Shown here: positions 1 to 64,000 of the stretch, piece by piece
How positions within the stretch are numbered: the first letter of the stretch is position 1
Layout: every line of letters begins with the position of its first letter
NCBI GenBank assembly: GCA_963704475.1
Contig: OY969900.1
Span: forward strand, 1,301,453-1,365,452
Direction: 5' to 3'
Length of the DNA: 64,000 nt
Origin: an uncultured Alphaproteobacteria bacterium
GTDB taxonomy: Bacteria > Pseudomonadota > Alphaproteobacteria > UBA9655
Notes under the pieces: generated by a model
Told to the model about the DNA's origin: nothing
Seen by the model: only the letters and a program-made list of their open reading frames with translations
The model's database searches: none
Made by a program: the position numbers and the translations under genes

Positions 1-458
1 TTTATAGGAGGCGCATCCGTAACGCCTGTGATTTTATTTTTGTCGTCTTTGAGGGAAGAGGCAAGACCTGTTGCATAGGGATCTGTTACCGCACTGAACA
101 CGATGGGAAGGGCATCTCGACCGACAGCCTTTACAATCGTTTGAGCCGAAGGGGTTGTGAGAGCCACAATAACATCTGGTGCTGGTTTTAACCCTATAAA
201 CTTACGAGAAATTTGCGTGGCTATTGCGGCATTGCCTTGAGCATTTTCAAAGGTAACGACGAGATTTTTGCCGTTTTTGTATCCTTTGTGTGCGAGTTCT
301 TCCAAAAGACCTTCACGCACCGCATCCACAGCTACATGCTCAACGAACTGGGTAATAGCGATATGCTTGGGAGGAGACTCTGCGATGATAGGAGAAATGA
401 GGGTAAGCGAAAGGGTGAGAGTTTTGAGTGTATTTTTTAAGAGGGTTGAAGTCGACAT
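1..458 (-). CDS. ABC transporter substrate-binding protein (COG2984/PF04392-like); 3-prime end lies outside the window
   Basis: Manual reverse-strand translation from the ATG at 458 gives MSTSTLLKNTLKTLTLSLTLISPIIAESPPKHIAITQFVEHVAVDAVREGLLEELAHKGYKNGKNLVVTFENAQGNAAIATQISRKF... It has a signal peptide followed by a periplasmic-binding-protein pattern, and the frame stays open to position 1. Confidence 0.65.
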   Translation of the reverse strand, partial: MSTSTLLKNTLKTLTLSLTLISPIIAESPPKHIAITQFVEHVAVDAVREGLLEELAHKGYKNGKNLVVTFENAQGNAAIATQISRKFIGLKPAPDVIVALTTPSAQTIVKAVGRDALPIVFSAVTDPYATGLASSLKDDKNKITGVTDAPPI

Positions 459-818
459 CGTTTTATCCTATTTTCAAGTGGAATCAAAAAGTTAAGGGTT
501 TTTGAGCTTCCGCTTCTAAATCGAAAATAGGTCATACCTGCCTCCGTTAAGTCAATTTACCAATAAGCTATTTTGCCTTACCTTAACGCAGTGTGCAAGT
601 TTTTTTAGGGGAGAACAGCTCACATCCAGGGTGATTCAATGCAAATAAGTAAGATGTTATGTTTCGGCCTTCGTTAATTAATCAGCCAAATACTCAACAG
701 TCCCCATGCAAACTCCCGGCCGTAAGTTTTTTGAGCATGTTGGTATAGAGTTTCTCCGTGACAACGTCCCCTGATTTTTATACCCTACTGTCACTTCATC
801 AAAGTAAACTGGAACGCC

Positions 819-3419
819 ATGCAACCTCTCGCCTCACCCTCTTCTCAAACCCCTATGATGGCTCAGTATTTAGAGATTAAAGCGCAGTATCCTAACTGCC
901 TTTTGTTTTACCGGCTGGGGGATTTTTATGAGCTTTTTTTTGAGGATGCGCTTCTTGCCTCAAAGGCGCTTGATATTGCCTTAACGCGCCGTGGCAAAGC
1001 AAAGGATGGCGAGGATATTCCCATGTGTGGTGTGCCTGCCCATGCGGGGGATCACTATCTAGCGCGTCTTATTCGTCAAGGCTATCGGGTGGCAATTTGT
1101 GAGCAAACGGAAGAGGCTTCCACGCGAAAAACAAAAGCGCCATTGGCGCGGGACGTTGTACGGGTGATAACGCCCGGAACGCTGACGGAAGAAAGCCTTT
1201 TAGAAGCTTCTCAAAACAATTTCCTTACGGCCCTTGTGCCAGGCAAAGGCGGCACCCTTGGGCTTGCCTCCATTGATATTTCAACGGGGGATTTTTTTGC
1301 TGAATCATCAAGTCTTCCGCTTCTTGAAACCGTACTGGCTCGGTTGAGGCCGGGCGAGCTTCTTCTCCCCGATTATTTTCTGAAAACCCCTGAACTTTAT
1401 GAGCTTTTTCAAGAGATGAAAAAGCGCCTCACGCCCTTGCCCGCAAGTCGATTTGATGAGCAAAATGGCCTTGAACGCTTGAAAACTCTTTATGGTGTGG
1501 AAACACTTGAAGCTTTTGGGGAGTTTAAGCCTCCAGAAATTGCCGCCTGTGGCGCCCTTGTGGACTATATTCGGTTGACCCAAAAGAAGGATATTCCCTC
1601 CCTCAAACCCCCAAAGCGTCTGAAAGAAGGAGGACGACTCGAGCTTGATGCGGCAACCCGGCGCAATTTAGAGCTTCATCTCTCCCTCTCTGGAGAAAAA
1701 AGGGGAAGTTTGCTTGAGGTAATTGATTGCACCTCAACGCCTATGGGCGCGCGCCTTCTTTCCCATCATTTAAGCGCACCATTGACGGACCTTCCCACCC
1801 TTCAAAAGCGTCTGGCGTGTGTGGATTTCCTTTATGAAAACCTTGAGCTTTTAAAAGCCTTGCAGGCTGTGTTGCGGTGTTGTCCTGATCTTGAACGCCC
1901 TCTCTCGCGGTTGACGTGGGGACGCGGAGGACCACGTGACCTTGCGGCTCTTAATCGTGGGCTTACCTTGCTTCCCGATATTCAAAAGATTTTTGAGGGC
2001 TCTGATCTTCCCGCTCCCCTCACGGCTACGTGTAAGCGGTTGGGATATTATGAGGAGATGACCACACGCCTGACGCGCGCCCTTAAGGATGAGCTTCCGC
2101 CCCTGGTCCGGGATGGCGGGTTTATTCGCCCTGGTTATCACCCGCCCTTAGATGATCTTTTGGCTTTGAAGGAAAATAGCAAAGGAGCGCTTGAGGAACT
2201 GACGCAAAAATATATCGCAGAGACGGGGATTTCCTCCCTTAAAATTAAGCATAATAATATTGTGGGCTATCATATAGAGGTGACTCATCTCCATAAGGAT
2301 AAACTGGGCCCTTCTTTTATTCACCGCCAGACTATGGCAGGGGCTATGCGGTTTACAACGCCTGAGCTGGCTGAGTTGGAGAAGAAAATTATTGGCGCGT
2401 CTGATCAAGCCTTGGCACTTGAAATGCGTCTTTTCCAAGACCTGGTTGATGAAGTTGTGGGCAGAACAGCAGAAATTATTGAAACAGCTCATGCCCTTGC
2501 GGCCCTGGATGTCTCTGCTAGTCACGCCTCTTTAGCGCGGACAAAAAATTATACAAAACCGCTTCTCGATGAAACCTTAGCCTTTGAGATTGAAGAAGGA
2601 CGCCACCCCGTTGTGGAAGCGCTTCTTCCCTCCACCACGCCATTTATCCCCAATACATGTGTGCTGACGGGGCTGTGGCTTCTTACTGGGCCTAATATGG
2701 CGGGCAAGAGTACATTCTTACGCCAGAATGCGTTGATTGCTTTGATGGCGCATATGGGGATGTATGTGCCCGCAAAACGAGCGCACATCGGGATTATTGA
2801 TCGCATCTTTAGCCGCGTAGGGGCCTCTGATGATCTCGCGAGAGGTCGCTCAACGTTTATGGTTGAGATGACGGAAACAGCAACTATCTTGAATCAGGCC
2901 ACACCTAAAAGTTTTGTTATTCTGGACGAAATTGGGCGTGGCACCGCGACGTTTGATGGACTCTCTTTGGCGTGGGCGTGTGTTGAGCATTTGGTTCATG
3001 TCAACCAATCCCGCTCCTTGTTTGCGACCCATTATCATGAACTTACTGCGCTCGATAAAGCTTTACCGGAGGTGAGCTGTTATACGGTAAAAATTCGTGA
3101 ATGGGAGGATCAGATTGTTTTCCTTCATGAAATTGTTCAAGGAACCGCTGATAAATCTTACGGCATTCATGTGGGAAAGCTTGCGGGGCTCCCCCTCTCT
3201 GTTGTGAAAAGGGCCGAAGATGTCCTGAAAACATTAGAAGAGACAAAGTCCAAACCAACCCTTGCCTCGGCACCCCTCCCTCTTTTTCGGGAAGTGTATA
3301 AAGCCCCCAGTCCTCTTGAAAAGGCGATCAAGGATATGGACCCAGATGGGTTGTCGCCCAAAGAGGCGTTAGAGAAACTTTATGCGTTGAAGAAGATGCT
3401 ATCACAGCGCTCTCGGTGA
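819..3419 (+). CDS. mutS: DNA mismatch repair protein MutS
   Basis: 866 aa. N-terminal TPMMAQYLEIKAQYPNCLLFYRLGDFYELFFEDA, Walker A GPNMAGKSTFLRQ, and STFMVEMTETA / ILDEIGRGT motifs. Confidence 0.95.
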   Translation: MQPLASPSSQTPMMAQYLEIKAQYPNCLLFYRLGDFYELFFEDALLASKALDIALTRRGKAKDGEDIPMCGVPAHAGDHYLARLIRQGYRVAICEQTEEASTRKTKAPLARDVVRVITPGTLTEESLLEASQNNFLTALVPGKGGTLGLASIDISTGDFFAESSSLPLLETVLARLRPGELLLPDYFLKTPELYELFQEMKKRLTPLPASRFDEQNGLERLKTLYGVETLEAFGEFKPPEIAACGALVDYIRLTQKKDIPSLKPPKRLKEGGRLELDAATRRNLELHLSLSGEKRGSLLEVIDCTSTPMGARLLSHHLSAPLTDLPTLQKRLACVDFLYENLELLKALQAVLRCCPDLERPLSRLTWGRGGPRDLAALNRGLTLLPDIQKIFEGSDLPAPLTATCKRLGYYEEMTTRLTRALKDELPPLVRDGGFIRPGYHPPLDDLLALKENSKGALEELTQKYIAETGISSLKIKHNNIVGYHIEVTHLHKDKLGPSFIHRQTMAGAMRFTTPELAELEKKIIGASDQALALEMRLFQDLVDEVVGRTAEIIETAHALAALDVSASHASLARTKNYTKPLLDETLAFEIEEGRHPVVEALLPSTTPFIPNTCVLTGLWLLTGPNMAGKSTFLRQNALIALMAHMGMYVPAKRAHIGIIDRIFSRVGASDDLARGRSTFMVEMTETATILNQATPKSFVILDEIGRGTATFDGLSLAWACVEHLVHVNQSRSLFATHYHELTALDKALPEVSCYTVKIREWEDQIVFLHEIVQGTADKSYGIHVGKLAGLPLSVVKRAEDVLKTLEETKSKPTLASAPLPLFREVYKAPSPLEKAIKDMDPDGLSPKEALEKLYALKKMLSQRSR

Positions 3420-3495
3420 GAGCTTTCTCTAGTTCAAGGAAGACAAGAGTTGGAGAAGTTTTGAGTTATTTCATATGAAACAATTTTAAGAAAAA

Positions 3496-4347
3496 ATGAA
3501 AATACTACCCTACCTAAAACTTGCGCGGCTCCATCGTCTCCATGGGGTGTGGCTTGTGCTCTTCCCCAGTTGGTGGGGAATTGCTTTAGCAAGCCCCACA
3601 AACCCTCCCTTGTTTCTTCTCTTTCTTTTTGCTCTAGGAGCAATTCTGATGCGGAGTGCAGGATGCATTTATAACGATATGATTGATAAGGATTTTGATG
3701 CAAAGGTCAGACGAACCGCAACACGTCCTCTTGCGGCCGGAGAATTAACCGTTAAGGAAGCAACTCCTTTTCTTATCCTTCTTTTGTCTGGGGCAGCCTT
3801 GATTCTTTTGAGCCTTCCCCTCCCTGCCATCATCACGGGATGCATCGCTCTTCTTTTTATTTTTCTTTACCCTTGGATGAAACGCATTACCTATTGGCCG
3901 CAACTTTTCTTAGGCATAACATTTAATATGGGACTTTTGATGGGGTGGTTGAGTCTTTCTCCCATCCTCTCGCCCACTCCCCTTCTTTTTTATGGCGGGG
4001 CCATTTTATGGACCCTTGGGTATGACACAATTTATGGGTTGCAAGATATTGAAGATGATCTGAGGGTGGGCATCAAATCTTCTGCTATTGCCGTCTCTTC
4101 ACATCTGAAACCCTTTTTAAGCATCGTTTATGGAGGGGCATTTTTCCTATGGGGAGTGGGGGGATATGTAGCGCATCTTAAAGGGCCATTTTGGATCTTT
4201 TGGGTGCTCATTATGGCTCAATTTATGTGGCAAATCCTTACGTTACAACAAGACATCCCTTCCAATTGTTTGAAACGCTTTCAGTCCAATACCTTCGTTG
4301 GAATCCTTTTGTTTCTTGGCATTGTATTTTCGCGTGTTTTACACTAG
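3496..4347 (+). CDS. ubiA: 4-hydroxybenzoate polyprenyltransferase (UbiA family)
   Basis: 283-aa polytopic protein with the NDMIDKDFD (NDxxDxxxD) prenyltransferase motif and a second DIEDD motif. Confidence 0.88.
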   Translation: MKILPYLKLARLHRLHGVWLVLFPSWWGIALASPTNPPLFLLFLFALGAILMRSAGCIYNDMIDKDFDAKVRRTATRPLAAGELTVKEATPFLILLLSGAALILLSLPLPAIITGCIALLFIFLYPWMKRITYWPQLFLGITFNMGLLMGWLSLSPILSPTPLLFYGGAILWTLGYDTIYGLQDIEDDLRVGIKSSAIAVSSHLKPFLSIVYGGAFFLWGVGGYVAHLKGPFWIFWVLIMAQFMWQILTLQQDIPSNCLKRFQSNTFVGILLFLGIVFSRVLH

Positions 4348-4357
4348 TAATTATTAA

Positions 4358-6139
4358 ATGAAATTTTTAGATCTGTTTTCTGATAAAACGACCCTTTCTC
4401 TCGTGCGTCGCTTATGGCGTGAGCATATTAAAGTTTACCGCTGGCCTATTGTCGGGGGGCTTTTGTGTATGACCCTTGCGGCTGCAACAACGGCGATGCT
4501 CGCAAAAATGCTACAACCCCTGTTTGATGATGTTTTTATGGCACGCAATGAAGCCATGCTCTTTCAGGTGGCTTTTTTGGTTTTAGGGATTTTTATCCTT
4601 AAAGGGCTTTCGAGCTTTGGGGAATCCCTTAGCATGATTTATGTGGGGCAAAAAATCATTGGAGATATCCAAAAGCGTCTCTTCGATCACTTCATTACGG
4701 CGGATCTTGCCTATTTTCATACCCGGTCAAGCGGAGAGATAGTCTCTCGTTTTACGAACGATGTGAACTTGATGCGGAGCGCTGTCACCACAACGTTGAC
4801 GAGCATCGGTAAAGACACCCTGTCTCTTTTTTTTCTCATTGGCTTGATGTTTTACCAAGATTGGCTTTTGGCCGTTTTAGCCTTTTTTGTTTTTCCCGTG
4901 TCGATTCTCCCCATCGTAAAAATTGGTCAGAAGATAAGAAAAGTCTCCCTAAATACCCAGGAAGAAATGGGCGCTTTTACGATTTTTCTGCATCAAGTTT
5001 TTCAAGGCATGCGTGTCGTAAAATCATATGGTATGGAATATTATGAGAAAAAACGGGCTCATCTTCTGATTAACACTCTCTCCCGGTTGAATATTAAAGC
5101 AGGACGTGTACGTGTGGCGTCCCATCCAATTATGGAAACCCTAGGAGGAATTGCCATTGTCATTGTCATCCTTTACGGGGGAACGCAAGTGATTGCAGGG
5201 AACAGAACAACAGGGGCCTTTATTTCCTTTATCACAGCGCTCTTGTTTGCTTACGAGCCTCTGAAACGCTTGGCAAATCTGAATGCAAGTTTACAAGAGG
5301 GGCTGGCAGCCGCATCGCGAATTTTTACAGCCCTTGACTTAAAACCAAAGATCGTAAGCAAATCAAAAGCTCTTCCTTTAGACGTTCAAAACGGGGAGAT
5401 CATCTTAGATAACGTGAGTTTTTCATATCCTAATGGCAAGAAAGCACTTAAAAATATTTCTCTTCAAATTTCAGCAGGAAAACGGATCGCCCTGGTGGGG
5501 CCGAGTGGATCTGGAAAGTCAACGCTTTTAAATCTAATCCCCCGTTTCTATGAGGTTTCTGAAGGAACAATACGTATCGATGGTGTTGACATTCGTACCG
5601 TCAAATTAAGCTCTTTGCGCGCTCAGATTGCCCTTGTCAGCCAAGAAGTTATTTTGTTTGATGATACCGTTAAGGCCAATATTGCATATGGGCGATGGGA
5701 TGCTGGGGAAGAAGAAATTTACACGGCTGCAAAAGCTGCTGCTGCTCATACCTTTATCAAGGCCCTTCCTCAAGGGTATGATACAATTGTGGGAGAGCAA
5801 GGGGTGCGCCTTTCCGGCGGTCAGCGCCAGCGACTCTCTATTGCTCGAGCTATGCTTAAAAACGCCCCTCTTCTTTTACTCGATGAAGCAACCTCTTCCC
5901 TTGATACGGTTTCTGAGCGGCAAGTCCAAGCAGCCTTGAATCGTCTCATGGAGGGACGCACAACGGTTGTGGTCGCTCATCGTCTTTCTACTGTGAGAGA
6001 TGCCGATATAATCTATGTGATTGAAGAGGGGGAAGTCTCAGAAAAAGGAACGCACCTTGAGCTTCTAAAAAACAATAAAACATATGCAAAACTTGTAGAT
6101 CTTCAATTTATGACAGATACAATACCCATTGCATCTTGA
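4358..6139 (+). CDS. msbA: ABC transporter permease/ATPase, MsbA-like lipid A exporter
   Basis: 593 aa with an N-terminal 6-TM domain, Walker A GPSGSGKST, signature LSGGQRQR and Walker B LLLDEATS. It sits directly upstream of waaA/lpxK/lpxL. Confidence 0.8.
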   Translation: MKFLDLFSDKTTLSLVRRLWREHIKVYRWPIVGGLLCMTLAAATTAMLAKMLQPLFDDVFMARNEAMLFQVAFLVLGIFILKGLSSFGESLSMIYVGQKIIGDIQKRLFDHFITADLAYFHTRSSGEIVSRFTNDVNLMRSAVTTTLTSIGKDTLSLFFLIGLMFYQDWLLAVLAFFVFPVSILPIVKIGQKIRKVSLNTQEEMGAFTIFLHQVFQGMRVVKSYGMEYYEKKRAHLLINTLSRLNIKAGRVRVASHPIMETLGGIAIVIVILYGGTQVIAGNRTTGAFISFITALLFAYEPLKRLANLNASLQEGLAAASRIFTALDLKPKIVSKSKALPLDVQNGEIILDNVSFSYPNGKKALKNISLQISAGKRIALVGPSGSGKSTLLNLIPRFYEVSEGTIRIDGVDIRTVKLSSLRAQIALVSQEVILFDDTVKANIAYGRWDAGEEEIYTAAKAAAAHTFIKALPQGYDTIVGEQGVRLSGGQRQRLSIARAMLKNAPLLLLDEATSSLDTVSERQVQAALNRLMEGRTTVVVAHRLSTVRDADIIYVIEEGEVSEKGTHLELLKNNKTYAKLVDLQFMTDTIPIAS

Positions 6140-6831
6140 GGCTACTGATATATATGAGACTTTTAAAAATAGTACGCAAATCATCGGCTGTTCGCTGGCT
6201 TGCCGCTTTTCTCATCACTACGTATGTAAGACTCGTATGGCTTACAAGTACGTGGGAGTTTTTAGGCAAAGAACATCCAGATCCCTATTGGCAGCAGAAC
6301 AAACCCTTAATTGGGTGTTTTTGGCACGGCCGCCTTCTGATGATGTTTAAAGTATGGTTTGGAAAGCACCCCCTTCATATGCTGACGTCAAATCATGCGG
6401 ATGGTAGAATCCTCGCACAGACAATAGAAAACTTTGGCTTTAAGGGGATTGCAGGATCTTCTAGTAAAGGTGGGAGAAAAGCTTTTTTAGCAATCGTAAA
6501 GATTCTGCACCTTGGTGAATCTGTAGGGATTACCCCTGATGGGCCACGAGGCCCACGTTACACGGTCAGCCCCGGGGTTATTCGTATGGCGCGCCTTGGG
6601 AATGCCGCGATCTTACCAGTAACTTATTCCTCGACAAAGGGAATTTTTATGAAGACTTGGGATCGATTTTTTCTGCCCCTTCCTTTTGGGAAAGGGGTTT
6701 TTATATATGGTCCTGTTTTTGATGTTGCAGGGTCTTCTAAAAGTGAGGAAGACTTGTGTCAAGAACTTGAAACTGTGCTGAGAGATCTAACGAAAAAGGC
6801 AGATCTTTATTGTGGATGGAAAGAGCCATGA
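6136..6831 (+). CDS. DUF374 domain protein (lysophospholipid acyltransferase-like)
   Basis: 231 aa. FWHGRLLMM...SNHADGRILAQ...ITPDGPRGPRY is typical of the DUF374 genes found between msbA and waaA in alphaproteobacteria. Its start overlaps the msbA stop. Confidence 0.7.
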   Translation: MRLLIYMRLLKIVRKSSAVRWLAAFLITTYVRLVWLTSTWEFLGKEHPDPYWQQNKPLIGCFWHGRLLMMFKVWFGKHPLHMLTSNHADGRILAQTIENFGFKGIAGSSSKGGRKAFLAIVKILHLGESVGITPDGPRGPRYTVSPGVIRMARLGNAAILPVTYSSTKGIFMKTWDRFFLPLPFGKGVFIYGPVFDVAGSSKSEEDLCQELETVLRDLTKKADLYCGWKEP

Positions 6832-8102
6832 GTATTCTACGCAGCGGATATTCTGGACTTTCTTGGGCGAGTACGCCCTTTGTTTTAGGGTACTTAAAAT
6901 GGAGAGCCTTCAAGGGTCATGAAGATAAAAATCGCTTAAAAGAACGTAACGGGGTGGCGAGTATTCCCCGCCCCAATAAGCCTCTTGTATGGGTACATGC
7001 TGTAAGTGTTGGAGAAGCCGTAAGTGCTCTTACCCTCATGCAGGCTATTTTAAAAAAATATCCTGGAATTTATGGATTACTCACAACAACCACAGTTTCT
7101 TCAGCAAAAGTTATTCAACAAAGATTGCCAAAAAATATCATTCATCAATATGGCCCCGTAGATACACCGCCCGCCATCAATCGTTTTTTAAACCACTGGC
7201 AACCTGATCTTGCTATTTGGGTGGAATCAGAACTGTGGCCAAACCTTATACACCAAACGCAAGAAAGAGGGATTCCAACGATTCTTTTCAATGGACGAAT
7301 GTCGCCTAAAAGTTTCTCGAATTGGAAAAAAGTAAAAGGGATGATCTCTCCTCTTTTGAAGCGGCTTTCTTTATGTGCCGTACAATCAGAAGATCAAGCA
7401 TTTTTTTTCAAAACCTTAGGAGCTACGTCTATTTCCATTATGAACAATGCAAAGATGATGATGACGCCCTTAAGGATAGATCCTAAAAAATATGCAGCTC
7501 TCAGACAAGAAATTGGGTCTCGTCCACTTGTGTTTGCTGCAAGTACCCACGCCGGAGAAGAAGAGATTATCATAGCGGCCCATAAAACGCTCAAACGCGA
7601 CTATCCCGATCTTCTGACCATTATAGCGCCCCGTCATATCAAGAGGGCACCTTTTCTATATAACCTTGTTTTAAAAGAAGGCCTTGCCGTGACGTTGCGT
7701 ACCATCCCCTCATCCTTGGAGGGCACGGATATCTATATTGCAAATACCTTAGGAGAGATGGGACTTTTTTATGCCCTTTCTCCTGTTGTTATTATGGGAG
7801 GCACTTTTGTACCCACAGGAGGGCATAATCCTATTGAAGCCGCCCAATTTGGATCTTTTATTCTTCATGGCCCTCATGTATTTAATAATCCCCAATTGTA
7901 TGAGGCGCTTGCGGCTTTGAACTTAAGTCAATGTGTTTCCGATCCCGCTTTTCTTGCCTCTTGTCTTCGACCCTGGCTTGATGTGCGGAAAGACACCTAT
8001 GAAGAGCCGCAAAGCCTTAAAACGTACCGAGAAGAAGGTTTGCGTCATTTAATGATCGAGCTTGCCCCTTATTTAAAAACATTGAGAAAAGAAAGAGGAT
8101 GA
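6828..8102 (+). CDS. waaA: 3-deoxy-D-manno-octulosonic acid (Kdo) transferase
   Basis: VWVHAVSVGEAVSALTLM motif. The ATG at 6828 forms an ATGA overlap with the upstream stop (the ORF track begins at 6810). Confidence 0.9.
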   Translation: MSILRSGYSGLSWASTPFVLGYLKWRAFKGHEDKNRLKERNGVASIPRPNKPLVWVHAVSVGEAVSALTLMQAILKKYPGIYGLLTTTTVSSAKVIQQRLPKNIIHQYGPVDTPPAINRFLNHWQPDLAIWVESELWPNLIHQTQERGIPTILFNGRMSPKSFSNWKKVKGMISPLLKRLSLCAVQSEDQAFFFKTLGATSISIMNNAKMMMTPLRIDPKKYAALRQEIGSRPLVFAASTHAGEEEIIIAAHKTLKRDYPDLLTIIAPRHIKRAPFLYNLVLKEGLAVTLRTIPSSLEGTDIYIANTLGEMGLFYALSPVVIMGGTFVPTGGHNPIEAAQFGSFILHGPHVFNNPQLYEALAALNLSQCVSDPAFLASCLRPWLDVRKDTYEEPQSLKTYREEGLRHLMIELAPYLKTLRKERG

Positions 8103-9055
8103 AAACGCCGTCTTTTTGGTATACGCCTCCTGGCCTGCTTTCATCCCTTCTCCGCCCTTTGGGTTGGCTTTATGGGAAGGGGGGGGAAATATACCAAGAC
8201 TTAAAAACCGCTCAGCATTTTTCGATCCCCATCATTAGTGTCGGAAATATTATCTGTGGGGGATCGGGCAAAACACCTGTTGCTATTGCTCTGGCTAAGC
8301 TTTTAAAAAAGAAAGGGTTTAAGATTCACTTTGTTACCCGCGGGTATGGAGGAACAGTCCAGGGCCCCATAAAAGTTATCCCCTCTCTTCATACAGCAAA
8401 AGAGGTTGGGGATGAGCCTCTTCTTCTGGTGCAACATGCCCCCACATGGGTTGCAAAAGATCGCCGTAAGGGCGTCCAAAAAGCTGTAGAGGAGGGAGCA
8501 GAGCTTGTTATTCTAGACGATGGCCATCAAACGTCAGGTCTTCATAAGGATATCTCACTTGTGGTTGTGGACCTTGTGCAAGGCTTTGGGAATGGGTGCG
8601 TTCTTCCCGCAGGGCCTTTACGAGAAAACCTTGAGGAGGGGCTTGCCCGTGCTACCGCCATTATTGGTGTGGGAGACGGAGATTTTGCCACCCCAAAACC
8701 CTTTTTTAGAGCTCACACTATCCCTCGCCCTTTCTCGTTCTCATCCCAGAAGGTCGTGGCATTCTGTGGGCTTGGCTTCCCCCAGAAGTTCTATAAGAGT
8801 TTAAAAGAAAGCTGCGTTAACGCTGTTGCTACAAAAAGTTTCCCGGATCATTATGCATACACGGAAAAAGACTTGGAGGAGCTTCAAAAATTAGCAAGAA
8901 GCCTTCAAGCAACGTTGGTCACAACGCGCAAAGATTGGGTAAGATTGTCACCTTCGTGGCAACAAAAGGTTCAGGTCTTAGATATTGAGATTCAGTTTGA
9001 GGACGAGGCTGCTCTCCTTGACTTGTTGCATTCCATTGTCAACTTTTCGATTTAA
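8099..9055 (+). CDS. lpxK: tetraacyldisaccharide 4-prime-kinase
   Basis: 318 aa. P-loop VGNIICGGSGKTPVAIALAKLL is typical of LpxK. ATGA overlap with waaA. Confidence 0.9.
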   Translation: MKTPSFWYTPPGLLSSLLRPLGWLYGKGGEIYQDLKTAQHFSIPIISVGNIICGGSGKTPVAIALAKLLKKKGFKIHFVTRGYGGTVQGPIKVIPSLHTAKEVGDEPLLLVQHAPTWVAKDRRKGVQKAVEEGAELVILDDGHQTSGLHKDISLVVVDLVQGFGNGCVLPAGPLRENLEEGLARATAIIGVGDGDFATPKPFFRAHTIPRPFSFSSQKVVAFCGLGFPQKFYKSLKESCVNAVATKSFPDHYAYTEKDLEELQKLARSLQATLVTTRKDWVRLSPSWQQKVQVLDIEIQFEDEAALLDLLHSIVNFSI

Positions 9056-9094
9056 CGTTAAATATAATGAGCAAATTGCAAAAGTATCCCCCGG

Positions 9095-9242
9095 TTGTCA
9101 TCCCGAATTTATTTCGGGACCCCATGCCCTGGGAGCTCATTGTTACGGGATCCCTCGTTTGTCACCCCGGACTTGATCCGGGATCTCATTGTCATGGGGT
9201 CCTGAAACAAGTTCAGGAGACAGTGTTGTTCAGGATGACAAC
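9095..9242. repeat. RPE-like palindromic element, two abutting copies (family 1)
   Basis: ttgtcatcccgaatttatttcgggac... followed by ttgtcaccccggacttgatccgggatctcattgtcatggggtcctgaaacaagttcagga...caggatgacaac. The same unit recurs at 10313, 17948, 23107 and 62214. Confidence 0.85.
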
Positions 9243-9279
9243 AAAACAGATGACGCCTGAGTAAGAGAAAGAAGAAAAC

Positions 9280-10170
9280 GTGAAACGTCGTATCCTTAAA
9301 AACATCCAGCACCTTTTAGAAGCCATAGGCGCCTGGCCGACATTCTATATTTTCCATTATCTTTTACCCTTTAAAGTTAATTCTAACCTTATGGGATGGC
9401 TTGGGCGCACTATTGGGCCACGCTTAGGCTTAAGTCAAAGGGCCCGTACAAATCTTAAAAAATGTTTTCCCTATCTCACACCTCCTCAAATTGAAACAAT
9501 CGTTGAGAGGATGTGGGACAATTATGGCCGCCTTATTGCTGAATACGCCCATCCTGAGGCGTTTTGGGATGGAAAGAGCTTACACAATATTGAGATCAAA
9601 GGCATAGAACACCTTAAACAGCTTCAAAATGATGGAAAACCAGGCATTATTTTTACAGCTCACACAGGCAACTGGCAAATGATCACGCTTGCGGCCCAAT
9701 CCCTTGGATTTGAACTCACTCAGATGTATAGAAGTGCCAATAATCCATGGGTGGACCACTTAATGCTTTACTGTCAGAAATTGGCCGTCAAAAATGTGAT
9801 TACAAAAAAAGGAGGGGGACCAAAAGACCTTCTCTCGCTTATCAAAAAAGGAGAGCATGCACTTCTTCTCATCGACCAAAAAATGGGAGAGGGACTCCCA
9901 GTTCCCTTTCTTGGCCGGGATGCCATGACAGCGAAGGGAATAGCTCGTTTTTATCTTAACCAGAACTGCCCTTTATTGCCGGCTCGCAGCGAACGGCTTT
10001 CTGCATTTTCCTTTCGCGTTACGTTTTATCCTCCTGTTGAGTTTATCCCTCAGGGTGACCAACAACAAGATATGTATAACCTTCTCCTGCAGATCAATAC
10101 GATGGTCGGAGACTGGGTTATAGAGCACCCCGAACAATGGCTTTGGCTCCATCGTCGGTGGGATAAATGA
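9280..10170 (+). CDS. lpxL: lipid A biosynthesis lauroyl/myristoyl acyltransferase (LpxL/HtrB family)
   Basis: 296 aa, GTG start. HTGNWQM catalytic-type motif and a C-terminal HPEQWLWLHRRW typical of PF03279. Confidence 0.82.
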   Translation: MKRRILKNIQHLLEAIGAWPTFYIFHYLLPFKVNSNLMGWLGRTIGPRLGLSQRARTNLKKCFPYLTPPQIETIVERMWDNYGRLIAEYAHPEAFWDGKSLHNIEIKGIEHLKQLQNDGKPGIIFTAHTGNWQMITLAAQSLGFELTQMYRSANNPWVDHLMLYCQKLAVKNVITKKGGGPKDLLSLIKKGEHALLLIDQKMGEGLPVPFLGRDAMTAKGIARFYLNQNCPLLPARSERLSAFSFRVTFYPPVEFIPQGDQQQDMYNLLLQINTMVGDWVIEHPEQWLWLHRRWDK

Positions 10171-10865
10171 AAATTTTGGCCATTGATACAGCGGGATGGA
10201 GCGCTTCTGTTGCTCTTTGGGAAGATGGATGTGAGCTCGCATTTGAAGAAAATACCCAAATGCGAGACCAAGCAGTTATTTTGCCTGGTCTTGTGGAAAA
10301 TGTCCTAGAGGGTTGTCATCTCAGACTTGATCCGGGATCCCATCGGCATGGGGTCCTGAAACAAGTTCAGGATGACAGTGTGGTTCAGGATGACAACTCC
10401 GTACAGCTTATCCTCGTCAATAGAGGGCCTGGGTCTTTTACAGGGATTCGTGTAGGTCTTGCTTTTGCCAGAGGATTAGCCCTAGGATTGGCCGTTCCTT
10501 TAAAGGGGATTGATAGCTTTATGGCAACATATCAAAGCCTTAATGTGACGGAAGACGTCCTTGTCTTGCTTGAGGCCCATCGGCAGGATGTGTTTGGACG
10601 GCTTTTCCAAAAAGGACTTCCCCTAGATCCTCACAGCCTTACGCGACAAGACATAGAAAAGATCCTTGAATCCCCAACACCCCCCCTGCTTGGGGGAAGC
10701 GGGGTGCATCCTTTTTGTGAAGGACTTGTCTTTAAAGAAGCCCAATCCTCGTGGAAAGGGGCTCAAAGACTCGCTTATGCGTTTTTTAAAGACCAAACGC
10801 TGGCTCTCGAGCCTTCTCCCTTTTATGGCCGAGAAGCAGATGTAAGTTTTTCTGTGTCTTTTTAG
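10167..10865 (+). CDS. tsaB: tRNA t6A37 biosynthesis protein TsaB (YeaZ), carrying an in-frame repeat insertion
   Basis: MKILAIDTAG...SVAL start and GPGSFTGIRVG motif. About 29 extra residues (GCHLRLDPGSHRHGVLKQVQDDSVVQDDN) are encoded by a family 1 repeat. Confidence 0.85.
   Translation: MKILAIDTAGWSASVALWEDGCELAFEENTQMRDQAVILPGLVENVLEGCHLRLDPGSHRHGVLKQVQDDSVVQDDNSVQLILVNRGPGSFTGIRVGLAFARGLALGLAVPLKGIDSFMATYQSLNVTEDVLVLLEAHRQDVFGRLFQKGLPLDPHSLTRQDIEKILESPTPPLLGGSGVHPFCEGLVFKEAQSSWKGAQRLAYAFFKDQTLALEPSPFYGREADVSFSVSF
10313..10397. repeat. RPE-like palindromic element (family 1) inside the tsaB reading frame
   Basis: ttgtcatctcagacttgatccgggatcccatcggcatggggtcctgaaacaagttcaggatgacagtgtggttcaggatgacaac matches the intergenic copies. 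Confidence 0.85.
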
Positions 10866-10949
10866 TAAGTTAGATATCTTTGCTTGCCAACTACCCCTTC
10901 ACTCCGTTAGATGAGGGCAAAAGTTTTTTAAATTTGGTAAGGAGTCAAT

Positions 10950-12257
10950 GTGACTGCAGCAACTCAAACTTTTGATTCTATAAGTGTTCCTCAAGCAGGA
11001 AGTTATATTAAACGGGTTATCTGTTCATGCATGATTGGCAATGCTCTTGAATGGTATGACTTTGCTCTTTATGGGTATTTTGCCACAACCATTGGGCAAC
11101 TCTTTTTTCCAAAATTTAGCTCCTTTGCGTCGTTGATGGCCACATTTGGTATTTTTGCAGCTGGATTTGTAATGCGTCCTCTGGGGGGCATTATTTTTGG
11201 CCATATTGGCGATAAAATCGGACGAAAAACGGCATTGCTGTGGTCCATTTATTTGATGGCTATCCCCACAACTTTACTGGGTCTTCTCCCTACCTATGAA
11301 CAAATCGGGTGGCTCGCGCCGCTTCTGTTAACTTTTATTCGCTTGGCTCAAGGACTTTCTATGGGGGGTGAGTTTACAGGGTCGATGATCTTTGTGGTCG
11401 AGCACGCAGACAAAGGTAACCGAGGCCTTTACGGAAGTTGGGTTGTATTTAGCCTTCTCCTTGGTATTTTAGTAGGTTCGGCAATTGCCACAAGCACCTG
11501 TTATTTTCTTTCAGAAGAACAGCTCATGATGTGGGGATGGCGGATTCCTTTTCTCCTCAGTATTGCAGGGGGGCTTGTCGGCGTTGTCATGCGCCGTACG
11601 GTGAATGAACCTGAACAATTTGCCCAAGCTAAAAAGAAGCATAAAGAACACTCCACGCCCCTTTCTATACTTTTTAAGGACCATTTATTCACCATTGTGT
11701 ACGTTATTATTATTGAATTTGCCCTTTCCATTGGCTTTTATCTGATTGTAACTTTTATTAACAACTTTCTTACAGCCCTTCTTCATTTTGGTAAGGTTGA
11801 AAGTCTGATGATAACCACATGCAGTATGATAGCTATGGGATGCGCCATCCTTATCTCGGGGTGGCTTTCTGATAAGATTGGCCGGAAGCCTCTCTTGCTC
11901 CTAGGGACACTCGGGTTTGTTTTTTTCGCCTACCCCCTTTTCCAAGCTCTTGAAGTATCTTTTACAACAGCTCTCTTCGCACAAATGGCCTTGGCGCTTA
12001 TCTTAGGCGTTTTCTTTGCACCTCTTCCCGCTGCTTTGGTTGAGCTCTTCCCTATAACGGTGCGTTATTCCGGGCTTTCAATTGCCCACAGCATCAGTAT
12101 GGCTATCTTTGGGGGAAGTGCGCCTTTAATTGCGACGGTGCTGATTCAAATGACAGGGAATAACGCGTCCCCTGCCCTTTATTTAAGCGGCATGTGCCTT
12201 ATTTCAACGATTTTTCTTTTATTTATGAAGGATCGATATAGGTCAGAGTTGGTTTAA
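10950..12257 (+). CDS. MFS transporter, metabolite:H+ symporter family (ProP-like)
   Basis: 435 aa, about 12 TM. GNALEWYDFALYGYFA start motif and GHIGDKIGRK loop are typical of ProP/MHS-family proteins. Confidence 0.85.
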   Translation: MTAATQTFDSISVPQAGSYIKRVICSCMIGNALEWYDFALYGYFATTIGQLFFPKFSSFASLMATFGIFAAGFVMRPLGGIIFGHIGDKIGRKTALLWSIYLMAIPTTLLGLLPTYEQIGWLAPLLLTFIRLAQGLSMGGEFTGSMIFVVEHADKGNRGLYGSWVVFSLLLGILVGSAIATSTCYFLSEEQLMMWGWRIPFLLSIAGGLVGVVMRRTVNEPEQFAQAKKKHKEHSTPLSILFKDHLFTIVYVIIIEFALSIGFYLIVTFINNFLTALLHFGKVESLMITTCSMIAMGCAILISGWLSDKIGRKPLLLLGTLGFVFFAYPLFQALEVSFTTALFAQMALALILGVFFAPLPAALVELFPITVRYSGLSIAHSISMAIFGGSAPLIATVLIQMTGNNASPALYLSGMCLISTIFLLFMKDRYRSELV

Positions 12258-12656
12258 AGCGTAGTAAACACACCCCTCTCCGCAGAGAGGGCCGTTTTCT
12301 CCCATATAAGGCTTGCAGTTAGAATTATGGGGGCCGCATGTCCCTGTTTCACAGCTTCCTTCATCTGCATCGCAAAAAAGGCAGCCATCTTGCATGCATT
12401 GTCTATAAAAGCAGTCAAACCGGGCTTGAATGGGGATGGGAAGTTTTTCCATAATGACTTGCCCCTTCTCATTAAAACGAAGGCGAACAAGGTTATATTT
12501 TTTCTGCAATTTTTGTTTATCTTGTTTTTTTACTTCCCATTGACGATAAAAGCGAAAGCAGACCTCTTCTGGAGCAGGATGATGTGTAGGGAGAGTATAC
12601 GCAGCAGATTGCCCCACCGATAGAAAGACAAGACTTTTAAGAATAAGATTCTTCAC
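12243..12656 (-). CDS. hypothetical secreted Cys-rich protein
   Basis: 137 aa. GTG start preceded by AAGGAG, a signal peptide (MKNLILKSLVFLSVGQSAA), and about 10 Cys clustered in the C-terminal half. No family recognised. Confidence 0.55.
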   Translation of the reverse strand: MKNLILKSLVFLSVGQSAAYTLPTHHPAPEEVCFRFYRQWEVKKQDKQKLQKKYNLVRLRFNEKGQVIMEKLPIPIQARFDCFYRQCMQDGCLFCDADEGSCETGTCGPHNSNCKPYMGENGPLCGEGCVYYALNQL

Positions 12657-12922
12657 ACGCTTCTCCTTTTTGAGAGAAGTTATTTTCTTTTAAAAATGAC
12701 ATACTTAAAAAGATAAAAAAAGAGTTAAAATCTATGGTGCTTCAAAAAGAGATGTCCTATAACAGAAGAGCAAATATACTCAAAGATTTTAAGGAGCCGA
12801 GATTGCGCCTAAGTGGTGAGCCCGAGGAGCGTATTCTTATACGTGACCGAGGACGCATCCCGATGGGCTTTGAGACCGGAACTTGAAAGGCGAAGAGTAT
12901 CCACATCTTTAAGGAGGACCCA

Positions 12923-13384
12923 ATGGCTGGCAGTGTCAATAAAGTCATTTTAGTAGGAAATTTAGGCAAAGATCCAGAAATTCGGATGACCCAAGAAGGG
13001 GTAAAGATTGCAAATTTCTCTCTCGCAACATCTGAACAGTGGCGCGATAAAAATACGCAAGAGCGTATTGCGCGGACAGAATGGCATCGCGTTGTCATTT
13101 TTAATGAAAAACTTGCAGAAGTCGCTGAAAAATATCTCCGCAAGGGATCAAAAGTTTATATTGAAGGCCAGCTTCAAACCCGTAAATGGACAGATCAAAC
13201 GGGCCAAGAACGCTATACAACTGAAGTCGTTGTGCCTCGGTTCCGTGGCGAGATTACCATGTTAGACAGTGCGAAATCTCAAGGAGGGGGAGATGACTAT
13301 GGCTCATTTGAAACTTCTTCTTCCGCACCGCGTGAAATTGCCGCGTCTTCTGCAAGCGATATTGATGATGAAATTCCGTTTTGA
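12923..13384 (+). CDS. ssb: single-stranded DNA-binding protein
   Basis: 153 aa. [18 protein letters not shown]-fold start and an acidic C-terminal tail ending DDEIPF. Confidence 0.95.
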
Positions 13385-13403
13385 GGGCTGAGAAGGTGTT
13401 AGG

Positions 13404-13545
13404 GCGTCATTGCGAGGAGCTTTGCTCCGAAGCAACCCAGTGCAAATACTCAAGCCCAAAGGGCTTTTTATTTGCCTCATTCCTACGGAATAGTTCTTTG
13501 ACTGGGTGGCTGCGTTGGGGCTACGCTCCTCCTCGCAATGACGCC
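13404..13545. repeat. MITE-like element with gtcattgcgaggagc...aagcaacccag terminal inverted repeats (family 2)
   Basis: Left arm gcgtcattgcgaggagctttgctccgaagcaacccag. The right arm actgggtggctgcgttggggctacgctcctcctcgcaatgacgcc is its near reverse complement. Confidence 0.8.
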
Positions 13546-13606
13546 GGAAAAAGCTAATTTATTTACGAGACATGCTACTAACTACTGATTAAAAAAAGGT
13601 CCACTA

Positions 13607-16288
13607 ATGCAAGAAACACCGCCCATTCCTTTTGTTAACCTCGAAGAGGAAATGAAGAATTCTTATCTCGCTTACGCCATGAGCGTAATTGTGAGCCGGG
13701 CCTTGCCTGATGTACGAGATGGCCTAAAACCCGTCCATCGCCGCATCCTCTATGCTATGCATGAATCCGGGTTTGATTACAATCGCCCCCACCGTAAATC
13801 TGCTCACATTGTGGGAGGGGTCATCGCAAAGTATCACCCTCACAGCACCGAAGCCGTCTATGATTCTATGGTCCGTATGGCCCAGGACTTCTCCATGCGT
13901 TTGCCCCTTATCGATGGACAGGGAAACTTTGGCTCCATGGATGGAGATCCCCCCGCTGCTATGCGGTATACAGAAGCACGGCTTTCAAAGCCGGCCCATT
14001 ACCTTTTGGAAGACATTGAAAAAGAAACCGTTGATTTTCAACCAAACTATGATGAATCAACGAAAGAGCCCACCGTCCTTCCCTCACGTATTCCTAACCT
14101 TCTGGTCAATGGCGCAGGGGGTATTGCGGTCGGTATGGCCACAAATATTCCTTCTCACAATCTAGGGGAAGTCATCGATGGCGTTTGTGCTCTTATTGAT
14201 AACCCTGAGTTAACCCTTGAAGAGTTGATGGAATATATCCCGGCGCCTGACTTCCCAACAGGCGGCATTATTATGGGGAAGCGCGGGATTTATAATGCTT
14301 TTAAAACAGGTCGCGGCTCTCTTGTTATTCGAAGCCGTACTCACATTGAAACACGTCAGAAAGACAGAGAAGCCATTATCGTCACAGAAGTGCCTTATCA
14401 AGTTAATAAGGCTAAAATGGTTGAACGCATTGCAGAGCTTGTCAACAATAAGGAACTTGAAGGCATTAGCGATCTAAGGGATGAATCAAACCGCTTAGGC
14501 GTTCGGGTTGTGATTGAACTCAAAAAAGATGCGATCTCTGAAGTTATCCTGAACCGTCTTTATGCGATGACGCCTCTTCAAACCAGCTTTGGGGTAAATA
14601 TGCTTGCCTTAAATGGTGGACGCCCTCAACAAATGGGCCTGAAGCAAATCCTTGAATGCTTTATTCTTTTCCGGGAAGAGGTCATCACCCGCCGGACGCG
14701 CTTTGAATTGAACAAGGCTCGCGACAGAGCGCATGTATTGGTCGGTCTTGCCCTTGCGGTAGCAAATCTGGATGACATGATTCGCCTGATTCGTAACGCG
14801 CCTGATCCTCAAACTGCACGAGAAGAAATTTTAGCCCGTGCCTGGCCTGTTCATGATGTGGCCCCTCTCATTCAGCTGATTGATGAGCCGGGCTATCCTG
14901 TTGTGGATAACACTTACAAAATGTCGGAAACCCAAGCCAGAGCCATCTTGGACTTAAGACTCCACCGTTTAACAGGTCTTGAGCGCGAAAAAATCGCCAC
15001 AGAGCTCAATGAAATTGTCGAAGAAATTAAAGAATACCTCTCTATTCTAGCCTCACGAGATAGGCGTCTTGAAATTTTACGCACTGAACTTCTTGAAATC
15101 AAAGAAAACTATGGGACCCCCCGGCGAACAACCATTGAAGAAGGCGAAGGCAGTGCAGATGAGGAAGACCTTATCCAACGCGAAGATATGGTCGTCACCG
15201 TAAGCCTCGGCGGCTATATTAAGCGCGTTCCCACAAGCACTTATCGGGCTCAAAAGCGAGGGGGCAAAGGCCGGTCCGGTATGGCTACTCGCGATGAAGA
15301 TGCGGTTATGGATGTCTTTGTTGCCAATACCCATACTCAAGTCTTGTTTTTTACAACCACAGGCCGTGTGTTTGGCATGAAGGTCTATAAGCTTCCTCTA
15401 TCAACACCTCAAGCGCGTGGGAAAGCCATTGTCAATATTTTGCCTCTTGAAATCGGGGAGAGCCTTTCTACAGTCATGCCGATGCCGGAAGATGAAGCGC
15501 AGTGGGAGAAGATGCACATCGTTTTTGCAACCTCCAAAGGTCATGTACGCCGTAACGCCCTTTCTGACTTTACCAATATCCGCGCCAATGGAAAGATTGC
15601 GATGAAGCTTGAAGAAGGGGAAAAATTGATTGCTGTTCATTCCTGTGATGAAAGCAATGATATGTTGCTCACAACCCGAGAAGGGCGGTGCATTCGCTTT
15701 AGCGTCACAGATGTACGTGAATTTGCAAGCCGCTCTTCGACAGGCGTGCGGGGTATTCGCCTTGGCAAGGCCAATGAAGTTGTCTCGATGTCTATTTTAC
15801 GTCAAATTGACTTTACCATTGATGAGCGCGATTCTTACCTAAAACAAGCAGGACGGTTACGTCGAGATGAAGAATTACCCCTTATTATTGAAGAAGGCAT
15901 TCCTCTTCCCCCAGAACGTTTCGAAGAAATGGGGAGAGCTGAAGAATTTATCCTGACCGTCAGTGAAAAAGGGTTTGGAAAGCGTTCCTCCGCCTATGAA
16001 TACCGGTGCACAAACCGTGGCGGCCAAGGCATTACCACAATGGATGTCACCTTGAAAACAGGCAAAGTAGTCGATTCCTTCCCTGTGAAGGATGACGACG
16101 ACATTATGCTTGTGACAAACACAGGCCAACTCATCCGCTGCCCTGTCCATGATATTCGCATCGCAGGCAGGCGCACCCAAGGAGTTACCCTCTTCCGCGT
16201 CGGTGCAGGCGAGACGGTTGTGTCTGTGGCTCGCCTGAGGGATGAGGATGAATCTGCTTCTGATGAGCACAGCCCGGTGGACCTCTGA
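13607..16288 (+). CDS. gyrA: DNA gyrase subunit A
   Basis: 893 aa. [12 protein letters not shown], catalytic [10 protein letters not shown] Tyr, and the GyrA-box [11 protein letters not shown] that distinguishes GyrA from ParC. Confidence 0.95.
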
Positions 16289-16425
16289 GGGAATTGCAAA
16301 ATTCACCCCACTCTTATCACCTTGGATCAAGAAAAATAGTTGTTTTCTAGTCCAAGGATCTAAAAGAGTCAAAGGATCCTCGTAAGGAGGCGAGGACGTC
16401 ATTGCGACCGAAGCGCGAAGCCAAA
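16288..16425. repeat. composite repeat remnant (family 3 end plus family 2 arm)
   Basis: gggaattgcaaaattcacccc matches the terminal repeat of the element at 46430-46594. It ends with gacgtcattgcgaccgaagcgcgaagcc, a family 2 arm. Confidence 0.5.
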
Positions 16426-16431
16426 ATCAGT

Positions 16432-17733
16432 TTATCCGTTATTTGATTGAGAAGTGGCACCATAACCCAATAACCATCTCAGTGAGCTTGAGCTGAACCA
16501 TCCGTAACCACCTTCTGATACCTCTGTGTTAATGGGGAGTTGATCTGTAGGTAATGATTTTGAATCAGAAACACCAAAATCTTCTGCGGCTAAAGCGTCT
16601 GAATCAGGACTGGGGAGTGGTGTTTGAGCTGGAGCTGTAGTTACTGATCCTGCGTCAGAAGAAGTATCGGAGGAGATTCCAGCCGGAGCTGTTGATTCTC
16701 TGTTAGGAGCATCGGCAGATAGTTGAGCGGCATCTGGAGCGGCATCTGCCGCCTTTGTCTCTTCTTGAGTAGTCCCCAACAATCCGCCGGCGAGGACAAA
16801 CCTTACAAGGTGCGCCCTAGCAATTTTTTGTGGATTCGATTGTTTCCCTCTCTCTGAGTCAGGATCCTCGTCGTGGACTGCTTGAGCTGGAGCTACTCCT
16901 TGAGTTGCAGCCACTGATCTTGGGCTAAAAACAGTGGGGCCGTTGCCTGGAGCTGGGGGGGGAGTAGTATTATCAGCAGTAGTGCCCGTACCCCTCCCGA
17001 ATAACCAATTGAAAAAGCCCGTCGTAGTCGTTTGTGATAAATTCTTTTTTTCCCCTGGTTTTTTCCCTAGTCTTAGCGATCTCAAGACACTTGTTGCTAC
17101 CTCTGAGTCGTCTACCTCTGAGTCGTTTTCTTCTACCGCTGAGGCAGAAGCTGGAGCTGTAGCTACTGATTCTGTGCCAGAAGCAGCAGTGGATTTAGGC
17201 ACGTAAACAGAAACTGTCCCTTTTTCCGGATCAAGCCCAGCAAATATCGATCCAGGGGGCAATGAAAGCATTGTAGAAACCTTCACTGTTCCATCATCTG
17301 ACCGGCCCATTAAGGTGATTGCATCCCCTTTTTTAGCCCCAATAGAAAGAACTCTCCCAATCCTAGGATCAGTACTAGGCTGAATAAAACCAACTCTATG
17401 AAACCTCACTTTTCTAGATCCATTAGTGGCAGGTTTTGCTTCATCGGATTGCTCATTATTTTGGGTAGTTTGGGATCGAGCTTCTTCTCCAGTGTTGGAT
17501 TCACCAAATTCTCCTGGAGGAGCTGTGTGAGCAACATCTGCAGGGAACGGTGCACCACCATCTTCTTCCTTAGGGGGAGCAACATCATTACCAGTCGTTT
17601 TTTGAGAAGCAATTACCATGCGTGGAATATCCAGCTCCTCTACCATTGCAGATACATCTTGAATCACCGCAACACTCGCCAAAGCCAGAAGTGCTGTGTG
17701 ACATCGATATTTTCTTGAGATCTTTTTTAACAT
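16432..17733 (-). CDS. hypothetical secreted low-complexity (S/T/A/P-rich) protein
   Basis: The ORF track gives 445 aa. The internal ATG at 17733 (MLKKISRKYRCHTALLALASVAVIQDVSA) has an AAGGA RBS and a signal peptide. The rest is mostly disordered, with one short ordered-looking segment (VRFHRVGFIQPS...VSVYVPKS). Confidence 0.6.
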   Translation of the reverse strand: MLKKISRKYRCHTALLALASVAVIQDVSAMVEELDIPRMVIASQKTTGNDVAPPKEEDGGAPFPADVAHTAPPGEFGESNTGEEARSQTTQNNEQSDEAKPATNGSRKVRFHRVGFIQPSTDPRIGRVLSIGAKKGDAITLMGRSDDGTVKVSTMLSLPPGSIFAGLDPEKGTVSVYVPKSTAASGTESVATAPASASAVEENDSEVDDSEVATSVLRSLRLGKKPGEKKNLSQTTTTGFFNWLFGRGTGTTADNTTPPPAPGNGPTVFSPRSVAATQGVAPAQAVHDEDPDSERGKQSNPQKIARAHLVRFVLAGGLLGTTQEETKAADAAPDAAQLSADAPNRESTAPAGISSDTSSDAGSVTTAPAQTPLPSPDSDALAAEDFGVSDSKSLPTDQLPINTEVSEGGYGWFSSSSLRWLLGYGATSQSNNG

Positions 17734-17947
17734 GGTAAGATTCCTTATGTGACAACTATAGGTCGACATTAATGTTAAATATAATAATATAATTTATATT
17801 AATAATGTTAATTAATATTTAAAAATAAATTTTTATTTTTGATTTAAGCGAAGGCTCAGGAGGAAGGATGATTTGATGCAACTCGTGAATTCAGGAAGAG
17901 GTTTTGACAACGCGTTTTGAAGGCGCTATATCTTTTAATACCCCAGT

Positions 17948-18031
17948 TTGTCATCCCGAACTTGATCCGGGATCTCATTGTCACGGGGTCCTGAAACAAG
18001 TTCAGGATGACAAAAGGGGGAGGATGACAAC
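17948..18031. repeat. RPE-like palindromic element (family 1), intergenic
   Basis: ttgtcatcccgaacttgatccgggatctcattgtcacggggtcctgaaacaagttcaggatgacaa...aggatgacaac. Confidence 0.85.
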
Positions 18032-18069
18032 TTATTGAATAATTTTAATTTGCTCAAAAAGGTATTCTT

Positions 18070-18690
18070 ATGCAACTTAAAGATCTTCCCAACGTTCTTC
18101 CCCTTTATGCCGTGCCAGGGGTTGTCTTATTGCCTCGGACGCAGCTTCCTTTGATGATTCAGGGATTTGAAGAACAAGCCATTGTAGAGTATGCCATGCA
18201 GACAGGGCGACGGTTTCTTGGGGTGGTTCAAGAAAATCCGGGAGGGGGGCATTTCCAAAAAGGATGCGTCGGTCGTATTACAAACTTCCGAGAAGGTCCG
18301 CGTGTATTTATTCTTCTGGAAGGGCTGTGCCGGTTTAATGTAGATGAAGTTGAAAAAGGTCTTATTACAAAGGCACGTGTAAACTATGAGGGATATGAAA
18401 AAGATTTATTAGAGATATGCTCCCCTGATCCGTTCGTTAATCGTCCTCATCTTTTGAAGCTTTTAAAAGAATATTTACACGATCAAGATATTTCCGCCAA
18501 TTGGGATGAAATTGATCATGCAAGTGACGACCTTATTTTAAACTCTCTCACAATGGCGTGTCCTTTTGGCCCTCTTGAAAAGCAAGCACTTTTGGAAAGC
18601 TCAACTCTTTCTGAACGGTGCGATATGATGATAGCGCTAATGGAGATGGCGCATGCGCCTTTCCAAGGTGACCGCCCCGTCCTTCATTGA
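18070..18690 (+). CDS. LON peptidase substrate-binding (Lon N-terminal) domain protein
   Basis: 206 aa. [33 protein letters not shown] is typical of stand-alone PF02190 proteins. Confidence 0.8.
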
Positions 18691-18697
18691 GAGAAAT

Positions 18698-18892
18698 ATG
18701 AAACAAAACACGCCTCCCCTCAACCCAAAGCTTTTTAACATGCTTGCATGTCCTCTTACAAAAGGTCCTCTACGGTATAATGCGAAAAAGCATGAACTGA
18801 TCAGCCTGAAAGCAAAGCTTGCTTATCCTATTCGAGACGGCGTTCCCATTATGCTTGTTGATGAAGCGCGCGCCTTAGAGGAAGAGAAGTAG
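18698..18892 (+). CDS. Trm112/YcaR (UPF0434) family protein
   Basis: The 64-aa product from the internal ATG reads [27 protein letters not shown]...[16 protein letters not shown], the Trm112 signature. The ORF track begins at 18653. Confidence 0.8.
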
Positions 18893-19078
18893 TGTTTCAG
18901 TGTAGCTGTGTTTATTATTAAAGATTTTAATAAAAGGTAAATCTTTGGTATTGAAAAAATACTACTCTTCTGCCTTTCTGCTTTTCCAGCCTACTGCTAC
19001 ACCGCTACACGGATACCCATCACCCGCCTCTCTGAGGCGACCTCTCCCACACGGGGAGAGGTGAAGGAACCTGAATTA

Positions 19079-21901
19079 ATGACATGTTTTAAGTCCTCCG
19101 TTTTCACAATTCCCTCCGGATGTTCCTTTTTGGAAAGCCTTGCCCGTGGGCTGTTAAAAGAGGTGGAACATGATCCCGCCTATTTGAGTCACATGGAGAT
19201 TTTCCTCCCCTCACGGCGGGCCTGCCTTGAACTCAAACGCGCACTTGTCCGGCAAAGAAAAGGGCAGTGTTTGTTGCTCCCCAAGCTCTCTCCCTTAGGC
19301 GATTTGGATGAAGATGAAGAGCTCTTAAGCTCTCCTCAAGATGATCTTGGATTAAAACCCCTCATCCCCCCTTATCAGCGTCTGGGGCTTTTGGCAAAAC
19401 TTATTGAGGATTACTTACGAAAGGCAGCCCTCCCCTCGTCTCCTGCTCTTTCCTTTAAACTGGCGAAAAGTCTTATTAAGCTTATGGATCAAGCGGCTAT
19501 TGAAAATGTACCGTGGGAAGGACTGGTGCACCTTGTCCCCTCTGAATTTGCTGGCCACTGGCAACTTACCTTAGATTTTCTTGAGATCATTACAACCCAT
19601 TGGCCCCGGATTTTAGAAGAAAAAGGGGTTGTAGAGCCTTATGTGCGTCATCATCAGCTCGTAGATCTTTTGATTGTGCGTATGCAGCATACCCAACCCC
19701 ACCACCCTATTTTGGCTGCAGGATCTACAGGGACAATGCCTGCAACAGCGCGTCTCCTCCAAGCGATCGCGTCTCTTCCCAACGGTGCGGTTATTTTACC
19801 AGGCCTTGATACGTCTTTGAGTACAGAAGAAGCGATGACGCTTTCTCCCTGTCATCCTCAGTATGCACACACACAGTTTTTGCAAAAGGTAAACCTAACA
19901 CCACGCGATATCCCTACCTGGCCCGGGATTGAAGGGGAGTCTCCTCATCCGCGTGCGGATCTTTTGGCTCAAGCCTTAAAACCTTCTTTTTCTCTTGCAG
20001 AAAAGCCATCCGCAAAAACCTTGGATGATGTGTACTTGATCCCTTGTGCATCTCCTCAAGAAGAAGCTCTGGTTATTGCAATTTTATTGCGCAAACAGCT
20101 TGAGATTCCTCATCAACGAGCAGCCCTTATTACTGCCGATTTAAAGCTTGGAGAACGGGTGAAGGGTGAACTGAAACGGTGGGGAATTGAGATTGATAGC
20201 TCCTCAGGAGAGCCACTCGATCAAACACCCCCAGGGGTTTTTTTGAAATTATGTGCAGAGTATGCCGCAACACCGGAAGATCCGGTGGTGCTCCTCTCTC
20301 TTTTGAAGCATCCGTTGTTTCGAGCTGGTCAGCCGGTAAAAGAGTTGCGGAAAGAGGTACGTACCCTTGAAAAGAAAATGCTGAGGGAGAGAGACTATTA
20401 TGAATCTGGAGTACTGCGTGCCTTGCAGCCTCTTGTAATGACGGGGAAAGATCCTCGTACACTTTTCCATGCTCACCGAGAGATGGCAGAAAGTCTTTCA
20501 ACGGACGATCAGGGAGTTTGTCAGCTTTGGGACGGAGAAGCAGGCAAGGCATGGAAGACTTTTTTTGAGACATTGGAAGGCGCTGCTTTAGACTTTCCTC
20601 CCTTTTCACTGACCGACTATCCGGCCGTTCTTCAAGAGTTATTTCGAGGACAAAGCTTTCGGTCCCATCTTCAGAAACATCCTCGCCTTTCTATTCTTGG
20701 CCCTCTTGAGGCACGGCTTTTCCATGCAGATGTGATGATTTTGGGGGGGCTGAATGAAGGAACCTGGCCGCCCACGATTGACATGGACCCTTGGTTGAAT
20801 CGGCCCATGCGTTTGGAGTTGGGTTTTCCTTCTCCGGAGAGGAGAATAGGTCTATCAGCTCACGATTTTAGCCAAGCTTTTGCCAGTTCAAAAGTCTATT
20901 TAACCCGTGCTTTAAAAGTGGACGGAACACCCACATTGGCCTGTCGCTGGGTAGAGCGCCTTGAGACATATTTAAAAGGCTGGGGTCTTTTACTGCCTCT
21001 AGATCTTAGAGTTTTGGAATGGGCGCGCCAGCTCGACCTTCCGGAGAAATACCATGTTGCTGAGCCTCTCTTACCAAGACCCCCCGTGGAAGTCCGCCCT
21101 CGTCGTCTTTCAGTCACGCAAATTGAAACATGGATGCGCGATCCTTACGCCCTCTATGCGCGCTCAATCCTCTCTTTATTCCCCCTTGATCCCCTTGATG
21201 CATCCGTCACTGCAGCTCGATTAGGAACTTTGACTCATGCAATTCTTGATCAGTTTTTTAAAGTCTTTCCTGATCCTTTTCATCGCGATGCCTTGAGAGG
21301 GCTTCTTTGGATTGGGAAAACCCTTTCTGAGCCGTATGAGGATAACTCAAGCATGCGCCTTTTTTGGCAGCCCCGCTTTGCCCAACTCGCAAAATGGTTT
21401 ATTGAGACAGAGCAGCGCACCCGGCTTCCCGGGACCAAAACCTTTACGGAAATTAAAGGGAAGATGACTCTTGAGACGCCTTATGGACCTTTTGAGTGTA
21501 CCGCAAAAGCAGACCGCATCGATGTGCTGCCCGATGGACGCTTACGCATTATTGATTATAAAACGGGCGTTCTCCCCAGTGACCAAGAAGTTATTCTAGG
21601 ATTTTCTCCTCAACTCCCCCTGGAAGGAGCGATCGCACTTCAACAAGGGTTTGAAGGCATTCCTGCGGTAGGGCTTGAAAGTCTTCAATTTTGGGGAGTC
21701 AAAGGGGATATGAAGGGGGGTGTTGTCAAAGCCATTCCTGGAGATCCAAACGAGCTTGCTGCAAAAGCACTGATCGGTCTTCACCGAATGATTTTAGTGT
21801 TTGAAAATGAAGCGACTCCTTATCCTGCACGTCCCGTTCCTTCTAAGGCATTGCGGTATAATGATTATGCACAGCTAGCGCGTCTGTCTTCCGTCTTATG
21901 A
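19079..21901 (+). CDS. addB: double-strand break repair protein AddB (alphaproteobacterial type)
   Basis: About 940 aa. C-terminal PD-(D/E)XK nuclease motif ADRIDVLPDGRLRIIDYKTG and overall length and architecture match alphaproteobacterial AddB. The ATG at 19079 is preferred over the GTG at 19061, which lies in a hairpin. Confidence 0.8.
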   Translation: MTCFKSSVFTIPSGCSFLESLARGLLKEVEHDPAYLSHMEIFLPSRRACLELKRALVRQRKGQCLLLPKLSPLGDLDEDEELLSSPQDDLGLKPLIPPYQRLGLLAKLIEDYLRKAALPSSPALSFKLAKSLIKLMDQAAIENVPWEGLVHLVPSEFAGHWQLTLDFLEIITTHWPRILEEKGVVEPYVRHHQLVDLLIVRMQHTQPHHPILAAGSTGTMPATARLLQAIASLPNGAVILPGLDTSLSTEEAMTLSPCHPQYAHTQFLQKVNLTPRDIPTWPGIEGESPHPRADLLAQALKPSFSLAEKPSAKTLDDVYLIPCASPQEEALVIAILLRKQLEIPHQRAALITADLKLGERVKGELKRWGIEIDSSSGEPLDQTPPGVFLKLCAEYAATPEDPVVLLSLLKHPLFRAGQPVKELRKEVRTLEKKMLRERDYYESGVLRALQPLVMTGKDPRTLFHAHREMAESLSTDDQGVCQLWDGEAGKAWKTFFETLEGAALDFPPFSLTDYPAVLQELFRGQSFRSHLQKHPRLSILGPLEARLFHADVMILGGLNEGTWPPTIDMDPWLNRPMRLELGFPSPERRIGLSAHDFSQAFASSKVYLTRALKVDGTPTLACRWVERLETYLKGWGLLLPLDLRVLEWARQLDLPEKYHVAEPLLPRPPVEVRPRRLSVTQIETWMRDPYALYARSILSLFPLDPLDASVTAARLGTLTHAILDQFFKVFPDPFHRDALRGLLWIGKTLSEPYEDNSSMRLFWQPRFAQLAKWFIETEQRTRLPGTKTFTEIKGKMTLETPYGPFECTAKADRIDVLPDGRLRIIDYKTGVLPSDQEVILGFSPQLPLEGAIALQQGFEGIPAVGLESLQFWGVKGDMKGGVVKAIPGDPNELAAKALIGLHRMILVFENEATPYPARPVPSKALRYNDYAQLARLSSVL

Positions 21902-21905
21902 TTTG

Positions 21906-22042
21906 ATACCATTTCGCATTCAATAGGTGGATATTCTGGATTGCTTCGCTTCGCTCGCAATGACGGAAATTGGCGTCATTGCGAGGAGCCGAAGGCGACG
22001 AAGCAACCCAGTTTTGTCTGCCACTTGATTGATAAGTGGTAT
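21906..22042. repeat. 137-bp MITE-like element, copy A (family 2 hairpin core flanked by ATACCAYTT inverted ends)
   Basis: Manual alignment with 46216-46352 shows 3 mismatches in 137 nt. The centre is the hairpin ctggattgcttcgcttcgctcgcaatgacg-gaaattg-gcgtcattgcgaggagccgaaggcgacgaagcaacccag. Confidence 0.9.
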
Positions 22043-22103
22043 GAGGAATAATTTCCCAGTTTTCTCGTGTGCACATGTTAAGTTGTGTAGTACAAGAACC
22101 AGT

Positions 22104-22811
22104 ATGATCCGTCTTTATGTAAACTCTTTCCTTGGTGAGGACTTCCAGATTTCTTTGGAAGAGGCGAAAAGCCATTATGTCCAAAAGGTGATGCGCCTTA
22201 AAGAGGGAGATGACCTTCTTCTGTTTAATGGGACAGATGGGGAATGGCGCGCAAAAATCATTGCAACGCTTAAAAAGTCCACCGCCCTTCTGCTCCTTTC
22301 CAAAACCCGCCCTCAGCACTATGAGGGAGATATATGGCTTTTGTTTTCCCCCTTAAAACCAAAGCGGCAAGCGTTTTTGGAAGAAAAAGCAACGGAGTTG
22401 GGGGCATCTTGTCTGTGGCTCGTTCGTTGTGAGTACACCTCTGTTTTAAACGTAAGGGTTGAGAAGATGGAAGCCCATTGTATTGAAGCGGCTGAGCAAT
22501 CTGAACGCCTTACGGTGCCTGTGATAAAACCCTTCACTGCTTTGTCGGATCTCCTCTCCACCTGGCCCAAAGATAGAACCCTTCTTTTTGGGGATGAAAC
22601 GTTAAGCGCTCCCTCACTGGCGAGTATTTCCATTATTCCTGAAAATCGTTACGCTTTTCTTGTCGGGCCAGAAGGAGGGTTTAGTTCCATTGAGCTTGCC
22701 CTTTTGAGAGACCATCCAAACGCACAAGGAGTGACCTTAAACGCGCATATTCTGCGAGCCGAGACGGCAGCGCTGGTGGGGCTTTCTTATCTTCAGCTCA
22801 AGAAATTTTAA
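22104..22811 (+). CDS. rsmE: 16S rRNA (uracil1498-N3)-methyltransferase
   Basis: MIRLYV... start and LVGPEGGFSSIE motif. The upstream part of the ORF-track frame (from 22029) runs through repeat copy A. Confidence 0.85.
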   Translation: MIRLYVNSFLGEDFQISLEEAKSHYVQKVMRLKEGDDLLLFNGTDGEWRAKIIATLKKSTALLLLSKTRPQHYEGDIWLLFSPLKPKRQAFLEEKATELGASCLWLVRCEYTSVLNVRVEKMEAHCIEAAEQSERLTVPVIKPFTALSDLLSTWPKDRTLLFGDETLSAPSLASISIIPENRYAFLVGPEGGFSSIELALLRDHPNAQGVTLNAHILRAETAALVGLSYLQLKKF

Positions 22812-23421
22812 CCTCTTTGTCTTCTAATCGAAAGGCAATGACGAGCGTTTTGTGGATATTTCCTTCCTCAAGAGTCCATGTTTTGACAGCTGCTAAGGCT
22901 GTGTCATCCAGAAGAGAATGCCCTGAACTTTTGCAAAGGCTGACATCAACAACCTGCCCCTCTTTGTTGGTTCTGACTGTCAGGCAAACGGCTCCTTCTT
23001 GGCCCCGTTTACGACAAATCCACGGGTAGGATGGAAGAGGTTGGTGCGGAGTGATCCTGGCTTTTGCAGGCATGACTCTTGTGTTATTGTCTGTTTTTTC
23101 CAGGTTATCAGCCCGAACAACCTTGTCATCTTGAACAACCCTGTCATCCTGAACTTGTTTCAGGACCTCATTGTTGTGGGGTTCCAAATTGTCATCCCGA
23201 ACTTGTTTCGGGATCTTGTTGTCATGGGGTCCTGAAACAAGTTCAGGATGACAGGGTTGTTCAGAATGAATATCCACCCAAACCATCTCAAAAACAACGG
23301 GGTTTCCTAAAAAAATCTTTAAAAAAGAGGGGATCAAAAAATAGGCTATGCTTCCATGAAGCCCAAGCGACAGCGCAGCTGAGAGGACAAAAGGATTCTT
23401 TAATTTACTCTTATGTTTCAT
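22798..23421 (-). CDS. tonB: TonB-like energy transducer with a repeat-derived linker
   Basis: 207 aa. N-terminal TM with SxxxH (SLGLH). C-terminal TonB domain pattern (PSYPWICRKRGQEGAVCLTVRTNKEGQVVDVSL...SSGHSLLDDTALAAVKTW). ATGA overlap with the upstream receptor gene. Confidence 0.7.
   Translation of the reverse strand: MKHKSKLKNPFVLSAALSLGLHGSIAYFLIPSFLKIFLGNPVVFEMVWVDIHSEQPCHPELVSGPHDNKIPKQVRDDNLEPHNNEVLKQVQDDRVVQDDKVVRADNLEKTDNNTRVMPAKARITPHQPLPSYPWICRKRGQEGAVCLTVRTNKEGQVVDVSLCKSSGHSLLDDTALAAVKTWTLEEGNIHKTLVIAFRLEDKEVKIS
23107..23268. repeat. cluster of RPE-like elements (family 1) inside tonB
   Basis: ctgtcatcctgaacttgtttcaggacctcattgttgtgggg... followed by attgtcatcccgaacttgtttcgggatcttgttgtcatggggtcctgaaacaagttcaggatgacagggttgttcag. 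Confidence 0.85.
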
Positions 23422-25241
23422 GTTTTTGCCTCAATGCCAAAAAAGACGGCTCGCCCCCGTGAACCATATCCAAAAACTTCTTCAAACCGCTTGTTTGTGA
23501 TATTTTCGAGGCGAAAAAATAAATTTGCATTTCGACTGACATCATAAGCGCCCCCTATGTTAACGAGTCCAAAAGGAGAAAGTCTGCGATGTGTGACCGC
23601 ATCTTGTCGGCTGTTAACGTAGTAGCCTTGAATGAAGAAGGAAAGCTCCGAAAGAACGCGCCACTGAATCTCCTCGGCCACCTTAAAAGAGGGAATCAAA
23701 GGAGAGCGTATTTTCTGAGGAGAATCCTGTGACTGGGTTAAGGTCAAGGAAGTCTTCATTGTAAGAGGTTTGAATGGGGTGAGAGACAAAGCCATTTCAA
23801 GTCCTTTTGTCAAACGATGCCCCCCATTGACTCTCTGAAAAACGAATTCTGAAAGTTGAAGGGACTGGGTGATGTGATCGATTTTCGTTAAAAATCCCGT
23901 CACACTTGCTTTTGCTTGTGTGTCCCAAAAGAGCTGATCCATGCCGACTTCAACGCTTTGGCTTTTTTCTGGTTTTAAAAAAGGATTTGGGATTTGCCAA
24001 GGGGTTGTTTGAAAGAGATCGGACAAAACAGGGGGTCTAAAGTTGGTCCCAAAGCTTGTCCTCAAACATGTTGTAGACGTGATTTTTTGATCGGCCCCAA
24101 CATTAAACGTGAGGTAATTTCCTAAAAACTTAAAGTGATCCCCGCGGATCCCCCCTTTTAACTCTGTTTCCTCAAACGGTTTAAAAATATTAATCAAAAA
24201 AATCCCCCCATGGGAGCGGGTGTGAAGAGCAACCTCCTGTGCCCGCTCTTGCCCTCCTTCAACGCCACTTATAAGGGTGTGCCAAGGATTAATTTTAACG
24301 TCGTTGCGATAATTCAGCAGAGGGTGCTCTCCAATTGTAAGATTGCTAAAAGAGGGGGTGTTTGTTTCACGCTTGGTTCGCGCATAAGAGGCTTTAAGCG
24401 AATGGTCCCACACATCGTTTCCCCACTTATTATCAAGGTTGCTGAGAAGTGTTTCTGTTGTGCTAAAATTTCGTGCTTCAAAGGGAAGGATGAGATCTCC
24501 CACCATTTGGGGGTTATCAAATTGAACCTTGTCCGTTCCATATCTGATGAGGCCTTCCACTTCCCAATTATCTGTCACAGCATATCCTACACGAGAAGAG
24601 AGGCTTCCATTATGATAAGAGTCACTCATACGATTTCCATGGAGGGGATTAATAAAAGAAGAAGGCCCACGCTTGAATCCTGCCATTGTAAGGGAAAAAG
24701 TAACTGGACCCTCTTCCCCTTGAGTGCCTAGGGTCCCATAAGCTGTACGAAAACTTCCCCCCTCTGCGTGGGCTTTTAAAGAAGGTTTGCCGTGTCCCCG
24801 TTTAGGGATGAGTTGAACGACCCCTCCCAAAGCCCCTGGGCCATAAATCAGAGCCTGAGGGCCAGGTAGGATTTCAATTTTTTCAAGATCTGCGTTAAGA
24901 AAATTTGAAAGATCTGCGCTGTTTCCAGAAGCCGGATCATTGATATAAATCCCATCCATAAGCACAAGATTTTGAGAAGAACGAGCGCCCCTTATGGTAA
25001 AATCAACCTCTCGACCTAAGGGGCCGAGGGAAACTACATTTGTACTTGGTGTATAGGGCAGAGTTTGTTGAAGAAAAATTTCTTGATAGGTTTCAATCTC
25101 TTTAGCTGTAATTGTTGTTTCTTTTCCGCCTATAGATTTATTCGTGTCCGAAAGGGCGGGTGCGGTGACTTCATAGACGGGGTTTGCAAAGGCAGAGCCC
25201 CCAAAAAAAAGAACATAGGCAAGAAAAAAACGAAAAGCCAT
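23418..25241 (-). CDS. btuB: TonB-dependent outer-membrane receptor, BtuB-like
   Basis: Signal peptide MAFRFFLAYVLFFGGSAFA from the ATG at 25241. TonB-box-like PVYEVTA, a plug domain and a beta-barrel of about 600 aa. A cobalamin riboswitch lies immediately upstream. Confidence 0.82.
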   Translation of the reverse strand: MAFRFFLAYVLFFGGSAFANPVYEVTAPALSDTNKSIGGKETTITAKEIETYQEIFLQQTLPYTPSTNVVSLGPLGREVDFTIRGARSSQNLVLMDGIYINDPASGNSADLSNFLNADLEKIEILPGPQALIYGPGALGGVVQLIPKRGHGKPSLKAHAEGGSFRTAYGTLGTQGEEGPVTFSLTMAGFKRGPSSFINPLHGNRMSDSYHNGSLSSRVGYAVTDNWEVEGLIRYGTDKVQFDNPQMVGDLILPFEARNFSTTETLLSNLDNKWGNDVWDHSLKASYARTKRETNTPSFSNLTIGEHPLLNYRNDVKINPWHTLISGVEGGQERAQEVALHTRSHGGIFLINIFKPFEETELKGGIRGDHFKFLGNYLTFNVGADQKITSTTCLRTSFGTNFRPPVLSDLFQTTPWQIPNPFLKPEKSQSVEVGMDQLFWDTQAKASVTGFLTKIDHITQSLQLSEFVFQRVNGGHRLTKGLEMALSLTPFKPLTMKTSLTLTQSQDSPQKIRSPLIPSFKVAEEIQWRVLSELSFFIQGYYVNSRQDAVTHRRLSPFGLVNIGGAYDVSRNANLFFRLENITNKRFEEVFGYGSRGRAVFFGIEAKT

Positions 25242-25328
25242 AATGACCCCGCTAGAGTTGTCCGACAATTTCTTGTCGTCACCACTAACGATAGGTCGTG
25301 ACTTTTGACGCGCCCCGCGCAAAAGACT

Positions 25329-25492
25329 GGTGACTCGTTATGGCAGGTCTCCTGACTTGGGCCTCATTACCCGGATCTCCCCCTTCCCGAAGCTAATTTT
25401 CAGTGGGTTTATGGAGTGGGTTCTTCCCTTACAGTTACGGGGGTAGTCACGGTTTCACACCGTGTTCCCTCTTAGGCATTTCTGCACCATAT
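25329..25492 (-). promoter_or_regulatory. cobalamin (B12) riboswitch
   Basis: The reverse complement reads ATGGTGCAGAAATGCCTAAGAGGGAACACGGTGTGAAACCGTGACTACCCCCGTAACTGTAAGGGAAG...AAACCCACTGAAAA...CGGGAAGG...AGTCAGGAGACCTGCC. This contains the conserved AGGGAA / GGTG-GAAA-CCGT / CCCCGTAACTGTAA core and a B12-box-like CCCACTG. Confidence 0.8.
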
Positions 25493-25730
25493 CTGGGTTA
25501 AGGAATAAGTTGTTTGAGGGGGGAGGTCAAGAATTAAAAGAGAGGGTTAGCGAGAAGGTATTAGTTGTTTCAAGTGCCCTGGGTATATACGTACTTTGCC
25601 TCGAAAAAAAGTTTCTGACGTTTACGAAATCTTAATTTTCATTAATTAAACTGTCGGGAAGTCAATGACCTTCTAGTGATGATCTCCTGTGGCAAGATTT
25701 GAAGACACACTATAAAAAAGGAAGATAGAT

Positions 25731-26036
25731 ATGTATAAACTACTGCAGGAACTCAAACCCTTTAGACTATTGCCAATAACGCTCCCTTTAACGGTGTTGA
25801 TGCTCGTAACTGCTTCCGATAAGGCCCATGCTCAAAACCAATTCATACTCTTTGCCTGCGCAGCACACTGTCCAGCAGAATGGCCTCCTGGTGGATGCTT
25901 CCTGATGACTCAACCCCCCTGCACTGTCGACCGGGAGGGTTGCAATAAATGCATCAAGACCTATAATGATGCCTTGAGATTCCAAGGTTCTGAAAAATGT
26001 AAAATATTTACTGGTGATGTATCGGAATGCATATAA
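25731..26036 (+). CDS. hypothetical secreted Cys-rich protein
   Basis: 101 aa with an AAGGAAG RBS, a hydrophobic N-terminus ending AHA-QN, and 8 Cys in the mature part. No family recognised. Confidence 0.45.
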   Translation: MYKLLQELKPFRLLPITLPLTVLMLVTASDKAHAQNQFILFACAAHCPAEWPPGGCFLMTQPPCTVDREGCNKCIKTYNDALRFQGSEKCKIFTGDVSECI

Positions 26037-26092
26037 TAGTTTACATCCTGAGGGAGAGATGTAGTGAATTCTTATCAAATACTGAAGCTACT

Positions 26093-26976
26093 CTAAACAC
26101 ACTGCATATCGATCAATTTTTTTCTCAGTAGCGTTTCTAAAATAGACAAAGGCGACTTTTCAGGAAAATACATAGAAGGAACGGGCAAATAGAAAGTTTG
26201 CTCAAGCAAAAATTGACCTGATAAGGCAGCGTGAGATGCTTGATCTGTCATCACAACCCATGTACTTCCACTTGGAAAGGAAAACTCCTCTGCATGGGCT
26301 TGCTGTTGATACTGCAGGTCTGCTTTCATCGCGTTATGCAATTGCAGCATGATGAAATCATAGGGTGTACGGTATCCCTGTAATGCCTAATTTCTGGAGC
26401 AAGATTGGAGGAATCCAAGCGCGATGAGAGAGGGACGGGACAAAGTGTTGAGCAACTTGCTCAAACGGTTCTCCAAGACGCCAAACACGTGGTTGCCCAT
26501 GGGGAAATATTTGAAAACACCCGCAATAATCGACGCCCTTGCACAGGTTGAGAGGCAAAAGCATCCACATGAAGGCGAGTGTCATCTTTACGATAAGAAG
26601 ACGCTTTGCGCTCCCTCACGTCTAAGGGGCGGAAGCTTGTTTTTCCCCACTCTAATGAATCTGTATAATAGGGACATAAAGATTCTATCAAGGTTCTGGC
26701 AGATTGAGCAAAACGCAGCATCATTTCCTGGAGAACGGGCGTATCTTCTCTTACAGCATGTCCTTTAAGACTCTGGGTTTGGGGATTAAAGCTAATGTTT
26801 TTTGATTTGGGGGCTTGGCTCGTTGGGGTGAGAAGTTTTTCCTCAGCTGGAAAAAGATCGAAGGCAAGGTGCGAGAGAAAAAGAACGCGCCCCTGTTCAA
26901 TACTTTCTAAAAGAGGATGCTCTCGTTGTTTTGAAAGCGAAAAATGCCACTGTTTGTCTTCTAATGTTTCCAACAT
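26093..26976 (-). pseudogene. kdoO: Kdo hydroxylase (KdoO, Fe(II)/2-oxoglutarate dioxygenase) disrupted by two frameshifts
   Basis: Three consecutive minus-strand ORFs in different frames together recreate a KdoO-like protein: ...RLHVDAFASQPVQGRRLLRVFSNISP / HGQPRVWRLGEPFEQVAQHF...LGITG / (YDF)IMLQLHNAMKADLQYQ...GSTWVVMTDQASHAALSGQFLLEQTF. Confidence 0.72.
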
Positions 26977-26994
26977 TTATCGATTTCTTTCATT

Positions 26995-29900
26995 CTACAC
27001 AATCATCCGTAGCTGACGATTCATAACCGTTAACATTGCAAAATCAACTGTTGAGGCATTCATTAAATCAGAAAGGGTTGATTCCACCGTTGAGGTGGAA
27101 AGAATATCAGGAGTAAGTGTGCCATCTTCCTTAAAAAGGCTGTCTAAAGGTTTTCCAGCTATTAAGACTTTTTTTGTGAGATTTCGTTGGTTCAGATAGA
27201 GTTCTTCAATAAAAGAATTAGCTGCTCCTTGTTGCCAGTGGGTTTCTCCAGAAAGGCCTACGGCCGCCTTACGCAACCACTCAAATCCTAATTGTTGACC
27301 TAAGGCAAAATAAACCTGTGCAACTAATTTAATAGGAAGAGAGAGTTCCGTGCTTAGGGTGATGATATCTGGCGCCGAAACAAGGGGTTCTAAAGAGAGG
27401 AGTTTTTGGCTTAAAATGGTCGGCAATCCAAGGTGTTCATACTCGCGACATTTTTCTTCATAAAGTTTCCGAGTGTGTGGCGTAAATAAGTCAAAAAGAT
27501 CTTCCTTTAAGCTATCAAAATCCGGCTTAAAGGTATGCAGAAGTGTGTCAAGATCCTGCTGAATATTCCCAAAACGGAGAAACCAGTCTATGAAACGTTT
27601 CATGTTCTCATAAATAGTTAGCAGGAGAGTTTCTTGGAAAGAGGGGGGGAGATTTTCTAGCGTTTCTAGATCCTTCCAAAGAGAATAAAAATCAAGGAGT
27701 TCTCTTACAATTAAGTAAGCGCGTGCAACATCTGCACCCTCAACATTTGCTTGACGTTTCATCTCATGAATAAAAGTTATTCCCATATGATTAACAATAC
27801 TGCTGGTAAAAAGAGTAGCTATAATTTCCCGTCTTAGGGGGTGGTTTTTAATTTCTTCTTCATAAGCGTTTTGAAGCCGCTCAGGAAAATAATTCATGAG
27901 TCTTACATGCAAAAGTTTAAGATCTGGAACCTCTGAATGAATCAGCTGGTTTGTGAGGGATATCTTTGCATAGGCGAGTAGAACAGCTAATTCAGGACGC
28001 GTAAGGCCCTGCTTGTCTGCTATACGACGTGCGATTTCTGTTTCGTCTGGAAGATGTTCAAGATCACGATTTAAAAGCCCCTCTTCTTCTAAATCTCGCA
28101 TTAAGCGCGCTTGTTCATCCAAAAGACGAAGTCCTTGGGTTCGAGTAAGACTAATCGCTTGAGCTTGCGAAAAATTATCCTTTAGAACGAGCCGTGCAAC
28201 ATCATCCGTCATGTGATGAAGAAGAGCATTTCGTTTCTCAAACGTAAGGCCATTTTTAGCCATTACTTGGTTCAAGAGAATTTTGATATTAACTTCATGG
28301 TCAGAGCAATCAACACCTGCAGAATTATCAATAGCATCCGTATTAATTCGGCCCCCTCTTTTTGCATACTCGATCCGGCCGAGTTGGGTAACGCCTAAAT
28401 TTGCACCTTCTGCAATCACTAAAGCGCGGACCTCACCTCCATTAATGCGCAGGGCATCATTCACGCGGTCTTTCACATCATGGGAGGTTTCAGAAGTTGC
28501 TTTGATATACGTTCCAATTCCGCCTAACCAGATAAGGTCAACGGATGCTTTTAAAAGAGCCCGAATCAAGTCTGTGGGCGAGAGATAATCATTGTGAATC
28601 CCAAACAGAGCCTTTATTTGAGGGGTTATAGCAATGGATTTGGCTTGACGATTAAAAACCCCACCCCCTTCAGAGATGAGAGAGGGGTTATACTCTTCCC
28701 AAGTAGAAGAAGACAGATCAAAAAGTCGTTTTCGTTCCTGATAGCTTTTTTCTGGATGGGGAGCGGGATCGATAAAAATGTGGAGGTGGTTAAAAGCTGC
28801 GAGAAGTTTTAAATGGCGTGATAGGAGCATGCCATTCCCAAAGACGTCTCCAGACATATCCCCAATTCCTACAACCGTGAGCTCCTCTCTTGTTGCATCT
28901 CGCTCCATTTCACGGAAATGACGCTTAACTGACTCCCACGCTCCGCGCGCTGTAATTCCCATTTTTTTATGATCATAGCCTGTTGAACCGCCTGACGCAA
29001 AAGCATCTCCTAGCCAAAAATTATACTCCGCTGAAATTTGGTTGGCGTAATCAGAAAACGTTGATGTACCCTTGTCTGCCGCCACGACTAAATAGGGATC
29101 CTCTTCATCACGACAGATAACTTCTTGGGGAGAGACGATAAGTCCTTCTTGAATCGTATCCGTTAAATCCAAAAGCCCGCGCATCATGGTTTGATAGCAT
29201 CTGATCCCTTCTTCGTGTAAAGAGCCGTCAGACGGGGGTTGTTTTATAATAAACCCACCTTTTGATCCGACGGGGATAATAACTGCATTTTTGACCATTT
29301 GGGCTTTCATGAGTCCCAAAATTTCTGTTCGGAAATCTTCCTTGCGATCGGACCAGCGAATGCCGCCGCGTGCGATTTTTCCGCCGCGTAAATGAATGGC
29401 TTCAACGCTAGGGGAATAAACAAATATCTCATATTTGGGGCGAGGAAGAGGCATCTCATCAATGGCTCGGCAATCGATTTTAAAGGATAAATAGGGTTTT
29501 GGCTTACCCTTTTGGAGCTGATAGAAGTTAGTTCGAAGGATTGAGCTGATGACATTAACAAAGTTTCTTAAAATGTATTCTTCATCAAGACTCTCGGCAG
29601 AAATCAACAAATTCTTAATGTTATTTAAAATTTCTTCTCTTCCCCTGTTTCGGTCCTCTGTGTACTGGAAAGAAAACTGACAGACAAAAAGCTGCATCAT
29701 TAAGCGACAAACAAGAGGATATTTTGCAAGCGTTTCTTCCATGTAAATTTGGCTGAATGTTGCTGAAAGTTGACGAATATATTTTGCAATGGCGCGCATA
29801 AGTCCACATTCGCGCCAGTTAAAATTTGCTTGAATAATGAGCTTGTTAAAACCGTCGTTCTCAACATCTCCTCGCCAAATACGGTCAAATCCTTCTAAGA

Positions 29901-31818
29901 AATTATTTTTGACGCGATCTAAATCGATAGGATCTTTTGTTCGGGTTTGCATCTCAAAATCATGGATCCAAATTTTCTGAGCATCGATGCGCGTTACGAT
30001 GAAAGGAATTTCATTTAAAACACTTAGATGCATATTTTCTAGAACAGGCAGGATGTCAGAAAGAGACAAAGGTCCCGTCACAGAATAAATCTTAAGTTTG
30101 AGTTGGCTTTTGTCTTGGTCCTTTTCACGGCTTAAATTAGCCTGTAGGCGATTTTTAGAGAAGGCTTGGTTTATTTCAAGTATATCAGTAATAGCATCCG
30201 ATATTGAAAATTGTTCTTGATACCCTTTGGAAAACCCTTGACCAAACCATTCAAAAAGGTGCAATCCCTTTTCTTCACCTACAGAAGCAAGAAGGGCATT
30301 CCGTAGTTCATCCCGCCAGGTGAGTGCGGCCTCTCTCAGTGCATTTTCTATCTCATTATGGTTAAAAGTGAGGGGTCTAAGAAGGTTGATCGTATAATGA
30401 ATCCGCGCAAAGGCAAGCTCTCCCAATTGAACTTGCCAATTTGTTAGTTTTCCATGAAATTTTTTCTCAAGAATTTCCTCAATTTTGCGCCTTAATTCAC
30501 TATCATACCTTTCCCGAGGAATGTAGACGAGACAGGAGACAAAGCGCTCAAACTTATCTGGCCTAACGAAAAGAGTAAGCCGCTGGCGATTCTGGAGTTG
30601 AAGAATAGCCATGCTTGTGTCAAACAGCCAGTCTTCGGATGCTTGAAAAAGCTCATCTCTTGGGAAGGACTCGAGGATATGAATAAGTGTTTTTCCATCA
30701 TGCCAGTCTTCAGAAAAACCAGAGCGAGTCAAAATATGCGAGACTTTCTGCCGAAGCAGAGGGATATCGCGTACACTTCTTCTATAAGCAACAGAGGTAA
30801 AAAGACCAATGAATTCATAGAGTCCAACAAGTTTTCCTTCCTCATCAAACTGCTTGATTGTAATAGAATCAAGAGGGTCCCGCCGATGGACACGAGAAAC
30901 TTGAGTTGTTTTTGTAATTATAAGAGGAGGGGATTCAATAATATATCGTTGATGAGCAGGGGTAAGATTAACACCCCCAAGAATTTGGAAGATTTCTTGT
31001 TTTAGGGGGTCTTTTAAAATACCGAGGCCGCTTTCAGAAATAAGGCTGTGCTTGACTTTTTTTTTGTCTAGGATCAGTGAGTATTCACAAAAACCTAAGA
31101 ATGTAAAATGATTATTCTCAATCCATTCAAGAAAAGAAATAGTCTCACTCACCTCTTCTCTGGCAATAGGAGGTGGATTTTTCTTCATGCTTACGATTGC
31201 TTTTTTGAGATGGTTCTGCATGGGGATCCAGTCCTCAACAGCAAGACGGACATCATCAAGAGTGGCGACAAGCTCATGGGTCAATATGTTCATCTTGTCA
31301 GGGGACAAAAAGTCTAAAATATCACACTGAATGAAAGCTTCCTGGGGGGTATTTGTTTTTTTAGAGGTTCGTTTTGAGACACTTTTTAGCATATGCAGTT
31401 TATCTCGTTCCACTTGCATGACGGGGTGAATGACGAGATTAATCGAATAGCCTAGGCTATTGATAACCCCTGTAACTGAGTCCACGAGGAAAGGCATGTC
31501 ATCCGTGAGAACCTCTACAATCGTTTGAGGAAGAAGCTTGTTTTTTACCTTTCTTTTTTTTGTGTATACACGGATTTTTGATTGCCCTGGAACTCTCTCC
31601 TGACTAAACGTCCACATGTCAAAGGCGGATGCTTCTAAGGCTTTTTTTGATGTCTCAATCAGATCTTCTAGAGGGACATTGGCATAGTAAAGATGCGCAA
31701 ACGTTTCTGCAGCTAGTTGCAAAGCAGGGGATACACGTTGCTTTAGCTTGAGAGCAATATATTCCACAATTGTTTTTTTATCTGCGATTTTAGATATAGC
31801 CATCTTCTCTCCTATCAT
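26995..31818 (-). CDS. gdhZ: NAD-specific glutamate dehydrogenase, large (about 180 kDa) type
   Basis: 1607 aa. The size and central catalytic region (GGIRWSDRKEDFRTEILGLMKAQMVKNAVIIPVGSKGGF, ADKGTSTFSDYAN) are typical of PF05088 Bac_GDH. Confidence 0.9.
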   Translation of the reverse strand: MIGEKMAISKIADKKTIVEYIALKLKQRVSPALQLAAETFAHLYYANVPLEDLIETSKKALEASAFDMWTFSQERVPGQSKIRVYTKKRKVKNKLLPQTIVEVLTDDMPFLVDSVTGVINSLGYSINLVIHPVMQVERDKLHMLKSVSKRTSKKTNTPQEAFIQCDILDFLSPDKMNILTHELVATLDDVRLAVEDWIPMQNHLKKAIVSMKKNPPPIAREEVSETISFLEWIENNHFTFLGFCEYSLILDKKKVKHSLISESGLGILKDPLKQEIFQILGGVNLTPAHQRYIIESPPLIITKTTQVSRVHRRDPLDSITIKQFDEEGKLVGLYEFIGLFTSVAYRRSVRDIPLLRQKVSHILTRSGFSEDWHDGKTLIHILESFPRDELFQASEDWLFDTSMAILQLQNRQRLTLFVRPDKFERFVSCLVYIPRERYDSELRRKIEEILEKKFHGKLTNWQVQLGELAFARIHYTINLLRPLTFNHNEIENALREAALTWRDELRNALLASVGEEKGLHLFEWFGQGFSKGYQEQFSISDAITDILEINQAFSKNRLQANLSREKDQDKSQLKLKIYSVTGPLSLSDILPVLENMHLSVLNEIPFIVTRIDAQKIWIHDFEMQTRTKDPIDLDRVKNNFLEGFDRIWRGDVENDGFNKLIIQANFNWRECGLMRAIAKYIRQLSATFSQIYMEETLAKYPLVCRLMMQLFVCQFSFQYTEDRNRGREEILNNIKNLLISAESLDEEYILRNFVNVISSILRTNFYQLQKGKPKPYLSFKIDCRAIDEMPLPRPKYEIFVYSPSVEAIHLRGGKIARGGIRWSDRKEDFRTEILGLMKAQMVKNAVIIPVGSKGGFIIKQPPSDGSLHEEGIRCYQTMMRGLLDLTDTIQEGLIVSPQEVICRDEEDPYLVVAADKGTSTFSDYANQISAEYNFWLGDAFASGGSTGYDHKKMGITARGAWESVKRHFREMERDATREELTVVGIGDMSGDVFGNGMLLSRHLKLLAAFNHLHIFIDPAPHPEKSYQERKRLFDLSSSTWEEYNPSLISEGGGVFNRQAKSIAITPQIKALFGIHNDYLSPTDLIRALLKASVDLIWLGGIGTYIKATSETSHDVKDRVNDALRINGGEVRALVIAEGANLGVTQLGRIEYAKRGGRINTDAIDNSAGVDCSDHEVNIKILLNQVMAKNGLTFEKRNALLHHMTDDVARLVLKDNFSQAQAISLTRTQGLRLLDEQARLMRDLEEEGLLNRDLEHLPDETEIARRIADKQGLTRPELAVLLAYAKISLTNQLIHSEVPDLKLLHVRLMNYFPERLQNAYEEEIKNHPLRREIIATLFTSSIVNHMGITFIHEMKRQANVEGADVARAYLIVRELLDFYSLWKDLETLENLPPSFQETLLLTIYENMKRFIDWFLRFGNIQQDLDTLLHTFKPDFDSLKEDLFDLFTPHTRKLYEEKCREYEHLGLPTILSQKLLSLEPLVSAPDIITLSTELSLPIKLVAQVYFALGQQLGFEWLRKAAVGLSGETHWQQGAANSFIEELYLNQRNLTKKVLIAGKPLDSLFKEDGTLTPDILSTSTVESTLSDLMNASTVDFAMLTVMNRQLRMIV

Positions 31819-31889
31819 TTCAGTATGCCAAAAAAAAAGAACAAAAGCTAAGTATTTAATTAGTGATCTGGAAAGGATGTCATAGGCGC

Positions 31890-31966
31890 TGGCGCGCCCG
31901 AAGGGATTTGAACCCCTGACCTTTGCCTCCGGAGGGCAACGCTCTATCCAGCTGAGCTACGGGCGC
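31890..31966 (-). tRNA. tRNA-Arg (anticodon CCG)
   Basis: The reverse complement GCGCCCGTAGCTCAGCTGGATAGAGCGTTGCCCTCCGGAGGCAAAGGTCAGGGGTTCAAATCCCTTCGGGCGCGCCA folds as a cloverleaf with anticodon loop CTCCGGA and an encoded CCA. Confidence 0.9.
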
Positions 31967-32068
31967 ATGTGGTTTGTAAGCTAACGTACAGTTAGCAGAA
32001 TCTTTTAAGGCTGTCATTAAAATAGGTTCTCTATTTCCATTCGTCTTCTTTTCCCTTAAAAGAAAGAG

Positions 32069-32554
32069 ATGAGTATATCAGAAACACAATTTCGTAAGAT
32101 CCTTGGCCTTTTTCCAACAGGGGTGACCGTTGTGACGGCCTCAGCGGGTGAAGGGAAGGATATTGGAATCACGATTAGCTCTTTGACGTCTCTTTCTTTG
32201 AATCCGCCTCAAGTCTTATTTTGTCTTTCTAAAAGTTCAAAAACAATGCCTATCTTTAAAGCCGCACGGCATTTTGCGGTTAATATCCTCACTGAGGATC
32301 AACATCATCTTTCCGATGGGTTTGCACGCCACATTCCTTTAGAATGGGAAAAAGTAGAAACCCATCGCCATCCTGAGACAGGCTGCCTTTTGCTGAATGA
32401 TGCTCTTGGGTATATCATTTGTGAGAAAGGGGTTCTCTATGAAGGAGGAGATCATGAGATTATCATTGGACGCGTCATTGATTTAAAAGAAGCCCCCCCC
32501 GCTTTGCCGCTTATTCGTCAAAAGGGACAGTATTTAACGACGCAGTCGATTTGA
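32069..32554 (+). CDS. flavin reductase family protein
   Basis: 161 aa. FRKILGLFPTGVTVVTA and a split-barrel FMN-binding pattern. Confidence 0.8.
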   Translation: MSISETQFRKILGLFPTGVTVVTASAGEGKDIGITISSLTSLSLNPPQVLFCLSKSSKTMPIFKAARHFAVNILTEDQHHLSDGFARHIPLEWEKVETHRHPETGCLLLNDALGYIICEKGVLYEGGDHEIIIGRVIDLKEAPPALPLIRQKGQYLTTQSI

Positions 32555-32593
32555 GGGTGAAGCTATTTTTTGTAATAAGGAATCATGGTGTAG

Positions 32594-32869
32594 ATGGTGC
32601 AAGAAAGAGAGAAAAGGATGAGTAAGTCTCGGCATTCAGTTTATGTGGAAGGTAAAAAATCTTATTCTTGGTGTACGTGTCAGTTAAGCAAAAACATGCC
32701 TTTTTGTGATGGTTCTCATCACGGAACAGCATACAAATCCCTCAAATTTTCATGTCTTCGATCAGGTGAAATGGATATTTGTGGATGTGGAAGTACATCG
32801 AGTGCACCATTTTGTGACAAAAATTGTTTTAACGCCGCCGCTCAACAAGATGTCCTTGATCAAAAATAA
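32594..32869 (+). CDS. CDGSH iron-sulfur domain protein
   Basis: Two CDGSH-type motifs: [17 protein letters not shown] and [16 protein letters not shown]. Confidence 0.8.
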
Positions 32870-33347
32870 GAATTTTCAGAACGGCTCCCTTTTCATTATA
32901 GCTGACAAACTCTCCCTGACGTTTTCCTTGAACATAGGTTCCTGAAGCGAAAACAGCTCCTGAGGGGTAATATACAGTCATTTGTCCCTCAAGGCGATCT
33001 TGGTGATAGTGAAGAATCTTTTTAACACGTCCAAATTCATCGTATGCCACATAAGGGCCTTCCTTTTGTCCTTGGTTGAAATGAAGCTGTGTACGTACCA
33101 AGCCATTTGCATCATGGAATGTGGTTTCTCCATGCAACTGACCTCCATGAAAATGAGTACGCATACACGTCCCGTCTTTTCTATAAAATTCAGCAGGTCC
33201 ATGGAGGACCCCGTTTTGATAAGTTGCGCGGTGGTTTGTTTGCTCTCTGACCTGGAGTGCCGGAGTCTGAACCGCCTGCTCTTCTCCCTCTGGTGCCGTA
33301 GTATCAGGCGGAAGTTCTTCTGATATAGGGCTGAGTTTTTCTATCAT
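32829..33347 (-). CDS. MORN-variant repeat (YwqK-like) protein
   Basis: 172 aa. Repeats [13 protein letters not shown] / [11 protein letters not shown] / [17 protein letters not shown] / [12 protein letters not shown] / [15 protein letters not shown]. The start codon overlaps the vgrG stop (ATGA). Confidence 0.72.
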
Positions 33348-35611
33348 AGGACCATCGGTATTTGACCATCAATGGTGACAAGTCCCATAAGTTCGATGGT
33401 TGCTGCTGTTTCAACAATCGAAGCTCCAGCGGTGAGTTCAAGAGCTGCCCCAGCTGTTATGGCGGCATTGGCGCCTGCGGTGAGCTCGACAGCGGCACCT
33501 GCAGTTATTGCCGCATCTGCTGCAGCTGTGATTGTAACGGCTGCGCCCGCTGTGATTTCCGCTGCTTCTCCGGCTGTCATGGCAAGAGCCGCACCCGCTG
33601 TTATTGATGCCTCTGCGCCAGATGTGAGTGTCAGAGCCGCACCCGCTGCTATTGCCGTATCCGCTCCCGCTTTGAGGGACATCGCACCCCCTACGTCCGT
33701 ACTCAATGCAGCGGCTGTCTTTATATTCACCCCTTTTGCGGCATCAATATTAAAAGTACCTGTGCATTTGACAGACATGTTGCCATCAACATCAAAGCTT
33801 ACATTGCCTTTCGTACAGGTAACCGTGATATTTCCCTCCATCAGCTTAATTGAATAATTTCCCTTATCAATTTGTAGGGATTTATTTCCTTTTGTTAATT
33901 TTACGCTGACATTGCCATCCGTTAATTGGAGGGAATAATCACCCTTATCGATATGAATGGATTTATTCCCGTTCTTTAATGTTAAACTGTCATTACTTTT
34001 GTCGCCGGAGCGTTTTTCAAGATGTTCTTCTTTGGACTGAAGTGTAATGGTTCGGTTGCCGCCAACAACCGTAATTTCCTGGTTGTTTTGGACAAGAACC
34101 TTTAAATCTTTTTGAGCATGGAGATAAATCTCCTCCTCGCCCTTTTTATCTTCAAACCGTAACTCGTTGTAGCCTGGTTCTGACTCTTCGCCTTTTTTAG
34201 ATGTTTGAGTTTTTATTGTTGCTTTTGTTGGGTGACCTGGCAAATAGGGGGGCTTGTGGTCCCCATTATAAACGGATCCTACAACCAGGGGCTTATCTGG
34301 GTCCCCATCAATGAAGGATACAACTACCTCTTGACCTACACGGGGGGTAAATAATGTCCCCCAGGTTTGTCCGGCCCATAGGGTTGCAACGCGAATCCAG
34401 CACGAGGTTGAATCATCGTTTTTTTCTGAGGGATCCCAGTGAAATTTAACCTTAATACGACCGTATTCTTCCGTATAAATTTCTTCGCCTTTTTTCCCCG
34501 TCACTTTGGCTGTCTGTGTGCCATAGATATAAGGTTTTGGGGTAATGAGAGGTGCTTTAAACGGAACAGTGGCTGGAAAGGCCCGATAGCTATTTTCATA
34601 AAGGTGCTGGCCTTCTTCTTCCGGCACACGTCGCGCTTCATGGATCACTTCCATCAACACGTATTCTAAGTTTGCATCCTCTCGCGGGTGCTCTTTCAAG
34701 TGGAACTTGTATCCAGCAAGAAAGAAGGGAACAGTTGAAAGGCCTTCCACCATTTTTTGAGATCTTTCTGCGGCTTGGAGCTTTACCTTACTTAAGCTAT
34801 CTCCACGGCTTTGTTTGTCATAAATTTCCTCATAATCCGTGAGATTCCCTCCCCCACTCGTCGAATTTCCTGTAGCAAGGGCTTTAAGCTGCGTTTGAGG
34901 CGTTAGATAATTATAACTCTTCAGTGTGTTGCTTTTAGGAACAATACGCTGTGTAATACAGCAAGAACTAACACGTAGCATAACCTGGTCCATAACGGCA
35001 CTATCATGAAAGTTTGCAGAAGCAGCATGAGGACACGGATGATGCGCTGCTGGTGCATCTGCCAGAACAAGGGTATGATTGTCTTTCGTTTGCTGAAAGA
35101 AATAAAAAATCCCCTCTCTCTCCATGAGTCGTGAGATAAAATTAAAGTCTGTTTCATTATATTGAACACAAAAATCAAGGGGAGCCTTGCCAGAATGTGT
35201 CACCTTATCTGAATGAGGAATTTGGTGTTCACTCAAAACATGTTTGATGATGTCAATGGCGGACTTGTTTTGGAAAATACGACATTGCCCAGAAAACGTT
35301 AAAAGCCAAAGTTTAGGGTAAAGAATCGCTTTATAATTTGTTTGATATTTTAGGGGTTTAAAGGGTGTGTCATCTTGTTCAAAACACCCAATAATTCCAT
35401 TGTAGGTACGGGTTTCAGATCCTATTTTAAGAGAAACCGTTGCGCTTTTCCCCATCAATGAGCTGAAATTTACAGTACGACTTTCAGATGTCATGAAAAG
35501 CGTATATTCAAACAGAGAAGATAGACGTTCAATGCCTCGGAAACTTTGGAGTGTAAAAGTCTCAGAAGGTGTTTTGACATCTAAAAAGACTTTATCTTTC
35601 TGATCCGGCAT
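33344..35611 (-). CDS. vgrG: type VI secretion spike protein VgrG
   Basis: FTLQSFRGIERLSSLFEYTLFM N-terminus, GQEVVVSFIDGDPDKPLVVGSVYNG gp5 OB motif, and a C-terminal 8-residue beta-helix repeat (ITAGAALE/LTAGANAA...). The ATG at 35611 with an AGGA RBS is preferred over the TTG at 35644. Confidence 0.9.
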   Translation of the reverse strand: MPDQKDKVFLDVKTPSETFTLQSFRGIERLSSLFEYTLFMTSESRTVNFSSLMGKSATVSLKIGSETRTYNGIIGCFEQDDTPFKPLKYQTNYKAILYPKLWLLTFSGQCRIFQNKSAIDIIKHVLSEHQIPHSDKVTHSGKAPLDFCVQYNETDFNFISRLMEREGIFYFFQQTKDNHTLVLADAPAAHHPCPHAASANFHDSAVMDQVMLRVSSCCITQRIVPKSNTLKSYNYLTPQTQLKALATGNSTSGGGNLTDYEEIYDKQSRGDSLSKVKLQAAERSQKMVEGLSTVPFFLAGYKFHLKEHPREDANLEYVLMEVIHEARRVPEEEGQHLYENSYRAFPATVPFKAPLITPKPYIYGTQTAKVTGKKGEEIYTEEYGRIKVKFHWDPSEKNDDSTSCWIRVATLWAGQTWGTLFTPRVGQEVVVSFIDGDPDKPLVVGSVYNGDHKPPYLPGHPTKATIKTQTSKKGEESEPGYNELRFEDKKGEEEIYLHAQKDLKVLVQNNQEITVVGGNRTITLQSKEEHLEKRSGDKSNDSLTLKNGNKSIHIDKGDYSLQLTDGNVSVKLTKGNKSLQIDKGNYSIKLMEGNITVTCTKGNVSFDVDGNMSVKCTGTFNIDAAKGVNIKTAAALSTDVGGAMSLKAGADTAIAAGAALTLTSGAEASITAGAALAMTAGEAAEITAGAAVTITAAADAAITAGAAVELTAGANAAITAGAALELTAGASIVETAATIELMGLVTIDGQIPMVL

Positions 35612-35851
35612 CTTTATTCCTTTTTTATTTCCTGCCGCCGTCAACTGCTTTTTTTGGAGTTTTCGAGAATGAGTATGCCGTAAGCAAAGGTATATTTCAA
35701 AAGCTTTCTGAGCGTAATCCTGACTTCTTAAATACTAATTCTATATTTACTCTATACTTAATTTATACAATTTATTTACTGTATTTAACAAATAATAAAC
35801 TATTTTAATTTATTATAAAAGTATAGAGAATATTTTTGTATATGGAGTACG

Positions 35852-38047
35852 ATGATGAAAAAAATTATATTTGCACTTGGAATGACAACCTGTTTAGAAA
35901 ACATCGTGTTAGCAGGCGCTGATTCAAATGCCCTTATGACCGCAGACTCTCTCCATAATCTAATTGCTCAGCAAGCAAAAAAAACAAAGAATATTCAACA
36001 CACCTCTTTTCGGACGGGGATACCCGCCTCGCAGGGGATATCCGCCTCGCACTTACTTGAGACGAGAGGAGAAATGCCAACAGAAAACTCTTCTCATAGA
36101 GCATACACGAATTTTGCACATACCACCTCAACCGTAACTCATAGTGACAGCAGAAGAGATACGCACAGTGATAATGATAAGCAACTTGTAGCTCCAGTTG
36201 TCACTTCTACAGCACAGTCTTCTGTCGTTCCAATGACGCATTCAAGTAGTTTTTCTTCATCTGAAACACATGTATCTGCTACGAAGCGGCATCCGTCTGC
36301 AGCGCAGAATGAGATTTTTTATGCTACGCAACTTAGCCCTACAGAGCAGATTTCTGCAGCACAGCCCTCTGTTGGCTCTACGCACTCACCTGATTTTAGT
36401 ACCAGCCACGTTTTAACATCAGCTGAGGGGGGGGTAATTCATCACGATGATAGCAATTCAAGGGGACGTATTACACGTCAGGACAGTTTTGGGACAACAC
36501 CATCAGAAGGTAGTCGAGCACAATCGAGTCCTTCAACGCCGAGGTCTAATAGGCCTCCCCTCGTTTCTTTTTTGAGGGGGAACGACAACGAACTACCATC
36601 TCCCACAAATGATAGAGGTGCTCCTCCTCCACAGAGAAGAAATACACTAGCGGGATTAGACTTAGCAGGTCTTCCAACTCATATGGGGTCTCGTACAGGG
36701 TCAGCAGTAGCCTCTGCGTTACAAACGCCTCGAGGTGGTACACCAGGTAGGGCCCCACAACGTGCTGATAGCAATGTTAGTAGTATTAGTACATGGACAT
36801 CAGTGTCATCAGCGGCAGCAATGTCATCAGCGGTAAGTATCAAAGAGGAGTTCGTGGTAGACCCAAGAAGAGGCCAACCACGAACCCCTGCGGGAGCTGC
36901 TGTTGTAGCGAGTGACAGCACAACCCCCTCCTCCTGGGCATTTGTTGGTGAGGAGCACGAAGGACAAATAAGCGGCGCAGCTAAGGGGCGGAAAGATGAT
37001 TCTGATACAGATGATGCTCCTCCTCCTGGCGCTCCTCCTGAACGCAGAAGTACACTGCGACAAGAAGACCTAGCAAAACCAGGAGGAGGTCCTGGTGGTT
37101 TTTTGCGTTCTATCGCACAATGGTGGAACTCTACTGCTAACGACCATTCTGCTGATGGGGCAGTTGCTTCTGGTGGAGGACTTTCTGTTTTCGCTGGGGG
37201 AAATCCTGTTGCTGCTGGGAGAGGTCATGCCGGTATGGCATCTTCTTCAGGAAATGGCCAGTCGAATGCAGCTCCTGTTGTTGCGGCTTCTTCCCCTGCT
37301 CATGCTGTTGCTAGTACCCCTGATCTAGAGGGTTGGTCCGATTTGGAATCGGGTGGAAAAACTCCTCCTTTATTTAATAAAAGAGACGACGGAGCAGATC
37401 CTCTTCCTGATTCCGGTGGTTTTGTTGGTGGAAATCTTTTTGCGAATGGGGGCGCGGCTCGAGATGATTCGGGGACTCCAAGCGGTTGGAGCAGTAGTAG
37501 TATGGCAGATAACACGGGTGGAGCAGGAATAGCAGACGCAGGAAATGATTCTAGTGGCGGTGGAGCAGGAGGAGATTCTGGCAGTGGTTCTGATGGAGGT
37601 GGTAGCGGCGGTGGAGCTGCCGGAGGAAGTGACGCTGGTGGTAGCAGTGGTGGAGCAGGTGGGGGGAATGATGGAGGTGGTAACGGCGGTGGAGCCGGTG
37701 GAGGAAATGATGGTGGTGGTAACGGCTCTGGGGGCGGCTCAGGGGGTGGTTCTGATGGAGGTGGTAGCGGCGGTGGAGCCGGAGATTCTGGCGGCGGTGG
37801 AGCAGGTGGAGGAAATGATGGTGGTGGTAACGGCGCTGGGGGCGGCTCAGGGGGTGGTTCCGATGGAGGTGGCGCCGGCAGCGGTGGAGCAGGTGGGGGG
37901 AATGATGGAGGTGGCGCCGGCAGCGGTGGAGCCGGAGGAAATGATTCCGGTGGTGGTGGAGCTCCAGGAGATGGCGCCGGTGGTGGAGCACCAGGAGGAG
38001 ATGCTGCTGGTAATAATAACAAAGATGGTGGTTGCGCTATAGCGTAG
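35852..38047 (+). CDS. hypothetical secreted, disordered Ser/Thr/Pro- then Gly-rich protein ending in the CaaX box CAIA
   Basis: 731 aa with a GGAG RBS and a signal-like N-terminus MMKKIIFALGMTTCLENIVLAGA. About 190 C-terminal residues are G/N/D/S/A repeats. The last codons are TGC GCT ATA GCG TAG (38033-38047). Confidence 0.6.
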   Translation: MMKKIIFALGMTTCLENIVLAGADSNALMTADSLHNLIAQQAKKTKNIQHTSFRTGIPASQGISASHLLETRGEMPTENSSHRAYTNFAHTTSTVTHSDSRRDTHSDNDKQLVAPVVTSTAQSSVVPMTHSSSFSSSETHVSATKRHPSAAQNEIFYATQLSPTEQISAAQPSVGSTHSPDFSTSHVLTSAEGGVIHHDDSNSRGRITRQDSFGTTPSEGSRAQSSPSTPRSNRPPLVSFLRGNDNELPSPTNDRGAPPPQRRNTLAGLDLAGLPTHMGSRTGSAVASALQTPRGGTPGRAPQRADSNVSSISTWTSVSSAAAMSSAVSIKEEFVVDPRRGQPRTPAGAAVVASDSTTPSSWAFVGEEHEGQISGAAKGRKDDSDTDDAPPPGAPPERRSTLRQEDLAKPGGGPGGFLRSIAQWWNSTANDHSADGAVASGGGLSVFAGGNPVAAGRGHAGMASSSGNGQSNAAPVVAASSPAHAVASTPDLEGWSDLESGGKTPPLFNKRDDGADPLPDSGGFVGGNLFANGGAARDDSGTPSGWSSSSMADNTGGAGIADAGNDSSGGGAGGDSGSGSDGGGSGGGAAGGSDAGGSSGGAGGGNDGGGNGGGAGGGNDGGGNGSGGGSGGGSDGGGSGGGAGDSGGGGAGGGNDGGGNGAGGGSGGGSDGGGAGSGGAGGGNDGGGAGSGGAGGNDSGGGGAPGDGAGGGAPGGDAAGNNNKDGGCAIA
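37540..38010 (+). repeat. imperfect in-frame tandem repeats encoding GGGNDGGGNGxGGGSGGGSDGGG-type units
   Basis: ggaaatgatggtggtggtaacggc[tc/gc]tgggggcggctcagggggtggttc[t/c]gatggaggtgg occurs twice about 108 nt apart (about 37703 and 37811), with shorter ggtgg/ggagg sub-repeats throughout. Confidence 0.8.
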
Positions 38048-38053
38048 GCACTC

Positions 38054-38605
38054 TCATCCACCCCGCTGTTCGAGGGTAAGGAGCTGAGCTTTGCGCTCTA
38101 CTCCTCCCCCATAGCCACCTAAAGCGCCATTCGTATTGATGACGCGGTGGCAAGGGATCAGAATGGCTATCTGATTTGCACCATTTGCATTGGCAACGGC
38201 TCTATAAGCTGAGGGTTTTTCAATTCTTGCAGCAATGTCAGCATAAGAGCACGTTTGACCATAAGGAATTTTTCGGAGTTCTGCCCACACACGCATCTGA
38301 AAGGGAGTTCCAAAAGACAAGAAAGGAGTAAAGAATTCTTGTAATTTTCCGTCAAAATATTGGGTTAATTCAGCCTCAATAGAGCGAATGGGCTCTGCGA
38401 TCCCTGGAACAATGGTTGATTTTGTTTTGTGCTTTAAACGCTCAATTCCCCGCTCCAACCCGCGGCGACCCGCAAATTCTAGAAGATAAAGGGCGTCCTT
38501 ATCCCCAATCGCAATCATCGGCCCAAATTTTGTGTTCAACTGCGAGATGTTAAGAACATGACCTGGGTTCTCTAAATGCGTGGATGCTAAGATACGAGAA
38601 ATCAT
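38054..38605 (-). CDS. ogt: methylated-DNA--protein-cysteine methyltransferase
   Basis: PCHRVINTNGALGGYGGG active-site motif. The ATG at 38605 overlaps the HIT gene stop (TAATG). The ORF track begins at 38644. Confidence 0.85.
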   Translation of the reverse strand: MISRILASTHLENPGHVLNISQLNTKFGPMIAIGDKDALYLLEFAGRRGLERGIERLKHKTKSTIVPGIAEPIRSIEAELTQYFDGKLQEFFTPFLSFGTPFQMRVWAELRKIPYGQTCSYADIAARIEKPSAYRAVANANGANQIAILIPCHRVINTNGALGGYGGGVERKAQLLTLEQRGG

Positions 38606-39036
38606 TATTTTTTGCCTTTCATTGGATTGGACTTCAACAAACAAAAAGTATTTTTAAGATCAGAAATGCGTTTACTCTTCATTTTTGGATCATACACAGC
38701 GCTTATGCCACTGTTCCAAATGGGATTTGGCCAAGCTTTGTCATGATTATACCGCCCAACAATATGCACATGAAGTTGAGGCACAATATTGCCAAGACTT
38801 GCAACGTTAAGTTTTGTGGGTTGAAAAAGATGGCGCATTACGTGGCAGCTCAAGACAATTTCTTGCATAAGTACCTGTTGGTCGCTTTCGCTTAACTCTA
38901 GGATTTCAGAAATTCCTTCATGGTGAGGGATCAGAAAAATCCACGGAAACGCTGCATTATGAGAAAGGCGCACGTGGGATAGCTCTAAGTCTATAATAAA
39001 TGTGGAGTCAGATTCAAGACGGGGATCAAGGATCAA
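38605..39036 (-). CDS. HIT (histidine triad) family protein
   Basis: 143 aa with the histidine triad QLHVHIVGRY. Confidence 0.85.
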   Translation of the reverse strand: MILDPRLESDSTFIIDLELSHVRLSHNAAFPWIFLIPHHEGISEILELSESDQQVLMQEIVLSCHVMRHLFQPTKLNVASLGNIVPQLHVHIVGRYNHDKAWPNPIWNSGISAVYDPKMKSKRISDLKNTFCLLKSNPMKGKK

Positions 39037-39084
39037 GGAGAATCTCCATTATTGTTTTCTTTTGAGGAAATTGTAAAATTAGTC

Positions 39085-39214
39085 CCTCGGTTTGTCATCC
39101 TCGATCGAGGATTTCTTAGCAACACCTTGGAGCCCAACCAAGATCCTCGATCAAGAAGCTCTACGATTTTCTTTGAAAATCAAGAACTTCTAAGTCGATG
39201 ATGACAACTGAGGG
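39085..39214. repeat. MITE-like inverted-repeat element (family 3-like)
   Basis: ccctcggtttgtcatcctcgatcgaggat at the left end pairs with cgatgatgacaactgaggg at the right end. Internal gatcctcgatcaag motifs resemble those in 46430-46594. Confidence 0.6.
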
Positions 39215-39305
39215 TTAAAACCTACATACTGCGTCTCTCTTCATAAAATGTTAACCTTTTTCATGATATCACTCGCCTATGTACAGAAACAACGAGAGAA
39301 TTGTC

Positions 39306-39584
39306 ATGAAATATTTTTACCTCTTTATAGGCTTTATCCTATGTATGGGCCCTCTTAAGGCGGTGGATCTTTCTTCCTGCCATCAAAACTGTTTTAAAAA
39401 CAAATTAATCTGTAATCAGCAATACGGCCATACGGTAAATTCTTGCGACAAGCATCTCATGGCGTGCAAGGGAAGCTGTAACAGTGGAAAACCCCAGAAT
39501 GCCTATTATAATCCTTCTCTTAAAGTTGCTTTTAATCCAATCCTTGAAGGGAAGGACGTGTTGAAAAAAGTTCTAGGCGGGTAA
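39306..39584 (+). CDS. hypothetical small secreted Cys-rich protein
   Basis: MKYFYLFIGFILCMGPLKA signal peptide and 6 Cys in the mature part. The RBS is weak, and the 3-prime end overlaps the convergent DMT gene by about 50 nt. Confidence 0.4.
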   Translation: MKYFYLFIGFILCMGPLKAVDLSSCHQNCFKNKLICNQQYGHTVNSCDKHLMACKGSCNSGKPQNAYYNPSLKVAFNPILEGKDVLKKVLGG

Positions 39585-40443
39585 GTTTATAGGTTGCGCC
39601 CATAATCATGAGGCTTCCCACAAGGGTCCAGAAAGTGGGAACTTCTCCAAAAATAAGATATCCAACCGGAATGGCAAAACACATCCGCGTGTATTCAAAC
39701 GGCGCAAGATAAGATGGGTTTGCATATTTTAAGGCCGTTACAGAACAATATTGAGAGATAACCCCGACAACTCCCACAGCCATGAGCACTATAAGATCAT
39801 GCGATGATGGCGTTTGCCATACGCTGAAGGCAACCAAGCCTGCAATGAGCGTTGTGACCGTATTGGCATACAACATAATCGTTAGTGTACTTTCTGTGCG
39901 CGAGAGCATCTTCACACAAATAATGGACAAGGCCGCAAAAAGATTGGCTAAAAGCTCAACCCATACTCCGAGTGCAATCGACACGTCATGGGGTTGAGTC
40001 ATCACAAGGACTCCCAAATAGCCGCACACAATCGCTCCCCACTTTTGATACGAAATGGATTCCCTTAAAAATATCATGGCTAGAACTGTTGTAAAAAGCG
40101 GCCCCGTCATGCCAATAGAGGTTGCAAGGGCAAGGGGGAGGTGACGGTAAGCGTAATAAGCGCACGCCATAGACGTTCCCACACATATAACGCGCGTGAG
40201 GTGGAGAAGAGGCCGGGATGTTGTAAATCCTTTTAATCCGGCAGATAGAAGAAAGGGACTAAAGAAAACCAACCCGAAAAAATAGCGCATAAACAAAATA
40301 ATAAGGCTATTGATGTCGGGGGAGAGGGTTTTTGCCAGGCTCATCGCTGTGCTAAAGCTCAAGGCCCACAGGAGCATAAACCCTGCTCCTATTAGCTTAG
40401 GAGATCTAAAGCTCTCTATGAGAAGACGACGAATAGCTTCCAT
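39532..40443 (-). CDS. DMT superfamily (EamA-type) transporter
   Basis: About 300 aa, 10 TM, two EamA-like halves. The first 28 codons of the ORF-track frame (to 40527) run into a family 2 repeat arm, so the ATG at 40443 (MEAIRRLL) is preferred. Confidence 0.78.
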   Translation of the reverse strand: MEAIRRLLIESFRSPKLIGAGFMLLWALSFSTAMSLAKTLSPDINSLIILFMRYFFGLVFFSPFLLSAGLKGFTTSRPLLHLTRVICVGTSMACAYYAYRHLPLALATSIGMTGPLFTTVLAMIFLRESISYQKWGAIVCGYLGVLVMTQPHDVSIALGVWVELLANLFAALSIICVKMLSRTESTLTIMLYANTVTTLIAGLVAFSVWQTPSSHDLIVLMAVGVVGVISQYCSVTALKYANPSYLAPFEYTRMCFAIPVGYLIFGEVPTFWTLVGSLMIMGATYKLTRLELFSTRPSLQGLD

Positions 40444-40493
40444 TATATCCTCCCTGTAGAGACAACCCGTAAATAGAAAATCATAAGCCGCGT

Positions 40494-40674
40494 CGTCATT
40501 GCGAGGAGCGCTTGCGCGACGAAACAACCCAGTTAAAAAACTATTCCAAAGGAATACATCTTTTTTAAGTGAGCGGTCTGAGAACTTGTCTTAGACTAAA
40601 ACCGTTGTATGTCCCCCGGACATACGTTGTTGCACTGGGTTGCTTCGTCGCGCAAGCGCTCCTCGCAATGACGA
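40494..40674. repeat. MITE-like element with family 2 terminal inverted repeats
   Basis: cgtcattgcgaggagcgcttgcgcgacgaaacaacccag ... ctgggttgcttcgtcgcgcaagcgctcctcgcaatgacg flank about 100 bp. Confidence 0.85.
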
Positions 40675-40676
40675 AC

Positions 40677-41879
40677 TTACCTCTCCAGCACTGCCTCGTC
40701 TACACTTTGAAACGCTTTGAGGCGTCCACACAGCTTGTCTATCAAAATGGCAAAGGCACCATTGGACAAAACGTTCGACACGGTAATAAAAGGATCGCAT
40801 AAGATATAAAGAGTTGTGAGAAGGCCCCCCATCGCATTTGTAAGTCCAAAATGACTTTCTAAAATAGGAAGCAACACAATTACCTCTCCGCCTGGAACTG
40901 AGGCCACGCCATACTTTGCAACCACATAATACATCGAAAGAAGCAAAAAAGTTGAATAGCTCATCGCATCAAAACCATTGATGGCATAAACGGCTGCGAT
41001 CAAAATAGGAACTCCGACAGAGTCTCCCACATGATGAATGTTGGTTGTGGCCGGGATGACAAGCTGGGCTATCGATTTATTTTTTGTATTTTTTTCTGCA
41101 GCTTCCAACGTCAACGGCATGGTTGCTGCACTTGACATCGTGGAAAGTGCTACAAGGCCTGATGGGAACACATTCCTTAAAGATGTTTTTATATCTTGGA
41201 TATTCCAATAATTAGCTTTGATATAAAAAAGTAAGGTTGTTACAGCTTGCAGCACTATAACAAGTCCAATCACAGGACCGTACCCTGCAAACATCTCGAT
41301 TAAAGAGTCATCATGCTGAATCTTAAATAAGAATCCAATGACATAGAGTGGGACAAGGGGAATAAAGATCTTGGTTAACCCTGCCTGAACATTGTTTTTT
41401 AAGATATTTCCCCACATGCTAAGCTTTTCATTCCCCCAAAAAGCTCCATAAAGTCCGACGAGAGTCCCCAAAAGTAAAGCCATATCTGTTGTAATAAGGC
41501 GGGGATAAGGAATCACAAAGAAAGGCTCAAGGTGAGGCAAAACATTTGCTGTTTGCTGAATCGCATTCGCTGCATGATAGCCCATCAGCGGCAATACAAA
41601 ATCCCCTGTAAAATATCCCAGTTGGAGGCAGACAAAGTTTGATGTCGTCACAAGACCTAAGATTATGACAATGAGAAGGGGCGCCTTCTTTTGAAAGGAA
41701 GAAAGGCATGAAAAAATAAAAGAAAATACGATAAGAGGCATACAAAAGACAAGCGTGTCTTTCATGATAATACTGATTGTAAAAAAGGCACGTTGCACCT
41801 CTTCGGGAATAAGACCTCCAAAAAGAATAATTAAAGGAATTGCAATCCCTATTTTAATAATCAGACCAAATTCTTTCAT
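40677..41879 (-). CDS. dicarboxylate/amino acid:cation symporter (DAACS family)
   Basis: 400-aa polytopic protein with the SSAATMPLT reentrant-loop motif typical of GltP/DctA-type carriers. Confidence 0.82.
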   Translation of the reverse strand: MKEFGLIIKIGIAIPLIILFGGLIPEEVQRAFFTISIIMKDTLVFCMPLIVFSFIFSCLSSFQKKAPLLIVIILGLVTTSNFVCLQLGYFTGDFVLPLMGYHAANAIQQTANVLPHLEPFFVIPYPRLITTDMALLLGTLVGLYGAFWGNEKLSMWGNILKNNVQAGLTKIFIPLVPLYVIGFLFKIQHDDSLIEMFAGYGPVIGLVIVLQAVTTLLFYIKANYWNIQDIKTSLRNVFPSGLVALSTMSSAATMPLTLEAAEKNTKNKSIAQLVIPATTNIHHVGDSVGVPILIAAVYAINGFDAMSYSTFLLLSMYYVVAKYGVASVPGGEVIVLLPILESHFGLTNAMGGLLTTLYILCDPFITVSNVLSNGAFAILIDKLCGRLKAFQSVDEAVLER

Positions 41880-41984
41880 AAGTCCATTTTCCTCTTAAAA
41901 GTTGTAGCTTGTCTTTTTCTTTCTTTTTAGCGTATATATCATAGATTAAAAAAAATAAAACAGTCTTAATTAGGAGATAGGAAC

Positions 41985-42119
41985 GTGAAGCGCACTTTTC
42001 AACCCAGTAATCTTATCCGTAAACGTCGCCATGGCTTTCGTGCACGTATGGCTACCGTTTCAGGACGTAAAGTCATTGCCCGTCGCCGTGCAAAAGGACG
42101 TCATCGTCTTAGTGCCTGA
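41985..42119 (+). CDS. rpmH: 50S ribosomal protein L34
   Basis: Not in the ORF track. Manual translation from the GTG at 41985 gives [44 protein letters not shown], preceded by an AGGAGA RBS. Confidence 0.92.
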
Positions 42120-42453
42120 CCTCTCCCTAGAAAAGCTGACAAAGCGCTCAGAGTTTTTAGCTGTTGCAAAGGCAGGGCTCAAGTCGGTAACACCTGCCTT
42201 TATTGTTCAAGCCCATAAGCGATCTTCTGAAGAAAGCAGTCGTTATGGCATCACAGCTAGCCGAAAAGTAGGGAACGCAGTGAAGCGCAACCGCGCAAAA
42301 AGACGCCTTAGAGCTTTAATAAGGCAGACTTTTCAGCTAAAAAATAAACCAGGCACAGATTATGTTCTGATCGCGCGTGCAGAAGTATTGCGGCGTAATT
42401 TTGCTCTCATGGCTCAAGAACTTGAGATCGCCTTGAAGCGATTAAACAGTTAA
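42112..42453 (+). CDS. rnpA: ribonuclease P protein component
   Basis: [10 protein letters not shown]...[23 protein letters not shown] motif. The only plausible start is the GTG at 42112, which overlaps the rpmH stop. The ORF-track start at 42031 lies inside rpmH. Confidence 0.78.
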
Positions 42454-42517
42454 ACACCTTGCCTCTCCTCCGCAGAATAATATATTCTGTCCTATGAAAA
42501 AGGGAGGGACGGAGGAC

Positions 42518-43450
42518 ATGATCACAAAATTTTTAGACCCAAAAAATGACCTTGCGTTTAAACGGATTTTTGGCACAGAACGAAACAAAGACATTCTGAT
42601 CCATTTTCTTAATGATATGTACGGGCGCACAACCAATCCTATAGAGGACGTCACTTTTTTGAAGACGAATCTTGATCCGAAGATTGCTTCACAGCGAGAG
42701 AGTATTGTCGATGTTTTATGTCGCGATACCTTAGGCGAGCATTTCATTATTGAGATGCAGGTGTCGGATGAGCCTGGCTTTGTTAAGCGTGCCCAACATT
42801 ATGCCGCCAAAGCCTACATTGAGCAGCGGGATAAAGGGATTGGCTATAAGGATCTAAAATCAGTTACATTTATGGCCATTACAAGCTATATCCTCTTCCC
42901 CGATAAAGCTGATTATTTGTCCCATCATCAGGTGCGGGATGTAGCAACAAACGAGCATGATCTTAAAGATTTTTCGTTTACTTTTTTGGAGCTTCCAAAA
43001 TTTAAGCTTACAAAAGACCAGCTCACAACGATGACACAAAAATGGGCGTATTTTTTCAAAAACGCGAAGGAAACCCACGAGGCAGAGGTGGAAGCCATTG
43101 TTGGCGCAGATCTCATCCTCAAACGGGCGTATGAAGAACTCAACCGATTTGGGTGGTCGCAAGAGGAGCTCCGTGGCTATGACTCTGTGGATATGAAAAG
43201 AGAATCTGACAAAGCTTGCCTCTGGGGCGCTGAAGAAAAAGGCTTGCAAAAAGGCCTTGCGCGGGGACGGAAGGAAGGAAAAAAAGAGGGAATTAAAGAG
43301 GGGATCGCAAAAGGGATGGAAAAGGGTATGGAAAAGGGCAGAAAAGAAATTGCTAAGGCACTGCTGAAAAATGGCATGGATGTCGAAGAAGTGGCTAAAA
43401 TAACTTCTCTTCCCTTGGAAACGATTGAGCTGTTGAAGATAGAACAATAA
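42518..43450 (+). CDS. Rpn-family recombination-promoting nuclease / PD-(D/E)XK putative transposase
   Basis: LDPKNDLAFKRIFG N-terminus, IVDVLCRD...FIIEMQV nuclease core, and a Lys/Glu/Gly-rich C-terminal repeat followed by an LPLETIELLK helix, as in TIGR01784/PF12784 proteins. The ORF track begins at 42494. Confidence 0.8.
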   Translation: MITKFLDPKNDLAFKRIFGTERNKDILIHFLNDMYGRTTNPIEDVTFLKTNLDPKIASQRESIVDVLCRDTLGEHFIIEMQVSDEPGFVKRAQHYAAKAYIEQRDKGIGYKDLKSVTFMAITSYILFPDKADYLSHHQVRDVATNEHDLKDFSFTFLELPKFKLTKDQLTTMTQKWAYFFKNAKETHEAEVEAIVGADLILKRAYEELNRFGWSQEELRGYDSVDMKRESDKACLWGAEEKGLQKGLARGRKEGKKEGIKEGIAKGMEKGMEKGRKEIAKALLKNGMDVEEVAKITSLPLETIELLKIEQ

Positions 43451-43684
43451 ATGCGATTTTTTGTAGGCATCCTTTTAAAGTCCCTTATTTACATCTATCG
43501 CTTTTTTATTTCTCCTCTTCTCCCACCCCGGTGTCGGTTTTTGCCAACATGCTCTGTGTATGCTCTTGACGCGCTAACGCGTTATGGTCCATATCGGGGA
43601 AGTATTTTAGCGTTAAAAAGGCTTTGCCGCTGTCATCCTTGGGGAGGACATGGCTTTGATCCGGTTAAAGAAGAGGAACCATGA
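43451..43684 (+). CDS. yidD: membrane protein insertion efficiency factor YidD
   Basis: 77 aa. [23 protein letters not shown]...YG and [11 protein letters not shown] motifs. Confidence 0.88.
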
Positions 43685-45375
43685 GCGACCAAAAAAATTT
43701 ATTTATTGCCATTTTCCTGGCGCTTGCGATTTTATTAGGGTTTCAGTATTTCTTCCCCTCTTCTCCTGATCAGAGAGTTGAAGCGCCATGCCCTCAAGTT
43801 GAAAAGCAACCTACTCCTCTTCAGGCTGTACCGACTATAACACGAGACCAAGCTATACAAGCCGTTCCCCAACGCCTCCCCCTTCACACCAGTAAGATGA
43901 AAGGATCGTTAAACCTTACAGGAGCACGCTTTGATGATTTAACGCTCACAGCCTATCATGAAACCGTCAACCCACAGAGTCCTGAAATTACCCTGCTCTC
44001 TCCTGCGAGCTGTACATCAGCCTATTATGCTCGTTTTGGGTGGAGCCCCCTTCAAGGGATAGCACTCCCCGATGAGAACACTCTATGGAAGACAAATGAC
44101 ACGACTCTCACAGAGCAGACCCCCGTTACTTTAATGTGGGACAATGGCCAAGGGCTTCTTTTTCAACAAACAATTTCTGTTGATGAACAGTATATGTTTA
44201 CCATTACCCAAAAAGTAACAAATACGACTGCAGGCCCTGTTTCCCTTACCCCACACGCCGTATTAAACCGGGGGGGCGATCCTAAATCATCGGGGTTCTT
44301 TATTCTTCATGAAGGCCCGGTTGGCGTTTTCGAAGGCAAACTATCGGATCCAAGCTATGACGATATTGCAAAAACTGGGTCTCTTGAAAATCCAAAAGCA
44401 AAAGGGTGGTTAGGGTTTACGGACAAATATTGGCTCGCGGCTCTTATCCCTGATCCTTCTGCTCCTATGACGTCTTCCTACACCCGCAAAGGGTCAGGTG
44501 AGGCAACCCTGATGACGGCCACCTATCAAAGAGATCCTCTCCCTATTGCTCCTGGGCAAAGCCTTGAGATCACGGATCATTTTTTTGCAGGGGCTAAAGT
44601 ATTACGCCTCCTTGATGGGTATCAAGAAACGCTTGGGATTAATCACTTTGATTTAGCTGTTGATTTTGGGTGGTTTTATTTCCTTACAAAACCTATTTTC
44701 TATGCCCTTGAGTTCCTCAAAGATATTTTAGGAAACTTTGGGCTTGCGATCTTAGCGCTGACTGTTTTGATTAAGCTTGTCTTCTTGCCGCTGGCCAATA
44801 AGTCCTATCAATCCATGGGAAAAATGAAGGCCTTACAACCAGAAATTGAAAAAGTGCGCGAAAAGTATGCCGATGACCGCATGAAAATGAATGAAAAAGT
44901 CATGGAGCTTTACAAGCAAGAGAAGGTCAATCCCTTGGCGGGGTGCTTGCCTATGGTTGTTCAGATTCCTGTGTTCTTTGCCCTTTATAAGGTCTTGTTC
45001 GTCAGCATTGAAATGCGCCAGGCGCCATTTTTTGGATGGATTCATGATCTGTCAGCGCCAGATCCGACGACGGCCTTTAACCTTTTTGGCCTTATTCCTT
45101 GGGACCCTCCCTCTTTCCTCATGATCGGTGCGTGGCCATTAATGATGGGATGCACAATGTTTTTGCAGCAAAAGATGAGCCCCCCACCGGCTGATCCTAC
45201 GCAAGCTAAAATGTTCCTTTTGATGCCCATTTTCTTTACCTACCTTTTGTCCCAATTCCCTGCAGGGTTGGTGATTTACTGGACATGGAACAACGTCCTG
45301 TCTGTGGGACAACAGTGGATCATTATGAAGCGCGCGCAGAAGAAAAGTGCCACAAAACATGCTTCAAGATCTTAA
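43681..45375 (+). CDS. yidC: membrane protein insertase YidC
   Basis: 564 aa with a large periplasmic domain and then a conserved C-terminal core ([35 protein letters not shown]). Confidence 0.95.
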
Positions 45376-45988
45376 GGAATTTGCCCGGTGGCTTTTTACC
45401 CAAGATTGTGTGTTTATGAGGGGGGTAGACAAAATCGCCTCTCTTCCCGAGGCGTCTTTTCCTGAGATTGCCTTTGCAGGACGCTCAAATGTGGGAAAAT
45501 CAAGTCTTATCAATGCTCTTTTGGGGCGCCTGCGACTTGCGCGGGTCTCTCATACCCCTGGGCGAACCCAGCAGCTTAACTTCTTTCTTCTTGCCAATCG
45601 ATTGGTTGTTGTTGACATGCCGGGGTATGGGTATGCGGCTGTGTCAAAAGAAAAACTAAAGGTATTTTCAGGCCTGATACAAGACTATTTAAAGGGACGA
45701 GTGCCTCTTAAGCGGGTCTTCTTACTGATTGATAGTCGTCATGGGATCAAACCCCCTGACGTGATCGTGATGGATATGTTAGACAAAGCGGCTGTCTCTT
45801 ATCAAATCGTCCTCACAAAAGAGGATAAGTGCACGCAGGCCCACCTTGAATCACTCCTCTCTTCTTTAAGAGAAACCCTTAAACGACATCCTGCGGCTTT
45901 TCCAGAGCCTCTTTTAACAAGTTCTGTGACAAAAGAAGGCCTTGCGTCATTGCGAGAAACAATTGCAGAGCTTACAATTCTTGCATAG
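45347..45988 (+). CDS. engB: ribosome biogenesis GTP-binding protein YihA/EngB
   Basis: G1 motif GRSNVGKSSLINAL, DMPGYGY, and LTKEDK (G4). Confidence 0.9.
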   Translation: MPQNMLQDLKEFARWLFTQDCVFMRGVDKIASLPEASFPEIAFAGRSNVGKSSLINALLGRLRLARVSHTPGRTQQLNFFLLANRLVVVDMPGYGYAAVSKEKLKVFSGLIQDYLKGRVPLKRVFLLIDSRHGIKPPDVIVMDMLDKAAVSYQIVLTKEDKCTQAHLESLLSSLRETLKRHPAAFPEPLLTSSVTKEGLASLRETIAELTILA

Positions 45989-46112
45989 CTCAAAAGCCTT
46001 TAAGAACAACGGAAGGCCTTACAAAGTCCCATGAAGTCCTGTTTTTTGGTCAAATCAGGAGGAGGTAAAAGAGAACGAGTCACAAAGATTTTCGAGATGT
46101 TCAAATACTTGG

Positions 46113-46195
46113 TTTGTTATGAAAGCACGCGCCTATTCTGCCCTCTGTGTCCTCGCCTCTTACCTCTGGACCCTGATTCAATGGATAGTGTTTTA
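46113..46195 (+). pseudogene. 3-prime relic of a paralogue of the 46827-51023 gene
   Basis: ttgttatgaaagcacgcgcctattctgccctctgtgtcctcgcctcttacctctggaccctgattcaatggatagtgttttaa aligns with 50941-51023, the last 27 codons and stop of the large gene. In the matching frame it reads VVMKARAYSALCVLASYLWTLIQWIVF*. Confidence 0.7.
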
Positions 46196-46215
46196 ATACC
46201 AATGATAGTGTTTTA

Positions 46216-46352
46216 ATACCATTTCGCATTCAATAGGTTGATATTCTGGATTGCTTCGCTTCGCTCGCAATGACGGAAATTGGCGTCATTGCGAGGAGCC
46301 GAAGGCGACGAAGCAACTCATTTTTGTCTGCCACTTGATTGATAAGTGGTAT
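46216..46352. repeat. 137-bp MITE-like element, copy B
   Basis: 3 mismatches to 21906-22042 over 137 nt by manual alignment. Confidence 0.9.
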
Positions 46353-46429
46353 AAGATGTGATTCCAAACACTATCCTTGAAGAGCGTTAAGGGTATCATT
46401 TTTTTATAGAGAAAATGTTGAGAGACAGG

Positions 46430-46594
46430 AGGTAATTGCAAAATTATTTTCCCGGTTGTCCTAGAACTTCTAGCTCGAGGATCTTCTCAAAAGAGGCAAG
46501 ATCTTCGGTTCAAGAAAAGGTAATGTTTTCCTTCGAAAAACAAACCTTTTCTAGCCCGAGGATGATAAGGGTTGATTGAATTTTGCAATTCCCT
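46430..46594. repeat. MITE-like element with AATTGCAAAAT terminal inverted repeats (family 3)
   Basis: gaggtaattgcaaaattattttccc ... gattgaattttgcaattccctc. The interior carries ctcgaggatc / cccgaggatg motifs. Confidence 0.7.
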
Positions 46595-46826
46595 CACAGG
46601 TCTAAAAATATCAGATATTCGAATATAAAGTATTTTTTAAACTCTTTAATGCTTGACTTCCAAGAAAGATGGATCTTTAGTGAAAAAAAAAGATAAGAAA
46701 TATGATGAAGCTGTTAAAGATAAAAAGACAGCCACGTGAAAGATTCAATATCATGAGTGCAAGGAATTGTTGTATAGTATCTCACAGTCTCGGGGAAACG
46801 CGCCAAGATGGGGAAGGGGAAGAAAA

Positions 46827-49800
46827 ATGATCCGATTATTTTTCTTTCAAAAGTTCTTCTCTCAAAAACATCTGCTGGTTGCCCTTCGTTCTTTTGGGAC
46901 CCGCGTTCTGTGTTGGCTCCTTATCAGTTCAATTCTTGCCTCTGATTTAGCCTATGCGATGCAAAAGCCAGGGCTGGGGCAGCACGCGGATGATGCATCA
47001 GGTGTCGTTGTCCCCCCCTCAGTTCCAGTTCGACGCCAGGATGCAGCTGCATCTGCTGCAGTACCTCCTCTTCCCGATAGTTCTACCTCCTCATCGAGTC
47101 GGCGTTTTCTCCATGATACAGCAGAGGAGGGTACGTCTCTTGGTATGAGGTCCCCCTCAGGAGTTGCGGTTGCAGGAGCTGCGGTTTCTGGAAGTGAGAG
47201 TGTTCCAGTCGTGGCTATGCTTGCAGCAAAACTAGAAGATGCCGCAAGACCAGCAGATGCTGCGCAACAAACAGATGTCGCAAAACCACGAGGGTCTTCT
47301 GACGAAACAACCCCAGAGAGAAAACCATCTCCGCCAGGATCTGGATCAGGGTCTTCAACACCTCCTGGGGAAAATCCTTTGGCACAACGCACGTCGTCAG
47401 GGACTCCCACGCCACCCGGTGGATCATCTGGGAACGAATCATCAACTTCTCACCCTGTTGGAGTACCCGCCACCGCTCAGCCTCTTCCTACAGCATCTGC
47501 CACCGCTCAGTCTCTTGTGGAGGTCGCAAGAGCTGCGTCTCTTGCCTCTGCACCTCCTCCTGTGCCTCTTACACCTGCAGCTGGTTTAGCTACTGGGGTG
47601 AGTCAGGGTGATAAAAAAGTACCCACTCCACAGAGGGCCCCTCTAGACCCACATCGCCCTTCTGCAGCTCCAGCAAATGAAAACACCTCCTCTCCTAATC
47701 TTGAGATTCCAAGTAATTCTCGTTTTTCCGCATCTGTAGTGCAGAGAACGCATATCATCAATGACGACGATCCGGGGGCTTTAGCTCGGGGAAATGAAGA
47801 TAGCGATACGGACACTGATCCTGATTCTGAGCTTGATTGGGGGGGTATAATCTATCCACGTGGCCCACGTTCTGAAGCTGGCCATTCGTCTGCTGCAGAG
47901 GGAGGAGATGAAAAAACTCCGCTTCTTCCTTCTGCGTCTAGTTCCGCCCGTTTCATGCAGGAAGGCCAACGTCTCGTCGATGAATATAACCGTCTCAAAG
48001 ACGTACACGGAGAAGATTCTCCGGAAGCGCTTGAAGCTAAGCGTCTCATGGATCAATATTATGCCATAGATAATTCGGAGGGATCCGGGGGACGGAAGCT
48101 TGGACCGAACCAGGGGCGCCTGAATGATGAACAGCTGAAAGAGCTTTTCGGCAGGCTTCATAACTTCGACCCGAAAACAGCTGAATTCTTACGCTACGCT
48201 AAAGACTCCATCATCGATGGTACGTTGACCAAAAAACAAATGGCGGCTCTGCTCTTTGCCATAGTCATGGGAGGGGGGGCAGGGGCGGCGGCAGCGGCTC
48301 CATTGATGTATTCATTAGCTTATTTTAGTAATGAGTTTAAGGAGGGTAATTTATTAGGTTCGATCCTTCCGTTCTTCGTAAATGTAACCCAAGCTCTCGA
48401 TGCCATGTCCCGTTTAGGATCGAACGCGGTGAGGATAGCACGTCCTGATTCAGAGGCCTTTTTGATGCCTGTGACGTCAGCTCATCGATGGGTGAGATGT
48501 GTAGCCCTCGGATTAATCGTTTTAGCCTCCACGGCTTTGGCAGTGCTCCCCCTTTATTATCTCTATGAAGCTCAATTTAAAAATATGCTTGTTGCCAAGA
48601 GTAAAGGAGAAGACGTCACGCCTATTGAAATTTTCCTCTACATAACCGCTCCTGGATATCTATTGTACCATATTGTGGCCCATAGTGGCTTTCCCGGTGT
48701 GAAGTGGGCACTTGAGATGGTGAAGGAGATTTATTATGCCCCTTTGCGTCAAGCAGCGCCCCAAGATGAAAAGATGCGTAATGAGATTTCATGGCGTCTT
48801 CAAGATACGGTCCGTCTGTTGAATCACCTGTCAGATGGGGAGATCGATCAATTCTATACCCTCCTTTTTGAGCGACGGGTTGAGGACACACCCCATCTTC
48901 GGTCTTTGTTAGACGGATCGATATGGCAGTCAAGGGGGAAGGTTTTTTACACCGTGGAAGAAATTAACCGTTTGACAAAGAAAGGCGTGTTGCGGCCACA
49001 AGATGTTGAGCTAACTGAAGAAGAAAGAATCGCCCTTGCCTCTGCTTTGCGGAAGAAACAACAAAATCTTCAAGCTGATCCTGTGATCGGCTCGCTCTTG
49101 AAGAAATATGCAGAAAAACGGTCTGAAGAAGCAAGAGTTACCCTTGCCGCTGCGTTGAGACAGAAGAACCAGAACTTAAAAACTGATCCAGTGATCGGTC
49201 CCATACTTAAGAGATATGTAGAGAGACGTCAGCAGACCGAATCTAGCTTTTCATTAGACGAGGCTGAGAGAGACTTGATTCTAGGTAGAATAGAGGTCGA
49301 ATGTAGTTTTTCATTGGACGATGCCGAGAGATACCTGACTCAAAGTCGTGCGCTCACCCCAGATGAAATAGGGGCCGCAACTCAAGCCCTCTGCGTTTGG
49401 TATTTAAGACCAGGGGCTGTGCTTACACCGCGAGAAATGGAGCGTCTGACCACAAAAGGTTTCCTTACGGATCAAGATAAGGAAATGACAGATGAGGAAA
49501 GACTTAAGCTTGCGCAAGACATGAAGGAGGATGCGTGGAACGCCGTCCTTCAGCGTCACCTCGGCCGCCAACACCAGTTTGTGTCTGTAGAGGAGCAGAA
49601 TAAATACTTTGCTAAGAGTCGCACGCTTAAAGAAGAGGAAAGAGAAGCCGCTCTTCAGACCCTTATCACTCAAATGGAAGCCATGCGGACCTTAGGAGTC
49701 ATTTCGGCCTTTCACGACGAAAATTACAAATCCTTTCCGCAAGCCCTGCCACAGGAAAAGATCCATGATCTCTCCGATAAGGTTGCAACTACTTCAAAGG

Positions 49801-51023
49801 CACTGTCCGTTGTTGGGAAAGCGGTCGCTTTTTATTGGTTGTTTAATGGGTTTTTAGCAACTCCAAATTTCGTAGAAGATCCTGCGACATCTGCGAGCAA
49901 TGGGAATACAAGTAATGCAAATACAACGGCGGGCAATATGACAGTCAGTGGAAACGACGCACCTTTACCAGGCCCTGCAGGTCACTTCATTGCGGCGGTG
50001 CTGACAGTGGGTGAAATGATTGTTCTAGGGAAAATTGAGAAGAACGGTGTGCGGAACTTTTTCTTCCGCCTGATGGGGGGGAAGGACCTCAACGATCATA
50101 CCTCCCACCCCTTCCCCCGTATGGCGATACGGATCCTTTCTGGTCTTGTCGGGGCGTTTAATACCCTCCCCTTTTTAATCTTAGGGATGAAGGCAACGGA
50201 AAGTTGGGGAGATAGCCCTGGGGCAATTGTGGGAAAAATCCTCCTGCTTGCCCCTTACGTTTTTGCAGATATTTTCCGGAACATACGAAACTATTTAGAC
50301 CCTTATCAAGCCCTCCTTTCTGCGTTTGAGAAAGTATGGGCGAAGATATATGGCAAATGTGGGTGTGGGCCTACTTGTGAGCCGTCGTCTGGATATAAGC
50401 GGGATACGTTGAAGGCGATACTCATTGCTATCTTGGAGCTCTTTGGAGATGCCGCCTGGGAAGTTGTCAGAGATCTGAATAAGTTGATAGGCTCAAAAGC
50501 CTTAAGGGGGGGAGAGCAGAAAAACCCCGGTAGGTTTCAGACGGCAAGAGGCGCTATAGAATGCGACGATAGTCACCCCGTCCTTGGTACGTTGGTAGAG
50601 GCTTTGAAAGCGACAAACCGAGTGCCACCAGAAGACGGATTTTTAGAGTTAGACGAGGCCTCACGAGCGTCCTTTGAGTCCTTAATGGCTACCAAAAGTG
50701 GCACGAGGGTGCAGGGAAGTCAAGCTGCCACTTACGGAACTGGGACAACTGCAGCTACTAGTACAGGGGCACAAACACCCATAGCCGTTTCTCCTCTTCC
50801 TGATGGGGACGACCAAGCAGTCCTGAGTCAGTTCCAAGAGCAGCGCTCACAGGCTGCGGAGCCGCCGCTGACGTTGTGTGAGAAAGGAGCTGCTCGTTGG
50901 ACGCAATTTCAAGAGGAGATTGAGACGCAGGGACTGTGTGTTGTTATGAAAGCATACGCCTATTCTGCCCTCTGCGTCCTTGCTTCTTACCTCTGGACCT
51001 TCTTCCAATGGATAGCGCTCTAA
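46827..51023 (+). CDS. hypothetical large polytopic membrane protein with a disordered N-terminal third, internal repeats and a C-terminal tail anchor
   Basis: The ORF track gives 1418 aa. The ATG at 46827 gives MIRLFFFQKFF...VLCWLLISSILASDLAYA (signal or anchor). About 330 S/P/A/T-rich residues follow, then at least 8 hydrophobic helices, repeated RLTxKGxLxxQDxExTxEER modules, and a terminal hydrophobic YAYSALCVLASYLWTFFQWIAL. Confidence 0.6.
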   Translation: MIRLFFFQKFFSQKHLLVALRSFGTRVLCWLLISSILASDLAYAMQKPGLGQHADDASGVVVPPSVPVRRQDAAASAAVPPLPDSSTSSSSRRFLHDTAEEGTSLGMRSPSGVAVAGAAVSGSESVPVVAMLAAKLEDAARPADAAQQTDVAKPRGSSDETTPERKPSPPGSGSGSSTPPGENPLAQRTSSGTPTPPGGSSGNESSTSHPVGVPATAQPLPTASATAQSLVEVARAASLASAPPPVPLTPAAGLATGVSQGDKKVPTPQRAPLDPHRPSAAPANENTSSPNLEIPSNSRFSASVVQRTHIINDDDPGALARGNEDSDTDTDPDSELDWGGIIYPRGPRSEAGHSSAAEGGDEKTPLLPSASSSARFMQEGQRLVDEYNRLKDVHGEDSPEALEAKRLMDQYYAIDNSEGSGGRKLGPNQGRLNDEQLKELFGRLHNFDPKTAEFLRYAKDSIIDGTLTKKQMAALLFAIVMGGGAGAAAAAPLMYSLAYFSNEFKEGNLLGSILPFFVNVTQALDAMSRLGSNAVRIARPDSEAFLMPVTSAHRWVRCVALGLIVLASTALAVLPLYYLYEAQFKNMLVAKSKGEDVTPIEIFLYITAPGYLLYHIVAHSGFPGVKWALEMVKEIYYAPLRQAAPQDEKMRNEISWRLQDTVRLLNHLSDGEIDQFYTLLFERRVEDTPHLRSLLDGSIWQSRGKVFYTVEEINRLTKKGVLRPQDVELTEEERIALASALRKKQQNLQADPVIGSLLKKYAEKRSEEARVTLAAALRQKNQNLKTDPVIGPILKRYVERRQQTESSFSLDEAERDLILGRIEVECSFSLDDAERYLTQSRALTPDEIGAATQALCVWYLRPGAVLTPREMERLTTKGFLTDQDKEMTDEERLKLAQDMKEDAWNAVLQRHLGRQHQFVSVEEQNKYFAKSRTLKEEEREAALQTLITQMEAMRTLGVISAFHDENYKSFPQALPQEKIHDLSDKVATTSKALSVVGKAVAFYWLFNGFLATPNFVEDPATSASNGNTSNANTTAGNMTVSGNDAPLPGPAGHFIAAVLTVGEMIVLGKIEKNGVRNFFFRLMGGKDLNDHTSHPFPRMAIRILSGLVGAFNTLPFLILGMKATESWGDSPGAIVGKILLLAPYVFADIFRNIRNYLDPYQALLSAFEKVWAKIYGKCGCGPTCEPSSGYKRDTLKAILIAILELFGDAAWEVVRDLNKLIGSKALRGGEQKNPGRFQTARGAIECDDSHPVLGTLVEALKATNRVPPEDGFLELDEASRASFESLMATKSGTRVQGSQAATYGTGTTAATSTGAQTPIAVSPLPDGDDQAVLSQFQEQRSQAAEPPLTLCEKGAARWTQFQEEIETQGLCVVMKAYAYSALCVLASYLWTFFQWIAL

Positions 51024-51100
51024 AACAGATCCCTTGGAGGTCTGACTTTAAAGTGCTATCCGTGAAGAGCGATGGGTTTCCTGTCTTTTGAGGAGACCTC

Positions 51101-51301
51101 TCAAAGGTTCTTGGTACAATATCCATCCATGCATGTATTAGCGTTCAATGAAGAAGGACTAGCGACTTGATCTCCTGCTTTAGTGTGAGGAGCAGCTGCT
51201 GTAGAAGCAGGTGCTATGTCTGCTGCATTCACAGCCCCAGTCATTGCAAATCCTGCGAGAAGGGCGAGAGCTGAAAGAGTTGTTAAGTTGAATTTTTTCA
51301 T
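51101..51301 (-). CDS. hypothetical small secreted peptide
   Basis: 66 aa with an AAGGAGA RBS. Clear signal peptide MKKFNLTTLSALALLAGFAMTGAVNA-AD and a C-terminal CMDGYC loop. Confidence 0.55.
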   Translation of the reverse strand: MKKFNLTTLSALALLAGFAMTGAVNAADIAPASTAAAPHTKAGDQVASPSSLNANTCMDGYCTKNL

Positions 51302-51551
51302 GATATTTCTCCTTTGTAACAGTTGTAACGCGTAAATTGTAAATAATTTCCATGACTTAAAAATAATATTTTATAGCCAATAAAAACTATCTCTTTTATA
51401 TTATATGTCATAAACAGTTAATTATTTGCTAATACTAAATTATAATTTTGAATTTTTTTTTGAAAATTTTCGGAAGTAGAAAGCTTTATTGCGGGGGGAC
51501 TTGCTATCCATCATTTGTGCACTTTTGTAACTGGTGCCTGCATCATAGATC

Positions 51552-51629
<78 letters not shown>

Positions 51630-51829
51630 ATAAGGACTAGAAGGATCAAAAAGCTATGTGAACCTAGGAATGTCTACCAATATTCTTTATAAATGTCGAG
51701 AGGTTTTTAATTTTTTAATTTTAGAGGTTTTTAACTCAGTGTCACTGTTTAAGAAACATTGACAAAAATCATGATATCGCTGAATACTGAGCCTTAGAAT
51801 AACTTCTTGTGTGTTTAAAGGGTAACCTT

Positions 51830-52336
51830 ATGAGAATAAACTTAAGTATCGTTTTATTCGTGAGCTTAGGCCTTATGGGTTGTGCTTCCGATTACGAGTA
51901 TGAAGAAATTAAAACAGGACCAGAAGTAGATTCCAAAGAAAAAGGAGTAGGGAAACTTTTTGGTGAAGATACCCTTACTTTTGGGAGAGGGAAGAAGCGA
52001 AATCAAGAAGATGCGGGTATTTGTGTAAATAGTTATTTATGGCGAGCGAGTCTGGATACTATTTCTTTTATGCCTATTGCGCATGCTGATCCTTTTGGGG
52101 GGGTCATTTTTACAGACTGGTATTCTCCAGCAAGTTCTCGGGAACAGTTCAAGATCAATATCTTTATTCTTAGCCGTGCCCTTCGGTCAGATGGACTTAA
52201 GGTTAGTATTTTTCGAAAAGAAAAGAATTCTTCTGGTCAATGGGTTGATCAAGTCGTTGATCCCCAAACCATCACAGAGTTAGAGAAAACGATTTTAACC
52301 CGTGCGCGTCATTTTCGCTCAACGGTTGTAAAGTAA
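51830..52336 (+). CDS. DUF3576-like lipoprotein
   Basis: Lipobox LGLMGC from the ATG at 51830. [29 protein letters not shown] is typical of the conserved alphaproteobacterial lipoprotein upstream of leuS. Confidence 0.7.
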
Positions 52337-52343
52337 GGTTTCC

Positions 52344-64000: not shown

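Follow-up and report, generated by a model that had tools for sequence, protein, structure and literature searches.

The vgrG-MORN locus

The stretch of DNA analysed here, which we call the window, is 64 kb long and carries on its minus strand a vgrG gene followed directly by a small gene for a MORN_2 protein (Table 1). The vgrG gene is a real and intact T6SS spike gene, and it is coupled to the MORN-repeat gene by an ATGA overlap in which the sequence reads ...CCG ATG GTC CTA TGA TAG..., with the ATG at 33347-33345 and the TGA at 33346-33344. The preliminary description of this DNA had placed the overlap at this point and given the partner 172 residues, and both are correct. The vgrG frame is open over 33344..35644, and translation probably begins at the ATG at 35611, which has AAGGA just 5' of it. 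A consensus scan of the divergent intergenic region beyond gave predicted sigma-70-like sites on the minus strand at 35819-35792 and 35700-35672, which are consensus matches only and carry no functional evidence. At the other end of the pair the convergent CDGSH gene stands in the place that is held in relatives by a gene for a DUF4280 PAAR-like protein, as seen when the synteny of loci L009 and L012 is set against that of the window and of L003, the locus of a sister species.

Table 1. Features of the vgrG-MORN locus, in window coordinates
Feature	Position	Strand	Basis
vgrG (tssI) CDS, 755 aa, stop included	33344..35611	-	ORF, Pfam, TIGR03361, dN/dS
gp27-like hub, aa 28-327	34631..35530	-	Phage_GPD PF05954, E = 3.1e-77, 260 bits
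gp5-like OB-fold, aa 380-448, with GQEVVVSFIDGDPDKPLVVGSVYNG	34268..34474	-	Phage_base_V PF04717, E = 4.5e-16, 59 bits
gp5 C-terminal trimerisation/beta-helix start, aa 465-531	34019..34219	-	Gp5_trimer_C PF22178, E = 1.2e-17
Ala/Thr/Gly-rich 8-residue beta-helix repeats, aa 648-751	33359..33670	-	octad register
ATGA overlap of vgrG stop and MORN-gene start	33344..33347	-	sequence; translational coupling
MORN_2 (YwqK-type, TseF-like) gene, 172 aa, stop included	32829..33347	-	PF07661, family HMM
Acidic Pro/Glu-rich disordered tail, aa 1-38, pI 4.05	33234..33347	-	pLDDT <50 for residues 1-36
Six MORN beta-hairpins, period 23, aa 39-172, pI 9.2	32832..33233	-	AlphaFold2 pLDDT >90
CDGSH iron-sulfur gene, convergent	32594..32869	+	PF09360; overlaps final 41 bp of MORN gene
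AT-rich divergent intergenic region 5' of vgrG	35612..35851	.	sequence; sigma-70-like matches, minus strand

There is no T6SS gene besides the pair among the window ORFs of at least 120 aa in a Pfam scan, a size limit above the length of a PAAR protein (about 100 aa). Searches of the window by tblastn with the TssE, TssF, TssG, ClpV and DUF4280 proteins of a relative gave no further matches, and a DUF4280 HMM found nothing in any frame of the 64 kb. This agrees with the preliminary description, which had reported no other T6SS gene or toxin nearby. It also called the neighbours housekeeping genes, and the remaining ORFs in the Pfam scan are either that or of unknown function.

The sequence of the locus is present in five sequencing runs, all of them soil DNA metagenomes and none RNA; a second sequence stretch that was looked for in sequencing runs gave no match. 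Three samples of the window's species have the two ORFs intact, as does the sister species, which has about 84% DNA identity. Locus L001 aligns to the window at 99.45% identity, the alignment having 19 gap openings, and we rejected polymorphism as the reason for its ORF differences in a Gly-rich neighbour gene, which are probably assembly indels.

The VgrG protein

The protein has the hub and the OB-fold in one polypeptide, both above curated thresholds, together with a gp5-type beta-helix, and on these grounds belongs to the TssI family. The NCBIfam models agree, with 547.9 bits for TIGR03361 (TssI/VgrG, cutoff 186) and 388 bits for TIGR01646. The full VgrG architecture first recognised from the sequence alone, including the OB motif, is thus borne out by the Pfam hub, OB-fold and trimerisation domains and by TIGR03361.

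With regard to the C-terminus, octad repeats are present as first described, but the count of eight was too low, as there are about 12 clean units over aa 648-743 (35% Ala, 14% Thr, 11% Gly). No tandem repeat was found at the DNA level in the octad region. In an alignment with 12 related VgrGs, which are mostly 644-698 aa long and end in ...LITLNG, the window protein has an expanded set of beta-helix repeats and a lineage-specific C-terminal tail. Pfam, the alignment and the octad register gave no C-terminal toxin domain, the beta-helix repeats continuing right to the end.

The MORN partner protein

The partner scores 34.6 bits against MORN_2 (PF07661), for which the gathering score is 29.6, and matches the family HMM with E = 1.7e-67. 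Being above the Pfam gathering threshold and having a predicted beta-hairpin fold, it belongs to the MORN_2/YwqK family. In the AlphaFold2 model residues 1-36 are disordered, and six hairpins follow over residues 39-172, much as anticipated in the preliminary description, which had a disordered N-terminus followed by MORN repeats. The best Foldseek matches to the model are MORN1, junctophilin and the SET7/9 N-domain, and a search of the PDB by sequence gave SET7/9 and eukaryotic MORN proteins and nothing else. The sole NCBIfam match, to LIC20035 adhesin repeats, was below threshold.

The pair in related genomes

A MORN-family gene lies directly 3' of vgrG in about 18 independent related loci from alpha- and betaproteobacteria, some of them in main T6SS clusters. 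The loci are L003, L004/5, L006, the nine MAG loci L007-L015, L018, L023/24, L030 and L031, together with the Azospirillum megaplasmid and P. phymatum pBPHY01; the related MAG loci are labelled Alphaproteobacteria or Holosporaceae. The adjacency is kept in every related locus examined, and the sister species L003 has the same 4-bp overlap between the two genes. The pairing that the preliminary description proposed to look for in relatives is therefore found, and extends to complete T6SS clusters: in L018 and L023/24 it is inside TssB-C-Hcp-E-F-G-ClpV clusters. The order in the relatives' clusters is TssB-TssC-Hcp-x-TssE-TssF-TssG-ClpV-VgrG-MORN-PAAR-like, which from the PAO1 annotation we take to be that of the right-hand operon of the H3-T6SS.

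In most relatives the next gene after the MORN gene encodes a 130-aa DUF4280 PAAR-like protein. It follows directly in L004/5, L007-L015, L023/24, L029 and L030, its start often overlapping the MORN stop by 4 bp. No DUF4280 gene is next to the L003 orthologue, as in the window. In L009 and L012 the order is vgrG-MORN-DUF4280, then a gene for a 413-aa protein and a flavin reductase gene, and flavin reductase and NAD-GDH genes flank the locus in L003, L009 and L012. This flanking synteny across the clade points to vertical inheritance and not to a mobile island.

Comparison with these relatives shows three local peculiarities of the window lineage. The DUF4280 gene is gone from its place beside the pair, the MORN protein is shorter at its N-terminus by about 60 residues, or two to three repeats, and the VgrG beta-helix has been lengthened. 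The loss of the DUF4280 gene could reflect a functional change of the module.

Selection on the two genes

With the L003 orthologues of the sister species as reference, dN/dS is 0.065 for VgrG and 0.21 for the MORN protein, and both genes are under purifying selection. Adjoining housekeeping genes have values of 0.12-0.15. Within the MORN protein the repeats have a dN/dS of 0.14 and the N-terminal tail 0.65, indicating relaxed constraint in the tail.

Known systems with a MORN gene next to vgrG

TseF - a secreted MORN protein of P. aeruginosa. TseF (PA2374) has 178 aa and MORN motifs, and its gene adjoins vgrG3 (PMC5379069). It is detected in the culture supernatant with secretion dependent on the H3-T6SS, and GST-TseF retains VgrG3 (PMC5379069). 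Its role is in iron uptake, where it binds the PQS of outer-membrane vesicles and docks on FptA and OprF, and Lin et al. (2017) described a family with "MORN_2 motifs" that is syntenic with vgrG and PAAR genes (PMC5379069). The window protein is of similar size (172 aa), has MORN_2 motifs and is, like TseF, encoded immediately 3' of vgrG, here with an ATGA overlap. The window differs in having no PAAR-type gene in the module, which most other relatives have, and no adjoining T6SS core genes. By architecture and position TseF would be the closest characterised relative of the MORN partner, the link being one of domain type, size and gene position, and on this analogy TseF, which is secreted and binds VgrG, is a closer parallel to the partner than an antitoxin is. 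Word-indexed searches with the MORN partner returned no Pseudomonas homologue, and in an exhaustive profile search for the Pseudomonas TseF the best 150 of 78,018 matches were all long multi-repeat MORN_2 proteins. The TseF partners PQS, FptA and OprF are Pseudomonas-specific and unlikely to be present in a symbiont-type alphaproteobacterium of 1.46 Mb, and cannot account for the function in the window.

Holosporales - symbionts with dispersed T6SS genes. The T6SS is conserved in almost all Holosporineae (PMC11909080). In Holosporales its genes lie at four or more separate sites, of which [ywqK-vgrG] is one (PMC8163844), and in diplonemid endosymbionts a YwqK-family gene adjoins vgrG in all (George et al., bioRxiv 719211). 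The pair is thus already described in Holosporales-type symbionts with scattered T6SS genes, including Ca. Bodocaedibacter vickermanii, Paracaedibacteraceae, Caedimonadaceae, Cytomitobacter and Nesciobacter (PMC8163844; George et al. 2020 / bioRxiv 719211). As in the window, the two genes are together but apart from other T6SS genes, in small symbiont-type alphaproteobacterial genomes. The preliminary description had considered a lone spike-plus-partner module to be unusual, but this arrangement is the rule in the clade (PMC8163844; bioRxiv 719211). Both papers call the partner an immunity protein or antitoxin, and the DUF4280 gene is unmentioned in them (PMC8163844; bioRxiv 719211).

P. phymatum and Azospirillum - the module in complete clusters. 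P. phymatum T6SS-b has vgrG Bphy_5985, YwqK family Bphy_5986 and PAAR-like Bphy_5987 (PMC8356804). The MORN proteins of this cluster and of the Azospirillum brasilense megaplasmid match the family HMM with E = 7.8e-41 and 9.9e-40, and the order in both is TssF/TssG-ClpV-VgrG-MORN-DUF4280, although in Azospirillum the DUF4280 gene lies on the other strand about 1.6 kb further downstream. They differ from the window in having the module within a complete cluster, longer MORN proteins of about 227-247 aa, and a free-living or plant-associated host.

YwqK of Bacillus subtilis - the namesake of the family label. YwqK is the antitoxin of the YwqJ LXG deaminase toxin, and the label used by NCBI and JGI derives from it. 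The window protein has the MORN_2 repeat family (PF07661) in common with it, but has no YwqJ-like or other adjoining toxin, and is encoded in a T6SS spike operon and not in a polymorphic-toxin cassette.

Burkholderia BPSS1504/TagAB-5, encoded 3' of vgrG-5, was also considered as a MORN protein and rejected, as it is a DUF2169 and pentapeptide-repeat protein (PMC13584744).

Role of the MORN protein

We think it probable that this locus provides the spike module for a T6SS with genes scattered over the chromosome, a state typical of alphaproteobacterial symbionts of the Holosporales type and their H3-T6SS-like gene set, and that the MORN protein is a TseF-like non-toxic cargo or accessory or an aid to tip assembly. 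One transcript would give VgrG and the MORN protein together, as the ATGA overlap seen in the sequence implies. The basic MORN beta-sheet would bind the VgrG trimer, as TseF does in P. aeruginosa, and the protein would either be carried along by the spike, as non-toxic cargo or an accessory part, or contribute to assembly of the spike tip, and it would neutralise no toxin. In most relatives the product of the third, translationally coupled gene, the DUF4280 protein, would provide a PAAR-like cap. The window vgrG is then probably an ordinary auxiliary site of a T6SS encoded elsewhere in the genome; T6SS clusters at other genomic sites are seen in relatives and described in the literature.

A rather unlikely variant has the MORN protein as a cytoplasmic chaperone or adaptor that is not exported, but stabilises the VgrG trimer tip and loads the DUF4280 cap or other cargo, in parallel with the DUF2169, DUF4123 and DUF1795 adaptors. 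It fits the relatives in which the MORN gene is between vgrG and the PAAR-like gene and translationally coupled to both, and with its retention inside main T6SS clusters in the manner of a structural accessory. MORN sheets are protein-protein adaptors in solved structures (MORN4/Myo3a, junctophilin/CaV1.1), and DUF2169 proteins encoded in the same gene position chaperone PAAR-like proteins (2026 review, PMC13584744). However TseF, the sole characterised member of the family, reaches the supernatant in an H3-T6SS-dependent manner, and in the window lineage the MORN gene is still under purifying selection with no PAAR-like gene adjoining it. The name given to the homologues by NCBI and JGI, "YwqK family antitoxin", suggests instead immunity to a toxin of the T6SS, which may be VgrG itself or an effector with its gene at another site. 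The Pfam MORN_2/YwqK match is consistent with this, and it is the reading of George et al. (bioRxiv 719211) and Midha et al. (PMC8163844), but we regard it as quite improbable. A YwqK-type antitoxin would be expected beside its toxin, whereas here the neighbours are vgrG and the convergent CDGSH gene, and the pairing with a known toxin in relatives, which the preliminary description had allowed for, was not seen, as no toxin gene or domain adjoins the pair in any of the roughly 18 loci examined; this leaves the antitoxin label unsupported. Nor does the gene follow an effector, being placed between two spike components, the first of which ends in plain beta-helix repeats. The gene has kept its place beside vgrG in genomes ranging from those of 0.6-Mb endosymbionts (bioRxiv 719211) to those of free-living Paraburkholderia and Azospirillum, which is unlike fast-turnover immunity genes, and the YwqK annotation is a transfer by repeat family only. 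The earlier judgement that a cargo or adaptor is more plausible than an immunity protein, given that no toxin adjoins, is thus upheld.

The module could also be a relic of a T6SS that has been lost, persisting transiently or for a T6SS-independent function. The absence of other T6SS genes from the 64 kb and the loss of the adjacent DUF4280 gene are in keeping with such a history. We see the T6SS content of this genome through that 64 kb of a 1,461,658-bp contig, and with the TssF of a relative as query none of the 120 clusters listed, from 422 matches, could be attributed to it. The contig carrying P0012 was considered as a source of its TssF and rejected, its tetranucleotide correlation with the window being 0.82 as against 0.95 within the window itself. 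A relic is nevertheless very unlikely, as both ORFs are intact not only in the three samples of the species but also in its diverged sister, VgrG has a dN/dS below that of the adjoining housekeeping genes, and a T6SS is conserved in nearly all Holosporineae (PMC11909080) and normally dispersed (PMC8163844). Going beyond the cargo or accessory role that we favour for the MORN protein, it is conceivable, but in our view unlikely, that MORN/TseF-like proteins are an ancestral and near-universal accessory of H3-like spikes, and neither a Pseudomonas iron effector nor an antitoxin, and that the window has a PAAR-less spike design. The MORN gene is retained beside vgrG even in endosymbionts with genomes of 0.6-1.5 Mb, which are without PQS or pyochelin systems. 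The general job may be to connect the VgrG tip with the DUF4280 cap, or it may lie in binding the membrane of the target or host. The lengthened VgrG helix, the new tail and the short MORN protein of the window may then replace the lost cap.

Significance

In Holosporales symbionts the T6SS is regarded as the leading candidate for a host-interaction machine, and to our knowledge no substrate of a Holosporales T6SS is known. On the sequence data the MORN protein is the most conserved candidate in these systems for a cargo or a spike accessory. The antitoxin label that it carries is probably wrong, given the lack of a toxin, the place of the gene between those for VgrG and the PAAR-like cap, the purifying selection and the positional equivalence to TseF. 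For the window itself the result is mainly corrective, in that an apparently "orphan" module is ordinary for the clade, with the three changes described above as peculiarities of the lineage. That the MORN family is found in organisms unlikely to have PQS or pyochelin suggests that the role of TseF in iron uptake is a derived speciality of Pseudomonas, and if so it would sit within a more general spike-associated family.

The vgrG-MORN pair

The vgrG reading frame (positions in the table) probably starts at an ATG eight bases after AAGGA, and its product is a textbook VgrG, with three Pfam domains and 547.9 bits against the NCBIfam model TIGR03361 TssI/VgrG (cutoff 186). From residue 648 it runs in about 12 units in a clean eight-residue register (e.g. 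AGAALTLT, AGAAVELT; 35% Ala), with no tandem array at the DNA level. Neither the domain scan nor the C-terminal register gave any toxin or enzymatic extension.

The vgrG stop codon overlaps the start codon of the MORN gene, and the two are translationally coupled. The 172-aa partner scores 34.6 bits against Pfam MORN_2, above the gathering score of 29.6. An AlphaFold2 model (mean pLDDT 83.6) leaves residues 1-36 disordered and folds residues 39-172 into six beta-hairpins (pLDDT >90) that repeat every 23 residues. The two parts differ in charge, with a pI of 4.05 for the acidic tail and 9.2 for the basic repeat domain. Foldseek matched the model to MORN1, junctophilin, radial-spoke MORN proteins and the SET7/9 N-domain, with no enzymatic match; MORN domains of solved structure are protein- or lipid-binding adaptors.

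Positions of features in the window and of domains in VgrG
Feature	Position	Strand	Detail
vgrG open frame	35644-33344	-	
vgrG likely start	35611	-	ATG; 755 aa
Phage_GPD	aa 28-327 of VgrG		Pfam 3.1e-77
Phage_base_V OB-fold	aa 380-448 of VgrG		Pfam 4.5e-16; holds GQEVVVSFIDGDPDKPLVVGSVYNG
Gp5_trimer_C	aa 465-531 of VgrG		Pfam 1.2e-17
vgrG stop	33346-33344	-	TGA
MORN gene start	33347-33345	-	ATG
MORN gene end	32829	-	
85-aa ORF	26093-26350	-	
Kdo hydroxylase match	26461-26976	-	PF11004; 171-aa ORF
731-aa ORF	35852-38047	+	
rnpA	42031-42453		
PD-(D/E)XK family transposase	42494-43450	+	PF12784, 1.8e-49
yidC	43681-45375		
86-nt repeat, upstream copy	46114-46199		
1418-aa ORF	46767-51023	+	
86-nt repeat, terminal copy	50941-51026		

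Surroundings of the pair

A Pfam scan of all window ORFs of at least 120 aa left few proteins without a domain. It found DNA and cell-cycle genes (MutS, SSB, GyrA, AddB-like nuclease, ParA/ParB, GidB, Rho), envelope and lipid A genes (UbiA, ABC exporter, KdtA, LpxK, lipid A acyltransferase, LptE, YidC, TonB, TonB-dependent receptor) and further housekeeping genes (1607-aa NAD-glutamate dehydrogenase (GDH), flavin reductase, CDGSH, MGMT, HIT, EamA, dicarboxylate symporter, RnpA, LeuRS and others); there are also two tRNAs. No hcp, tss, clpV, PAAR/DUF4280 or adaptor gene was found in that scan, and both tblastn of the window with a relative's T6SS proteins and a DUF4280 HMM run over all its frames were negative. 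The preliminary description of a vgrG-MORN pair with no other T6SS gene in the window is thus confirmed.

Several other features were seen. The 731-aa ORF divergent from vgrG encodes a signal-like segment at the N-terminus, followed by a middle part rich in Ser, Thr and Pro; its long C-terminal half is rich in Gly, Ser, Asp and Asn and is built from imperfect tandem repeats of 39-108 bp. The GC content here is 58% (window 44.5%), with a GC skew of +0.36. The product has no Pfam domain and may be secreted or located at the cell surface. In the product of the 1418-aa ORF, also domain-free, the N-terminal third is rich in Ser, Pro and Ala, and there are several hydrophobic segments. A second copy of the last 86 nt of this gene, 85% identical, lies about 570 bp ahead of the gene start, which suggests a past tandem paralogue or rearrangement. 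A transposase gene splits the usually adjacent rnpA and yidC. The Kdo hydroxylase match is confined to positions 3-147 of a 275-position profile, and an 85-aa ORF follows on the same strand; this gene (26093-26976) may be split or frameshifted.

Related loci

Close homologues of the MORN protein are few (10 matches), and they lie in uniform gene contexts. The same species is present in two metagenome assemblies, and a sister species (L003, about 84% DNA identity; tblastn 83% for VgrG and 74% for the MORN protein) has the same order, vgrG-MORN-CDGSH-flavin reductase-GDH. A homologue of 48% identity belongs to a vgrG-MORN-DUF4280 series (L004/L005), and one of 28% identity ends a TssE-TssF-TssG-ClpV-DUF4280-x-x-VgrG-MORN cluster (L006). 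A one-genome-per-species scan gave nine loci, all in Alphaproteobacteria or Holosporaceae MAGs, each with VgrG (644-693 aa), MORN (229-230 aa) and DUF4280 (130 aa) genes in that order, often with overlapping stop and start codons. In two of them (L009, L012) a 413-aa gene comes next, followed by a flavin reductase gene in reverse orientation; the pair in the window occupies this same site on the chromosome.

A MORN-family HMM also picks out unannotated genes directly 3' of vgrG in the main clusters of other alphaproteobacterial contigs (L018 and L023/L024, E = 1.4e-44), the order in L023/L024 being TssB-TssC-Hcp-x-TssE-TssF-TssG-ClpV-VgrG-MORN-DUF4280. The layout is equivalent in an Azospirillum brasilense megaplasmid, where the DUF4280 gene stands apart by about 1.6 kb and is on the other strand, in Paraburkholderia phymatum pBPHY01 and in a 62%-GC contig (L030). 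In all, the MORN gene directly follows vgrG in about 18 independent loci, none of which has a toxin gene adjoining it. The family thus stays with vgrG throughout, and in most cases with the PAAR-like cap gene too. The H3-T6SS right-hand operon (PAO1 annotation, PA2365-PA2375) presumably matches the cluster order of these relatives.

In Holosporaceae-type and alphaproteobacterial clusters (L018-L020, L023) the gene after tssC is a weak PF05638 (Hcp) match, and a conserved domain-free gene of about 200-218 aa lies between it and tssE; judged from these matches, the published absence of Hcp/TssD from Holosporaceae T6SSs may be divergence, not absence. In a more distant relative (L021, ERZ4224321 NODE_89; GDH 55% identical) TssB-TssC-x-x-TssE-TssF-TssG-ClpV lies a few kb from the GDH gene with no vgrG nearby, whereas in the window vgrG-MORN adjoins GDH, and rearrangements around this region may have separated the T6SS pieces. 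In L017 (CP060261.1, Holosporaceae bacterium, 1.02 Mb) and L030 (JBBCBH010009660.1) tssG, vgrG, clpV and tssF appear as multiple short fragments; the L017 genes are intact in other samples (L018-L020), and the fragments are likely to be assembly frameshifts rather than pseudogenisation.

Selection and lineage-specific changes

Between the window and the sister species (dS about 0.6-0.7) dN/dS is 0.065 for VgrG, 0.14 for the MORN repeats and 0.65 for the disordered tail, with 0.12 for the neighbouring GDH and 0.15 for flavin reductase. Both vgrG and the MORN gene are under purifying selection. Compared with the nine MAG relatives, these two species lack the DUF4280 gene and the next 413-aa gene at this site, and have there instead a convergent CDGSH gene that overlaps the MORN 3' end. 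Their MORN protein is short by about 60 N-terminal residues, or two to three repeats (172 aa vs 229-230 aa), and their VgrG has a beta-helix some 60-110 residues longer, with a new tail, DGQIPMVL, beyond the usual terminal strand.

Function of the MORN protein

The labels of related MAGs and the small genome point to a Holosporales-type alphaproteobacterium, and relatives, literature and selection suggest that its genome carries a T6SS core. T6SS is kept in almost all Holosporineae genomes (2025 review, PMC11909080), and George et al. found a YwqK-family gene adjoining vgrG in all diplonemid endosymbionts (bioRxiv 719211). Midha et al. report that Holosporales T6SS genes are dispersed over at least four sites, one of which is [ywqK-vgrG] (PMC8163844). 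Given such reports a lone pair among housekeeping genes is to be expected in this clade, and we do not retain the earlier view that it is unusual.

The closest characterised protein, by description and gene position, is TseF (PA2374), identified by Lin et al. in 2017 (PMC5379069); its partners are Pseudomonas-specific. GST-TseF retained VgrG3, and release of TseF into the supernatant was strongly lowered by deletion of clpV3, hsiB3-C3 or hcp3; a supplementary figure describes the "TseF protein family" as "homologs containing MORN_2 motifs" that share synteny with vgrG and PAAR genes (PMC5379069). In the literature searched we found no paper linking TseF to Holosporales ywqK genes, and a 2026 review of T6SS accessory factors (PMC13584744) has neither MORN nor YwqK. 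On the model of TseF, the protein would most probably bind the VgrG trimer through its basic MORN sheet and ride on the spike as non-toxic cargo or accessory.

The main rival is a non-secreted chaperone that assembles VgrG with the PAAR-like cap. An immunity protein is what George et al. termed it, and in the P. phymatum T6SS-b the annotations of the genes after vgrG read "YwqK family antitoxin" and "PAAR-like protein" (PMC8356804), but no toxin gene adjoins it in the window or the related loci, and we disfavour this reading, as we do that of a decaying relic, both genes being under selection. Of the roles raised in the preliminary description, cargo or adaptor thus appears more likely than immunity, from the lack of an adjoining toxin and the likeness to TseF. 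The locus is of interest chiefly for two things, the correction of the antitoxin label and the loss of the PAAR-like gene from this site in the present lineage.

Follow-up and report, generated by a model that had tools for sequence, protein, structure and literature searches.

The question raised by this locus is whether a bacterial protein of 731 residues that ends in the tetrapeptide CAIA reaches a eukaryotic host and is lipidated there, or whether its CaaX box stands by coincidence at the end of an exported protein. The gene (the target) is transcribed divergently from a vgrG module within the 64,000-nucleotide stretch of DNA that was analysed (the window), and the features considered are collected in Table 1.

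Table 1. Target gene, parts of its product and adjacent features, by position in the window
Feature	Position	Strand	Description
Target gene	35852..38047	+	731 codons, 731 aa
Residues 1-22, MMKKIIFALGMTTCLENIVLAG	35852..35917	+	Putative Sec-type signal peptide, judged by inspection
Residues 23-545	35918..37486	+	Non-repetitive low-complexity region, predicted disordered
Residues 546-720, GGGNDGGGNGGGAGGG-like	37487..38011	+	Imperfect Gly/Ala/Ser/Asp/Asn repeats
Residues 721-727, NNNKDGG	38012..38032	+	Short flexible hydrophilic non-repeat linker directly before Cys
C728-A-I-A and TAG stop	38033..38047	+	Canonical CaaX tetrapeptide (sequence and published yeast data sets)
Shadow ORF	37300..38061	-	253 aa, Pro-rich; opposite strand of the Gly repeats, open only inside the repeat array
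Divergent intergenic region, vgrG to target	35612..35851	.	AT-rich, about 28% GC
Type VI module	32829..35611	-	vgrG (33344-35611) and MORN/YwqK-family protein (32829-33347)

A maintained orphan gene and its predicted disordered product

The reading frame proposed by the initial annotation and its terminus, NNNKDGGCAIA followed by a stop, were correct, as were the final codons TGC (38033-35), GCT, ATA, GCG and TAG (38045-47). This stop lies 6 nt from that of the convergent ogt gene. The target is a real, maintained gene. Its 545 non-repeat codons contain no stop, as against a mean of 26.8 and a minimum of 9 in 5000 shuffles, and the remaining five frames carry 11 to 45 stops. GC at the first, second and third codon positions amounts to 0.62, 0.65 and 0.31 in a window of 44% GC, and a Shine-Dalgarno sequence, GGAG, is located at 35844-35847, 7 nt ahead of the second ATG of the target.

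We regard the shadow ORF on the opposite strand as arising from (GGN)n being read as (CCN)n. As this relation makes GC3 periodicity inside the repeats blind to strand, the plus frame rests on its continuity with 1.6 kb of unique sequence, through which it runs on, unlike the shadow ORF. Differences between repeat copies at codon positions 3, 2 and 1 number 40, 34 and 19, figures that are weakly informative on an excess at synonymous sites. Two independent metagenome assemblies also contain the target DNA in identical or near-identical form. One copy is partial and 100% identical, and the other is carried by a noisy long-read contig of the same species with scattered indels; there the terminal Cys is kept and the tail reads CAIV, a change from CAIA that the quality of the contig makes untrustworthy.

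Every search sensitivity left the target a strict orphan, in line with the earlier impression that it had no recognisable homologue. A word-index search with the whole protein and with residues 1-545, and an exhaustive phmmer search of residues 1-545 against 1.84 billion representative proteins, returned only the self-match. No match was obtained in sequence searches of Pfam, NCBIfam and PDB, in tblastn searches of the 160 related vgrG loci (2.37 Mb), whether or not low-complexity filtering was applied, or in a JGI metagenome scan with the target protein. The window contains no paralogue. Two other orphan-like proteins encoded in it combine a signal-like N-terminus with Ser/Thr/Pro/Ala-rich disorder; neither shows similarity to the target, and neither ends in a CaaX box.

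Composition and hydropathy bore out the architecture first described for the protein, namely a signal-like N-terminus, a stretch rich in Ser, Thr, Pro and Ala, and Gly/Asn/Asp/Ser repeats. The first 22 residues display a KK n-region, an 11-residue hydrophobic core and V-L-A before a candidate cleavage site, and the hydropathy maximum of the whole protein (2.16) is centred on residue 10, from which we infer a Sec-type signal peptide. Residues 23-545 are composed of 15% Ser, 12% Ala, 10% Gly, 8% Thr and 8% Pro. The best internal match of the protein, an RRxTL/APPP motif pair at residues 258-272 and 390-408, is not significant, since the same score was reached in 52 of 200 shuffles. The repeats that follow have imperfect DNA periods of 39, 42, 87 and 108 nt and a net charge of about -16 (residues 546-720), with no large hydrophobic residue past I560; residues 546-731 comprise 54% Gly, 13% Ala, 12% Ser, 9% Asp and 7% Asn. 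A single-sequence AlphaFold2 model had a mean pLDDT of 33 and no secondary structure, which is consistent with disorder but falls short of proof. The protein contains only two Cys residues, C14 in the putative signal peptide and Cys728, and Ile730 is the only I, L, V, M or F within the last 170 residues.

Several classes of exported protein were rejected on their defining features. The hallmark of RTX proteins is a GGxGxDxUx nonapeptide with a hydrophobic residue at position 8, in proteins that lack an N-terminal signal; the target gave no match to RTX calcium-binding repeats, its repeats lack hydrophobic residues and its N-terminus is signal-like, so that it is not a type I Gly-Asp repeat protein of this kind. 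In bacterial C-terminal sorting signals, a transmembrane helix and a basic tail come after the motif; LPXTG, PEP-CTERM, GlyGly-CTERM and MYXO-CTERM were discarded, as the target ends 3 residues past the Cys and has no NCBIfam match, and GPI-like and sortase- or exosortase-type readings were rejected in the same manner. An autotransporter or other type V protein, which would end in a beta-barrel translocator, does not fit a C-terminus with 54% Gly, no predicted strands and no Pfam domain, nor does a bacterial lipoprotein, because M-T-T precedes C14 in place of the lipobox [LVI][ASTVI][GAS]C.

The CaaX terminus and its expectation by chance

Prenylation predictors of the PrePS type favour a flexible hydrophilic linker before the Cys, and by sequence NNNKDGG, together with the Gly-rich region ahead of it, forms such a linker. 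The flank is acidic, and neither a polybasic stretch nor a second lipidation site is present near the tail, so that the membrane affinity of a lipidated target would be weak.

The reading of CAIA as a good CaaX box, with Cys at -4, agrees with published yeast data on whole CXXX sequences. PrePS had been proposed as a check, and in the data of Berger et al. (2022) all four prenylation predictors, PrePS included, and both cleavage predictors call the tetrapeptide CAIA positive, with a prenylation probability of 0.985, a cleavage probability of 0.994 and the class "cleaved". In the Ras-reporter heat-map of Kim et al. (2023), CAIA scores 15.1, compared to 19.9 for CAIM, 18.8 for CAIS, 1.2 for CAAA and 1.05 for CAKA. 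Drosophila Rab40, which also ends in CAIA, is listed as a predicted FTase substrate. To the contrary, one preprint describes the affinity of yeast FTase for CAIA as low. Judged by the published yeast data alone, and with that remark standing against them, CAIA would qualify as a substrate of FTase or GGTase-I.

Among 1957 gene-like ORFs from the window and the 160 related loci, a Cys at -4 is present in 25 (1.3%), and the only canonical CaaX is that of the target itself. The expectation from composition is 0.00137 per protein (about 0.14%), which corresponds to about 0.06 per 47-ORF window and about 2 per genome of 1400 genes. The CaaX motif is real and, taken alone, not statistically compelling.

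Organism and genomic neighbourhood

The genome looks like that of a Paracaedibacter-like (Holosporales) endosymbiont, as judged from relatives of vgrG, GyrA, MFS and SSB and from the ywqK-vgrG module. Bacteria of this group are obligately host-associated, and Holosporales symbionts are widespread in protists. An intracellular life in protists is plausible for the organism and makes host lipidation of the target more credible. A parallel in kind of organism is Ca. Bodocaedibacter vickermanii, whose genome of 1.39 Mb compares with the 1.46 Mb of the only recorded contig carrying the target and which has the same split type VI layout, including ywqK-vgrG. Its predicted secreted proteins of uncharacterised function number in the hundreds and are mostly lineage-specific, and no report assigns CaaX or lipidation by the host to any of them. 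The type VI system is conserved in Holosporales symbionts, and according to a 2025 review no secreted molecule or host target has been identified. We found no literature that combines CaaX with Holosporales.

The initial annotation had described an AT-rich divergent gap of 240 bp between vgrG and the target and had raised the possibility of co-regulation or shared delivery. The gap is as described when measured from the MPDQKDK start used by gene calls (207 bp from a TTG start). A weak sigma-70-like site at 35720-35747 on the plus strand is a consensus match only, with 5 such sites against 3.1 expected in shuffles. The pairing of vgrG with the MORN/YwqK gene is conserved among relatives, but its adjacency to the target is not: a target-like gene is absent from all 160 vgrG loci, which leaves the proposed link to type VI secretion unsupported. 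Where GyrA identity to relatives is 78-83%, the position upstream of vgrG is occupied by a co-oriented gene for an ABC substrate-binding protein or by another housekeeping gene, and among about 25 relatives the corresponding genes encode ABC substrate-binding, MFS, SSB, GyrA or other proteins, none of them target-like. No evidence for a functional link between the target and the vgrG module was found, and no type III or type IV secretion genes are present within the window.

Proposed host prenylation and the alternatives to it

The target may be a lineage-specific, Sec-exported, intrinsically disordered protein that acts at or beyond the bacterial surface. The 22-residue signal peptide would direct it across the inner membrane and be cleaved, giving a mature chain with a single Cys at -4, and the chain would then leave the envelope, for example by vesicles, by lysis or by a secretion pathway not visible in the window, and enter the host cytoplasm. 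There, host farnesyltransferase would lipidate Cys728 of CAIA, Rce1 would remove AIA and ICMT would methylate the new C-terminus. A flexible acidic chain of about 700 residues would thereby be anchored on the cytosolic face of host endomembranes, where it could work as a tether or provide a scaffold of short linear motifs. We consider a Sec-exported, disordered symbiont protein that is host-prenylated at CAIA a credible candidate whose support is confined to the motif, with a probability of roughly 0.38.

Precedents exist in other intracellular bacteria. AnkB and PelA-K of Legionella pneumophila, an amoeba-associated intracellular bacterium, also end in CaaX, and the Cys of these effectors is lipidated by host FTase or GGTase, which anchors them to the cytosolic face of host membranes. 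Like the target, the Pels are often orphans that lack mutual similarity, but they are Dot/Icm type IV substrates that have no Sec signal, and most contain folded eukaryotic-like domains (F-box/ankyrin, RCC1). Legionella moreover has 7-11 CaaX effectors, a clear enrichment, whereas here there is one protein, known from its sequence, with a Sec-type signal, no fold and no homology. Salmonella SifA and GtgE are translocated effectors and bear C-terminal Cys motifs whose prenylation by the host leads to membrane association; they differ from the target in that they use type III secretion and are folded enzymes or adaptors of a vacuolar animal pathogen, with no sequence relation to it. The terminal motif class with Ile at a2 and Ala at X is shared with eukaryotic proteins (Ras, lamin B, yeast a-factor CVIA and Drosophila Rab40 CAIA), which likewise have a flexible, hypervariable-type linker before the Cys. 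Compared to these, the target has no GTPase or folded domain and no polybasic or palmitoylation second signal, and it is a bacterial gene with a bacterial export signal. For Sec-exported proteins of Holosporales that reach a host, the 63-kDa and 89-kDa periplasmic proteins of Holospora obtusa provide a precedent, as infection brings about their release into the host compartment; they come, however, from the specialised infectious form of a nuclear symbiont, have no CaaX and show no detected similarity to the target.

Overall, a coincidental motif is slightly more likely than host prenylation. The target could be an exported envelope or surface protein, for instance an entropic spacer, a coat component or an adhesin, or a protein released unlipidated, and this we hold to be a strong contender at somewhat less than even odds. 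Its last 12 residues would then correspond to the unique stretch that separates the Gly repeat array from the first stop, and read-through from the array into that flank could account for the tail. The Sec-type N-terminus fits such a protein and counts against host prenylation, since it targets the periplasm and no route across the outer membrane is known for the target, while the validated CaaX effectors are all type III or type IV substrates devoid of Sec signals. The lack of a visible type III or type IV signal or machinery in the window, the acidic, non-basic flank of the tail and the two similar window proteins that end otherwise point the same way. So do the base rates, with about two CaaX endings expected by chance in a genome of such size and a Cys at -4 in 1.3% of background ORFs. 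The strict orphan status counts against host prenylation too, since it leaves no orthologues whose conserved Cys could speak for it. What coincidence leaves unexplained is the exact placing, at -4 and -2 and in optimal context for FTase, of the sole Cys and the sole aliphatic residue within the last 170. In addition, an unstructured periplasmic chain of 700 residues would face proteases, and no envelope anchor (lipobox, beta-barrel or C-terminal sorting domain) was found.

Improbable, by comparison, is a young or fast-decaying lineage-specific gene of no selected function, derived from a rearrangement junction beside vgrG and with most of its C-terminal third made by repeat expansion. The orphan status would be expected of such a gene, as would the absence of a predicted fold, imperfect tandem repeats suggestive of recent expansion and a position exactly at the break of synteny with relatives. 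Against it, 545 non-repeat codons are stop-free where 27 stops would be expected, GC periodicity by codon position is strong, with a native-like, AT-biased third position, the ribosome-binding site is well placed, and the DNA recurs in the two metagenome assemblies. Reduced genomes, furthermore, tend to delete non-functional DNA. We give very little credence to a type VI reading in which the neighbouring VgrG spike delivers the target as cargo and the two are co-regulated. The literature names type VI secretion as the main candidate for effector delivery in Holosporineae, and the two genes diverge from a shared AT-rich region of 207-240 bp; yet the missing adjacency in 160 of 160 related loci, the conserved vgrG-MORN/YwqK pair notwithstanding, speaks against it, as does the position of the target, upstream and divergent instead of downstream with an adaptor. 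Type VI cargo is loaded from the cytoplasm and does not typically carry a Sec-type signal peptide, and the Pfam and NCBIfam searches revealed no PAAR, MIX or adaptor-binding domain and no marker or toxin domain.

Returning to host prenylation, a fuller version of it would give Holosporales their first candidate effector and, beyond the gammaproteobacterial pathogens, would provide the first case of a protist endosymbiont protein that is prenylated by the host: a Sec-exported, entirely disordered acidic chain, farnesylated at CAIA and lipid-anchored as a tether or scaffold on host membranes, whose CaaX mimicry arose de novo on an orphan gene and not by eukaryotic gene transfer. In this extended form we judge it doubtful. 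Should host prenylation prove false, the target would be a calibration case, in which a sequence-perfect CaaX on a plausible protein is among the one or two per genome that arise by chance. If it holds, the hijacking of CaaX processing would reach beyond Legionella and Salmonella to mutualist or addictive symbionts of protists and would extend to Sec-exported, fully disordered proteins, and the target would illustrate the evolution of a eukaryotic short linear motif on a bacterial orphan gene. With its built-in and easily mutated signal for host lipidation, the protein offers a directly testable entry point.

Coding evidence and architecture

The ORF encoding the 731-aa protein is, with high confidence, a gene. 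Its 545 non-repeat codons contained no stop, compared with a mean of 26.8 (minimum 9) in same-base shuffles and 11-45 in the other five frames of this part. GC content at codon positions 1, 2 and 3 was 0.62, 0.65 and 0.31 (window GC 44%). The raised regional GC (up to 67%) therefore stems from amino-acid composition, and the third position shows the AT bias of native genes. A GGAG sequence (35844-35847) lies 7 nt ahead of the second ATG, where the public gene call (P0001, 730 aa) begins. In the array, + strand (GGN)n corresponds to (CCN)n on the - strand, and therefore periodicity there cannot decide the strand. Open inside the array alone, the antisense Pro-rich ORF most probably arises as a shadow of (GGN)n; periodicity does not speak against this ORF, since (CCN)n has an identical third-position pattern. 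The stops of the gene and of the convergent ogt are 6 nt apart (38047..38054), which leaves no intergenic space for a terminator.

Residues 1-22 (MMKKIIFALGMTTCLENIVLAG) include two lysines; hydropathy in the protein peaks at their 11-residue hydrophobic core, and V-L-A precedes a plausible cleavage site. S, A, G, T and P abound in the repeat-free stretch of residues 23-545, and residues 546-731 consist of 54% Gly, the remainder being nearly all A, S, D and N, with imperfect periods of 39, 42, 87 and 108 nt at 37591-38011 (Tandem Repeats Finder). This composition by segment agrees with the signal-like N-terminus, S/T/P/A-rich part and Gly-rich repeats described in the initial annotation, and the final codons are TGC GCT ATA GCG TAG (38033-38047), the CAIA terminus that it had reported. 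Disorder-promoting residues made up 60-81% of the composition vs 49% in GyrA. The AlphaFold2 model obtained with single-sequence input (mean pLDDT 33, no secondary structure) agrees with disorder, although taken alone it is weak evidence. Similar motifs at residues 258-272 (APPPQRRNTLAGLDLA; nt about 36623-36667) and 390-408 (APPPGAPPERRSTLRQEDLA; nt about 37019-37075) both contain RRxTL, which conforms to R-R-x-S/T-hydrophobic, the consensus of eukaryotic PKA/AGC kinases. This pair was the top internal match of the protein, yet it was not significant (52 of 200 shuffles equalled its score).

Two more proteins of the window, of 445 and 1418 aa, belong to no Pfam or NCBIfam family and have signal-like hydrophobic N-termini and long Ser/Thr/Pro/Ala-rich regions. 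The codon signature of the former (GC2 0.54, GC3 0.32) is that of the 731-aa protein, and the latter has several predicted membrane segments as well. Neither ends in a CaaX box, the eukaryotic C-terminal prenylation signal, nor resembles the 731-aa protein. Exported disordered orphan-like proteins seem to form a repertoire in this genome.

Features of the window, with positions and strands
Feature	Position	Strand	Remarks
ORF of the 731-aa protein	35852..38047	+	731 codons, C-terminus AAGNNNKDGGCAIA*
Antisense Pro-rich ORF, 253 aa	37300..38061	-	opposite Gly repeats; GTG start within ogt 3' end
Terminator-like hairpin	38197-38211	+	closest on this strand to the stop of the 731-aa ORF; within ogt
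vgrG + MORN/YwqK pair	32829..35611	-	kept from Paracaedibacter-like MAGs to Burkholderiaceae (loci L001-L163, about 160)
445-aa protein	16432..17769	-
1418-aa protein	46767..51023	+
101-aa ORF	39279..39584	+	six Cys, signal-like N-terminus; Pfam match below threshold; 3' end overlaps convergent EamA-type transporter gene by about 50 nt
PD-(D/E)XK transposase-family gene (PDDEXK_2)	42494..43450	+	adjoins yidC/rnpA; about 4.5 kb from the variable region of the 731-aa ORF
Cobalamin riboswitch	25325..25506	-	117 bits; directly upstream of the TonB genes
TonB-dependent receptor	23418..25322	-
TonB-like gene	22798..23421	-
Kdo hydroxylase homologue	26461..26976	-	171 aa only; aligned to positions 3-147 of 275-position profile

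Distribution and source organism

Word-index searches, run with the whole protein and with residues 1-545, returned the protein itself as sole match, as did phmmer when residues 1-545 were compared exhaustively with 1.84 billion cluster representatives. No match was obtained in Pfam, NCBIfam or PDB, by tblastn against 2.37 Mb of related vgrG loci, or in a JGI metagenome scan. These searches bear out the absence of a recognisable homologue, originally claimed by eye. The same organism was found in two metagenome assemblies. The Logan contig is 100% identical and stops at 36433. The ENA long-read contig (L082; ERZ25039528 contig_89703), 99.45% identical, differs over 7.3 kb by 19 scattered indels, which also break ogt and vgrG, and by other mismatches; its repeat array is equal in length to that of the window. 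The single change in its tail, GCG to GTG at the equivalent of window position 38043, converts CAIA to CAIV and retains the CaaX box; because of those indels and mismatches it is untrustworthy, and probably a sequencing error.

The 731-aa ORF has chromosomal housekeeping genes as neighbours (mutS, lipid A genes, gyrA, NAD-GDH, yidC, leuS, parAB, rho). Nearest relatives are uncultured alphaproteobacterial MAGs (identities of 58-67% for VgrG, 78-83% for GyrA, 75-78% for MFS and 74% for YidC), and remoter VgrG matches (35-39%) come from Ca. Paracaedibacter symbiosus, Ca. Odyssella, Paracaedibacteraceae and Ca. Finniella. The vgrG-MORN pair is the conserved [ywqK-vgrG] module, present in most of the 160 related loci analysed; in Bodocaedibacteraceae, Paracaedibacteraceae and Caedimonadaceae, it is described as one of four type VI loci that lie scattered. 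The sole recorded contig carrying the protein (1.46 Mb) is similar in size to the genome of the Bodo saltans cytoplasmic symbiont (1.39 Mb). From these neighbours, identities, module and contig size, we infer a Paracaedibacter-like Holosporales symbiont as source organism. This group lives in obligate association with eukaryotic hosts, mostly protists; it has a conserved type VI system and has yielded no identified secreted molecule. Elsewhere in the window, the riboswitch and TonB genes imply that B12 uptake is regulated in this small genome, and the Kdo hydroxylase homologue may be truncated.

Quality and chance expectation of the CAIA motif

The supplementary tables of Berger et al. (2022) rate CAIA as positive by four prenylation scores (SVM, FlexPepBind, PrePS and frequency) and by both cleavage scores, with a prenylation probability of 0.985, a cleavage probability of 0.994 and assignment to the canonical class, "cleaved". 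The Ras-reporter heat-map of Kim et al. (2023) gives 15.1 for CAIA, 19.9 for CAIM, 18.8 for CAIS, 1.2 for CAAA and 1.05 for CAKA. The Ydj1 enrichment factor of CAIA in that study is low (0.69), like those of CAIM (0.82) and CAIS (0.74), the other CAIx motifs that are classed as cleaved or canonical. Drosophila Rab40 likewise ends in CAIA and is listed as a predicted farnesyltransferase (FTase) substrate; a contrary preprint asserts low FTase affinity for CAIA. The stretch ahead of Cys728 (NNNKDGG and Gly repeats) is flexible, hydrophilic and acidic, with no polybasic or second-Cys signal.

Composition predicts C-[AVILM]-[AVILM]-X at 0.00137 per protein. Cys at -4 occurred in 25 of 1957 gene-like ORFs, three of them with a hydrophobic a2, and the canonical CaaX box in the 731-aa protein alone. 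Chance alone would give about 0.06 such endings per window and about two in a genome of this size; therefore, the motif by itself is not significant. Its placement raises it above background, Cys728 being the sole Cys of the mature chain and Ile730 the sole I/L/V/M/F within the last 170 residues, as does its carrier, an apparently exported, non-housekeeping orphan of a host-dependent lineage. Its weight is lowered by the fact that validated CaaX effectors are type III/IV substrates, among which a Sec signal is unprecedented, and the last 12 residues may have arisen arbitrarily, by read-through out of the repeat array into unique DNA, which would lower it as well. Holospora, of the same order, releases periplasmic proteins into its host, a precedent.

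Delivery and possible roles

The region between the divergent genes is AT-rich and 240 bp long from the called vgrG start, as initially annotated; its GC content is about 28%, and its length from the TTG start is 207 bp. In about 11 close relatives, vgrG is directly preceded by a co-oriented ~303-aa ABC substrate-binding gene, with MFS, SSB and GyrA before it, and further relatives have yidC/symporter or different genes upstream. Here that ABC gene is absent and the DNA upstream of vgrG has been rearranged, with 17-22 kb between vgrG and gyrA/SSB/MFS vs about 2-5 kb in relatives; the adjacency is not conserved, and the 731-aa ORF is located at a synteny break. The PDDEXK_2 gene may be relevant to local rearrangement. 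The proposal of co-regulation or shared delivery with vgrG was accordingly not sustained: given the unconserved adjacency, the Sec-type N-terminus and the absence of a type VI marker domain in the protein, it is very unlikely to be type VI cargo delivered with VgrG.

An envelope or surface protein whose CaaX box is coincidental is a strong contender at a little under even odds, and a young gene with no selected function, its motif equally fortuitous, is improbable; summed, coincidence is slightly likelier overall. We nevertheless chose host farnesylation as the explanation (probability about 0.38) because it is the sole reading that gives the motif a mechanism. The exported disordered protein would reach the host cytosol, its CAIA would be farnesylated, trimmed and methylated there, and the lipidated end would tether it to host endomembranes. 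Should host farnesylation hold true, the known class of host-prenylated bacterial proteins would gain a new member that is unrelated to the others, stems from a new lineage and is unusual in architecture.
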